64,000 bases of DNA. It comes from Eledone cirrhosa (taxonomy: Eukaryota). The stretch is taken from NCBI GenBank assembly GCA_964016885.1, contig OZ024743.1, forward strand, positions 227,354,001 to 227,418,000. Direction: 5' to 3'. The notes beneath the pieces were generated by a model. That model was not told the DNA's origin. It saw only the letters and a program-made list of their open reading frames with translations, and ran no database searches. Below are positions 1 through 64,000 of this stretch, piece by piece (positions within the stretch are counted from its first letter, which is position 1; every line of letters starts with the position of its first letter). Both the position numbers and the translations under genes were made by a program.

Positions 1-659
1 TATTCTTATGATTCCAATAGTTTTATATCAGATTCTATTGCAACTGCAGCCACAGCTGAAGTGCGTGAAACATTGTCGTTCGGAAGGGAAGCCCTCCATT
101 TTATACTACATCACTTTTGCTTTGCACTGGGATTTAGTCTGTTCTTTCTGCTTTTGTATAGTGTTCTGGAATATTGGATGGTGATTATATTTCATATATG
201 CTGCCTGGTTGAAATTATGTTTTAGTGCTGGACGGTGATTGTGACGAGTGAGAATGTATGGTATGTACACAATCGTGTTTGCAGTGGTTTACATTAATGA
301 CTTGCAGCAGTGTAGAATGTAAAATATTGGAGTTATTTGTGATACATTATCAGCTATCATTTATATCAAATTGCTCGTTATATTATTTTGTTGGGCGGTT
401 ATTGTATAAGGTATAATTTTATGCGGAGAGTGTGTATGTTTGAGCTTTGCTATTGAAATGAAACGTATTCCGGTTAGGATATGGATTGTACTAGTTCTCG
501 TATGTAAAACAAGGTAAGGCATTACATTGTTGATGGATATAAGCCTGTTGCTTATAACCTTAGCTGCACGTACATACCTGTTTCAAATTGATCGAGTGTG
601 ATTGTAATGAGTTATTGCTGCTTATTTACTGATGTGTTTATAACATCTGTTACGTTTAA

Positions 660-1300
660 AATGCAGGAAAATATCGAACAACGTTACACAATCAAATTTT
701 GAGTGAACCACAACAAATCTGCCACCGAAATATTTAATTATTTAACATGAGCTTCTGGAGATGTCATTCCATCAAGTTGAAAGATTTTTTATATTTTCAA
801 AGAAGCTCGGGAAAATTTTGAAGATGCACTTCATTCTGGATGGCTAATCTCGTCAACAAATGAAAAAAATGTGAAAGTGATGCGGGCGGTGATGTTGAAA
901 GATCGCCGATTAAGTGTTACGATGATTGCAGAAGAAACGAGCTTGGATAAAAAAAAATGTTGTTCATAGAATTTTAACAGAATATTTACACAAGTTAATA
1001 ATTTCTACAAAATTCGAGTCGGAACACAGTACTTTCAATTAGAGAATATTGGCGAAGAAAAATATTCCCATCACACTACAGCCAAGATCTAGTTCCATGT
1101 GATTCATAACGCTTCCCTAATTTGAAATAGAAATTGAAGAATCATCATAGTGTGACTGGAAAACATACAGAAAATTGTAACCAGCCAACTAAAGACACAC
1201 ACAGAAAATGACTTCCAATACTGCTAATATCAATGGCAAAAAAGTTGGAAACTGTGTGACTTCCCGAGGGCTGCATTTTGAAGGAAATAACGTTAATTTC
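660..1300 (+). pseudogene. Decayed mariner-type transposase remnant
   Basis: Translation from 661 gives MQENIEQRYTIKF*V...KSATE, the typical mariner N-terminal HTH start, followed by DRRLSVTMIAEE. Many stops and deletions; boundaries approximate. Confidence 0.6.
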
Positions 1301-2416
1301 ATGTACGTCTAAAATAAATTTAATTAAAACATCAGTACTCTTACCAGCCCAGGTTTTACTTCCCGCCAGTCCGAAAAGTGCGAACTGTCCATGTATCGGC
1401 CACTCTATCATATACTTGTGGCTGACTCTGTAGCAGTGGAGAGGTCCGACGTTTTTGGATATCGGACCACATCCCTACTCACTGCTATCGGAGCAGAGGT
1501 GACTGCCCGCAGGAGCAAGCCCTGTGCGGTCGAGTGGCTCTTCCAGCATGTCTCCCTCTCCGGTATCTGGGGCAATGTTTGCTCCATCCTGTCGGCCGGG
1601 ACCAAGAGGTGGACGACATATTAGGGTAGATTATTCTATCATGTGAGACACCTTTAAGGCCATATAGTTATTTGAAACCTATCAGCATTATCTTTATGAA
1701 AAGTTTTATTTTCTTAGTATAGCTAATCTTATATTTTACAGTGTGCAATGTTATGAGTTCTGGTATAGCTTCTATGTTTTTGTTCAAACTTTTTTATCTA
1801 ATTTCATTTTGCCCTGTGGTATTCTTCTTTGTGTCTGTCATGATTCAATCTTTGATAGTCAGGAGAGGTATTTTTATTGTTGTCGGTACTATGGTCAGTT
1901 ATATTCTTGAGATGTTGCTAAGAACTTTCGTCGGTCCATAGAAAGATATTTTACTGTTTGCAATTCTTGAATATTTCCACCTGTCATTTTTTAGGATTCT
2001 CTATTCATAAATTTTCTCCACATTCCCTTTAATTATAGGTTTTTTTTTGCATCGTACTGGTTCGCTTTTTCTTGATCAGTATTCTGTAGGTGTCCTAGGT
2101 TGTGGATTAGTCGTGTTTTGCTATTTACTTTATTCGTTTTACATGTCAGTTCTACATTTGTGATTTACGTTCATAACACTTTTTTCTTGAAATATATTTT
2201 TGTGTTCGCTCCTTGTCATTTCGTGAGTTATACTCTCTATAGAATGTACTATTTCATTTCATGCAATTATTATTGTTATTATTATCAATATAACATCATC
2301 ACTCATCAAAATCTGGGTTTCAGAATTTACTCGCTCATCATTCCCAACAATGCTTCGTAGGCTTTCATCCGTTAACTCTTATAGAAGAGATGCATATATA
2401 TATATATATATATATA

Positions 2417-2865
<449 letters not shown>

Positions 2866-2882
2866 AAAAACAATAATAAATA

Positions 2883-4179
2883 CAGGGTGGGGCATAAAAA
2901 CTGTTACAAAATAAAATGCAAATAGTTCTTGAAAAAAATATTTATTTCAAGATCTGACTTCAACAAATAGTAAGTAATATACTATTAAACAACTGCACAA
3001 CAATTTATTTGAAATGCTTTCCTCTAACTCTCACCACCGCTGGAAGAGTTCTAGGAAAGTCTTCGATGACTGCACGAACAGTTTCTATGGGTATTTTCTC
3101 CCATACTTTATTCAGTTTTGATTTTAGAGTTTCAATATTTTGGCTAGGAGTAGAGCAGGTTTCACTCTCAAAAATTGACCATAAAGAAAAATCGAGAGGG
3201 TTGAGATCTGGTGATGTGGGAGGCCACTCTTCCTTACTGAACCATGCAGGTCTCTACACCACTGTTGTGTTATGCAAGCAGTGTGGCTCGTCGCTCCATC
3301 TTGTTGGAGAGTCCAAATGTCATCACCATAAACAGATATGCACCATGGCATCAGTGCTCCTTCCAAAATATCCTTTATGTAAAGTTCTTTGTTAATTTTA
3401 ACTCCTTGAGGCACAAAAATCAGAGGAGACTTACCTCTTTCAGAAATGGCTGCCCAACTCATCACTGATGCTGGTTTCTGTGTTCTGAACACTTTTCCTA
3501 CACTTGAAGGAATTGATTTGAGACTTTTTGCAAGTACTCGATCATTTTGATGATTGTGAGACTGCTGCACAGTGAATAACTTCTCATCTGTAAAGATGAT
3601 GTTTTGCAGCGTGCCATCCTTGATACAGTTCAATAACAGTTTACTTCTGGAGAGCCTCTTTTCAATTGTGGCTGCAGAAAGAAGCTCCCTCTTTTGGCAC
3701 TTATAGGGTGACATCCCCAGATCATTTCGACATATCCTCCGCATAGTTCTCGGCGATGTTTCTGCTTCTTCTGCCATTTTTCTCATGGACTTTCTTGGAT
3801 TACGCCTTATTTTTTCCCTCACACTTTTAACGAGTTTTGGTGTTCTTGTGGTGCGAGGGCGTCTGGATCGAGGTCTGTCTTTGATCGAGGAAGTTTCCTT
3901 AAATCGATCGATTGTCCTTTTGATCAACATTCTATTGATCTTAAGAATTTTCCCCAGTTTAAATATCTTGGGTGGAGTCAGGCCTTTTTCATGCTTCGCT
4001 ATTATGAACTTTCTTTTCAATTCTATGGACATTGTAAATTGTTAATGGAGTAATGTTCTGAAAAATAGTTAATATGGTTATAGTGCATGGATTTGATACA
4101 AATATATTAGTTATATTAGCGACATAATGTATTTTTAAATTGATTTAAAACTTTGTAACAGGAATTATGCCCCACCCTG
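2883..4179 (-). mobile_element. Tc1/mariner DNA transposon (DDxD, maT/DD37D-like), full length
   Basis: TA at 2881-2882 and 4180-4181. 28-bp TIRs: CAGGGTGGGGCATAAAAACTGTTACAAA vs CAGGGTGGGGCATAATTCCTGTTACAAA (3 mismatches). Confidence 0.95.
3005..4032 (-). pseudogene. Transposase with one frameshift near 3243
   Basis: ORF 4032-3124 has an HTH region, IIFTDEK and QQDGATSH. A shifted frame continues FSKEEWPPTSPDLNPLDFSLW...GKHFK*. The third catalytic residue is D. Confidence 0.9.
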
Positions 4180-4280
4180 TACATGTACTTAATACGAACC
4201 ACTTTGGGGAATGAGGCGCGAGTAAATCCTAAAATCCAGATTTCGATCACTGGTAAAATTATATATATATATTATATCAG

Positions 4281-4480
4281 AGGAAAAGAGTCAAGACCCC
4301 GATGGCTGAGCTTCCGCCGTTTCTACAGTTAGATCCGAACGTTCGGTTCTAGCTGTCGAAACGGCCGGAGCTTAGCCGTCGGGGTCCTGACTCTTTTCCT
4401 ATTACCCACTCTACTACCCTAAGTATCGAGTACTCTGGTGCATTATGGTCCACCTGGTATCTTTTCACACCTTCTTTGTT
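4281..4480 (+). mobile_element. PLE-type 3' fragment (family E) with a 120-bp fold-back of the HHR 3' half
   Basis: Imperfect palindrome 4281-4400 containing GTCGAAACGGC...AGCCGTC-GGGGTC. The tail CACTCTACTACCCTAAGTATCGAGTACTCTGGTGC is shared with ~30672-30745 and ~41737-41808. Confidence 0.75.
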
Positions 4481-4510
4481 ATTATAATATATGTGTGTAT
4501 ATATATATAT

Positions 4511-4548
<38 letters not shown>

Positions 4549-4564
4549 TAATAAAAACAATGAA

Positions 4565-4636
<72 letters not shown>

Positions 4637-4814
4637 TAAAAACAATGAATAAAAACAATGAAACAGTTCCTTATATTAAAAAATTCAGCATTTTACGATC
4701 GTTTCTAGGATATATGTGTGTGTTGTATGTAAATCATATAGATCTATGTAGACATTTTACAAACTATCAGAGGGAATATACATACCTACACATATATATG
4801 CTGTCTTCAGAAGT

Positions 4815-4991
4815 AATTGTTTCTACTTTTGGCACAAGGTCAGCAAATACCCAGTGCATTACTGGTATTTTATTTTATTGACCCCGTAAGGATGAAAGGC
4901 AAAGTCAATCTCGGCGGGATTTGAACTCAGATCTTTAAGGGACGTAACTATGCTGGAAAGCATGGCATCCGACCCTCTACCGATACTGCCA
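4815..4991 (-). mobile_element. tRNA-derived SINE
   Basis: Minus strand: A-box TGGCAGTATCGG, B-box GAGTTCAAATCC, central GCCTTTCATCCTTACGGGGTCAATAAAATAAAATACCAG (resembles the MetaSINE domain, from memory). Five or more copies in the window. Confidence 0.85.
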
Positions 4992-5441
4992 TGATATTTG
5001 TTTATTGAAAAAGGCAACAAAGATTTAATATAATATGTCTGTTTGGGAACAGGTTTCGAATTGACCAATAGAAAAGTAGTAAGTGGTCAAGTTGATAGAA
5101 TAGTAGAAGTAGAAATTTAATTTAGGGGTAGAGGAATGCAGACTTCAGTTATGTTGACTCTGTTTTCCTGTGATTTTCATCGAAAAAATGTTGAATACAA
5201 CTTCTCTTTTCATGATATTTGGATTACATTGAATTCTTCATACGGATTGGAAACTACCGTATATTTTGGTAGATTTATCTACATATATATATATTTTGAG
5301 TATATGTTGGTTGTATACCAACACGTCAATATGCAGGCTGGAGAACTCGACGTAGTGCGCAGGTTGGTTTGGTTACTCCGGAGTAATGTAAAATAAAGTA
5401 AAATAAATAAATCAAATGTTTAAAATTTAGCTTCGTTTATT

Positions 5442-5496
5442 ACTGCTATATATATTTCGGTGACAGCCATCTTTGGCTGTGACCTCTTCAGGCAGT
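5442..5496 (-). ncRNA. Minimal type-I hammerhead ribozyme
   Basis: Reverse complement identical to 6504-6558. Confidence 0.85.
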
Positions 5497-6503
5497 CCGA
5501 ATTAGTGTGGTATAGACAAGTACATATGTTGTTGAGGTGTATAATTTTGTCAATACTTTGATATGCCCAGTTCCTGGTTGGGTTGTTATTTCACTGTGGA
5601 ACTGGAGTCATATGAATTCAAACAAACGAATTTCAGTGTCAAAGGGCCTCTTCTCCTCTCATTGGTCAGTTGTTAGAACATTCCTCATTCAAAAGTCTAT
5701 AGAAATTCGTTCTGAGGCAAGCCAATCTGTAGTTGTTGTTCTTGTTATTGTTAGGTACATCTGACCTCAATTCTTGTGTTGGTAGTGTTGTTATTGTTGG
5801 AGTTAGCTTTAAAAATTGATAAAGTGGTAGAAGGAACAAGGTGGTAAAGGAACAAAATAACAAAAAAATGTCAAACTTCCCATTGGTCAGTTTTGAGAGC
5901 ATTCCTCAGTCAGAAGTCTATAGAAATTCTTTCTGGGGTGAGGCTCCCTGTAGTGTTTGTGTTTGCTATTGTTAAGTACATTTGACCTCTACCCTTAATT
6001 CGGTAGTGTTGTTGGTGTTGTGGTCAGCTTATGTCTTGCTGCTGCTGACAATTTAGAAGTATCTGTGTGTGTTTTTTCATCCCTCCTGCCACCATCTTCC
6101 GTGGTGGTAGTGCGGGGGGGGGGGGGACATGTATATGAAGAAATATAAGGCAATAAATGAAGAAAACAGAAAATAAATAATAAATAGAGAACAAAGAATA
6201 AATGAAAAATTGGTGAAAAAGTAATGAAAATGAATATGGAGAAGTGAAAAATAAAATGAAGATTCTAATAAAGTAAAATAAAGTGTGTGTGTGCTATAAC
6301 CAATCTGAAGGTCAGAAATATGTTGGATAGATTGGTATGAGGAACAAGATGTTCAAATAATAAAAGAATAAGATAATCAAACAAAATGTGTTTGTGTTAT
6401 AATCAATCTCAACTTAAAAATAAATATAGGGTGATACAGTGAAGTATTGACAAAATTGTACACCTCAACAACATATGTACTTGTCTATACCATACTAATT
6501 CAA

Positions 6504-6558
6504 ACTGCCTGAAGAGGTCACAGCCAAAGATGGCTGTCACCGAAATATATATAGCAGT
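6504..6558 (+). ncRNA. Minimal type-I hammerhead ribozyme, intact core
   Basis: ACTGC-CTGAAGA-GGTCACAGCC AAAGAT GGCTGTCACC-GAAA-TATATA-TA-GCAGT, followed immediately by AATAAA (6559-6564). Confidence 0.9.
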
Positions 6559-6619
6559 AATAAACGAAGCTAAATTTTAAACATTTGACTTATTTATTTT
6601 AATTTATTTTAATTTATTT

Positions 6620-6677
<58 letters not shown>

Positions 6678-6844
6678 AAATAAATTAAAATAAATTAAAA
6701 TAAATAAGTCAAATGTTTAAAATATCTTTATGATATATTGTTTTTGTTTATGCCACGAAACTACGTAGTCGAGGAATTTAGGAGCAGTTTAGGTATGATA
6801 CATTTTATTACTAATTATATCTAAATGTTTCTTCTCTCTTCATA

Positions 6845-6883
<39 letters not shown>

Positions 6884-6888
<5 letters not shown>

Positions 6889-7122
6889 ATACTTTGGGAG
6901 GGTCATGTTGCCAATAAGAAACACACGCACCAGTTGCTTTCACTTCAATTTATTATATATTTATAAATTTATAAATTTACAAATCTACAAACTTATAAAT
7001 TTCTGGTTGGTTGGTTGGTTCCACAACCAGATAGTTGTTTATACATAGTCATAGTCCCTTCGTCAGAAATTTATAAGTTTGTAGATTTGTAAATTTATAA
7101 ATTTATAAATATATAATAAATT
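6884..7122 (-). mobile_element. PLE 3'-tail fragment with an internal 59-bp perfect inverted repeat
   Basis: TATACTTTGGGAGGGTCATGTTGCCAATAAGAAACACACGCACCAG is shared with 15071, 18045-18098(rc), 28615 and 30262-30320(rc). 6946-7004 is the reverse complement of 7064-7122. The spacer contains rc CTGACGAAGGGAC. Confidence 0.75.
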
Positions 7123-7482
7123 GGTGCGGATGCATTCATGTATATATGTGTGTGTCCGCATGTATCTGTGTGTTTCTAAATATATTATATATATAAGTAT
7201 GTATACGTACATACATATATGGATACAGACGTACAGTAGTATGTATATATATATATACATACATACACACATATATATATATATGTACGTATGGATTCAC
7301 CGAACATTTATAACAATGCTCGGTGTGTTTGTAAACAAACATCCTGTATTAAGCCGTAGTGTCTAGCAACCATCGTTGCCCGGTTGTTCGTTTCAATATA
7401 TATAAATTATTGTCATTTTGCAAAAAAAAACAAAAAACAGTAGTGTTGATCATATATTTTTTAATTTTTAATTTCTAAATTG

Positions 7483-7535
<53 letters not shown>

Positions 7536-7566
7536 AACGTTAGTGTTTGCCGGTTGAGCCCCCGCA

Positions 7567-7680
7567 GTTTCAACAGTGAATGGATAACTGAATTTTTGTT
7601 TTCAGCTATGACCAAGTGTTGTGCTTGGACATACCTGAAAACAAAAAATATAATTCAGTTATCCACTCGACATTGAAACA
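7567..7680. repeat. Imperfect ~115-bp hairpin next to (TA)n
   Basis: GTTTCAA..TGGATAACTGAATT..TTGTTTTCAG.TATG.CCAAG / CTTGG.CATA.CTGAAAACAA..AATTCAGTTATCCA..TTGAAAC. Confidence 0.75.
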
Positions 7681-7865
7681 AATTCAGTTCCGCCGCCGAC
7701 GACTAACCTTTAACTCTAACACCCTGTTTCTCTCTCATCGTTTCTCTTTCGCTTTCTCTCTCCCCCTCTTTCTCATTAGATATACTGGTACTTGAAACAT
7801 CAGTGTATATATATATATATATATGCTGAATATATAAATATATATATATATATACTGAATATATA

Positions 7866-7897
<32 letters not shown>

Positions 7898-8060
7898 AGG
7901 GGGGGGGGATAAATAGATAGATAGATAGATAGACAGATATAGATATATAGATATATATACATATTTGAATGTGAAGATAGCATTGTGAGTGAGAGCTATC
8001 AAACCATGCCAGCATAGAATAAGCATTCAAACATATAAAATCAAACGCATCTACTGTCTA

Positions 8061-8828
<768 letters not shown>

Positions 8829-9374
8829 AACTACATATATACATGTTCGTGTTCATAGATTCCTGCAAATCCTACTTTGTTAGCGAAGTTGAAAAATTAG
8901 ATTTGTAAAATTGCTCCACATTCTTTGACATTTAAAATACGCATTATTAATTTAGAAATAGTATAAGAACGATGGTGATGGTGGGGAATAATAACTTTAT
9001 AAATAAAATTATTATTTAGAGAGACAGATGAAAACGTAAAATAACATGTATATGTCAAATTATAAAATCTAACATAGAATTGAATGTAACAAATATAAAC
9101 ACAAGAGAAAATGAATCAATAAGATTTTCAGAATTTAATATATTTTGCTTTAGTCATAAACATTTCTGTGTTAGATCGGTGAAAGATCATCTATATGGTA
9201 TTGCTTTGAATCTTGGAACTAGAAATCTAATTTGTTAGTTCTGATAGAATTTGTTCTCACCTACATGCGTTGCTTAGTAGTTAAGGGTATGCGACAAAAC
9301 ATCAAACGGTTATGAGACCGATTGCCGACAGCGAAACTGTGTCTTTGAGAGAGACACTTTATTTCACCTTGATT

Positions 9375-9950
9375 CTTCTTCTTCTTCTTCTTCTTCTTCT
9401 TCTTCTTCTTCTTCTTCTTCTTCTTCTTCTTCTTCTTCGCCCACATATTTTTGAGAGTGTCGTGGGAGCAGAGCCCTCAAACACTCCTTCCAGCGGTTCG
9501 TGTCACAAGCAACCGCCTCCAACAGATCCGGCTGGATCCCCAAGCGTGACCAGCCAAGCTCATGGATGTTATCACCCATGGGTCTCTTGCCGGTTCGTTT
9601 TGACCGTAAAATCTGTCCAGTGATTCTTTCCTGAGACATTCTAACCACATGTCCATATTATAGGAGATCTGATCTCTCAATTCAGAGAAGTAGCGATTCT
9701 ACCTTGAGTAACTCTCTGATCTCCGAGCTACGCACTTTATCGAGTAACGTTACTGCAAAGACCCTTCGGAGGATTCCCATTTCGGCCGCTTATATTCGTG
9801 ATGGTATTCTTTCGGTCATTACCCAAGATTCATAAACATAGGTAAAGGTTGGCACGAAAACCGAATTGAGTTTGGCTTTTATGTCTATGCCTCCCTTTTT
9901 CTGATTACTGAGAGCTGAACCTGGCGCAATATTGCAACAGCTTTTGCAAT
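9375..9950 (-). mobile_element. RTE-group LINE 3' remnant with (GAA)n tail
   Basis: Minus-strand translation AAEMGILRRVFAVTLLDKVRSSEIRELL...YGHVVRMSQERIT...GKRP is a typical RTE C-terminus; (CTT)n at 9375-9438. Confidence 0.75.
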
Positions 9951-10297
9951 GTTTTTTTTTACTCACTTCTCCATTGACAAAAATGAGTTGTGCCTGTGAT
10001 TCCGAAAGAGCAGCATTGTTATAGAATGTGACACACTGGATCTACCACAGAACTATGTAAACATTGCAGACGTCTGTGGGATGCTCAGACACATGCATAT
10101 TAATTTCACGACCTGTCTGTTCGTTATTTGAACACTCATATTGAAACAGACGTTGATTCAAACATATATATAAGCAAACATGTATAGTAAACTAATACTG
10201 CAACAATATATACACCCTGTATATATATATAGTTTCAGAAGATCCCGTTAAGGGTGAAAGCAGCGATTCTTTGCTTAAACTTTAATCTGTTATTTTA

Positions 10298-10362
<65 letters not shown>

Positions 10363-10365
<3 letters not shown>

Positions 10366-11285
10366 TGGCGTAGCTAGGGTAAACGGCGCCCTGGGCAAGC
10401 ATCAACATTTCTGGCAGAGGTCGAAGCCCATTTCAAGAGACTTGTGGATTAAGGATGTTCCTTCTTCTTTAAAATAAAGTTGAAGGACTCCTATATCAGC
10501 TGCAGCATCGTGAAAATTCATTCTTGGATCTTGAAGTCTCTTTTGAACTCGGTTAATTCGTGAGAGAATTGTGTTCCAGAATCTAATCAAGTTCAGGAAT
10601 TCATAACTCAGTATCCGATTATGGAGATTACTGGCATCACTTCTACTCTCGCATGTCTCTGTTTCATCATCACTAATTTTTTCGAGAACTTGAATAATCA
10701 GCGTCAAATAATTCGCCCCCGGTCTGACTGCGGTACATCTAGCACCCCACCGCGTATCGGAAGGATATTTAAAAACCACTGGAGCAACTTCTTTAAGGGC
10801 TTCCCATCGTCGTGTTGAACGAGAAAAGAAGTTTTATAACGAGTCAATGCAACTGAAAAAGTTCATCATAGCAGAATGGTTTTTGGCTGCATGAAGACCA
10901 GCCAGATTAAGTAAATGGTTATCGCAATTAACGAAGTGAATCAAATTATTCTTCTCTCTCATTCTCTGCTGAACCCCACTGCGGTACCCAGCCATTATGG
11001 CAGCATTGTCGTAGCACTGTGATCGACAGTTCTGCAGTGGTAGGTCATCTTTTTCTAGCTATTTCACGATTGTTTCAACAAGGCTCGCGGCATCTTTTTT
11101 GATTACTTGAATGAATCCAAGAAAAGATTCCCTCACAACGACTGTCTTCATATTGAAATCAACATCGACATATCGCACAACTTTTGACAGGTGTTCTCGG
11201 TGCGCCTGGTCAGGGGTCGAATCAATCAGCAGACCATAGTGTCTTGCTTCTTGGATACGATTTAGTAAATTCTGACGAACTGTAT
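10363..11285 (-). pseudogene. hAT transposase remnant with a CAG-type terminal sequence
   Basis: Minus strand: LLIDSTPDQAHREHLSKVVRYVD, CRSQCYDNAAIMAG, CDNHLLNL, PSDTRW. CAGTGGCGTAGCTAG at 10363 resembles a hAT TIR; no partner TIR seen. Confidence 0.85.
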
Positions 11286-11609
11286 TATAGAAGAAAACAT
11301 TGAATCATCTAAATGGAGTCAAATTTAATTCCTAATAGAAACTATCCGATCCTATCTGGCCATTTGGATTATGATACCTTTTCTATACGTCTTATGTACC
11401 TGTTGTAAAAGACAAACTACTCTGTTTTGTAAACCAGCTTCATAATTATAATTATCTTGTATTGGTAATTGCACGTCCTAAACTACGTCCCTTCAGTCAG
11501 TGTGTGGCGGGGGGGGGGGGTCAAGTGAGGTATCCGCTGTTTTGCAATGTATAGCTAAAAATAGCGCCCGCATAATTGCAACCCACCCTGCTGTCACCCT
11601 GCTGTCAAC

Positions 11610-11680
11610 ACTGACTAAGGAACGATGAACTAGTTTCTAGCCTGTTAGGTGTCATCAGCATCGTATACCATCCTGTCAGT
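11610..11680 (-). ncRNA. Type-I hammerhead with extended, bulged stem I
   Basis: rc: ACTGAC AGGA tggtat ACGATG-CTGATGA-caCCTaacAGGcta-GAAA-CTAG-TT-CATCGT TCCT ta GTCAGT. The base of stem II is degenerate. Confidence 0.75.
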
Positions 11681-11839
11681 CGATTGAACGTTTGAAAGTA
11701 TATACTTTCCTTATGCATATTAACGGCTGAGCAGCCTAATTTGCATATCGAGTGAGTTAGTCGGCCGGGTGTACCGAAAACGATAAATGGAAAAAATGAA
11801 ATGTCATTTCTCACTCTTAGTACGGCTGATACTTAAATA

Positions 11840-12133
11840 TAAGTATGTATACGTACATAGATATATGTATACAGACGTACACTAGTATGTATATACATAC
11901 ATACATGCACACATATATATATATATGTACGTATGGGTTTACTGTTTACAAACAAACCGAGCATTATAATAAATGCAGAAGAACTGAGAAACCGGTAAAG
12001 GAGCCAAATAAATATATATTTAAAAAAAAAAGGACTCCAGTTGCATTTTCGATTTCATCTTTTTTCCTTATACTTTCACTCGTGTAGGACACCTCGGTTA
12101 TTTTTCATTTTGTAAAAAAACCTCACTTTCTAA
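11840..12133 (+). mobile_element. Non-coding (TA)n-associated repeat family
   Basis: Related segments at ~7192-7445 and 36003-36122 (GACTCCAGTTGCATTTTCGATTTCATC...GTAGGACACCTCGGTTATTTTTCATTTTG). Confidence 0.65.
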
Positions 12134-12136
12134 TAC

Positions 12137-12241
<105 letters not shown>

Positions 12242-12246
12242 TATTT

Positions 12247-12389
12247 CTGCAAATTCTGTCTACCCATTCCTCACACATGACGCTTGTCAACCAGAGGATC
12301 TAGGTAAAGACATTTGCCCTAGGAAGCACGCAGCGAGACTGAACCCATAACCGCATGGTGGCAAAAAGAAATTCTTAGACGCACAGCCT
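12247..12389 (-). mobile_element. Decayed octopus-type tRNA SINE
   Basis: rc GGCTGTGCGTCTAAG...GGGTTCAGTCTCGCTGCGTG...GGGCAAATGTCTT...GGTAGACAGAA. Weaker copies at ~46375-46500 and ~60080-60180. Confidence 0.6.
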
Positions 12390-12726
12390 TAAAAGTATAT
12401 CTTTGTCTTTCGTGTTTGTGTTTTTTTTTTGTTTTTTTAGTCATTGGCCCAAGAAAAACCTACCCATCCTGGGTTGAGGCATTACACAAATAAATTGAAA
12501 TAAAAACGAAAAGAAACAAAACACCAAAACAAACCTTGGAACAACACAATTACATCAGATCGAAAACCCAGTTTGAAGTTATTGACAGCCGTCAATGTGC
12601 TTCGTAGTCTTCCAGCGAATCTATAGCAGAAATCATTTCTCTTTCTCTGTTCTCCCCCCCCCCTCCCCATTTACTCCTTTTTTCTCACTCTCTGTGTATG
12701 TATGTATGTGTGTGAATATATATATA

Positions 12727-12864
<138 letters not shown>

Positions 12865-13482
12865 TATATACATATTCACAGACATATATATATACACACA
12901 CTGGCACACACACACACATATATATATATATACACACACATATATATGTATATATACACATATATATTATATATATATATGTGTGTGCGTGAGTGTGTAT
13001 ATATATATATGTACATATATATGCATACATATGTATCTACATATATGAGCACGCATGTATGTATATATTCAAAAACAGCCAATTGTTTAGTTGTCTGTTA
13101 TTTTTCTTGAAAAGTTCGTAAAGGTCACGTGTTAGTGGCCCTCCCCGTACAGATATTCTTTTACAATTTACTTTTGCTTCATTACTTTCCAGACTTTTGT
13201 TTGTTTGTTTTTTAATTTATTTATATCTTTTCCTGCATTTGCTTGTTTGCTTGTTCATTTTATTTACTTGTCTCTGATCACTTAATTTCGTTCTATTTTT
13301 CTTTCTCTTTTCCCTACATTCTTTCTATGTCTTGCTTATATCTATCGACATTTTGCTTTCATTTTTCAACATTTTTTCTGTTCGCTTGTTATTTATTCAT
13401 TTTGTGTACTCTCTTTTTTCTTTCTATATATTTACACACACACACACACACACCCACCCACACACACACATACATACATAAG

Positions 13483-13534
<52 letters not shown>

Positions 13535-13547
13535 TATGTATATATTT

Positions 13548-13601
<54 letters not shown>

Positions 13602-13686
13602 ATACTATATGTATGTTTACATATATATACAATCTTTTATACATATATGTATATCATATACATACATACATGCACCCCCCCCCCTC

Positions 13687-13733
<47 letters not shown>

Positions 13734-14179
13734 GTATATATATATATATATATATATTATATATTATATATTATATATTTACATACATATATCTAAATAT
13801 ATATATAATGTGTGTGTATGTCTGTGTGTGTGTGTGTGTAAAGAAAGCTAGATAGGTAGATAGATGTATAATTGTAGTATAAATAAATGTATATTCTGTA
13901 TGCATTGTTGTCATTGTTGTTGTTATAGTTATTCTTCATGCTTCTTCTCATACTGTAATTGTTATTGGTTTTGTTGCAGTTTTAACTGTTGTAGTTGATC
14001 ATCATGTTGTTGTTATTGTTGTCGTTATTGTACGGAAAGCTTCTTCGCACAGATCAGTTTTTATGTATCTTTTTGTGCATATATATGTGTGTGTGTGTGT
14101 GTGTATGCGCATGTGTGTGTTTGTGTGTGCGCGCGTGTGTGTGTGTGTGTGTGTGTGCGCGTGTGTGTGTGTGTGTGTG

Positions 14180-14254
<75 letters not shown>

Positions 14255-14577
14255 GCGTATGAATGTGTACGTGTCTGTTGCTTATTTTCTGTGAATTTAT
14301 CAATAAAATTGACTGAAATGACAGTCTCAATATTGAACATGATGTTTCTCGTTTATCAAAATCGAAGAAAAACAGGGAAGAAAGGAGGAAAAGGCAATAA
14401 AAAGAAATTGAGTAAGCAATAGTGTGAGAGAGTGAAAATGTAGAGAGACAATGAAAGACGTTAGAAAATAATATATGTTATACTGAGTAAAATATGAACA
14501 GAGAACGTAGTACGAAGAGTGAGGTGTGTTAAGAAAGTGAAGTGAGTTTAGCCTAATACGAAAGAAATGACACACGC

Positions 14578-14613
<36 letters not shown>

Positions 14614-14614
14614 T

Positions 14615-14717
<103 letters not shown>

Positions 14718-14962
14718 GCACACATATATATATGTATATACATACATCGATGTGTTAATTGTTAGTGTTTAGTACCGTGATCCTTGACAGACTCAATTCA
14801 ACGGAATGTCCGGAGACATGCTGAGAACTTTGAAACTCTTCATTCACTTGCTGTCCAAAATTTCATTTTTTCAGTTTTATCACCCCCCTATCGTTAATCC
14901 ATCATCCCTCTTCCCCATCTCACCTCATCTCTCTATCTCTCTCCCTCCCTCTCTCCCTCTCA

Positions 14963-15055
<93 letters not shown>

Positions 15056-15300
15056 CATATATATATATATATTGTTATGCTTTGGGAGTGTCATGTTGCC
15101 AATAAGAAACACACGCACCAGTTGCTTTCACTCCAATTTATAATAAATTAAATTTATAAATGTTTGGTTGGTTGGTTGGTTCCTTACACACACACACACA
15201 GACATACACACACATTATATATATGCATGTATGATATATGTATGTAAATATATAATCTTGCTAAACAAATTCAGAAACGAAATATATATATATATATATA

Positions 15301-16028
15301 TTTATTAAAATAACAGATTAAAGTTTAAGCAAAGAATCGTTGCTTTCACCCTTAACGGGATCTTCTGAAACTAACAAAGTCAATCTGTAAACGCAGAACT
15401 GGATATTTCAAAAAGCGTTGCAACCGGAGGAAGACAGGAAGACGATACTTTGGTTCGTGGTAACGTTCGCTGGCAAAGAACGGGAAAAAACGAATATAAT
15501 ACGTCATTAATAGGAGCGGTGAAAAACAATTACGCGCAAAGACAGAACCACGTTTATGGTATAAAAGAGGTCGTAGACTAATGTTCTCTTAGGTGGTGCA
15601 TAGAGACGTTCTCTGGCAATGAACGAAAAAGCGAAGATAATAAGTCATATGTGGAGCGTAGAGAACAATAGCACGCAAAGACAAAACCACGTAAATGGTA
15701 TAGCAGAAGTCGTAGAATAAATTCTAACTAGGAGACCGAATGAGTTTCCGCTACGGAGTTAAGAACAAAGTAAATAAATACAATACAGAAGTAATAGAAA
15801 TAAATAAATACATACACGCAAACAAAAACGTACATACACAAGCATACGCAAAAACTTACCATAGGTAAACAAAACCAGAAGATCCCGTTAAGGGTGAAAG
15901 CAGCGATTCTTTGCTTAAACTTTAATCTGTTATTTTAATAAATATTTGCTCTACGGTTCTTATATATTTGATATATATTTATCCTTATCGAGCCCTCTTT
16001 GGATTTTAGTCTTCAAATTTATTATTAT

Positions 16029-16032
<4 letters not shown>
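15301..16032. mobile_element. Non-coding element with ~65-bp inverted repeats and a 3' tail
   Basis: 15301-15366 is the reverse complement of 15877-15942. The same motif occurs at 10236-10299 and the tail (rc) at 51191-51262. Internal ~143-bp diverged tandem duplication at 15465-15732. Confidence 0.75.
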
Positions 16033-16111
<79 letters not shown>

Positions 16112-16158
16112 TTTTGCGAGGTTTTTATATGAAATCGTGTGTCGAAACAAATATTGTT

Positions 16159-16857
16159 ATACTTGGGGAGGGTCATATTTGTGTAATATTGCCAGAATTA
16201 ATAACAGAACACACTCACTGTTTGGTTGGTTTTCGCTTCTCGCTGTCTTTTATATCGGTAATCTAACTTACTCGGTCCTCAATCTTGCCATTGACTGACC
16301 GACGGTCAAAAATGATACAGATACAATATAGACACAAACACATATATATAGTTTATCATAAATCTTTCGTTGCACATCTGCAACATCGTCAGTGGTGTTA
16401 TATTTTCCTCCTGTTGTGTTGTATGTCTACGCCATTTTTATTCAGTCTGTCTATATATTTATTTATTTATTTATTTGCTTGTTTGTTTATTTTATTTTGT
16501 TTTCTTTGCGCATGCGTTTGCGTGTGTGTATAGTGTTATGTTTGATGTGTGATGGGTGACTGGTGTGTGTTTATGTGCTTGTTGTTATTGTGCTTGTGTA
16601 TGTATTTATTTATTTATTTATTTATCTTATTTTATTTACTTATTTATACTTCTCTTAGGTCAGTGTTGTTTGTTTGGGTGTTGTTGTTATTCCATTCACT
16701 CTTTCTGTTTAGCTTTGGTCTTCTAATTTCTATTGAGGACCGAGTAAGTTAGATTACCGATATAAAAGACAGCGAGAAGCGAAAACCAACCAAACAGTGA
16801 GTGTGTTCTGTTATTAATTCTGGCAATATTACACAAATATGACCCTCCCCGAGTATA
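16159..16857. mobile_element. Non-coding element with near-perfect ~125-bp inverted ends
   Basis: 16159-16283 is the reverse complement of 16732-16857; the terminus resembles the PLE tail family (GGGAGGGTCAT...TTGCC). Confidence 0.8.
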
Positions 16858-16933
16858 TATATATATATATATATATGATAAAATTGGGAGAAAAATACTG
16901 CTGGTAGCACATGGATAACATGTAATAAAATAA

Positions 16934-17034
16934 GTCCCTCATCAGTGATTAGCCGACGATCATAGATATTTCATTGCATTAAAAGTCATATACCTCACGT
17001 CGGTGCAATAATAACTAAATTAAGTTATTAGGAC
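16934..17034 (-). ncRNA. Candidate rearranged hammerhead ribozyme
   Basis: rc: GTCCT|AATAACT taattt AGTTATT|ATTGCA|CCGACG tg AGGTAT-A-TGACT tttaa TGCAAT-GAA-ATATCT atgat CGTCGG ct AATCA-CTGATGA-GGGAC. Confidence 0.7.
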
Positions 17035-17447
17035 AATTAAAACGCATAAAGCGAGTGAGACAGGAAAACAACAAAGAGTAGAGCTAACCGTAGAGGAAGG
17101 AAACAAGCTTCATAGTTATTCTGTTAGCATAAGCTAGGTGAATATATGAGCGCTTAGAAAAAAGACCTTCCGCGAACGAATGCAATGTAAGAAAGAGAGA
17201 AATTGCTTTCGTTGCGAACGGGGTGAAGTGAGGAGAGGAGAAACAGTGAGTGAGTGAGTGGAAGTGTGAGGAAGAGTTAACTGTCATGACAGAGGGGGCG
17301 AAAGAAAGTAGGAGAAACAGAGAGAATGAGGGAGCAGTAAGAGAGAGAGAGAGAGAAAAAAACAGAATCGCAGTTTAGGTAAATATATGTGATAAAATGG
17401 GGAGAAAAATACTGCTGGTAGCACATGGATAACATGTAATAAAATAA

Positions 17448-17548
17448 GTCCCTCATCAGTGATTAGCCGACGATCATAGATATTTCATTGCATTAAAAAT
17501 CATATACCTCACGTCGGTGCAATAAAAACTAAATTAAGTTATTAGGAC
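17448..17548 (-). ncRNA. Candidate rearranged hammerhead ribozyme (second tandem copy)
   Basis: Same layout as 16934-17034, with a perfect stem I TGATT/AATCA. Confidence 0.72.
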
Positions 17549-17641
17549 AATTAAAACGCGTAAAGCGAGTGAGACAGGAAAACAACAAAGAGTAGAGTTA
17601 ACCGTAGAGGAAGGAAACAAGCTTCATAGTTATTCTGTTAG

Positions 17642-17867
<226 letters not shown>

Positions 17868-18140
17868 CGTTTCTGAATTTGTTTAGCAAGATTCTATATT
17901 TAGCAAGATTATATATTTACATACATATATCATACATGCATATATATAATGTGTGTGTATGTCTGTGTGTGTGTGTGTGTGTGTAAGGAACCAACCAACC
18001 AACCGAAAATTTATAAATTTAATTTATAATAAATTGGAGTGAATGCAGCTGGTGCGTGTGTTTCTTATTGGCAACATGACACTCCCAAAGCATAACAATA
18101 TATATATATATATATAGATATGTATGTATGTATATGTATA

Positions 18141-18172
<32 letters not shown>

Positions 18173-18176
18173 CATT

Positions 18177-18329
<153 letters not shown>

Positions 18330-20286
18330 TCCTATATATACATATATATAGGAATATATGTATATGTTTATATATATGTGTGCGTGTGTTTAGATATAGT
18401 TCAAGAATAAACGAGACAAACACTATGATGAAAAATACACACACAAAGTTTTATTTGCTTCACATTTGAGAATGAAGATAGAGGAAAAAATATTTCTATC
18501 TTTCTTACACTTGCATACACACGTGCTTTCTTTTTTTACCATTTCTTCTTTTTTTACTCACGTTTATCTTTCTATTGTGCACTCTTATCTCTCCTTCTAT
18601 CTGCCAATCAAGGATTAATGTCTGAGAGGGAGAGACACTTTTCCTACTATATCAACTGTAATTAAAGAAGTCAGTCTTGTCAGTGTCATGCTGAATGTGC
18701 CTGAGAACTACGTCTTTGAATGCCCTGCCACATAGATTTTAATACCATGTGCAAGCTCTTCAGTTGATAAAATAACTGTAACATGCATCGTCAAAACCGA
18801 TGTAGGCCTATATAACCCGTATTTCATATGATGACCTTGTGATAAATAGGCGAAACTCCAGAGTAACAAGACTCAACTTTTAGCCTTAATAATATTGAAT
18901 ATTAAAACTCAATTTAGGTATTGAGTACTCCTTTCTCCTGTATATAATTGAATATATACACATATATATATGTGTGTGTACATATACGTATACACGAATA
19001 TATGAATATATATATATAAGTATATGTACGCTTACAGATACAATCATATACATCTACTTTGATCATCGCCAGTCTCGATCAGAATTAACATATGACCAAA
19101 GAATATCATGCTGAAATGATATCCAATATGTTAAGAACAGGAAAATATATTGGACAAATGTATTTTTAAGTACACTTTACCTGAAAATTTAGATGGAATG
19201 GTCACGGGTATAACACTTCAAATCATAGGCCTGCTCTGTTAGGGCAGACCTACTATCATAAAAGCAGAGATCAGACCCTAACCTAAAAACAATAAATATA
19301 TTTTGGACCATATAATCCTCGACACCGCGTATCAGAAATAGGAAATATACTGATTGAAAGGTCACGGTCAGACCATCTTTAATGATAGCTATGCACAAAC
19401 TAGAGAGCGGGGATTTTAATATACAACATCATTAGTTTATCTACTTAGCAGAAATATAATGACGAAATCAAGAAATCTGCTTTCCTTATAAAATTCAGAG
19501 ATCCCAGTCAATGGAGAAACCTTTACGTGGTTGCTCGACCTGCTAGATATAGCAGCCAACTGTCAATTAAACTATAACTTAAAGAAAGAAAAGATTGGAT
19601 TATGTAGTTGTTTATTCCCTATGACTGAAAAATAAAGATGAAAATGTCATTGTTGGATCCTCTTTTATCTTAAGTCAGCTAAATCTAGAATGGGACACAG
19701 CTAAATAACACCAGGGAACCAACGAGATAATATCTGCATGTTCACTCAAACTGTTACAAATAACTTCCAAATCTCTCTGAAAATCATAAAACAGGTTACA
19801 TTAGATAATGTAGTTCTAGATAGATTAAGACTGAAGAAAAAATATGGTTGGTTATTGGTGAGAACGTCTTTGATCAAAAGTCTACTGTCCAGAGGTTAAG
19901 GAAAAGCAACAGATGCATGGCCAGCTACCATATTATTATAAGAAGGGGAAGGAAGAGCATCGGGAAATTGCTTTGCGTTACATAGTTACGATTATTTATA
20001 CTGATTTCAAATCTGCCGTTATCAACTGCGTCTTTACTCTTTCAGGGTCGATAAACAAATTAACATTCTAGCACAGGTATCAATTTAATTGGCGTTACAA
20101 TCACCTGTCAGCCTTAATAAGAAACTTTTAGTATTAAAAAGAAGCAGCTTGTCGTGACAATTTTGTACATTCTGTGTCCAGATCCAGCCAACGTAATCTT
20201 TATTTTTATCGTTTCAAGGTACAGAAAATATACCCCAAGTCTATAGCATTGATTATACACTTTCCTAGAAATGCATGGTCTTAAGT

Positions 20287-20345
<59 letters not shown>

Positions 20346-20855
20346 TGTTTGTCATCCATGTATCCTTTGTCTCAGAACTCCTGATGGAGTCGTAGGGGCG
20401 TTGTCATGATATGTGGCGAAGCCCATTTATATACAGGTCTGAAGATAGCCGGTGTCGTTATCTTAGAAAAAGTGAGGAAGAGTGCGAGTATAAGAATGGA
20501 TTTCAAAAGGCAAACTTGTCTTCCCTGCGATATGAACACAGCGTGCTGCGATATGAACGCAAAACATCCATTCAAAGATATAACAACTCTGCCACTTTGC
20601 CACTCGTAGTAATATGTTTAAGATGTTAAAATAAACATCGATAAACAATCTCTCGTTAAAAATATTTTGGCAGTGAAATAAAATAAGATAATTAGTATTA
20701 AATCAAATTAAACTGTCAAATAACATGAAATACAATTAAATAAAATAGAATTAAATCCATTTGCGTTTATAGATCTGTTGCTTCTCTAGCTATACGTATC
20801 TGTTAATATACATACATACAGAGAGACGTATATATATATATACACACAGAGAGAA

Positions 20856-20891
<36 letters not shown>

Positions 20892-21164
20892 TTCTCTCTG
20901 TATCTCTCTCTCTCTCTCTCTCTTTCTCTTTTTCTTTCTCTTTCTATGTGTATAAACTCACTCCTAGCTGTTGATTTCTATCCTTTGAGGTAAATTTTAC
21001 CCGACGCTTTTATTGAAGGCATTTTGCTGTTTTAACAGCTTCATTGCGTTGAGTTCTCGTTATTCGACGAATATACATATATACATACATATACAGAAGC
21101 GAACATACGTACGTAAAAAACATGCATAACAACCAATATAATATAAACGGACTGTCTCTAATTT

Positions 21165-21348
21165 AATTGTTTCTACTTTAGGCACAAGGCCAGCAATTAC
21201 CCAGTGCATTACTGGTACTTTATTTTATCGACCCCCGTAAGGATGAAAGGCAAAGTCAACCTCGGCGGGATTTGAACTCAGATCGTAAAGGGACGTGACT
21301 ATGCTGGAAAGCATGGCATCCGACCCTCTACTGATACTGCCAATCCAC
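21165..21348 (-). mobile_element. tRNA-derived SINE
   Basis: Same family as 4815-4991; A and B boxes present. Confidence 0.85.
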
Positions 21349-21870
21349 ATAATAGCCAAATATAGTTGTAAGTTTAAGGAATATTTTCCTGCGTAAATAT
21401 CGTTTTGGCAAAGGGCTCAATGACGGTGAAAATAAATTCAAATATAGATCAATGCTACATTGACGGCTAAAAGCAAAATACACATAAACATTAGTGCGCA
21501 CGATACATATAATGAATTAAAGCATACACACACTGGTTATAAGTTATGATGGCGTCAAACGCGAAGATTCTATGACAGGATGAGAACCATTGTAGAATTA
21601 TACAAATATGTATACAGAGACCAATAAACATTTGATCACTTTTGTACTATTTCAGAGAATTATATATGAACATTTTGTAATATGTGTGTATTGATTATAT
21701 AGCAGACGATAATGCTGAAAAGAAAGTTTTCGGCTGTTTGTAAAGTATTTTCAGATAGAATGTTCATCAACGATTATCGGGATATCGGCTTTATCCATAT
21801 ACCCCCACTTTTTCCGGTTGTACTGGTCAGTGTATAATCAGTATAACTCTTTGAGTTTCTCACTTTCTGG

Positions 21871-21944
21871 TTTCTTCTGATGAAAACTTCACATGCCTTA
21901 TTTTAAACGTGAGTCTGTTAGAAACACGAATTCGTGTCGAGAGG
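21871..21944 (+). ncRNA. Type-I hammerhead motif
   Basis: TTTCTT-CTGATGA-aAAC TTCAC...GTGAG tct GTT a-GAAA-CACGAATTCGTG-TC-GAGAGG. GUC site, 12-nt palindromic stem III, G-U-rich stem I. Confidence 0.7.
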
Positions 21945-24781
21945 AAAAAAATATATGAATATATATCCATATTTATTTTTAAATGTATATTTAAGCTCAA
22001 AATATGAATATATTTTCATTTTTCCTGACACACTAAAGCGTTTATGCTTGATATATTCTTCTTCTTCACTATGTCGCTCTCTATTTCCCCTCCCCTCACG
22101 CACCCATTCTTTTTCTCTCAATGTATATATGTATATATATGATGGCTGCAAACTCTGCTAAGAGTTTTGCAATCGCTTGTCAGATTCAGATGTGTGACAC
22201 TCGGATATGGTTTTTCAAGCCTGCTCGAGACTTGCACTCCTTCGCACATTGACGACAACTATGAATCTTCCTGGTTTCAGGTTGCCTGTGAACCTTCACA
22301 ATACTGTGGAGATCATATTTTACTGGTTCTTTTGAACATGCTGCGAGTGTGGCTGAGACCTGATTTGTTCAAGCAAATCTTTCCACGTCAACGTATGTTA
22401 CGTAGAAACTAGCTACGAAACGTGCGGTGAGCAAGAGTATCTTCCGAGAAAAACTCGCAAGCAGTGTTTCAGCCTTCGATCCTTTCTGACAATTTTATGG
22501 AGCCGGGCCCACTCATGTGAAGACCAATTGGTGTCCTTCTGTTGTTTTCCCCTCCAGCGGGATATGAAACCAATACCTTCCGGTGCTCTTGTTGCTCATT
22601 CCTGTGGTTTACACCACTCATCCACGAAGAAAAACTATAGAACATATTTTATCTATTTAAACAAGAATCATACTATATTAGCTCTGGTATTCATTACTCT
22701 TTGACCATAGCCATATCGAGTTTTTCTTGGCTATATCTGACAGGCGCTTGAGTGTTGTTGTTCTTTTCCGACTTTTGATTCCAAGCTGTACTAGTAATTG
22801 CCACATGGAAGGTGTAACAAATCTTCCTGCATCAATTTCCACGGGCTTTAATCTTACATTAATACCCCACTCTTGTCAATTCTCTGGTGATGTCTTCGTT
22901 CTTCTAAATCTTGTCCTCGTCTTTTCCATCTCCACGGCTGTCATAGGGGACTGTCATCTCAACCAGGAGTGGATTCCCGGTGAGTGTCAGGAGCGGAACA
23001 TAGTTATAAAAAGTCCCTCAATACGTTAGTAGGCATCATTGCGTTACATAGAAATGATTTCAACATGATTGAACTGTTTCTTTCGTATGAAATCAACATA
23101 TAAATACAAGATCGAATGTCCTTTTATAAATATGGTTATGTAACTATCTATCAACACATCTAAACGTATACAGATGTATAAACATAGTATCGTATTTTCC
23201 ATATACACACTTCCTTATACACACTACCTACTTACATGCAAACGCACATACACATGTGTATGCGCATGTGTATGCGCATAATTGCGTGTGATCCACTGTC
23301 AGTAAACACGTCAATGAGACACATACACACATGTATATGTATGTTTGTGTATATAGGATTATATGTGTTTGTATGTATGTATGTGCATGCGTGTGTACAT
23401 ATGTATGTGCGTATATGTATGGGCGTATTGTATCCGTCTTACATTCTATAGATGAATTAAAACAAACAATAATACACGCAATCGTATGCGAGAAAAAAGT
23501 AAAAAAGTTGTTCAGTTTTATTCAGTTCTTGTCTAAATCAAATGATAAAGAAACAAAATATTCGTAATCTCCTCTCCATTGATATAGATTTCAATATTCC
23601 ACATTTGTCTCTCTACCTAATAATTTAAAATGTCTGTCTGTTAGCTGAGCCTTTTATATTATTGCATGATCATTATTGCTGTTCAAAAATAATCTAGACA
23701 GCTCTACCTTTACATTGGTGGCTGATAGTTACTGCAATTAGCAGCTTGTCGTTTCTTGGAGCTTTCTTAAGAGCTTACGTTGTTGCCGTTATAGTAACGA
23801 CGACAAAAGCCATAATTAGTCAATGAATACTTACGAAGCAAACACACTAAGAGATTCGTCAGTTTCTTATTTGTCGGTATTGCACATGGTTGGCTTGAAT
23901 GTTGTTTTAGTTGGACTCATTTTCGTTTTTTGTTCTGTATATTTGTTTGTTTTTTCCGGATTTTTCTTTTTGATTCTCATTTTGTGCGTCGTTTTCTATC
24001 TATCTATCGTTAGTTTCGATTTTCTTGTTTCTTTTTTTTTTATTATTATTCAGAGATCAAATAGAAAATGACTATACACCCTATAGAAAATAAAAGATGG
24101 AGGGGAGAAGGGGATAAGAAAGTAGGAGAAGTGAAAGAAGAACGAAGAGAAAGATGAAGAATAAAAGGAAGATCACGAAAACAACAAAGAAGACAACAAA
24201 TAAGGAGTGGATAAAGATGTACTACTACTACTTACCAGTTAATAAACCAAGTGGAAACCTAGAAACCCAGTTTAAGATGGATGGGTTAGAAGTTAGGAAA
24301 GGAATTTTACAGGAATACTTATGCTAAATGGTAATTAGCTCTAAAGACAGGAATTAGCTAATTGTATGGTAAGGTTTACTCACTATTGCACTCTTTCCAA
24401 AAGAAATCATTAAGTACTTAATTAATTAATGACTACTTTTGATTGTAGCCATAGCCGCATTAGCTAAGAAGATATCACCTTCATAACACCTCCATGAGAG
24501 AAACCCACCTTACTCCGCTAATAAATGCGGACCCTAAAGGATTGGTTTATGCCTCTTTTATGAATTACTGCTACTACATTCTTTCGATAAACTGGTATGT
24601 TTGACCTTATATCGAGAACAGCATTTATACACACACGCGCACACACTCGCGTGTGCACATAGATTGAAGCAATGTTCTGATATATAATAATGTGTTTATA
24701 TGCGTGCAAGTGTATTCACAGTTTTGCAAGTATTGACACAGCGTGCATTCCCTCATATAAACACACACAGAGCTATATATA

Positions 24782-24840
<59 letters not shown>

Positions 24841-26533
24841 CTGTGTAGGTAAACCTATATGTTATGTAGGTAAACCTATACTTTTTAAAAAGTATATGCC
24901 AATGGAATAGCGAGGCTATAAAGTTCTCACTGTAGAAAATGCAGGGGTTGATAACTTCTAGTGAAATAGATTCCTTACTGAAAAGTTAATATACTTTTTT
25001 CTCTGTACAGAATTAATAGTAGAATGTGTTTACACTTCAATAGTTTCACACAGAGGCTTCTAATAAAAACAAACGTGAAGTTCTCTCTGCATTAAATTTC
25101 AATTTTAACTCTTCTCATAAAATGTGTACAAGCATAAACATTATTTGAAGACAAACCTTACAACTGCTGTGAAAGAAAAAAATACAAAATCCAAGAGCAC
25201 GAAAGTCAACATTTTTGCAAAACAACAACATCAATGTCTACATATACACACGTGCTTTGTAATTGGGCTTTTATTCGGTCTAGTTCTTCTGGTGAAATAT
25301 GTGTTTTCTCGGGTGTTTTAATGATGGAGGCCCCAGTTCTATCTTGAACAACACAATGAAATGAAGCGTCTTTCTCAATAACACAATACGCAGACTGATC
25401 TAGGAATTGAACCCATGAATTTATGATCAAGAATCTAACATCGTAAACACATGGTCATAAACAATTTGGAAAAGACTGAGCAGAATGGCCTGTTTCATTT
25501 ATGAATTGACTCAAAGGAAGCCGTCCCTAAAAGAGGCTAACATATTCAGTGATAGGCTAATATCTGACCATCGTATCTGGCTCTAAAACCATCTGACCAA
25601 ATGTGAAGCTATACATCTTCATTCTTATAGATGGGTCACTTCGTGCAGGTCAGAAGATCCAACTGCTGCCAACGCTCATTTCAGATAGTCTAGAGGTGAC
25701 TTGCGTGATATAACGCTGGCACAATGAGAGTGAACAGATGTGGGTATATTTTCGGAAGCAACGTGATTTTACCGCAATCATAGATGAAACTCGCAAGTTT
25801 GATACCTGGAATGTTCCCAGATGCTCACTGCACTTTCCAAGCTAGCAATACTTTCGATAGAACCTTAAATCCTCACAGGAGAGCGTATTGTATGAGTGAC
25901 AATGGACAGGAACATTTCTCAGCATCATTGTAAACAGACTAATTAGTTTTTATTATAAGATTTTCATGTCTGATTTATTGACAAGTTTTCAAAAATACTC
26001 TGATCTGGCTATGCTTTGATCCGATATTACTTATTCAATATAAACTTCACAGGCCCGGCTCCGGTGAAGCTTCCAACAACCACCCTGCACACCCATTAAT
26101 TGCCTGGATATTCCTGTTTTCCGGGTACGTACCAAACAGGTGTTCAATATAAACCTAGAAAACACATTTAGGATTAATATGGCTCAGTCGAGTCTCTCAT
26201 GTAGATCAATCCACTGACTCTGTTTAGCAATGACTGTGAATATGGTGATGAAAGTTGCGTGGTGAATTGTACCCCTCGTTTCATTTTCATGATTATTTTC
26301 TTGTTCTTTATGACGCTTCGTTTCATTCATTTTTTTGTTTTTATATTTGCTTCATATATTACCTTTTTGCTCAGTGGTGTTAACTACAACACTACCACTA
26401 TATATATTTCTAACATGTAGTGAAGCCTTAGTCTTGGGTACATGTGGGCAACAAAACTCAAATATAAATATTAAAATCATTATTAATGTAATCAAAAGTA
26501 ATAGTAGTAGTAGTAGCAGCAGCAGCAGCAGTC

Positions 26534-26572
<39 letters not shown>

Positions 26573-27368
26573 AGAGGTGGAGTAGGATGAGGAGGAAAAT
26601 ACCATTAAATATTTTATTCACTCCATTATCATTATTATTCAGTATGTTTATTATTATTGTTATATTTTTGTATTCACATTAACAGTATAAATATACAGAA
26701 TTAATTTTTGTTGGAAAACCTGAGAATATTATCTCCATTCTATAAAGAAACCACCACCACTACAAAATCCCACCACAACCCTCCTCTAAAACCACTGTTA
26801 ACAAGAGCCCTACTTTAACACCAGCGTTAACAAGAAAAGAAGAGAAAGGAAATTACAAGAAGCTAAAATTTTATAACAAGAGAAATGTATTCCATTACCA
26901 CCGACAACAGCACCACACCATCCAATAGACCCGCAGCTACACGAACAAACAACCACCACCACCACAACCAATACACCCACAGCAACACGAACAAATCACC
27001 ATCACTTTCATCAACTTATTCTATATTCCATAAGCCTACATCAACTGAATTTTGTTTCTCCGATATTTTACTTGATATCAAATAAAGGCCATTAGCTATG
27101 TATAACCAATCTTGTTCAAATCGCGAATGTAAAAACTCTTTGCGTTTTTATTAGCTGTTTATCTCCCGTAGTTTTATTGCTTACCGAATTGATCAGGATT
27201 GGCCGGTGTTGTTTTATTGTATCGTTGAATCAGGTCAAAGTAACATGTTAGATTGCCTGCTTTCTTGCAGAAGCGTCTTAAAAATCAAACCATATTAAAC
27301 ACTGGTATTGTTGAAACTATTAGGATTTCCTACACGGTAGTTTCCGGTAGTATATTGTATTATATATG

Positions 27369-27491
<123 letters not shown>

Positions 27492-27565
27492 TCTATCGGT
27501 ATGTGTTCTATTTTTTTTCTGTTTATTTTCTTTCTCTTCGTTATCGTCTCATTTTTGTCTGTTCC

Positions 27566-27667
27566 TTCCTTAATAACATGCTGAAGTTATTAACGCACTG
27601 TGGATAGATGTTTTGTCTTTAATGCGTCGAAACATCCGAGACCCACAGCAGACAACTGAAGAGGGAA
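27566..27667 (+). ncRNA. Candidate rearranged hammerhead ribozyme (variant D)
   Basis: TTCCT|tAATAACatg ct gaaGTTATT a|ACGCA|CTGTGG at AGATGT-T-TTGTCT ttaa TGCGT c-GAA-ACATCC gagac CCACAG c AGACAA-CTGAAGA-GGGAA. Confidence 0.75.
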
Positions 27668-28255
27668 TTGTTTTATGTTTGTATTTCCCTTACATTTCTA
27701 AACACACTTTATTAGTAACCACACAGCACCCTTTAAATTCTTATTAATCTATTGCTGGGAATCCGTTCTCTCTATCTTTCTTGTTGTTGTTATGCCGGTC
27801 TACCATTTGGTCCTACCATTTGCAGTCCTACCATTTGGAATAATTCTTTTCCTTCCTCGTTTCTTCCTCTTTCTCTTTCTCTCTCTCTCCCACTCACATG
27901 TTGTCCTCTCTCTCAGGCTCTCCCACTCATTTACCCTCTTTCCCTCCCACTATCTATACCCTTTCTCCCCCCTCTCTCTCTCTGCTCCCTAACTTCTTCC
28001 GTTTCCCTTCGTCTCTCCCTCTTTACGTCTGTTCTCGCTAAGATCAGATGGGTTTATCTTGGCTGTCTCTCATGCTGTTAATAAGGTCTCAGGTCGTACA
28101 AACGGCCGTTTTTTAAACTTCTTCCTCTCGCCCCATGATTACTACTACATACATGTACTACTGTCTCGTGTCTCCCCAGTCTATCGGTATGTTTTATCTT
28201 TTTTTCTTCTGTTCATTTTCTTTCTCATCGCTATGGTCTCTTCTTTGTCTTTTCC

Positions 28256-28352
28256 TTCCCGAATAACTTCCTGAAGTTATTAACGCACTGTTGATAGATG
28301 TGTTGTCATCAATGCGTCGAAACAACCTGAAGCAGACAACTGAAGAGGGGAA
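28256..28352 (+). ncRNA. Decayed second copy of rearranged hammerhead D
   Basis: Core blocks are retained, but there is a deletion in the CCACAG helix and a G at the cleavage position. Confidence 0.55.
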
Positions 28353-28542
28353 TTGTCTTATTTTGGTGTTTCTTACAGTTGTAAACACTATATACATACA
28401 TACATACACATCTTCCTTATGATTTCTCCCTGATGAAACAGTCCTAGTCCTGTAGAAGCCATCACTATATTAAATATTTATATACTGCTATGTACTGGGT
28501 ACCTTATTTACTGTGGCTACCCCCGATTGAACTCGAGATAAA

Positions 28543-28619
<77 letters not shown>

Positions 28620-28774
28620 ATACTTTGGGAGGGTTATGTTGCCAATAAGAAACACACGCACCAGTTGATTTCACTCATAAATTAAATTTATAAATTTAAG
28701 AATTTATAAATTTAAGAATTTGTAAATTTCCGGTTCGTTGGTTGGTTCCATAACCGGTCGGTTGTTCATATATT

Positions 28775-28817
28775 GTCAAAGTTCTTACGTCACACATTCT
28801 GTGACCTCTTCAGTGAC
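28775..28817 (-). ncRNA. Minimal type-I hammerhead with GAAA mutated to GTAA
   Basis: rc GTCA-CTGAAGA-GGTCACAGAATGTGTGAC-GTAA-GAAC-TT-TGAC. Confidence 0.6.
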
Positions 28818-29055
28818 TGGGGATTATTTTCTTTGTTTTGTGCCTCTCCTTTGTTCTGTCCTACGCCATCTTGTTTTTGTGTGTGTTGTGTGCTTAGTTT
28901 GCGCATGTGTTACATCCGGGTGCCTGTGTGTGTTTTTATTTGTTTATTTATTTGTTTATTTACATGTTACTGGTTGGTTGTTTGTTCTGTGTGTGTGTTT
29001 TCATTTTGTCCATAATTGTAAGTTGTGATGTTGCTATTCCATTCATGTTTTCTAT

Positions 29056-29520
29056 TTAATTTTGGTCGGAGTTCATTGCCTCTGTGATTTGTCTAAACAT
29101 TGCGTCTTTTCTGTGTGTAGATTTTATTTTCATTTCTATTTTCTCTAATTTGTCCTTATGTTCTATTTTAGCATGTTGGTGGAGTATTGATGATTCTTTT
29201 TTATCTTGAAGCTCTCGCCAGTGTTCATTTAACCGTTCTCCTATCCTACGAGCTGCCTCACCTATGTACAGTATATTCTTATCTTTACATTGTCCTTCAG
29301 TACATCTTATGCTATATACTACATTTCTAGTTTTACAGTTAATATGGGGGATTAGTTTACAGCTTATGCATTTCTTATCTATACAGGGAGGTCTTTGAAA
29401 AGGGTATGTATTACTAATAAGTGTTTTTATGGAGGTACCTGGTCTTTCTACTATCTTAATATTAAGTTTAAGTTTATCTAGGGCCCTTCTAAATTTGTGA
29501 GCTAATTCAACCCCTAGAGG
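29056..29520 (-). pseudogene. PLE GIY-YIG endonuclease C-terminus with Cys-rich linker
   Basis: PPCIDKKCISC...NCKTRNVVYSIRC...LYIGEAARRIGERLNEH...SSILHQH...DAMFRQITEAM. A frameshifted mirror copy lies on + at ~29520-29970. Confidence 0.88.
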
Positions 29521-30211
29521 TGAATTAGCGTACAAATTTAGAAGGGCCCTAGATAAGCTTAACTTAATATTAAGATAGTAGAAAGACCAGGTACCTCCAT
29601 AAAAACACATTATTAATACATACCCTTTTCAAAGACCTCCCTGTATAGATAAGAAATGCATAATCTGTAAACTAAGCCCCCATATTAACTGTAAAACTAG
29701 AAATGTAGTATATAGCATATACTACAATGTAAATATAAGAATATTGTGTACATAGGTGAGACAGCTCGTAGTATAGGAGAACGGTTAAATGAACACTGGC
29801 GAGAGCTTCAAGATAGTAAAGAATCATCTGTACTCCACCAACATGCTAAAATAGAACATAAGGGCAAATTAAAGAAAATAGAAATAAAAATAAAATCTAC
29901 ACAGAAAAGACGCAATGTTTAGACAAATCAGAGGCAATAAACATAAATGAACTCCAACCAAAATTAAATAGAAAAGATGAATGGACTAGCAACATCACAA
30001 CTTACAATTAAGGACAAAATGAAAACACACACACACACATAGAATAAACAAGCAAACAGTAACATGTAAATAAACAAATAAATAAACAAATAAAAACACA
30101 CACAGACACCCGGATGTAACACATGCGCAAACTAAGCACACAACACACACAAAAACAAGATGGCGTAGGACAGAACAAAGGAGAGGCACAAAACAAAGAA
30201 AATAATCCCCA

Positions 30212-30254
30212 GTCACTGAAGAGGTCATAGAATATGTGACGAAAAAACTTTGAC
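30212..30254 (+). ncRNA. Minimal type-I hammerhead
   Basis: GTCA-CTGAAGA-GGTCATAGAATATGTGAC-GAAA-AAAC-TT-TGAC, downstream of the GIY-YIG stop. Confidence 0.7.
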
Positions 30255-30420
30255 AATAGATGAAAGCAACTGGTGCGTGTGTTTCTTATTGGCAACATGA
30301 CCCTCCCAAAGTATAACAATATTGGTTTCAACACACGTTTTCTTGATAAATAATCTTGTTAAACAAATTCAGAAACGAAATATATATATATATGTATATA
30401 TATATATGTATATATATATG

Positions 30421-30509
<89 letters not shown>

Positions 30510-30511
<2 letters not shown>

Positions 30512-30744
30512 GGGAAAATGTATGACCCCGACGGCAGAGCTCATGGCGTTTCGACAGCTATTTCTGGACTAAATTAGAATTTTTAGCCTTGTGAAAATTC
30601 TAATTTAGTCCAAAAATAGCCGTCGAAACGGCTTGAGCTCTGCCGTCGGGGTCATACTTTTTCCCATTTCCCACTCTACTACCCTAAATATTGAGTACTC
30701 TGGTGCGTTATGGTCCATTTGGTTCCTTACCACAATTCCTGTGT

Positions 30745-30745
<1 letters not shown>
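30510..30745 (+). mobile_element. Family E fragment with a ~155-bp fold-back
   Basis: Palindrome 30510-30667. The right arm carries TAGCCGTC-GAAA-CGGCTTGAGCTCTGCCG-TC-GGGGTC; both sides are (TA)n. Confidence 0.8.
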
Positions 30746-30775
<30 letters not shown>

Positions 30776-31357
30776 CAGAATTCTTCGAATCTTTATCCTA
30801 GCCGAAGGGTCGTTTTAAGAAATGTAATGTATTTCACTCCATTTTCTTGTCTCTCCATGTTTTACTCGGTCCATTTACTTAGAATCCAATCTTTTCTATT
30901 TTATTCGATAGTTTTGTCAGACCTTTAAAAACAATTTTCTTCTATTTAAATTTTGATTACTGTTACACGTTCGTTTAATAACCTTCTCGTATTTAAACAC
31001 TGATTACTGTTATACGCTCGTTTAAACTATGGTCTAATTTGTAGGTTTAGATTATAAAAATAACCTTCTCTTTAACTTCCCCATATTCCCCCCTCTCCCA
31101 CTCGCCACCATTATTATATGGTCCAATCATAATTCAGCGGCTTATATGTTTCTCTTACCAATCTCTTTCACAAAACCACCGTCTCGGCTATCACTCCTTA
31201 AGTTTAAACCTGGTTTATTTTGATATGCTAGATGGACTATAGAATTCTGGAGAGTATGAAGAATCTGGACACTCAAAAGACAATGTCAAAGATAAAGATG
31301 AATTCACCTCATGTTGCCGGATAAGAATGCAAGGACTCCTCTTTATTTCAGACGCGG

Positions 31358-34300
31358 ATGGCTAACATAACCCCATCTCCCTCACCACTCCCTGCGCCTC
31401 CAACCCATCTCTTCCACCCACCAAACGAAATCCAAAACTTCAGAATTGGTACCATGAATGCAGGCACTTTAAAAAGTCGCTCTAACGAGGTTGTAGAGTT
31501 GCTTGAACGTAAGGAAGTTGATGTTTGTTGCGTCCAAGATACTAGGTGGAGTGGTGGGTCTGCGAGATTCATTGTGGGTAAAAAAACGATGCTATAAACT
31601 TTTCTGGGTGGGAAATGAAAACGGGCTGGGTGGAGTAGGAATTATGTTAGCTGAAAAATGGGTAGATAAGGTAATTGACGTAAATAGAGTGAACGACAGA
31701 ATAATCAAAATAAGACTTGTCCTAAATAGAACTACAGTGACAATAATATCTGCTTACGCACCCCAATCTGGACTGACAGGCGTTATAAAAGACAGATTTT
31801 ATGAGTCGCTAATGCTCACTACCTCCCAACTAACCAACATTGACTACATAATTATTGCTGGCGACCTAAATGGTCATGTTGGATAACATTGTGACGACTA
31901 TGACGGAATCCATGGAGGCTACGGGTTTGGCACCAGAAATGAGGAAGGTTTCAGAATCCTGGAATTCTGTGACGCTAATAACCTAACTATCTGTAACACA
32001 GACGTTAAAAAATGAGACAATCACTTGATCACCTATAGATCAGGGGAACACGCAAGTCAGATAGATTATATCCTTACCAGAAGACGTGACAAAGTGCCTG
32101 TTGTAAACACTAAATCCCTCCCCCGTGAAGAATGCACCTCCCAAAATAGCCTCATAGTTAGTGACCTCATAGTCAGGACGAGACGTACACGACAACAGAG
32201 GAGGACTACCCTGAGAAGAAGAATATGGAAGTTAAAGGACCGCACAGCCAGTAACAAATTTAAAAGCATATTACATGATGTTTTTGACAGTAAGGAAGAG
32301 CAATTAGAGACGTACAGTATAAAGGAACAGTGGGAATTTCTGAAGGTTAACCTGCTGAAGGCGACAGATGAAATCTGTGGATGGAGCAGACCTATAGGCA
32401 GGAGGAGAGTAATATGGTGGTGGAACAGTAAGGTGGAGGAGTCAATCAAGGCCAAAAGGCAAGCTTGGAAAGTATGGCGGAATGGGGGAAGTAGAGAACA
32501 CTATCAAGTGGTCAGCAGGGAAGCTAGGAGACAAGTGTACTTTCCAATAAGGAAGCAGAGGAAAGTAAGTTCAAGCATGTTCTACCACGCGAGGACCAAA
32601 AACGTGAGGTGTTGAGGATTGCTAGACACTGTGTCAAGGAAAACCGTGATATTGTCAGGGAGAAGTGTGTCCGTAATGATGATGGTATACTTGCTATTAC
32701 TGATACTGATAAGAAGGTAGCTTGGAAGTGTCACTACGAGAGGCTAATAAATGAGGAGAATAAGTGGGAAAAAAATAGTCTGCCCCAAATCGATCCAATA
32801 GAGGGACCAGCAGTGCAAGTTAAAGGTAGTATAATAAATAAGGCAATCAAAGATATGAAGACAGGCAAAGCAGCTGGACCTTCGAAGATAGTTGCTGAAA
32901 TGCTGACACCATCTGGAACGGTGGTACAAACTATGGTCACCCGGATAGTAAACCAAGTCTAAAGGATGGGGTCGTACCAAAGGACTGGCGTAGCAGCATC
33001 ATCATTAACTGCTACAAGGGTAAAGGAGATGCCCTAGATAGGGAAAACTATAGAGGCATTAAATTAATTGACCAGGTCATGAAGGTCACAGAAAGAGTTA
33101 TAGCGCAACTAATCTGAGAGCCAATTGATCTAGATATAATGCAGTTTGGGTTTGTGTCAGGTAAAAGTACCACAGACGCTCTTTTCCTTGTACGACAACT
33201 ATAGGAGAAGTACCTAGCTAAAAGTAAACCCCTATACTTAGCTTTTGTTGACTTGAAGAAAGCCTTTGACAGAGTCCCCGGCTCCATTATCTGATGAGCT
33301 CTTAGAAAACTAGATGTTGATGAATGGGCTTGTGAGAGCTATACAAACCATGGATAAAAACACAGTCAGCAAGGTTAGAATTAACAACGAAAATAGTGAA
33401 GAATTTAGCGTAACAGTTGGAGTTCATCAGGGCTCTGGCCTTAGCCCCCTCCTATTTATTATTGTCCTTCAGGCTATAACAGAGGAGTTCAAGACCGGCT
33501 GCCCATGGGAATTTCTATATGCAGATGATCTAACGCTCATAGCTGAATCAATGGCTGAACTAGAGAAGAAATTCCAAACATGGAAGCATGGCCTAGAATC
33601 AAAAGGCCTTAAAATTAACTTGTCTAAGACTAAATTTCTAGTATGTAGGAAGGAAAATAGGGTACTGGTGCCCTCTGGGAAATGCCCATGCTCAGTGTGT
33701 AGGAAAGGAGTAGGCAGAAACTCCATTTTATGTCCCAAATGCAAAGTATGGGTGCATAAAACATGTAGTAGGATCACAGGTAAGCTAACTAAGAACATAG
33801 ATTTTATATGTGGCCGGTGCTCAAGTGCAATAATTAGCACGTGCCCACAGGATACTAGCTCATTCCATTGCCCAGATGGTTCTATAGAAATATAGGACAC
33901 CTTCCGTTACCTGGGTCACAAATCAGCAGTGGTGGAGGGTGCTCTGAAAATACAGTAGCCAGAGTCAGAACGGGATGGAAAAAGTTCAGAGAGCTTATAC
34001 CACTATTGGCCGCTAAAGGTATCTATCTTAAAATGAAAGGCAGACTGTATGATGCCTGCATACACACAGGAATGTTATATGGCAGTAAGACATGGGCATT
34101 ATGTGCAGAGGTTATATGCAGACTGGAAAGGAACGAAGCTTGCATGCTCCGTTGGATGTGTAATAGTAATATACGTGAACGGCAAAGCATAAATGAACTA
34201 AGTGAGAAATTAGGAATAAGAGGGATCAGATGCTGTTTACTCGAGAGAAGACTACGTTGGTATGGTCATGTGATGCGCATGAAATACGGTCAACTGTATA

Positions 34301-34867
34301 AAAAAGTGCAGGGCGATCAAAGTTGATGGAAGCTACGGAGTAGGCAGACCCAGAAAAACCTGAGACGATTTGATAAATTCCGACCTTACACACTTACACC
34401 TCTCCAAGACAATGTCACTGGACCGAGATCTTTGGCGCTACACAGAAATACAGAAGACCCTCCTTGCCTAAGTACAAAGCGAAATCTACAATCAGTAGGC
34501 ACCTCTTAACCAAAAATATACCCCCATCACACTACCCCTACCCCCACCCCCATCCTCACCACCCCTTTCTCTGTAAAGTTATGTTGGTACCACAACATCC
34601 AGTCCTAAATAAAGGAGGTCGTGTAGGTGTCACGACAAAAAAAAACACAGTCCACGCTGTAATGTGGCCGTGTAGGTAACACGGTAAAAATCTCCCAATT
34701 CACACTGTAAATGTGGTTGGTATTAGGAAGCGCACCCAGCCGTAGAAAACCTGCCAGGCAGTCCTATACGAGCAATACAACCAATCTAGCCTGAAGTAGG
34801 ACAATTCCCGTCTAAACCCATGCTAGCGTGGAAGATAGAATTTAAACGATGATGATGATGATGATGA

Positions 34868-34870
<3 letters not shown>
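31358..34870 (+). mobile_element. RTE-group LINE, near full length, inactivated
   Basis: APE motifs (IGTMNAGTL, CCVQDTRW, ISAYAPQ, AGDLNGHVG, SQIDY) and RT motifs (FVDLKKAFDRV, GVHQGSGLSPLLF, LYADD). Also a Cys/His finger, RRLRWYGHVMR and a (GAT)n tail. Multiple stops and frameshifts; 5' boundary uncertain. Confidence 0.95.
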
Positions 34871-34910
<40 letters not shown>

Positions 34911-34911
34911 C

Positions 34912-35805
34912 CGAACGCTTATCGAAAAAGCAAGCCAGAGAAAACAACAACCAGTACAAACTGCCCTATTCCTATCACAAGTATGTGTCAGCGAACATAT
35001 GTATTTTACCGCATGCGATAAATATAGATATTTACATCGGTAGTACCGTTAGATCTCTTTCAACCACCATTAAAGAACATCTCAATACACACGCATCATC
35101 CTTTAGAAAACACTTAGACAAATGCAAAAACAACAAAATGTTAACAGTTACTATTGAAACCAAAGAGAGGAACTTAGGCAACGTTATAATCAAAGACGGA
35201 ATACTAATACCTATGCTTAACCCACAAATCAACAACAGATTAGAACTCAGAACACAATTGTTAATATAAATGCACACATACGCAACGTCCGACATAGTAA
35301 AGCATACATGCTTAATAGCCAAATGTAACAGACAATTACAATTAGATACACAACATTCGTCATGTAAACGCATGCATACAAAACCCAAACACAAGACTCA
35401 ATTCAGAATAGCTACATCATTTAATCTACTGCAATTTGACACATTAGCATCTTAAAATATTTACATAAAAACATAATCAAAAGTACACAATATTTGACAG
35501 AAACATTCATACACGCACAGACAACATTATACAAGGCAGTGCATAGACGACATCACTCTCCCATCACTTCCGGCAGCTATGAATAGACCACAGTTTACAA
35601 ACGAAGGAAGAAAAAATGGTGAGTCGATAAGATGAAAACGTCGAGCCAGTTTCTTTATAATATTTTCCTGGTGAAGGGCTTTTGAGACAAAATATTAGGA
35701 CAGGTAAATAACATAACAGTGACACACTAACATAGTTATTGTTTTCAATATATTCCCAAATCTATCATCCATTGTGAAATGCCTTAGCCTTCATACTGCT
35801 TTATA
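34912..35805 (+). mobile_element. PLE 3' remnant (GIY-YIG) with non-coding tail
   Basis: YIGSTVRSLSTTIKEH...DGILIPMLNPQINNRLEL (ORF 34985-35269); bounded by (TA)n. Confidence 0.8.
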
Positions 35806-35880
35806 TAATATATATATATATTATATAAAGCAGTATGTTATTTGAAGGCTAAGGCATTTCCCAATGGATGATAGATTGGA
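35757..35880. repeat. (TA)n-centred palindrome
   Basis: AATCTATCATCCATTG.GAAATGCCTTAGCCTTCA TACTGCTTTATATAA is mirrored after the TA tract, with a small insertion in the right arm. Confidence 0.85.
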
Positions 35881-35941
<61 letters not shown>

Positions 35942-35948
<7 letters not shown>

Positions 35949-36059
35949 AAAAAAAGATGAAATCGAAAATGCAACTGGAGTCTTATTTTAAAAAATATAT
36001 ATATATTTTTTAAAATAAGACTCCAGTTGCATTTTCGATTTCATCTTTTTTTCTTTATA
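35942..36059. repeat. Near-perfect ~118-bp palindrome centred on TATATA
   Basis: TATAAAGAAAAAAAGATGAAATCGAAAATGCAACTGGAGTCTTATTTTAAAAAA followed by its reverse complement. Confidence 0.9.
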
Positions 36060-36121
36060 CTTTCACTCGCGTAGGACACCTCGGTTATTTTTCATTTTGT
36101 AAAAAAAAACCTCACTTTCTA

Positions 36122-36174
<53 letters not shown>

Positions 36175-36543
36175 TTTGAGAACCAAATAGTATCATGTAC
36201 ATATAATGGTAAATCTTAAATGTACATGCTCATAGAAAGACTCAAGCCAAGATTGGTTAAAGTTCACTTATAAGGCTGTTTCTCGATAAATTCCAGAATA
36301 TGGTGTCTTTAATCGATCCTCTGATTGGGTTCGATCACCAATCATCAATCTTTGTAACAAGCCTCATGAAGACCAGGGATCATCATTCATCATTTACAGT
36401 TTAAAGTCTTACTAAATATATAACTCTCTCTGTACATTAGCTAATCTACTGCATAATGAAGTCGATCGAATTAAACCAATGTCTCTCAGAAGGCAGATAC
36501 TACATGACTGGTTTGGTTAAATCCATACATATATGCATATACG

Positions 36544-36597
<54 letters not shown>

Positions 36598-37032
36598 TAT
36601 TTATATATGTGCAGGTGTCTGTCCTTGTTTGCATGTGAATACATTTTTATGTATATGCTTACATATGATGATGGCTGGCCCCTCGTTATCGAGTATGGGC
36701 ATTGCACAATATAACATTATTAATAATTATCAGTTAATTCTATCATGCAATGCTTGTGCGTGAATTTTTATTTAAATTGAGGAAAGACTTTATACTGAGC
36801 CAATCCCACTATATGAGAGACAGTACTTATATCCTGAAAAGAAGAAAAGATCAAGATCATCGGTAACTACTGAGCCGAAGGTTTTATATCAGAGTTATCC
36901 CAGTCTCCTGGGTTGCCTTCTTAAAGAATGCCCTGACAAAGGCTAGGTGTCCTTTACTTCCAGTGGTTTAACCGCAATATCGGGTATCCAACCGTGCATA
37001 TACACACATATGTATACATGTATATATATATT

Positions 37033-38632
37033 CTAAGGCGGGTAAAATTCCCGAGATCCATGGACGAGTTCTCTCCAGCGGTCTCTGTCCCTCATTATCG
37101 CTGCCATGTCCTGCGTCTCCAATAGACCAGTGTCTGTCCTTAGGGCATCAACATACGTTAACCTTGGTCTTCCTCTTCTAGTGTGTCCATGTAGGGGCTC
37201 CCAAAGGAGGACTGAGTGCAATGTCAACTCTGGATGTCAGTGAGCATGTCCAGCTAACCTCAGTCTCCTCTGTGTCACTTTTGAGCTGACTTTTGGGATG
37301 CTCCCATACCGCTCTGAGTTTTTCATCCTCAGTGTATACTGATTAATGTTCAGAGCCATCCTCAGCATTCTCGTGTAGCACCCATCCACCATCTGAGTAA
37401 GTTTCTTGGTCAGTGTCCAAGTCTCAGACCCATACAGCAGCACAGACTCCACTACAGCAATGAAGAGGCGGATTTTCAGGTCTCTACGAAGGACCGACTT
37501 CCACACCGATCTCAAGCTGTGGCACGCCGCCCAGGCCTTGCTCTTCCTCTCAACCACATCATCTTCCGTATTCCCAATCTTTGCTCCCAAATACAGGAAG
37601 CCCTCAACCAATTCTAGCGGCTTCCCGCTTACATTAGTGATCCCCTCTGGCTTCTCAACATTCTCTACCAGATATTTTGTTTTAGTCTTATTCATTCTCA
37701 GCCCCACACTCATCGACACAGTCTCAACCTCCCGCATCAAATCCTCTGCCTCCTTCACTGTATTTGTCACCAAAACTATGACGTCGGCAAATTCAGCATC
37801 CGATACCTTTTTCGCCCTAACTCTCCTGCTCTGAGCCGGTTCCACAGTAAAGCCAGAGTCCTGGTGTTTCTCCAGTGCAAGGCGCATACAATAGTCCACT
37901 ACGATGATAAAAAGGTAGGGAGCCAATGTATCTCCCTGGAGCACTACAGCCAGTATCTCAAAGAACTCTGTCATCCCATCAGGTGTAATGACTTGGGCTT
38001 TGGTGTTGGTGTAGAGCAGTGATATCAGGTCCACTATCTTCTTGGGGATTCCATAAGCCTGTAAGATCTTCATCAGGCAGTAACGGTCCACAGAATCAAA
38101 GGCCTTCCTAAAGTCAATGAAAACCATGACTGCAGGAAGGCACTTTGCTCTAGCTCCCTCTAATATCCTCCTCAGCATCAGGATGTGACTGGTGGTTGAT
38201 CTACCCCCTCTGAAGCCGTTCTGGTTGTCCCTGAGCTTCTACTCCATCTCAGGCTGGATCCTGTTAAGAATCATCCTGTTGAGGGTCTTTGCCACAAGTG
38301 ACGTCAGTGAGATCCCCCTGTAGTTGTTGGTGTTAGAGAGATCTCCCTTCTTTGGCACTGGGACGATGTTACTGATCATCCACTGATTCGGGGCAACTCC
38401 TCTCTCCAGTGCCCCGTTACAGAACCCCAGGATGATATCATCAAAATCACACCTCTTCATCACCTCTGATGCCACTCCATCTTCTCCATGAGCCTTGCCC
38501 TCCTTGATCCTCTTCTTGGCTCTCTGAAGCTCCTCTCTGGTGAAGTGCTCTGTCTCAACATCCAGTTCCTCAAACAGCCACCTGATCTCCCCAGTGCTCT
38601 GGGCTGTGGAGGCTGGCTCTCCTAGTATGGTC
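37033..38632 (-). mobile_element. 5'-truncated non-LTR retrotransposon (RTE-group RT)
   Basis: PVPKKGDLSNTNNYRGISL, FIDFRKAFDSV, LQGDTLAPYLF, EFADVI, VLLYGSETWTLT, RRLRLAGH, RGRPRLTYVD; internal stop and frameshift. Confidence 0.93.
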
Positions 38633-39371
38633 CTAAAGAGGTATAAGTAAACAACCGAATATATCTTACGGTGACGGGTCAACAAGTGGGGGGCCAAAAT
38701 ACTAAAGAAACTACCACGAAATAATAATTCAGAGTCCCGAGACCAGTACGAAATAAAGGTTTCTATCCCAGGCACAAGGCCAGCAACCACCCAGTGCTAA
38801 TAAAAATAAACTAATACGAAATAATAATTCAGAATCCCGAAAAAGAATACTAATACTATACCTAAGGGTGCCACCACGATACAAAATTCTAGTGCAAACT
38901 ACATAAATGCTCGTACGAAGTATATGTAAAATTTGATACGGAAAATTAATTCAGAATCCCCCCACCCCCCACCCCAAAAAAAGAATAATAAATAAATAAA
39001 TACTGATATACGAGAAATTAAAGCAAAGATACCACTAAGAAATATAGAAAGCACGGAAAAGGGGCAGCCATCGGATAAGAAGGCAAGTATCCGGGGTCTA
39101 ACACATCTGCTATAAAAAGCGGAGTCGGCCAAATCTATCATAGAATAGGGGAAGGGGTGGGGGTACTGAGACTACAAAGGACCGAGGGGCTGCTTCGGGT
39201 GGGCGAGAAAGTAAAAGACGACGACAAAGAGAGAGGACTGGGGTGGAAGGACTAGGGAGGGATGGGGGGAAGAAGGAAATATAGAGGAAGCGATAAAAGG
39301 ATATAAAAGAAGATCTACCTTTGCAAGCAGGGGTTACCCATTACAAAATCGGCAAGTGGGGTGTTATAGTC

Positions 39372-40030
39372 CTAGTCAACCCCCCGGGTCATTATGGGGT
39401 TGATGTCGAGGTAAGTCCTACGCAATCTGTGTTTACATGCAGTTACCAGTTCATCTTTCTTGTTTAGGAGTTGGTCCGTCGAAAACAGCATTTGTAAAGT
39501 TTCCTCCGAGCATAAATTGCACGGACGGCGTCCTCCCGTGTAAGAGTTGGCTCTGAACAGTAAGCTCCAAGTCAGATCATAGGTAATATTGTTATCCTTG
39601 AGGTCCCATATGTGGCCCGAAAGTGTCGTGGCGTGACGCCGGGCCGGGTTTCGGAAGGTATGTCTGTGTTGGCATAGCCGGGTCTTGAAGTCACATGCGG
39701 TTAATCCTATATAAGCTTTGTTGGAGGTGTCCGTCCTCACGTTGCACTGGTAGATCACATTACGATATCTGCATCTGTTGTCGAGGGGGCAAATGGATCC
39801 ATCAGGACAGTTTCACCTCCTGGTCGGCTCTCCACTGCTATTTAGGTTATTTCTTCCATAGGGCTTGAGTTTTTTGTTGCTAGAGGAGACGATGTTTTGT
39901 GCAAAGTTTGGTGTGGTGCTGTAGGAGAGTTTGATGGTATTTTTGTTAATTATGTTGTGGTAGCGGTGTTGTAGTGGGAAGTGTTTTTCAATGAGCCTAA
40001 AGAAGATTTTCCCGATAGGAGTTGTCACTT
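39372..40030 (-). pseudogene. PLE GIY-YIG endonuclease fragment, minus arm
   Basis: NVIYQCNV...AYIGLTACDFKTR...TTLSGHIWDLK...CNLCSEE...LNKKDELVTACKH. Confidence 0.88.
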
Positions 40031-40039
40031 CGGAGGAGG

Positions 40040-40483
40040 TGCAACTGTCCTGATGGATCCATTTGCTCCCTCGACAACAGATGCAGAGATCGTAATGTGA
40101 TCTACCAGTGCAACGTGAGGACGGACACCTCCAACAAAGCTTATATAGGATTAACCGCATGTGACTTCAAGGCCCGGCTATACCAACACAGACATACCTT
40201 CCGAAACCCGGCCCGGCGTCACGCCACGACACTTTCGGGCCACATATGGGACCTCAAGGATAACAATATTACCTATGATCTCACTTGGAGCTTACTATCC
40301 AGAGCCAACTCTTACACGGGAGGACGCCGTCCGTGCAATTTATGCTCGGAGGAAACTTTACAAATGTTGTTTTCGACGGACCAACTCCTAAACAAGAAAG
40401 ATGAACTGGTAACTGCATGTAAACACAGATTGCGTAGGACTTACCTCGCACTCAAACCCCATAATGACCCGGGGCGGGGGTAG
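40040..40483 (+). pseudogene. PLE GIY-YIG endonuclease fragment, plus arm
   Basis: CNCPDGSICSLDNRC...VIY...YIGLT...CNLC...CKH. Confidence 0.88.
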
Positions 40484-41620
40484 ACTAGGGCTATAACACC
40501 CCACTTGCCGATTTTGTAATGGGTAACCCCTGCCTGCAAAGGTAGATCTTCTTTTATATCCTTTTATCGCTTCCTCTATATTTCCTTCTTCCCCCCATCC
40601 CTCCCTAGTCCTTCCACCCCAGTCTTCTCTCTTTGTCGTCCTCCTTTTACTTTCTCGCCCACTCGAGGCAGCCCCTCGGTCCTTTGTAGTCTCAGTACGC
40701 CCACCCCCTTCCCCTATTCTATGATAGATTTGGCCGACTCCGCTTTTTATAGCAGATGTGTTAGACCCCGGATACTAGCCTTCTTATCCGATGGCTGCCC
40801 CTTTTCCGTGGTGTCTATATTTCTTAGTGGTATCTTTGCTTTAATTTCTCGTATATCAGTATTTTTTTTTTTTTTTTTAGGGGGGGGAGGGGGGATTCGG
40901 AATTAATTTTCCGCATCAAATTTTACATATACTTCGTACGAGCATTTATGTAGTTTGCACTAGAATTTTTGTATCGTGGCGGCACCCTTAGAGATAGTAT
41001 TAGTATTCTTTTTCGGGATTCTGAATTATTATTTCGTATTAGTTTATTTTTTTTAGCACTGGGTGGTTGCTGGCCTTGTGCCTGGGGTAGAAACCTTTAT
41101 TTCGTACTGGTCTCGGGACTCTGAATTATTATTTCGTGGTAGTTTCTTTAGTATTTTGGCCCCCCACTTGTTGACCCGTCACCGTAAGATATATTCGGTT
41201 GTTTACTTATACCTCTTAAAAGGGTCTCATTATAATTCCGTCCCACCTAGTAAACCTTTCTTTAGTCTAGCAGTACCAGTGAGAGACTTGATAGCTGTCC
41301 TTAGGTTATAGTAACCAGAAATTGTTTTTTTCATTTAATTGTTTTTTAACACTCCCGGTTTTTTTTCTATATATTTACCCCATATTGTTTTACTTATTGT
41401 TTCGACCCCCCCCCCCCCAGTATCTTCTTTGACCTCCTTCCCAGCTGTGGTTGGCACTATCAACGCACGACTGGGTTTCCACCACCCGCTCTCCCTATTT
41501 CTTTTACTGGCACGTTCAGCTACCCCCTCCCGCCACAAATTGCCATGATAGAATTATTATGTCTCAACAACAAACTTTTGACCAATCCTTGTGACAATCA
41601 CTTTTACCATATATGGAATT

Positions 41621-41716
41621 ACCTCCTGAGAAGCTCGGCTATTCAAATACCAGGATAAAAATTTTCATTTAGTCCAGAATTAGCCGTCGACACGGCTTGA
41701 GCTCAGCCGTCGGCAT
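41621..41716 (+). ncRNA. Degenerate full-length family-E type-I hammerhead
   Basis: ACCTC-CTGAGAA-G.CGGCTA...TAGCCGTC-GACA-CGGCTTGAGCTCAGCCG-TC. Both core blocks are mutated, but the other copies supply GAAA and stem I' GGGGT. Confidence 0.55.
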
Positions 41717-41807
41717 CCTACTCGTTTCTATTACACACTCTACTACCCTAAGTATTGAGTACTTTGGTGCGTTATGGTCCATCTGATTCCTTACCACATT
41801 TCCTTCG

Positions 41808-41863
<56 letters not shown>

Positions 41864-42043
41864 GGATATGTGTTCCTTCACGCACAAGGCGCTAAGGTAC
41901 GCATGTATTGTCCAACCAAATGCCAGTGTGGTTCAATGGCAGGTTAATAAATTAACGAGCCAGAACAAATATAAACAAGGTTTAGCAAATAATGAAAAAG
42001 TTTCAAAATAAATTTAAAAAAATTGACTTTACCTACTATAGTT

Positions 42044-42126
42044 ACCTTTACCGATCGGTTTCGAATCCCAAAAATAAACGGAGACCATACGGCCTTCGTT
42101 GCAAAGAAAGATTCTCGTCAGAAGGT
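42044..42126 (-). ncRNA. Type-I hammerhead, intact (family A)
   Basis: Reverse complement of 42700-42782. Confidence 0.9.
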
Positions 42127-42699
42127 TCTTTTCATTCGAAGAATATAAAATTCCTGAATTTAAATTACGAACTAGCGCTATCAAAACTGTTCCTGGGATG
42201 AGAGTGGATGATGTAGAAACAGGTTTATCAAGGGCCGAAGTAAAGATAGGGGCAGAAGGAGGTAGGTCAAACCAGCCGCAGCTATCACTAGCAGCAGTCG
42301 GAGCGACCAAATTTGTTCTCAACTTAGAGGAGTTAGTAATAATAGGATATGTGTTCCTTCACGCACAAGGCGCTAAGGTACGCATGTATTGTCCAACCAA
42401 ATGCCAGTGTGGTTCAAACTGGCATTTGGTTGGACAATACATGCGTACCTTAGCGCCTTGTGCGTGATGGAACACATATCCTATTATTACTAACTCCTCT
42501 AAGTTGAGAACAAATTTGGTCGCTCCGACTGCTGCTAGTGATAGCTGCGGCTGGTTTGACCTACCTCCTTCTGCCTCTATCTTTACTTCGGCCCTTGATA
42601 AACCTGTTTCTACATCATCCACTCTCATCCCAGGAACAGTTTTGATAGCGCTAGTTCGTAATTTAAATTCAGGAATTTTATATTCTTCGAATGAAAAGA

Positions 42700-42782
42700 A
42701 CCTTCTGACGAGAATCTTTCTTTGCAACGAAGGCCGTATGGTCTCCGTTTATTTTTGGGATTCGAAACCGATCGGTAAAGGT
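42700..42782 (+). ncRNA. Type-I hammerhead, intact (family A)
   Basis: ACCTT-CTGACGA-GAATCTT...GGGATTC-GAAA-CCGATCGG-TA-AAGGT; GUA cleavage site. Confidence 0.92.
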
Positions 42783-42849
42783 AACTATAGTAGGTAAAGT
42801 CAATTTTTTTAAATTTATTTTGAAACTTTTTCATTGTTTGCTAAACCTT

Positions 42850-42877
<28 letters not shown>

Positions 42878-42884
<7 letters not shown>

Positions 42885-42994
42885 CACACATATATACATA
42901 TTTACACATTTTTGGATGGCCGTTGACTCTTATGAATTCTTCTTCCCCTTTGTCAGGTCTTGTTTTGTGTCCAGCTTACATATACGTATATATT

Positions 42995-43063
<69 letters not shown>

Positions 43064-43200
43064 GTGTGTGTGTATATATATATGTATGTAAATATATACG
43101 TATATGTAAGCTGGACACAAAACAAAACCTGACAAAGGGGAAGAAGAATTCATAAGAGTCAACGGCCATCCAAAAATGTGTAAATATGTATATATGTGTG

Positions 43201-43208
<8 letters not shown>
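42878..43208. repeat. Microsatellite-centred palindrome of a dispersed repeat fragment
   Basis: ~42880-43005 is mirrored at ~43078-43205; related sequence at 54435-54500. Confidence 0.85.
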
Positions 43209-43257
<49 letters not shown>

Positions 43258-43307
43258 ACATATTTCTGTATATGCGCGGTTGTTGTACCCGATATTGCGG
43301 TTAAACA

Positions 43308-43412
<105 letters not shown>

Positions 43413-43471
43413 AGAAAGAGAGAGAGTGAGTGTGTGTGTGTGTGAGTGTAGTCTTATAGATTTGAATTACA

Positions 43472-43645
43472 TAAAGTACCAGTAATACACTGGATATTGC
43501 TGGCCTTGTGCCAAAAAGTAGAAACAATTATCTCCCTTACTACTCGCCGAGGTTGACTCCTCCTTTCATCCTTACGGGGTCGATAAAATAAAATACCAGT
43601 AATGCACTGGGTATTTGCTGGCCTTGTGCCAAAAGTAGAAACATT
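43472..43645 (+). mobile_element. Two tandem 5'-truncated SINE copies
   Basis: The tail TACCAGTAAT.CACTGG.TATT(T)GCTGGCCTTGTGCCAAAAGTAGAAAC occurs twice. Confidence 0.8.
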
Positions 43646-43968
43646 TATCACACTTGCTACTGTAGTGTCACCAAAATTGATTGTTATTGTGGTTATCATT
43701 CTTCAGATATTTCGCTTGATTCGAAAGTTGATGCTGAGAAGAAACAACTTTAGTAAAAGATAGAAACATAACCGAAAAAATATATAATACATGAATAAAT
43801 GTATAAATATATAAATATATAACAGACAAAGAAATAATAGAAAAACAATGTTATAAATAAATAAATATAAAAATATATATTAGATTAATAAATAAGTACA
43901 CAAATAAAAGCAAGTTACAAAATAGATATTTGTGTTAGAGTTTGGCTAATTAGAGTTGCCATATTTAT

Positions 43969-44445
43969 TGGTGTTGGTGGTAGGGGTGGTGGTGGTGGTG
44001 ATCGAGGTTGGGTGGTGGTTGTAGTGGTAGTGGTGGTGGTGGTGGTGATCGAGGTTGGGTGGTGGTTGTAGTGGTAGTGGTGGTGGTGGTGATTGAGGTT
44101 GGGTGGTGGTTGTAGTGGTAGTGGTGGTGGTGGTGATTGAGGTTGGGGTGGTGGTTGTGTTGGTTGTGGTGGTGGTGGTGGTGGTGGTGGTGGTGGTTGT
44201 GGTGGTGGTTGTAGTGGCGGTGGCGGTGGTGGTTGTGGTGGTGGCGGTCGTAGTGGTGGTTGTGGTGGTGGTGGTGGTAGTGGTGGTGGAAGTGGTGGTG
44301 TTGGTGACTGCGGTGGTAATAGAGGTTAGGGTGGTGATCATGGTGGTATTGGTAGCAGTGATTGTGATGACGATGGTAGCTATAGTTTTGGTTGTTGGGA
44401 TGGTAGTGGAGGTGGGTTGGTGTTGGTGTTGGTGGTGGTGATGGT
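43969..44445. repeat. (GGT)n-rich low-complexity tract
   Basis: Read directly; source of the poly-T/poly-V pseudo-ORFs. Confidence 0.9.
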
Positions 44446-47400
44446 AATATTAATTGTGATGACGATGGTGGCTATGGTTCTAGTGGGTGGAATTGTAGTG
44501 TTTCTGACAGTATGATGGTGGTAGTGGTTTTGCTTGTGATTGTAGTGGGGGTTGTGGTTGTGGTGGTAGTGGTTTTGCTTGTGATTGTAGTGGGGGTTGT
44601 CGTTGTGGTGGTGACGGGAATTGGTGTAGATGACAGCGATATTTGCGGCGTTGATGGCAGGTATTGTTGGTGGGAGTGGGGGTGGTGTTTTGGGGTCGAG
44701 GAGGAGGATTATGTAGTGGTGGTGGTGAAAATGGTGAAGAATGTGTGGTTAGCAGTGAAAGTTCCTATGTAGTAGCACTGGTCGTGCTTGTGGCGATTAT
44801 ACTGGAAACTGTTTTTAGTGATGTTGATAGGTCTAGTAGAGCTTTGGGTGGCGGGGGTTTTCATGGCTGTGGATGGGGTGATTTTATTGTCGGTTGTGTT
44901 TATGGCGGATGGTTGATGCTTGTGTTGGTGGCGGTGGGTATGATGGTATGTCAATGGTATTTTTTATAATGGTTGTTTTATCTCCACTGTTTGTGAAGTT
45001 GGTGATGGTGGTGGTATGAGTGTGGCCGCTTGCGGAAGTGATGGTGGTGGTCATGATAAAAAGATTTGGTAAATGATTGCAAAGAACATTACTGATCAGG
45101 AATTGGAATTTCTGTATATTGGGAAGTGGTGATGCAGGTATTGGTGTTGTTGTAAACGAGAGGTGTGTGTGGGGGAGGGTGTAGATTTGTCGTGGTGTGG
45201 TGCTGGTGGTAATGCTAATGACGGTGCTAATGCATGAAACAATAGTATTGGTATTATGGGTTCGAGTGGTATGTTAGTGCTGTTTGTCGAGGTAGAGATG
45301 TAGGGGTGCTACAAGGGTTATGATGGGAAAGCGATGTTGGGAAGGAGTGTGAAATGTATTATTGATTGTGAATTGAGAAATCGTCTGTTTGGAAATTGTT
45401 CTTTATCCTTATTGTTTTTGTTTTTTGTGTGGTAAAGTGGTGCTTACCCTGGTGGTGGTGGATTTGAAATGAGAGGATTGTAACTTCTTTGTATTATCAG
45501 ACATACTTTATCTTATTTATGTTATACAATGTTTTTAATTTTTTAATTTCTGGATAGAAAAAGTACACAGATGTGAGATGCAGAGGTCGATTTAGTATAA
45601 GGTAAACAGAGAAGGGGCAGTATGCATGGTTTATGCGAGGCTTATCCAGGCGTAAATGTTTGACAGGGTTGAGGTTTGGTTTTAACACATGTAGGTTGCT
45701 GTGTGGAGCAGAAATGATGTTGAGGAGAGAGAATTCCAGATGTTACGAGGAAAGACTTGTCGAAGTGTTTAATGCAACATCTAAGAAACGAGACATGGTG
45801 GAGTACAACAAATGAGAGGAACAAGTGAATTTGGGAAAAGAATGTCTGTGAGAAAACGGTACAGCAATATTATTACTAAACAATAGAGTCAGCTTTAAAC
45901 AACTACTTAATAGATTCGAAAAAACAAATAATTAAGTAGAGAGAACTAGTGGTTAATGCTTGTTGATGTGGGACTCATTGGTCATCCATAAAAGACCTTT
46001 CTTTTGATGTGGTTGCTTTTAGGCCGGGATCAGCTGTTTGATTAAGCAGCCGTATGATGTAAAGCCACCCATGATAAAATGTAAATGTTTTACAAAGAGT
46101 TTATATGCCGAGGCTTAGAGTCAGGTTTATGACATTAACCAAATATGAATAAAACATTTGCTCACGGCTGGGATGTCAGGTGTTCTCTAGGTAACATTCC
46201 TAGATAACCTAGTAATAATTTTCTATTTTTTTAAATTTTAATTGAGGCAGGTAGAATTAAGTTAAGTGAAATTTGATTACTATTTCTTGGAATTCAAACG
46301 ACCCTGTAGAGTTTCCATCGTTGGGTGGTGTAGCATTATATGGACATTCTATACGTTGGTGAAGCAGGGTCGAAAGATTAAGTAGTTCACTTTGCAATCA
46401 TTATGTCTCATTTTCGATCCTATTAGGCGAAAACTTGGATAAGTATCATTTACCATATCTTAGAGTCGATCCATGCATTATGAGTGAAATTGGGCATATT
46501 TAAATTGTTTGGTAGTCCAACAGATGAACTGGATGTATAATTCAAAGGACTATCCTTGTCAGACAGTGTTCCGCTGAACTACTTTGAAATGTGCGTTAAC
46601 TTTACACATATCTGTGAAATGTTCAGACATTTACACATTATTTTCCTGTGTAAGAATTTCTATTGATCGGAAAATAGAAACACTCCTTATCGCCACCATT
46701 GGAGGTCTAATCTACTACCTAAATACACGACGAAATGTTTACAGTTGAATTGAATACAGGAACTATATTAATTCATACTTTTTCTAGTTCCAGTCAATAT
46801 GTAATAATGATGGGGCACCACTTTGATTTAGTCAGTCATATTGATCCAACTACTTGATTTATGGATCTCTATTCTGTCGAACTACTTACTACGTTACAAG
46901 CCAGAAACATAGACGCATCTACCTTATTCCACACAGAAATCATTGGTCAACGCGAAATGGCAGTAGAAGAGACTTTCCAAATATGTCGCTCGATCTTCTT
47001 AACAAAATAGCCATATCTGCACCTCTATTTGTAATCCAGTGTCATAATTGTATCTTTCGTTATGAAAGGTAGCTGCGGGCTGACTTTATATCATCGTTGC
47101 AAAATTGGGGAAAAAATATGATATGGTCTTTGATTGATCTGTCACACCACCCCAGAAAGCAAAATAGCGCAAATAATGAAGTTTAAGATGATGAAAGATA
47201 GTTGAAGAACCAGTCGGATACTGTCATAGAAAACGAGAAGGGAAATGTGATATCCACCTTGATTAATATGTCACCACGCCCGACAGAGAGATATAAATTC
47301 GAATTAATAAAGTTTCTGTGATAAAAAGATAATTGAAACTCTCGTAATGTTATCGGTGGAAAACAAAGGAAAATACGATGCGGTACTTGATTGACATGTC

Positions 47401-47957
47401 AGATCGTTTAGCGAAAACCATTGCAATTAAACGAAACTGAAAGGTTAGTAGAATGTGAAAATCAGAAACAACAAATATTTAAAAGGAATATATGGTAAAT
47501 CCCGTCACATAGCCAAAAATAGTGTCATTAAATTATTGGGTGTCTACGAATAGCAAGAAAGAGGTCGGTGAGTAACAGGTGTGCCTAGAATGAGTAAAAT
47601 ATCGCTCAGACAGTCAATCTAATTCTGCAAGAAATTTAGAAAAATTAATAATCTATACAAATATAGATGTGAATATACAGGTACAATAATGTGCATCTGT
47701 CTGTCTGTTTGACTGCCTGTCTGCCACTTCGTATGTATGCCTGTATGTGTGATGTATTATGCATAGACCTACACGTATCTATGTAACAAGGCAATATAGA
47801 GATGACTGATGGAAACATGTAGAGGGGAGGTTACTGTTAATTTCAAAATGCTGAACCACACAGAAAAGATGAGGGTATGCAACGGGTGCGGTGAACATAT
47901 GCTGGAAGAGATTCGTCCTACTCAGTAAAGCTTGGAAACGTGGATAGGAAATTATCA

Positions 47958-48030
<73 letters not shown>

Positions 48031-48224
48031 TTATTTATTTATTTATTATGTAGTTATGTAATAAACAACATAATATAATTATTTCATTTACCAGTGATTT
48101 CTTGAAAGCAAACAAATCTGCTTTCAGTCGTCAGAATGAAACAAATCCTGGTGTTTTTATTGAATATGGATTTTATTGAAAGTGCATTTAAAATATATAT
48201 ATATATATATATATAAATAAAGTG

Positions 48225-48326
48225 GTCCTTCGTCAGTGATCTTCCAACCATCACAGGTATTTCTTTGCTTTAAAGACCATATACCTCCGGTTGGTGCGAG
48301 CAACGGCTAAAAAAAGTCGTTGGGAC
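48225..48326 (-). ncRNA. Candidate rearranged hammerhead (variant B), intact core
   Basis: rc GTCCC|AACGACT...AGCCGTT g|CTCGCA|CCAACC gg AGGTAT-A-TGGTCTT taa AGCAAA-GAA-ATACCT gtgat GGTTGG AAGATCA-CTGACGA-AGGAC. Confidence 0.7.
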
Positions 48327-48835
48327 ACGTAAATAAAGGGGACAGCGAGAGTGTAAACAAACAAAGATGGTGAAGCAACGAAAAGTGAGGAAGAACGAGT
48401 CAAGTCCCAAATTTCCGTGAATATAAGTTCGGTGAAATCGTGAACGAGAGAGAATAAAGACCATCAAACCTGGTTGGAATGTGAGCAAGAAAGGAATTTC
48501 GTACAGGTCGAACGGGAGGAAGAAGGAATCTAGTCTGTGAATTCGGTGAACATAAGTTCTGTAAAACGTAGACTCGCTCGCTTGGTCAGGCTGGTTCGCC
48601 TTTTCTCTCTCTCTCGTCTACGATTTCACAGAACTTATGTTCACGGAATTCACAGACTAGATTCTTTCTTCCTCCCCTTAGACCTGTACGGAATTCATTC
48701 CTTGCTCACATTCCAACCAGATTTGATGGTCTTTATTCTCTCTTGTTCACGATTTCACCGAACTTATCTTCATGGAAATTTGGGACTTGACTCGTTCTTC
48801 CTCACTTTTCGTTGATTCACCATCTTTATTTACGT

Positions 48836-48937
48836 GTCCCAACGACTTTTTTTAACCGTTGCTCGCACCAACCGGGGGTATATGGTCTTTAAAGCGAAGT
48901 AATACCTGTGATGGTTGGAAGATCACTGACGAAGGAC
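48836..48937 (+). ncRNA. Candidate rearranged hammerhead (variant B), GAAA mutated to GTAA
   Basis: Mirror copy of 48225-48326; stem II is TCGC/GCGA. Confidence 0.62.
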
Positions 48938-48983
48938 CACTTTATTCATATGTAACCCATTTGCAACCACGCAGCTCGTTTAT

Positions 48984-49024
<41 letters not shown>

Positions 49025-49102
49025 ATAGTATCCCTAGAGAGGTATTTACTTTAAAAAGGCGTTGGTTTTGAAACAGTGTCCACTCTATTCAAGCGACTGT
49101 TG

Positions 49103-49222
<120 letters not shown>

Positions 49223-49623
49223 TGTGTGTGTGTTCGCGTGTGTGTGTGTATTTCACTTTTTTCTTCCACATCTCACACACCAATCCCAACCTAGGCATCA
49301 CCAACATTACCAACGCAGTCACCATCAACAGCAGCACCACCAACAACAACATAAATCATATATGTGTTACAGTTGACCATTATTCCTGGTTTTTATCTCT
49401 AATATCTGAAGCTCAGATGTTGTCCAAACAACACCGACATATTTGATGTCTTGGTAATCTTGAAAATGGAAGAAGCCAGTTCATTGAGGTCAAATACACA
49501 GAGATAGAGAGATACAAACGTAAAGAGTGTGATGTTAAATCTCTTTCAAAGACCACGAGAGTGTCTTTGTGTTTGTACATCTTTATGGTGTGTGTTTACT
49601 GCTGGTAGGTCTATATATATATA

Positions 49624-49772
<149 letters not shown>

Positions 49773-49928
49773 GTAAGTGTGTGTAAGTGTAGGTTTGTGT
49801 GAATATATTCATAAGCATATAGATCTACTAACGTGGATGCTTACCCACGTGTGCATCTATTGAATATTACCACCTACCTGTAATGTGCATCTGTAACTTG
49901 GTGCATTTGTGTGTCAGCACACACAGAA

Positions 49929-49995
<67 letters not shown>

Positions 49996-50273
49996 TGTAT
50001 GTGTGCGTATGGGACAGAGACGATGTTCGCGTTTATGTGTTTGATTCTGTGCGTATTTCTCGCATTAGCCTTCACGTATTCTTTGTAAATCTGTCTATTT
50101 TCTATCACATTAAATTACTGTATTACACAAACACACATACACACAGCTACACAGAACCCCCCCCCACACACACACACATATGTATATATATATGTTATAT
50201 ATGTGTATATATATATATATATATATGTATATACACACACACATATATATATATATGTATATATGTAAATAGG

Positions 50274-50339
<66 letters not shown>

Positions 50340-50370
50340 CATGTGTGTGTGGTGGGGGGAGGTGTCTGTG

Positions 50371-50416
<46 letters not shown>

Positions 50417-50449
50417 TACATATATATATATATATGTGCGTGCATATAT

Positions 50450-50512
<63 letters not shown>

Positions 50513-51129
50513 GCACATATATGTATATATGTGTATATATATATATATACACACATATATATATATATATATATATATGTGTATATATATATATGTGTGT
50601 GTGTGTGTGTATATTATGAATTTACATACGTGTCAGTGTGTACACGTAAGAGTAGGCAAGTTTTGTATATGTGTACGTCTCTTTATAGGTATATTTATGT
50701 ATGTTGTTGTTCGCTCTTAGGACCGAGCTTTGATGTGTGTCTGACGAAGGCCTCTGTAAGCAGAGAAATGTCTTCGCTCTTTCATCAACTAATTCCACAG
50801 CTCTGGCAAAATTAAACACCCGTTTCCTGCCAACTGTGTCTTGTTTCCTCTTCCTTTTCCTTTGCTATTTACTTTGACTCACTCCAACTCGCCCCCTCCC
50901 TCTCTATCTTTTTCTCTGAAAATCTTCCCTCTCACAATTATTACTCTTTTTTTCTTTTTTTTTTTTTCGTTTATACCTAGAGGTTCTGCTGTCGCCTACA
51001 TATTTACATCACCACATATCTTTACTCTCTTTCTACCTCCCCCACCTCTCTCTCTTTCTCTCTCCCTACACACACGCACACACACACATACATACACACA
51101 CACATACACACACACATACATACATACAT

Positions 51130-51196
<67 letters not shown>

Positions 51197-51267
51197 ATAA
51201 TAATAAATTTGAAGACTAAAATCCAAAGAGGGCTCGATAAGGATAAATATATATCAAATATATTTTA

Positions 51268-51310
<43 letters not shown>

Positions 51311-51438
51311 AAGTTTTATTTAAATTGTTGGGTTAACAACGAGTAAATATTTATAACTGATATAAAAGCACTCAACAAGTATTTGGAGTATATTTATGAT
51401 ATTAAATAAATGGAAACTATATTTATAAAACCATATTT

Positions 51439-51502
51439 ATTTCGTTATATATATTTCAGGGATATCATATTAACAATATGTTATGCCTTCTTCAGACAAA
51501 AT
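51439..51502 (-). ncRNA. Minimal type-I hammerhead, intact
   Basis: Reverse complement of 51874-51937. Confidence 0.85.
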
Positions 51503-51873
51503 ACAATATAAACAGTCTTATAAATAAATAGATACGACATACCTTTCAATCACCTTGCATTTGGGAGGTTGATTTGGCAGTAAAAAATATTGTGGACAGT
51601 TGTAAAAAGAAAGAGAGAAAGAAAGAAAGAAAGAAAGAGAAACGAAGAAAAAGAAAAAATGCATGTGACTAAATAGAGAGATATATAGAGATATATATCT
51701 CTCTATTTAGTCACATGCATTTCTTCTTCTTTCTTCGTTTCTCTTTCTTTCTTTCTTTCTCTCTTTCTTTTTACAACTGTCCACAATATTTTTTACTGCC
51801 AAATCAACCTCCCAAATGCAAGGTGATTGAAAGGTATGTCGTATCTATTTATTTATAAGACTGTTTATATTGT

Positions 51874-51937
51874 ATTTTGTCTGAAGAAGGCATAACATAT
51901 TGTTAATATGATATCCCTGAAATATATATAACGAAAT
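51874..51937 (+). ncRNA. Minimal type-I hammerhead, intact
   Basis: ATTTTGT-CTGAAGA-AGGcATAaCATATTgttAATATGaTATcCCT-GAAA-TATATA-TA-ACGAAAT, overlapping AATAAA. Confidence 0.87.
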
Positions 51938-51975
51938 AAATATGGTTTTATAAATATAGTTTCCATTTATTTAAT

Positions 51976-52034
<59 letters not shown>

Positions 52035-52137
52035 TTATAGCGATCAGTATTTTCTACACCTTTCTATTGAATAACTTTGGTGCGAAATTGGAGCAAATTT
52101 GGTTTGTAACATGACGGGACAGGTAATAATACGTGCG

Positions 52138-52196
<59 letters not shown>

Positions 52197-52219
52197 ACAC
52201 ACACACACACACACACACC

Positions 52220-52250
<31 letters not shown>

Positions 52251-52251
<1 letters not shown>

Positions 52252-52440
52252 ATTGTTTCTACTTTTGGCACAAGGCCAGCAATTATCCAGTGCATTACTG
52301 GTACTTTATTTTATCGACCCCGTAAGGATGAAAGGCAAAGTTAACCTCGGCGGGATTTGGACTCAAACCATAAAGGGGCGTAACTCTTTGCTGCAAAGCA
52401 TAGCGTCAGACCCTCTACCGATACTGCCAATCCACCGCCC
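52251..52440 (-). mobile_element. tRNA-derived SINE, full length
   Basis: Same family as 4815; starts with rc GGGCGGTGGATTGGCAGTATCGG. Confidence 0.85.
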
Positions 52441-53746
52441 TTATATATATATATATAATGATGTGCATATGTAGACATTATAAGTTATGTTACTCTTCGA
52501 GTAATTTAATTTATAAATATCCGGAAACACAATACACCCCCCCCCCCACCACCACCACCCCACCCCACCCCCACCACCACCAATTATATGTGCGTGTGTG
52601 CTTATATGAACTTGGATATAGCATTCTTATCTGCGGTAATTATACATGATCTAGTTATCTCCTCTTATATAATATACTGAATGTATTTCTTTTTAAGTCA
52701 TGCATTGAGTTAAAAAAAAAGTAATAAAATAAGTAGATCATGAAAGCGATGCTCTTGTAAGGCAACCCGCCAATGACTGAAATTAAAATATCGAAAATAC
52801 ATCCCACACTTCAACTAACATGGATACAAATAAAATGTGCCTAAAAACAGAAGTCAAAAGAGAAACGAAAGGAAAAGGAAAGGGTCCGATCATCAGATCA
52901 GACTATGGGAGATATTTTCGTTGGTCTTGTCATGTTTATATTGCCTGTCTCACCGCTTCGGAGACGAATAAGATTTGAACAGACACAACAACGCACTCTG
53001 TGGAACTCTGTGACCTGCACCCTCCCCAAATAAACTGGCACTTTATTCATCGATCCCGAAAGGATGAAAGACAGTATAACTCGATGTGATTTGACTTCAA
53101 ATCACAGAGATCCGGAAAAATAACGATTCGTTTAATCCGACACCCTGCTGCCTGTGCTAATTTTCCATAAAAGAGACCGACGAAATACCATTCTCTAAAA
53201 ATGTAAAACGAGCAAAATTCTGGCGAGAATAATAGAATATATTAAAAGCTACCTTACAGACAAAATACAAAAGCGGTGTTGGTGCTAGATTAAGCTGCGT
53301 TAAGTACAAGCATGGCGGTGTTCAAACATTTCAAATTTCAACATAAGTCACAGCCAGTGGCGGACTGGCCAGGTTGCCAGGTTTCCCAATGTCAAGTGGG
53401 CCCTAGGGGTCCCACGGTAGCATTACAAGAGCCTACAGTAGCATTGCAGGGCCCACTGGAATATTTTAGGGGTCAATGCTTTGCTTTCAAAAAAGAATTA
53501 CCTGAAATCTAAGAGAAAGAATTTGGTCAACCAATTCCCCAGTTAATTACAAGAAACCAAAATATACGATTGTGCAAATATATATATATATATATATATA
53601 TATTAATATACTTACACACGAACTACTGACCAAATAATATTTGGTATCAATGGGTTAAAGACATCTGTCAAATCAATTAGTGGTGAAAGTGGTGTGTGTA
53701 TATATATACATAAAATATATATAAATACACACATACACACACACGC

Positions 53747-53780
<34 letters not shown>

Positions 53781-53784
<4 letters not shown>

Positions 53785-53898
53785 AATATAGGAAGAAGGA
53801 TACTGCGTAGTTGCACATGGGTTACATATTATAAAATTAGTCCCTCATCAGTGATTTACCAACCGTCATTGGTATTTCATCGCATTAAAAATCATATA
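53781..53898 (-). ncRNA. 5'-truncated rearranged-hammerhead element
   Basis: rc (TAT)A-TGATTTttaa TGCGAT-GAA-ATACCa atgac GGTTGG t AAATCA-CTGATGA-GGGAC, plus the family C/B tail. Confidence 0.65.
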
Positions 53899-54819
53899 TA
53901 TTGAGTGAGTGTGAAAGACCAAAGGTCATTATTGAAAGTCACTGGATTTCGCAAAATACATAAAATATTTTATTGGAGAAGGTAAGATATTTTTCCGCAA
54001 AAATTTGATTGCACTGTTTTGTTTCCACTTATGTATTTTTTGAAAATGTCATTTATTCATTATAAAAAATCAAATGAAAGCATTCTATATGTAGGTGGGC
54101 CCACTTCATCTGGCAACCAATATTTTTAGACCTAGTCCGCCACTGTATATACATATGTAATGCCAATCATTGTAAGTTTGAATCTAAGTGACATGCAAAA
54201 ACATATATATATAGGAATAACTTCGGTCTTTTGTTTGTTTCGATTGCTGAATACAATCAGCGTCGCTGCTGCTCCTGAAGGTCAATAGTTCTCTTCTGAC
54301 TCGAGCCTTTCCATTGTCAATTTTCATTAATCATCTGCAAAGCCATATTGTTCTCAGAACCACTACCCCAGTCTTTCGATGCGTGCAGCTGGAACTACTG
54401 CCACCCATTGATTTGCAGGATTTTAATTTTAATTTTTTTAGATGGTTGTTGACTCTTATGAGTTCTTCCGCTCTTTGTCAGGTTTTGTTTTTTGTCCTGC
54501 GGGGTGTCCAAAATCCCCCTCCTCACTTGGATGGGTTGCCAGTTTAGTCGCCGACAACCCGACCATGCGACAGGTTGTACAGGGTTACATGATACCAGTA
54601 GCACTCAAGAGTGACCTGACACATATAGGAATAAGGTAAGCCCAAATCATAGTAGATTCAAATATCACAGAGACAAAGAGAGAGAGAGGAGGGGGAGAAA
54701 TGAGGTGGAACAGAAATGAAACATGGATTACAGGTTAAAATGTAGTCTAGACAGATGAGAATCAAAACGAGGATGTAGTTTATGGAACACCCAAATGATT
54801 TTGGTCGACATTAAGAAAG

Positions 54820-55197
54820 ACATGAACAATACCACATAAATTTGTTTTGAAAATTTTGAAAGTAGGTTTATAAGTATGAATTTTAATAAGATTTTCGTAG
54901 TTGTCTCTGAAGCCTTGCGGTAAGTAATAAAGACGCTGGAGATCCTAGCCTTGGGTTCAATCCTGGTCAGGAGGTACATGTAACCTTTTTTCAGTTTTTA
55001 TTTTAGAAGCAATAGGAAAAAACTGAAAAAGTTCACCGGGACCTTACTGTCGACCAGGATCAAACTTCAGACCAGAATCACCATCGTCTATGATTTCTCC
55101 AACTAGGCTATCGAGACAGCTAGAAGACTACAATGAAAATTGATAATCATAAACCTACTTTCAAAATCAAAGTTAAATAGATGTGGTTTCGTTCATA
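54820..55197. repeat. Degenerate ~380-bp palindrome with two convergent tRNA-like units
   Basis: ATTTTGAAAGTAGGTTTAT (54853-54871) is mirrored exactly at 55149-55167. B-box GGTTCAATCC at 54954 (+). A-box TAGCCTAGTTGG and B-like GTTTGATCC at 55052-55117 (-). Confidence 0.7.
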
Positions 55198-55819
55198 GCT
55201 TCCCTAGAGCTATTAGTAATATTTAGGGTCGACTTCTGTTCATTATTAAAAGTCTCTGGATTTCGCAAAATACATACATTTTTTTTATTGGGGACGGTAA
55301 AATATTTTCCCTGTAAAAATTTGATTGCACTGTTTTGTTTCCACTTACGTATTTTTCGAAAATGTTATTTATTCATTATAAAAATTAAATGATAGCATTC
55401 TATATGTAGGTGGGCCCACTTCATCTCCTGGCAACCAATATTTTAGACCCAGTCCGCCATTGGTCACAGCTATAAATTCCTCAAGTTAGTTATGAAGTTT
55501 CTTGCTAGTCATTCGACCTTGAAAACGCGCTGTAAAATCTTTTTCAAATAACGTCTGTTCCTCACACATAACGCCTTTTAAACGGAAGTGTGTATTCGAT
55601 AATACAGCCCTTGATTTATCTACACCCACTGGATGCTCATGGCGGAAATACATTTGATCATAGGTCTCCAAACACTCATCAATCAACACCCTTCAAACAC
55701 ACACATGCACATACACTGACCAATAACACACTCACACATGCGCACACATATTTTTATATATTTGAGTGTTTGAGTATGAGAAAATAATAGAGTAAGCGAT
55801 AGATTAACATACAGATATA

Positions 55820-56322
55820 CAAATAAGAAAAAGTTTCAAAATAAATTTCAAAAATTCACTGTACTTACTATGGTTACCTTTACCGAATCGGTTTCGAGTC
55901 TCAAAAATAAATGGATAGTCCTTGCGGGCTTCCATTGAAAAGATAAACTCTCGTCAGAAGGTTCTTTTCACTCGGAGAATATAAAATTCGAGTTCAAATT
56001 ACGAACTGGCGCTATTCAAAATTGTTCCCGAATGAGAATGAATGATGTGGAAGCAATTCTGTCCAGTGCCGTGTGCAAAGATAGAAGGCAGAGGCAGGGA
56101 GGTCAATCTACTACCACTTTAAATAGCAGCAGTCAAAACGACCAAAATTCATCTCGACCAAGAGGAGATTAATAATAATAAAGTATATATCCCTACACGC
56201 AAAAAGCGTATAGGGACACATGTATTGTCCAACCATATGCAAATGTGGTTCAATGGCAGGTTAATAAATTAACGAGCCAGAACATATATAAGCAAGGTTT
56301 AGCAAATAAGAAAAAGTTTCAA
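55820..56322 (-). mobile_element. Family A: one diverged 483-bp monomer with 20-bp terminal redundancy
   Basis: CAAATAAGAAAAAGTTTCAA at 55820-55839 and 56303-56322. Collinear with the 41861-42341 unit but starting at a different point. Confidence 0.88.
55876..55962 (-). ncRNA. Type-I hammerhead, intact (family A variant)
   Basis: rc ACCTT-CTGACGA-GAGTTT...AGACTC-GAAA-CCGATTCGG-TA-AAGGT; compensatory A-U to G-C change in stem II. Confidence 0.88.
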
Positions 56323-56333
56323 TATATATATAT

Positions 56334-56557
<224 letters not shown>

Positions 56558-56559
56558 TA

Positions 56560-58335
56560 TACTTTTTTAGTAGCCACAAGGGCGCACAAGAAAAGGGGAC
56601 AATACAGAGACATGCCGGGGATTTTACATACAGTCGTGTAAAAAATATAAAAACAAACAATTATAAAAATTGAAATCCCCAATAGGGTGGAGGCGCCACA
56701 AAATGGGTTGTTTAATACCCCGTAGATAGAACAACCCTCAACTTCAGGAGCACGTTGTGCAAGTGTTCCTTTCTTCCTTTTGCTCTCTTCTTCAACCTAC
56801 AGGTTTATAAACAGAGAAGGCCCAATCACTCGGGCCATTTTTTCAACATTCACCCACCTTTCAGTAAATTTACTGGGGTGCAGTGCCTCTCTCTCCACTC
56901 TGATTCTCCTTCTAAAGTGGTACCTAAAGAAGAGAATGAGTCCGGAGAGAGAAGCATCTGTCCTCAGTCCTCTCAATCTCGTCCACCATATAACCTCTTT
57001 CACCATAGCCACTATACAGAGCAAAACCGCCCCTCTTTCGTTTTTGAAAGAAGTTGGCGGTTTGATCCTTACTATAGACTCGGCAGTCAACTAGATTTGT
57101 CCCATACGCGACAGCAGTTGTTCTGCGTAGTTCCACAGGCTGGTTACGCCCGGGCAGTGTACAATTGCGTGCAAGACAGTTTCAATGTCCTACCCGCATC
57201 TTGGACACGTCCTCTTGGAAAGATCCCAGTCGGAACGTCCGTGCCTGTAGATCTTGTCACGAACTGGTAGAGCTCCTCGGTAGCCCTGCCAGGCCAGGGA
57301 CCTCTGGAAGTTGTCCATAGGTCCCGGACGGAAAGTCCGACCAAACAGACTGGTGAGTTCGTCGTCTTCGACATCTAGAGTCTCTCCGAGCAGGTCGCCG
57401 CCCTTGTGACGTACTTACCCTCCATAGAATGTCGAAGTGGAGTTTCCACTGATTGCTGAGCCCGCTTGACAGAGGATTGTGAGCGCTTGAGCGCATTCAA
57501 TGTGCCAGGCGCCCATCTTCTTAGGTCTCCGCTTGACCCAGGACTGCAGCTCCGTCAGCGAGACAAGTTGCGTGCGGGAAAGCCTGTCTCACAAACCGGT
57601 TGGGGGTCGGTGAGGAATACCTGTAGATGCTGTAGCCTCAGCGCATGTTTGCGCATCATCAGCCACGTTATTCCCAGCCCTCCGTTGGAAGGGTGCTGAC
57701 AGCAGACGGATCTCCTCACCAGTGGCGCCTGCTTCTTCCAAAGGAACTGGAAGAGCATGCGTTCCATCTTGGTGAGGTGTTCACGGGGACAAGGTATGAC
57801 GGTCAAGTAGTAGATGACGGACGCTATGAAAATGTTCGCCACCTCCGCTCGACCTTTCAAGGATAGTTTGCACTCTGCCCACTTCTGGGTGAGAGCAAGC
57901 ACCTTGGCCGTGACCTCGTTCCAGTTTTTCTCCACCTGGAGGTCCGGACCGAACCAGACCCCGAGCAATTTCACCGGTCCGTCCGTTCAGCCTCCGACTA
58001 CGCTGTTGGACGGCATCGGTTTTCCTCTCCACATTCCGAGTTGTAAACCGACAGACTTGTCCGGGTTCAGTTTTGCTCCTGTGAAACTTTCGTATTCCTG
58101 CAGTAAGTTGCGATCGCCCCGATTTCCGAGGTTTCCGACAACATTACTCTCACGCCGTCGTCAAAAGCCGACGCCGCTTTCCGCAGTCCCGGTTCCAACG
58201 GGATGCCCTGCAGCAGCTCCAACTTTCGCAGTAGTGCTCTAGAGTCAGTACGTACAGAATGGAGGAGTGAGGTCATCCCTGTCGGACGGAACGCGTGATT
58301 GCGAACGGCTCCGATCCGTAGCCATTCACCTTGAC
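56560..58335 (-). mobile_element. Tx1/L1-clade LINE 3' fragment, internally deleted
   Basis: KLLGVWFG, LSLKGRAEVANIFIASVIYY, FQFLWK...CQHPSNGGLG, a C-terminal Cys region and a 3' UTR abutting (GA)n/(GATA). Confidence 0.88.
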
Positions 58336-58349
58336 CATCGATAAATAGA

Positions 58350-59528
58350 TATGTTTCTTTATTAGACACAGGGGCACAAAAGAAGAGGACAAATACAAAG
58401 GGGGAAGTTTACATACAAGAAAAGCGTGTAAAATGTTATCACAAATGCAATTTAAAAAATTAGTCGATTTTCCCCAATAGGGGGAGACAGTTTATATGGG
58501 TAACACATACCCCCGAAAAATTGTGCAACCCTCAACTCCAGGAGTACGAAGAGTTTGTACTCCTTTCCTCTCCTCCTCCTTTTCCTTAACCTACATTCTC
58601 GCCCCTTTCACCCACCTTTCATAAAACTTGCTGGGATACAGCACCTCTCTCTCCATCTTGATTCTTCTTCCAAAGTGGTATTTGAAAAAAAGAATCAGTT
58701 GTTGGCCGGAGAGAAAGGTGTCTGACCTCAGCCTTTCAACCTTGTCCACCATACAACCTCTTTCGCCATAGCTATCACACAAAGGAAAACCGCCTCTCCT
58801 TCGTTTTTGTAGGAGGGTGGCGGTTTGATCATGACAATGGACTCGATGGTCAACCGGATTGGTCCCACCCACGACAATAATCGTTCTACATAGCCCCACA
58901 GGTCAGTGACGCCCGGGCAGTGGATGAATGCATGCTCGACGGTTTCTTCGTCTCGCACGTACCTCGGACATATCTTTTTTGCAGGGTCCCTTCCCGGTCG
59001 CCCATGTCTGTAGAGCTTGTCTCGAACTGGTAGAGCTCCTCGGTAGCACTGCCAAACCAGGGACTTTTGGAAGTTGTCCATCGGTCCCGGGCGGAAGGTC
59101 CTACCGAACAGACTGGCCAGTTCATCTTCCTCTACGCCTAGAGTTTCACCGAGCGCGTCGTCGCACTTGCTGCGGATCAACTCTCTATAGAATGACGAAG
59201 TGGAGTCTCCACTGATCGCCGGGTCCGCCTGCCAGAGGGTTGTGAGCGCCTGAGCACATTCGATGTGCCAGTCGCCCATTTTCCTCGGTCCTTGCTTGAC
59301 CCAGGACTGCAGCTCGGTCAGCGAGACGAGTCGTGGGAAGGGTCGCCTCACGAACGGGGCCCACACCGGTTGTCCGGTGAGGAATACGTAGAGATGCCGC
59401 AGCCTGAGCGCGTGTTTGCGCATCGTCAGCCACGGCATCCCCAGTCCTCCGTTAGAAGGGTGTTGGCAGCAGATGGATCTTCTCACCAAAGGAGCCCGCC
59501 TCTTCCAAAGGAATTGGAAGAGGCGCAT
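58350..59528 (-). mobile_element. Second Tx1/L1-clade LINE 3' fragment
   Basis: ORF 58728-59528: LFQFLWK...NGGLGMP...ALPVRDKL...CPRY...ETVEHAFIHCP; a diverged paralogue of the adjacent copy. Confidence 0.9.
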
Positions 59529-60429
59529 CGATAGATAGATAGATAGATAGGCATACAGGTAGACAGACAGACGGATAGATAGATTGATAGATAAATGGGT
59601 AGACAGAGAGATAAAAAGAATGATAGATAGATTGATGGGAAAATAGAGATATGGAAATATAGATATAGATAACTAGGTAAATAAATAGAGAGACAGACAG
59701 ATAGACAGCTAGCTAGATGGATGGAAAAATAGATAGATATATTGACTGACTGATAGACACCTAGATAGATAGTTAGATAAGTAGATAGATCGATACTTTA
59801 TGAATGACAACTGACAACAGTCATCAAACTGGCACACACTCTAACGGCTAAATTGACATCAATTCATATGTATATGAATTAATGTTGGCTGACTAACAAC
59901 TGTTAGACAGATTTAAATATATTTATATGCGTGAGTGTGTACGGGTGTATATACATATATAAATGTGTGTGTATGTGTGTATGTGTGTGTACGGGTTTAT
60001 ATGCGTATACAAATATGTGTGAGTGTGCGTGACGGATGTGTGTGAAGGTCTGTCTATATACATATACTATGGACTTTCGCATTATTTTCGTTTACAAAAT
60101 TTGACACAGTGTATTGCTTTATACACATAAGTCTATAATACAGAACGCCTGTACAATGTGCCACGCATTGCAATCAGACTCCGCCAGTTTATAAACAATC
60201 AAGGAGGGTCAGTTAATATAACTAACAATGTTTCATAGTTGAACACTGACTGACAAGCAGTCACCGAAACATCAGAATGTCTGGAGAGACAACTTGTGAA
60301 TGCTTCCCCGCTTGTTTAATTGACAAACATAAATCCAAAATATTGGCTGCCCAAATTGTTGTGCAATCAATGATTAAATATATATATATATATATCGCTT
60401 GGGTGAACAGACAAATTTTACTGGCTGGG

Positions 60430-60519
<90 letters not shown>

Positions 60520-60534
60520 GATATAGATATATAG

Positions 60535-61290
60535 AAGAGTAAGTTAAGTGGAAATATCCAAGAGTAAAAGCACTCACTCCATAGGACGAGTTTAGTATAA
60601 ATAATTACAACAGTGACATAAACAGGTACTCAAGTTTCGTTGGGTTCTGGGTCTCAATTTCTTCAGCCTGTCATGAGAAAAATGGAAAACAAAGATGGCC
60701 GCCTATGGTTAATTGTGCTTTCCCTTTTGGGATATAACAAGAGCGTTCACTCAGGGGCAGGCAATTTAGAAAAAGTATAGAAAAGAAGGGGTTATTTAAA
60801 GAAAAAGATTAAGATCTACGGGAGGTAATTCTTGAGAGACCACAGTCAATTCAGAATGGAAATAGAAGCACAATAATTTCTTCTAGTTGACTCCAGAGAT
60901 CACATTTCACTGAAATACAATATAGTCAGTAACTCGAAAGATACTTCTGGACCTGTTAGTCAGGCCTAAGCCATTTATTTCAAATTTATTTCTTCTCATG
61001 GGGGCAACCGCCAAAGCAATCGGGTCGTGTGTTGAGGCAGTGCTTATCCGAAGCTAATTGTGAGAGTATCCACCATATTTCGGAATTACAAAACCGACAA
61101 AATTTCTACCCATTTACGAAGATGATAGATCTTTCCAAAATACGCCATTTGATGGAAAATTGCTCTTAAAGTCCCACACGTGGTGTGCAAGCTGGGTGGT
61201 ATGCTTTTTATCAGGATATCTGAATGTTGTTTCGTGATTCCGGAACCGGTTTTTAAACCGGGTCTCGGACATACCAACATAGGTCCAGGC
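60535..61290 (-). mobile_element. PLE (Naiad-like) 3' remnant, not represented in the ORF track in its coding frame
   Basis: Manual minus-strand translation from ~61282: YVGMSETRFKNRFRNHETTF...HTTQLAHHVWDFK..IKWRILE..CRFCNSE..CLNTRPDCFGGCPH (frameshifted). Confidence 0.78.
60622..60671 (-). ncRNA. Type-I hammerhead motif in the PLE 3' region
   Basis: rc ACAGG-CTGAAGA-aaTTGag...ccCAAc-GAAA-CTTGAG-TA-CCTGT; stem II is degenerate. Confidence 0.65.
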
Positions 61291-62772
61291 TTCAGCCTAT
61301 GACGCGTTGGTATTTAGGCTGCGCCCCGCGGTCAAGACCACGAAAGCATTCCTGCGGACAACGGCCACAACACCCGCTGCAACAGCCACCCCACTTCGTG
61401 GAGCTCTTTCCTCGGACGGGCTGAAGCGCATTTTGAACTCAGAAGGCAAAGAGCCGGAACGAACAACTGAAATCATATTATCGAAGTTCTGCCGACTTCT
61501 TCAATTCGCTGTCTCTTACGAATATCAAATATACACTTTGTATCTATAATCGATTGAAAGTTCCATTTCGTTTCATAATTTATCAGTCAAGTCTTTTTCG
61601 ATGTGTAATAGATTATAAATTAGATTTCTTTCTATAGCTGAAATTTTACATATTTAAACCTTAGCAGAATAATATTATAGATGTTCTTAATACTTTAAGC
61701 TTCCACCACTTACGTTTTATATTGTAGACACTTTCGCATACGCGTATTTGTGTGCATATATATATATATATATAGTGTGTGCGTGTGTGTGTGGAGGGGA
61801 GGGGGGCGGGGTGAGTACAAATGAGTGTTTATATATATAGTGTGTGAGTATAAGTGAGAGTTTATATATATTACATGTATGTGTGAGTGTGTATGTGTAT
61901 GTGTGCTGTAGTATTGGGTTCCGATAATTTGTATCCAATTTATCACTGAATTAGTATTTTGTCATTGTAATTGGTATTTAACCTTTTCATAACAAATCGT
62001 TCTCACGATTCCTCTATATAGAACAAAAACGTTTTTACGGAGTTCAAAACGATTAACAATTCTACTTTCTATATTAACTAAAATCTCGTCAAGAATATTC
62101 AAATTTCTACTTTCTACTTTCTATGTTAACTAAAATCTCGTCTTCACGGACAAGAATATTATAATGAATGAATTACATATTTAGACTTCCAGTATTAAAC
62201 AATATTAGACATAAATACCAACAATAGTTTGGACATTATACGCCCTTAGACTGTAGTTTGTAATGAGAAACAATATTTTATATAGAAATGCAATCTAGTG
62301 GTAAGAAACTTCAGGCCTGCCATCCTCTAAAAACCCCAAGGGGGAGTACGATGAAAAAGAGTGCCCTAAAACTGGGAGAAATGAGGCAAAATTGGTTGGG
62401 AGATCTCCCCGTCAGACGGGGAAAGTTGACAGGTCTCAAATGTTCAGAAAGCTGGACAGAAAAAAGTCGCCAGAGAAGAAATCTACCCCAAGCTAGTGTT
62501 TCGGTCCTAAACTTGTTATACTCTTAGGGAAAATTTTAGTGAATAAAGAAATCGTTAATGATTGGCTCGTCTCGAATTATATTCCTTCAGTGTATAAGAG
62601 GAGCATCTTCTGAAACTTTTTGCGGATGAAGAAAGGTTGCTACGAATTATGGGGTACGCACCTCCTCGACTAAGAGGTAACCAACTTCAATAATGGTAGT
62701 AACATATACTGTGCTCCAACTCACTTTGAAAAGCATTACGCTAGCTACCAGCTATTATTACTACCAAAAGAA

Positions 62773-62995
62773 GGGCGGTGGATTGGCAGTATCAGAAGAA
62801 CGTCGGACAACATGTCCTGCGGTTCATAGTTACCTCCCCATAAGTTCTGAGTTCAAATCCCCACCGCTTCATGTTAGCTCTGCTTTTCATCCTTATAGTG
62901 TCGATACACTAAAGTACCAGTAATTCACTGTGGTCAATTTAATCGACTATCCCCTTTCCTTCAAATTGCTGACATTGGGTCAAATGTAGCAACAA
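62773..62995 (+). mobile_element. tRNA-derived SINE, longer-tail variant
   Basis: GGGCGGTGGATTGGCAGTATCAG...GAGTTCAAATCC...TTTCATCCTTATAGTGTCGAT...AAGTACCAG. Confidence 0.75.
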
Positions 62996-63877
62996 TTGTA
63001 ACTTTGACAAGAAGTTCTCCACCGCATACATCTCATTGTGTGAAGGTACGACTAATTTTGGTCTATGCCAATCGTTACTCAGCATGCATATCATTGAAGA
63101 TTTCCCTCCGATGTGGTGAAGGTGAAACTAATTTTTGATTACGCACCTATTAAATCGGGAAGAAGTTCAGTTTGTTAGTAAGAATGGTTCGATATAGTGC
63201 TTGTTCTTGTAATTCACATTTAATTCTACAATCCATCCAATTGATTGTAACTTTTAAGACATTTAGACCAGATTTCCGTTGTATGAAAAAACAAACACGA
63301 CTTGAACCCACAAACTCCGTATTCCACCTTACCGAGTAGTTCTATTTACTACTGAATTTTTCCAACAATCAGCCATCTTTTTACATCATAACTTTAGTTG
63401 AAGTTCTTCCATTAGGCACTTCCGTGATATTTTCAAGTTCTTACATTATTCTTTTCCCCCGGTTTTCTTGTGTGATTTTTGTGCCAAAAATAAGGCAAAT
63501 TTTTACCACTAATTCTACCTCCATCTCTATTACATCAAGTTCAATGATTATCTACCACGGGTAAATCACATTAATAATCTACAGTATTAACATTTCGTTT
63601 TGAAATAATTTTGTTTAAATTTATATATTTTGCAGTATTTTCTGTAATTTCGCTTTTATTCTTTATCAAATTCAGCTACATTGCGTATTTTTCCAGAATT
63701 ACAAACATATACTTATTGTTAAAGTCAAAATATTCGTTTAAAACTGACGATTAGACGAGGGTGAACCGTATATATATATATACATATGGGGTAGGGGCGG
63801 TTTTAAAAGAAGGAAGGTGATCCACACATGAAGTAAAGAACTCATGTAGTGAATGTACTTTATTTGACTTGAAAGCC

Positions 63878-63921
63878 GTGCTTTCTGACGATTTTATCAC
63901 TAAATGAAACATAACTAGCAC
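63878..63921 (+). ncRNA. Degenerate hammerhead-like motif
   Basis: GTGCT tt CTGACGA tTTTA tcac TAAAt GAAA cataact AGCAC; cleavage triplet not intact. Confidence 0.4.
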
Positions 63922-64000
63922 TGAAAAACTCACCTCTGAACATGTGTGCCTGTGTTTGAATGCATTTGACAGTGGTTAATTTATTCGACTCACGATCGCA

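Follow-up and report, generated by a model that had tools for sequence, protein, structure and literature searches.

Results

The window, by which we mean the whole 64-kb stretch of DNA analysed here, contains seven loci that share one layout of helices, and their coordinates, strands and helices are all as an earlier note on this DNA had given them (Table 1). A descriptor with 53 places matched five of the seven, against 0.00 expected from 100 shuffles. In the copy at 27566, pairing extends to 5/5 positions of stem III, 6/6 of stem I, 6/6 of helix X and 5/5 of stem II, and the site reads GUU, where the usual site in the family is GUA. The copies at 17448 and 16934 are near intact, with stem I paired at 5/6 and 4/6 positions, respectively. 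Only three of the five stem II pairs are present in the copy at 48225, in which A10.1 faces A11.1, and the copy at 48836 carries a changed A13. The copy at 28256 is predicted to be dead because of the loss before X' and the G at position 17. Finally, the motif at 53840-53898 (minus strand) is without its 5' half and starts within a few bases of the cut site. Three of the seven copies look competent, catalysis being predicted from their sequences. When the window was scanned with Rfam, no hammerhead appeared among the best 150 of 219 matches at E<=1, and the Rfam entries among the matches listed were microsatellite-driven microRNA matches only.

Table 1. Features of the rewired hammerhead and its host elements in the window.
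Feature	Position	Strand	Remarks
Rewired hammerhead, subfamily A	27566..27667	+	every helix paired
P0, 5' strand	27566..27570	+	partner 27664-27667, or 27663-27667 in shifted register
Hairpin arm of four-way junction	27571..27592	+	not seen in subfamily F
Displaced outer strand of stem II	27593..27597	+	partner 27623-27627; 79.5% paired, not selected for
Helix X, 5' strand	27598..27603	+	partner 27643-27648; two-sided changes at 6/6 pairs
Non-bulged strand of kink-turn-like motif (3n,2n,1n)	27604..27606	+	U at 2n in subfamily A; GA in most others
Block S	27607..27618	+	stem III strand, U16.1, H17 at 27612, predicted cut 27612/27613, stem I strand
Block G	27623..27636	+	stem II inner strand, C11.1, GAAA 27629-27632, stem III strand
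Bulged strand of kink-turn-like motif	27637..27642	+	three-base bulge, GA, 3b
Block C	27650..27663	+	stem I strand, CUGAAGA 27656-27662, G10.1 at 27663
Second subfamily A copy, decayed	28256..28352	+	5 nt lost before X', G at position 17
Host element, subfamily A	27492..28389	+	two partial tandem units, motifs 690 nt apart, between (TA)n runs
Host element, subfamily B	16860..17646	-	514-nt tandem unit
Subfamily B motifs	17448-17548; 16934-17034	-	cuts 17503/17502 and 16989/16988
Host element, subfamily C1	48208..49008	.	back-to-back inverted copies; motifs 48225-48326 (-) and 48836-48937 (+, A13U)
5'-truncated copy, commonest subfamily	53764..53898	-	starts beside predicted cut 53895/53894

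The alignment gives the strand order P0-hairpin-II-X-kink-III-site-I-linker-II'-GAAA-III'-kink'-X'-I'-CUGANGA-P0'. In hammerhead numbering, P0 and the hairpin come first and are followed by the outer stem II strand, X, three bases, stem III (which carries U16.1 and H17), stem I and the linker; the chain then continues with the inner stem II strand, N11.1, GAAA, stem III, a three-base bulge, GA plus one base, X', one base, I', CUGANGA, N10.1 and P0'. The elements of a hammerhead core are all present, namely CUGANGA, GAAA and a UH flanked by stems I and III, and the linker between stems I and II reads UUAA in 68 of 71 intact copies. Unlike types I-III, which have the cyclic order S>C>G and no core pseudoknot, the family has the order S>G>C (cleavage strand, GAAA, CUGANGA), as the earlier note had proposed. 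The outer stem II strand and helix X, which bridges stems I and II, sit upstream of the cleavage strand, and the chain opens in P0, an additional helix at the base of stem II. The alignment thereby supports the description of a scrambled hammerhead in which A9 is followed by an additional junction. Most copies have G-C, G-U or A-U at 10.1:11.1, and R10.1-Y11.1 is kept in 86 of 100 unselected matches and in 29/39 aligned copies across subfamilies, the register of the junction being uncertain because 10.1 pairs better within P0 in some subfamilies.

Nested folding of seven copies recovered P0, the hairpin and some of X, III and II; the core never formed, as expected because of its pseudoknots. 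In the nested fold of the 27566 copy, U17 lengthens stem III over GAAA. For 12 of the 13 copies scored, the helix energies add up to ~11-26 kcal/mol more than the nested minimum, and because these sums ignore loop costs and a decayed subfamily F copy fails, they are set aside as evidence.

The genome-wide collection of copies that the earlier note had proposed was made with the pattern GAAA-N7-GA-N14-CTGANGAR, the 3' half of the layout, which has 22,273 matches in the 2,996-Mb assembly against 225 for the reversed pattern. Since decayed copies escape the pattern this figure is a lower bound, and the family amounts to ~22,000 copies in a 3.0-Gb genome. A filter of at least 13 of 17 pairs in III, I and X was passed by 193 distinct copies, 181 of them in the standard register; removal of named truncated loci and redundancy left 42, and three more truncated or deleted copies were dropped to give 39. 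In this alignment 88.3% of cells pair, compared with 68.7% after shuffling and 30-46% when slid, and two-sided changes occur at 19 of 23 pairs, so that the claim of helices differing in sequence yet still pairing holds across the family. Pairing in III, I and X had been a condition for entry among these 39 copies, and their relatedness means that the covariation counts are not independent events. Stem II, on which there was no selection, is 79.5% paired with two-sided changes at 3/5 pairs, and helix X is 89.7% paired with such changes at all six. Among the first 100 unselected matches, which include truncated copies and chance matches, at least 4/5 pairs of III are present in 81, at least 5/6 of I in 83, at least 5/6 of X in 74 and at least 4/5 of II in 72. 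CUGANGA and GAAA were part of the search pattern, whereas U16.1 and H17 were not; U16.1-A15.1 is found in 37/39 copies, and position 17 is never G in 71/71 intact copies, a sample unselected on that position.

There are at least eight subfamilies, among which helix sequences differ and spacing is kept, with subfamily E two bases shorter than the standard. Subfamily E (L141, L147, L194, L219) has a longer hairpin, a shorter linker and stem II, and Watson-Crick pairs in place of the kink-turn G.A, and it offers a natural control for the kink hypothesis. Subfamily F (L203, L206, L208-L210, L217, L402, L403) is older, has a CUGAGGA core and keeps the kink-turn sequence; in its old copies, judged by eye, the P0 strand appears adjacent to stem II with no hairpin, in an apparent three-way junction. 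L400 (tandem, 549 nt) and L401 belong to two unrelated repeat families that share the spacing of GAAA and CUGANGA; they were excluded, the helices being absent. Outside the genome, the bare pattern gave at least 118 metagenome and 17 viral matches, none with the helices, in collections with few animal genomes. The repeat is also found in independent public contigs; four contig sets of one study span the unit, with no joints among them, and no RNA run is listed among the sequencing runs that contain the repeat. It is barely credible, and already largely refuted, that a repeat simply happens to hold these motifs by chance or artefact. The relatedness of the copies, which makes the counts non-independent, leaves some room for this, but every helix shows two-sided changes between subfamilies, the 135 metagenome and viral bare-pattern matches reach at most 16/22 pairs, and the repeat recurs in the independent contigs.

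In the loop between X and III, which had been described as 2 nt facing 5 nt, a kink-turn-like motif had been overlooked. One strand has a three-base bulge and then GA, and the opposite, unselected strand has GA in 67 of 71 intact copies; C-G at -1b/-1n closes stem III in 66/71. The commonest 3b/3n pair is U.U (30/71 intact copies) and the commonest bulge is AAU (34/71), which we take to be that of the U4 kink-turn. The sequence of a standard kink-turn, with three-base bulge, G.A and A.G, is present in 67/71 intact copies, is absent from subfamily E and is non-standard in A. Subfamily B has the standard G.A, A.G, U.U sequence. Subfamily F keeps the kink-turn sequence despite its different helix sequences, the search pattern having made no requirement for GA, and subfamily E has Watson-Crick pairs at the G.A positions and keeps the bulge alone. 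The X-III loop fits the standard kink-turn definition in the available text of PMC5061560, where the U that subfamily A has at 2n is among the known non-standard variants. As in standard kink-turns (U4, box C/D), a three-base bulge is combined with G.A and A.G pairs and C-G at -1b/-1n; unlike them, the motif lies inside a hammerhead, for which a literature search found no printed precedent. The X-III loop reads as a kink-turn, with folding and protein binding predicted. U4 and box C/D kink-turns are reported to need protein to fold (Huang and Lilley 2016, PMC5061560).

Except where a long microsatellite separates them, neighbouring motifs lie 432-816 nt apart in head-to-tail orientation. The units have no ORF in common, and one locus holds at least five complete units. 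L390 (G000:C6:48385000-48394000) has at least ten C1 units at ~635-nt spacing that are 92-96% alike. Copies end in (TA)n at two preferred 3' points, ~14 and ~54-65 nt after the core; these two ends, ~40-50 nt apart, resemble a Penelope tail, and an inverted partial copy is frequent on the 5' side. In published animal non-LTR retrozymes the hammerhead is of type I, as were the descriptors that detected them, and their circular RNA has been demonstrated, according to the accessible parts of PMC7229834 and 10.64898/2026.07.22.740005. Like them, as far as they are described there, our units are non-coding head-to-tail repeats with one hammerhead per unit, dispersed at high copy, with GC <45% in most units and ties to Penelope-like elements; unlike them, the family has a hammerhead that is not type I, and any circular RNA of it is predicted. 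The units would thus be classed as non-autonomous retrozyme-like repeats with Penelope-like hallmarks that fail the type I test.

Targets of (TA)n or AT-rich sequence, tandem and inverted copies and two 3' ends are described for Penelope-like elements in the available text of Craig 2021 (PMC8557442) and Frangieh 2024 (PMC11167929). Penelope-like pseudo-LTRs share all of these with our units, and differ from them in that the units are without an RT or endonuclease ORF and carry a hammerhead that is not type I. It is therefore conceivable that the units are detached pseudo-LTRs of an autonomous Penelope-like element, perhaps of a clade thought to be hammerhead-free, as the same (TA)n target, the inverted 5' duplications and the two-site tail would suggest. 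Naiad elements with half cores 35-50 nt apart, matching no descriptor in the accessible text of Craig 2021 (PMC8557442), point the same way. We nonetheless consider such an origin distinctly unlikely. Penelope-like protein fragments occur in 30 of 251 loci, but none was seen joined to the motif as its own terminal repeat or running directly into it, with flanks of 1-5 kb and few queries, and arrays of at least five head-to-tail units have no ORF between motifs. An autonomous partner (RT + GIY-YIG ORF bounded by ribozyme pseudo-LTRs) was not found in the 251 loci, with the same flanks and few protein queries, and a homologue search for it with a window fragment returned nothing.

Some copies carry possible traces of cleavage at the predicted scissile bond. 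Eighteen copies carry 1-8 extra bases exactly at this bond; by eye, 11 of the inserts duplicate neighbouring bases and seven do not (GAAA, AAAA, AAGG, AAUAAA, seven A, CAC and AC), five of the seven being at least half A. A control gap shifted by two bases gave eight rows, all duplications and two of them shared with the first list, so that non-duplication inserts number seven at the site against none in the control (p=0.016). These inserts are compatible with a cleaved 3' end that was tailed before ligation or a template jump, and, being exact to the site, they may serve as indirect evidence for cleavage in vivo. Inverted (snap-back) junctions start at the site in L096, L161, L188 and L398. 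A hand count of breaks among 100 of 202 matches listed, the 202 copies having been chosen for a changed base 11 nt upstream, gave 36 in the five positions at the site against 11 in the next five, an excess of 5' ends that is confounded by TATA microhomology with the target.

Some observations weigh against cleavage. Most copies read straight through the site, and uncleaved or re-ligated RNA must therefore be the usual template. Subfamily C1 has spread with A opposite A at 10.1/11.1, and its A13 is changed in 19 of 100 copies among the matches listed (11 T, 4 C, 4 G), whereas four adenines nearby show 2 changes in 348 site readings (p about 1e-11 versus A13). Neighbouring C1 tandem units differ at A13 (window 48836-48937, plus strand; L387, L388, L062, L053, L389); recurrent misreading of a single template base would look like this. 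A13 is altered in 93 copies of the larger subfamilies (49 T, 34 G and 10 C, counted by hand) against ~5,100 estimated unchanged, or ~2%. Two explanations offer themselves, a preference for inactive templates or misreading of a modified base by the enzyme, the second drawing on what is known of m1A.

Discussion

The best explanation of these data, to which we assign a probability of roughly 0.7, would be a working self-cleaving hammerhead with a new wiring, carried by non-autonomous retrozyme-like repeats. That it is a real, active ribozyme, with monomer and dimer counted together, appears highly probable from the sequences. A ribozyme with the same S>G>C block order cleaves in vitro, and the published SGC-1 cleaved during transcription (PMC10085705). 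This order defines type-SGC (HRIMA-1 and its variant), which is known from metatranscriptomes only as far as the available text of Eckert 2023 (PMC10085705) goes. The topology that the earlier note had suspected to be new was thus in part already published, namely in its order; what is new, on our reading of the wiring, is where the chain opens and how X joins stem III. A literature search of mainly non-subscription sources turned up neither an account of this wiring nor a report of animal DNA encoding hammerheads in the SGC order.

Type-SGC, as far as its published description is available, and the family have in common the S>G>C order, two core pseudoknots, a linker of 3-4 nt from stem I to stem II, and a helix joining the strand before I' with the strand after stem II. 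Helix X is the equivalent of the type-SGC I-II interaction helix. The type-SGC descriptor, in the accessible text, requires stem II to be completed by the strand after CUGAUGAG, and in our reading of the same source the SGC-1 strand after the core forms stem II and then the interaction strand (PMC10085705). In the family, by contrast, the strand after CUGANGA does not complete stem II, the II and X strands have moved 5' and are joined to III by the kink-turn-like motif, and the chain opens at the base of stem II, in P0. The comparison with the published rearranged hammerhead that the earlier note had suggested went against a match, as 0/100 copies fit the type-SGC descriptor. A canonical SGC stem II was likewise rejected: none of 100 copies passes even with a relaxed core, and it is 42% paired, no better than shuffles. 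Since the two-part II+X strand lies 5' of the cleavage strand, the chain corresponds to an SGC molecule whose original ends have been joined and whose new ends lie at position 10, within block C. The family would behave like a type-SGC hammerhead, yet it fails the SGC stem II test. It further differs from the metatranscriptomic type-SGC examples, so far as these are described, in sitting in animal chromosomal DNA at ~22,000 copies.

We propose that one RNA folds into a normal hammerhead core, in which X would tie together the far ends of stems I and II and be continuous with stem III. The kink-turn would fold X back and let the ring close, since a 50-degree kink would turn X toward stems I and II, and the chain ends would exit via P0 at the base of stem II, where three or four helices would meet. 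Transcripts of the tandem units could then be cut once per unit after AUA, AUC, GUA or GUU, and the monomers might sometimes be tailed and rejoined, or circularised. A Penelope-like enzyme may reverse-transcribe the monomers in trans, with insertion into (TA)n.

Alternatively, the core might form only in trans, from two copies head to tail, so that blocks S and G would come from one copy and block C plus the stem II strand from its partner. The geometry favours this arrangement. In a monomer, III-core-II-X-III closes on itself as a ring, and in the crystal structure a long distance separates the distal ends of stem III and the interaction helix, a problem flagged as unresolved in the available text of Eckert 2023 (PMC10085705). 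The units are tandem, subfamily E has a plain three-base bulge, and minimal Penelope hammerheads are reported to cleave as dimers (PMC6765202). The stems of the family, however, are full length rather than minimal, and the kink-turn sits exactly at the III-X joint, where a monomer needs it. In addition, in our reading of the accessible text of PMC10085705, the co-transcriptionally cleaving SGC-1 has III' running almost directly into the interaction strand. A core restricted to trans assembly therefore appears improbable.

It is very unlikely, in our view, that the retroelement retains the fold for protein binding or as a packaging signal and that catalysis is vestigial or selected against. Such a role would accommodate the amplification of C1 with A10.1/A11.1 and frequent A13 changes, the read-through of the site in most copies, and the observation that hammerhead mutants of a purified anole Penelope-like element are unimpaired in in vitro insertion, as given in the available text of Frangieh 2024 (PMC11167929). 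It does not account for the persistence of the catalytic bases, U16.1 and a non-G position 17 across subfamilies with turned-over helices, nor for non-templated inserts at the scissile bond.

More speculatively, the self-cleaving hammerhead could be part of a protein-gated ribozyme retroelement, in which the kink-turn would fold only with host 15.5K/Snu13 and thereby switch on a hammerhead whose four-strand wiring would be undescribed so far. A modified A13 would be a second switch, recorded as RT misreads (19% in C1), and similar scrambled hammerheads may be those missing from Penelope-like clades. We regard this scenario as unlikely in its entirety, but a kink-turn-dependent hammerhead would be a natural protein-responsive switch.

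With ~22,000 copies, the family puts an SGC-order ribozyme in an animal genome. Its wiring breaks the assumption, found in the available text of Eckert 2023 (PMC10085705), that CUGANGA and its stem II strand are one uninterruptible block, and the kink-turn would be a concrete answer to the geometry problem left open in that text. A further implication is that whole families escape surveys for retrozymes and Penelope elements when these use type I descriptors.

A KCNQ-type channel exon precedes one subfamily A copy (L009:1036-1161) by ~340 nt on its strand; given this position the copy is probably intronic, and its cleavage there could affect the host transcript. The exon fits an animal source, KCNQ channels being animal-specific, as do the LINE reverse transcriptases, Tc3-type transposase and GIY-YIG fragment of the window. 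The window contains further CUGANGA motifs at 30216 (+), 28813 (-), 16392 (-), 6509 (+) and 5491 (-), which are type I hammerhead remnants by eye; the 28813/30216 pair flanks a GIY-YIG fragment (29056-29628, minus strand) inside inverted repeats. A 443-nt near-perfect palindrome at 41969-42857 carries another CUGACGA family, with a third copy at 55957 (-). Nested inverted repeats at 38636-41217 hold two mirror-image endonuclease-like ORF ends (39372-39812 and 40019-40483) with no Pfam match. Pieces of a Tc3-type transposase and of several LINE reverse transcriptases lie at 3124-4041 (-), 31497-34326 (+), 37237-38796 (-) and 57555-59672 (-).

Follow-up and report, generated by a model that had tools for sequence, protein, structure and literature searches.

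Head-to-head pairs of Penelope-like elements in the Eledone cirrhosa genome nearly always join one short and one long 3' end and probably arise by twin priming

We analysed a stretch of 64 000 nucleotides (the window; contig OZ024743.1, 227354001–227418000) from the 3.0 Gb genome of Eledone cirrhosa, which is rich in (TA)n. At 28616–30378 the window carries a head-to-head pair of 5'-truncated copies of a Penelope-like element (PLE), here called family A, set within (TA)n that occupies 28545–28615 on the left side and 30380–30509 on the right. The left arm (28616–29509, minus strand) holds the C-terminal part of the ORF and runs on through the 3' UTR to a short 3' terminus, S; its coding part includes a CX4CxxC linker and a GIY-YIG domain, the latter scoring slightly below the Pfam cut-off (E 3.9e-4). 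The right arm (29508–30378, plus strand) reaches a long terminus, L, and has a deletion of about 80 nt near 30261. Only this arm carries a tail (30320–30378, plus strand), 59 nt long here and 58 nt in other copies. The arms meet at 29508–29520 (plus strand), where 2 nt of microhomology (29508–29509) adjoin an 11-nt single-copy spacer, identified as right-arm sequence by comparison with five copies that read through. A hammerhead-like core (CUGAAGA, stem II, GAAA) was recognized by eye at 30216–30245 on the plus strand and fails a strict hammerhead scan; in its left-arm counterpart, at about 28785–28813, the GAAA is altered. The arms are 91.6% identical over 758 columns and also differ by indels (about 8% divergence).

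A genome search that used the right arm as query found 4366 candidates; we scored 40 of them and fetched 30. Family A copies L026 and L011 have a single ORF with a reverse transcriptase (RT) followed by a C-terminal GIY-YIG endonuclease, the arrangement of endonuclease-bearing (EN+) PLEs. RVT_1 matched at E 2.9e-4 and 2.2e-3, both below the Pfam cut-off, and GIY-YIG at 2.1e-3 and 1.3e-4, the second value at the cut-off. Other EN+ PLE traits are present as well: a CCHH motif whose two cysteines lie between GIY and YIG (translations read by eye), an inverted 5'-truncated copy, a tail and a 3'-proximal hammerhead motif, again by eye. An RT, a CX2-5CxxC linker and a CCHH-bearing GIY-YIG domain make up the layout of Neptune and Nematis PLEs in PMC8557442. 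With its CX4CxxC linker before the endonuclease, family A appears to fit either group, and the linker does not separate the two. A PDB search with the family A ORF returned no solved relative at E up to 1. Family A haplotypes (L001–L030) are strongly mosaic over the last 900 nt, which suggests frequent recombination among copies or templates.

The focal insert is one of eight inverted duplications listed in the original prediction, and a self-BLAST of the window recovered all eight near their predicted positions, with arms 84–99% identical. The prediction had each pair read minus on the left and plus on the right, with 3' ends pointing outward. This polarity holds in 8/8, as judged by ORFs at 28615 and 38636, by a strict hammerhead scan at 5387 and 51395, and at 4281, 30510, 41971 and 48216 by hammerhead-like motifs seen by eye together with family 3' termini that abut (TA)n in other copies. 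The predicted extents describe the inverted overlaps roughly correctly, but the whole inserts are longer, the excess being tail. Unequal arm ends had also been noticed; what escaped attention, and is their informative part, is that there are two fixed sites, used one per arm.

In seven of the eight listed duplications an S end on one arm is matched by an L end on the other. The L end lies on the left in the pairs of family G (5294–6625; tail about 95 nt; hammerheads at 5439–5499 on the minus and 6501–6561 on the plus strand), family D (41860–42857; tail 111 nt) and family F (51308–51987; tail about 85 nt; hammerheads at 51438–51503, minus, and 51873–51938, plus). It lies on the right in the focal insert, a family B subfamily pair (4281–4481), a family B pair (30510–30746; 79-nt tail at 30668–30746) and the family E pair (48208–48990; tail about 40 nt). 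The eighth, at 38636–41810, is the ORF-bearing parent of family B. Its right arm reaches the L end at 41810, while its left arm is cut off at 38636, next to an RT-coding LINE fragment (37237–38796, minus strand), and has lost its end type. Further head-to-head pairs had been missed: a family H pair (16107–16857; H is a sister of A; L left, S right, tail 47 nt), a family I pair (35942–36120; S left, L right, tail about 60 nt) and a family A pair without arm overlap at 15069–15280, made of an S arm and a tail-only L arm and duplicated at 17867–18101. The latter two lie in an inverted duplication (15010–15305 and 17842–18168, 2.5 kb apart) that copies the entire mini-insert with its flanks.

The listed pairs had been taken for products of unrelated families. 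They belong to six families, those at 4281, 30510 and 38636 being one; the two families with ORFs are PLEs, and the remainder have hammerhead-like motifs and two fixed ends. Treating 38636–41217 as a separate, equal-ended family was rejected, family B being the 3' end of the element at 38636–41810. In that element's ORFs (39372–39812 and 40019–40483), neither of which matched Pfam, we read by eye the motifs of the Hydra clade: a CxCX5C linker, no CCHH, and CxxC and CxH around a conserved E and N. A canonical hammerhead and a (TA)n target, also Hydra-clade traits, are present. By this motif match the endonuclease region of family B appears Hydra-like. Families D, E, F, G, H and I are putative PLEs: all have two fixed ends and flanking (TA)n, on which the assignment of family I is based, and for the other five hammerhead-like motifs were used as well; ORFs in D and E had no Pfam match.

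Some palindromes of the window centred on (TA)n break the polarity rule, namely 6592–6723, which is tail-to-tail, 35748–35888 and 42853–43232. The last two are centred on simple repeats and lack PLE polarity; 42853–43232 duplicates a piece of another abundant repeat, and 35748–35888 has no other copy among the sampled loci. The sequence at 54822–55196, found also in L057, L071 and L096, represents a repeat family whose copies each form an imperfect palindrome, with arms about 70% alike. Each arm is conserved across copies; this family is MITE-like and distinct from the PLE pairs. For the pairs themselves, a DNA transposon or MITE with terminal inverted repeats was rejected, as their ends are unequal and their junctions differ from copy to copy. 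The window further contains a Tc1/mariner-like transposase (3124–4041, minus), LINE fragments with RT and a PHD finger (31325–34326, plus), zf-RVT LINE fragments (57555–59672, minus) and another GIY-YIG-like PLE fragment recognized by eye (34871–35269, plus). An Rfam scan of the window gave 219 rows, and the hammerhead family was absent among the 150 listed; these were microRNA and snoRNA models, none of which reached its gathering score; most fell on simple repeats or palindromes, and all were discarded.

Every family has two fixed 3' ends, with L lying 40–111 nt beyond S; family A copies, for example, terminate at S or 58 nt further on. The S and L sites are each followed by short AT motifs. 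A rarer third family A end, longer than L, occurs in L141, L124, L092:1805–1842 and L020, and in L141 it is paired with an L end.

Pairs across the genome combine these ends in a regular way. Among short head-to-head pairs of family A, one S arm faced one tailed arm in 50 of the 50 listed of 133, and family B pairs were S+L in 50 of the 50 listed of 2892 (47 mixed by the flanking base, three on reading of the flank). Family F gave 17 S+L pairs out of 19, besides one S+S and one complex pair; a single-base readout is ambiguous in this family, the first tail base of one subfamily being identical, and was resolved by fetching eight places. Long family B copies comprised five S+L pairs and one L+L (L226). 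A pattern intended for S+S pairs (130 places) also catches L arms; all eight places fetched were S+L, and this count was replaced.

An unbiased sample of 90 stretches of 10 kb (900 kb) at fixed coordinates was tallied by hand from a BLAST-based list for families A, B and I, without seven sister-family rows from A and three weak, terminus-less rows from B. Family B contributed 23 S+L pairs, one S+S pair, four head-to-head pairs with a damaged end, six single copies and three left unassigned; family A contributed ten S+L pairs, one damaged pair and nine single copies, and family I two S+L pairs and three single copies. Head-to-head pairs thus made up 41 of the 62 insertions of the three families, in line with the earlier claim that they are the commonest product; 18 looked single and three were unassigned. 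Where both ends were intact, 35 of 36 head-to-head pairs were S+L. The one S+S pair, from family B, sits within a larger inverted duplication.

As a control we took tail-to-tail neighbours across short (TA)n, which were SS in 53 cases, SL in 18 and LL in 14, that is, like-ended in 67/85. Short head-to-head matches (494 of the kind described below and the 133 above) outnumber these 85, although spacers differ and the counts are not strictly comparable. Tail-to-tail palindromes centred on (TA)n, such as 6592–6723 in the window and L056:1873–3650, form a second, smaller class. Being mostly like-ended, it fits true fold-back at a microsatellite that copies its flank.

The two arms need not overlap at all. 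At 494 places in the genome an S arm is joined straight to a tail-only arm; of the 30 fetched, 29 have their S end flush with the target and one is in three parts. The corresponding tail–tail pattern gave one match against 494, and that one combines L with a still longer end. These mini-inserts never extend to the hammerhead. Among 20 long family A pairs the tail was on the 5'-shorter arm in ten (two of them duplicates), on the longer arm in five, and the arms were within 5 nt of each other in four; L187 was set aside as probably two insertions. Spacers between arms reach 700–1000 nt. In family B, most arms end 48–64 nt before S, which accounts for its near-zero spacers and near-perfect palindromes; they probably stall there at an RNA hairpin. 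This cluster of 5' truncations falls inside the stem II region of the hammerhead, past the presumed cleavage site, so the family B template was probably uncleaved.

The original prediction proposed asking whether differences between arms are shared with other copies. At the focal locus they are in part: the arms are discordant at four linked sites, and each state is a common family A haplotype, so that gene conversion, a template switch or two RNAs would be needed there. Otherwise the arms mostly share a haplotype. All 14 family B pairs parsed (of 16) had the same subfamily-diagnostic segment on both arms, compared with 45/210 cross pairs. Family A arms were discordant at 28 of 225 polymorphic sites versus 83.9 expected, and eight of the 28 are in L187, which is discordant at eight of its 14 sites. 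One T/C site was discordant in 0/50 head-to-head and 4/50 tail-to-tail pairs. These comparisons suggest that arms usually come from one source haplotype. Alternatively, gene conversion between arms could have produced the sharing, and genome sequence cannot separate one RNA from two transcribed at one locus.

Microhomology of at least 2 nt (range 2–7 nt) was present at 24 of 36 parsed junctions, from 38 loci, versus 17% by chance, and several other junctions carry short insertions; inspection of junctions had been proposed as a check. Direct repeats of 12 and 13 bp flank two pairs that lie in mixed sequence (L180 and L149), as expected from a single event at a staggered cut. At L064:6060–6144 and L132 the junctions contain a short stretch copied again in tandem or an additional, third segment derived from the tail region, which suggests slippage or template jumps during joining. 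We rejected spread of one composite master element as a unit, given the many junction types and the occurrence of one junction on both T/C variants.

We propose that each pair is one PLE insertion made by programmed twin priming from the two target ends, and we assign this reading a probability of roughly 0.65. After endonuclease cleavage of the two strands of an AT-rich target, one freed 3' end would start cDNA synthesis at S and its counterpart at L, probably with a single RNA as template. The polymerase primed at L would displace the other strand on passing S, both cDNAs would stall early, and host repair would join them through a few bases of inverted microhomology. The product would have outward-pointing 3' ends and a single tailed arm, and its spacer could have any length. 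Priming by both 3' ends of a break, one of the routes in the original prediction, is made likely by the one-S-one-L rule and the non-overlapping arms, together with an in vitro analogy. For PAc, a Poseidon PLE of a lizard, the green anole, PMC11167929 describes cleavage and extension of both strands of an AT-rich target, two reverse-transcription starts that bound the tail, dispensable hammerhead cleavage and a predicted dimer. Measured against LINE-1 twin priming, the pairs have the inversion and the microhomology and mostly one source; whether one molecule served lies beyond genome data. The four linked discordant sites of the focal pair count against a single RNA. Evidence against the proposal also includes the exceptions (the L+L pair of L226, the S+S and complex family F pairs, the S+S family B pair and L187), the 18 of 62 insertions that look single, and the use of both start sites by both strands in vitro.

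The priming of two RNAs at one break had been part of the same prediction. Unrelated RNAs disagree with the subfamily sharing of family B (14/14) and the low discordance of family A. A better case, which we nevertheless regard as unlikely, is that two transcripts of one source locus are brought together, one in the S and one in the L register, by an asymmetric protein dimer or by hammerhead pairing of the RNAs. Two polymerases would then not have to share a template, the focal discordance and the mosaic family A haplotypes would suit two templates, and the lizard protein is predicted to be dimeric (PMC11167929). A symmetric dimer, however, predicts SS and LL pairs, which are nearly absent, so an extra asymmetry must be assumed, and arms are nearly always of the same subfamily. 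For the hammerhead-paired version, also raised in the original prediction, we found no evidence: mini-inserts stop short of the hammerhead, whose cleavage is dispensable in vitro according to PMC11167929. Somewhat less probable again is a hairpin route, akin to the 'EN-mediated resolution' named in PMC8557442: the cDNA would fold back into a duplex, and ahead of integration or in its course the endonuclease would make staggered cuts, one strand being cleaved at S and the other at L. It would yield one S and one L end on identical arms, and the AT motifs after S and L could serve as cut sites as well as priming sites. Yet S would fall in the single-stranded loop in the 494 non-overlapping matches, spacers reach 700–1000 nt, and both sites are reverse-transcription starts in vitro (PMC11167929).

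Simple snap-back, in which one truncated cDNA folds and copies itself, was the prediction's other route and comes close to the self-priming of PMC3846280. Many near-zero spacers, shared haplotypes and junction microhomology would agree with it, but a self-copy cannot hold sequence absent from its template, which excludes it for the ten of 20 long pairs with the tail on the 5'-shorter arm and for the 494 matches with tail-only arms. The second arm is not wholly contained in the first, and the like ends that snap-back predicts are found instead in the tail-to-tail class (67/85); with the one-S-one-L rule, this makes it a highly improbable source of the head-to-head pairs. Hardly credible is a fold-back artefact of long reads or assembly. 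Among the public contig-set pieces listed none spans the focal junction, but public contig sets built from short reads do contain fold-back joints of other family copies (one of the samples is possibly the source of the assembly), the focal arms differ by about 8% with indels, the ends obey a family-specific rule and two pairs have target-site duplications.

Programmed twin priming has to be set against what is published, as far as the portions of the cited papers available to us go. The elements and their arrangement are known. PLE inverted repeats are described as abundant, with palindromic junctions, and head-to-head as already 'most frequent' (PMC3846280), so the polarity is less novel than the original prediction made it; like (TA)n targeting and the one-sided tail, it is a published PLE property. 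EN+ PLEs (PMC3846280, PMC8557442) share with the elements described here an RT with C-terminal GIY-YIG, 5' truncation, an inverted 5'-truncated copy at the 5' end, head-to-head as the commonest orientation, (TA)n targets, a tail that is often one-sided and a short target-site duplication. Their tail is optional, on one inverted pLTR, and measures 30–40 bp, whereas here it is 40–111 nt, the S+L combination is near-obligate and non-overlapping arms are common. The published explanation for the palindromes is self-priming on an antisense template, or, for the tail, resolution by the endonuclease (PMC3846280, PMC8557442). What is new is evidence that contradicts this explanation and makes an open question testable.

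PAc agrees with our pairs in both-strand priming, two starts around the tail and an AT-rich target; in the accessible part of PMC11167929, however, each strand used both start sites, no paired product is reported, later steps are left open and priming is described as non-homologous to the cut DNA, whereas here S and L adjoin short AT motifs. LINE-1 twin priming likewise uses two target ends on one RNA and gives an inverted segment joined by microhomology (Ostertag and Kazazian 2001, as described in PMC9148063). The second L1 primer, though, lands at a variable internal site and the arms barely overlap, unlike the PLE pairs, with a second site fixed 40–111 nt from the first, long palindromes and a share of about two-thirds of insertions. 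Non-LTR retrozymes (bioRxiv 10.64898/2026.07.22.740005; PMC7229834) are also short, hammerhead-bearing, PLE-derived repeats, which most family B copies resemble, but are described as head-to-tail monomers and tandems, whereas family B copies come from the 3' part of a PLE with an ORF and lie head-to-head. Neither the near-obligate S+L rule nor non-overlapping inserts nor twin priming by PLEs was found in the literature searched; the older papers of Pyatkov 2004, Evgen'ev and Arkhipova 2005 and Arkhipova 2006, or the supplementary figures of PMC11167929, may bear on them.

More tentatively, and at somewhat less than even odds, twin priming may be the normal integration route of EN+ PLEs, kept across deeply split clades (Neptune/Nematis-like and Hydra-like), with one RNP loading both cut ends on two start sites of a single RNA. 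Each insertion would then begin with a pair of first-strand cDNAs, and there would be no separate priming step for the second strand. Copies that look single would be those in which one cDNA was near zero length, and one step would account for the head-to-head polarity as well as for the tail and the inverted pLTR, supplanting the published antisense self-priming.

The origin of tandem and inverted PLE structures is named as open in PMC8557442, and the steps after priming are left unvalidated in PMC11167929. The S+L rule and the non-overlapping mini-inserts exclude self-copying for the pairs studied here and give a sharp prediction for the existing in vitro system. They would also explain thousands of genuine palindromes (2892 for one motif pair) that could otherwise be mistaken for assembly errors or MITEs. 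If twin priming is correct, PLEs would be a class of retroelements that uses both target ends as programmed primers, with implications both for the telomerase-like branch of RTs and for the use of PLEs for insertion.
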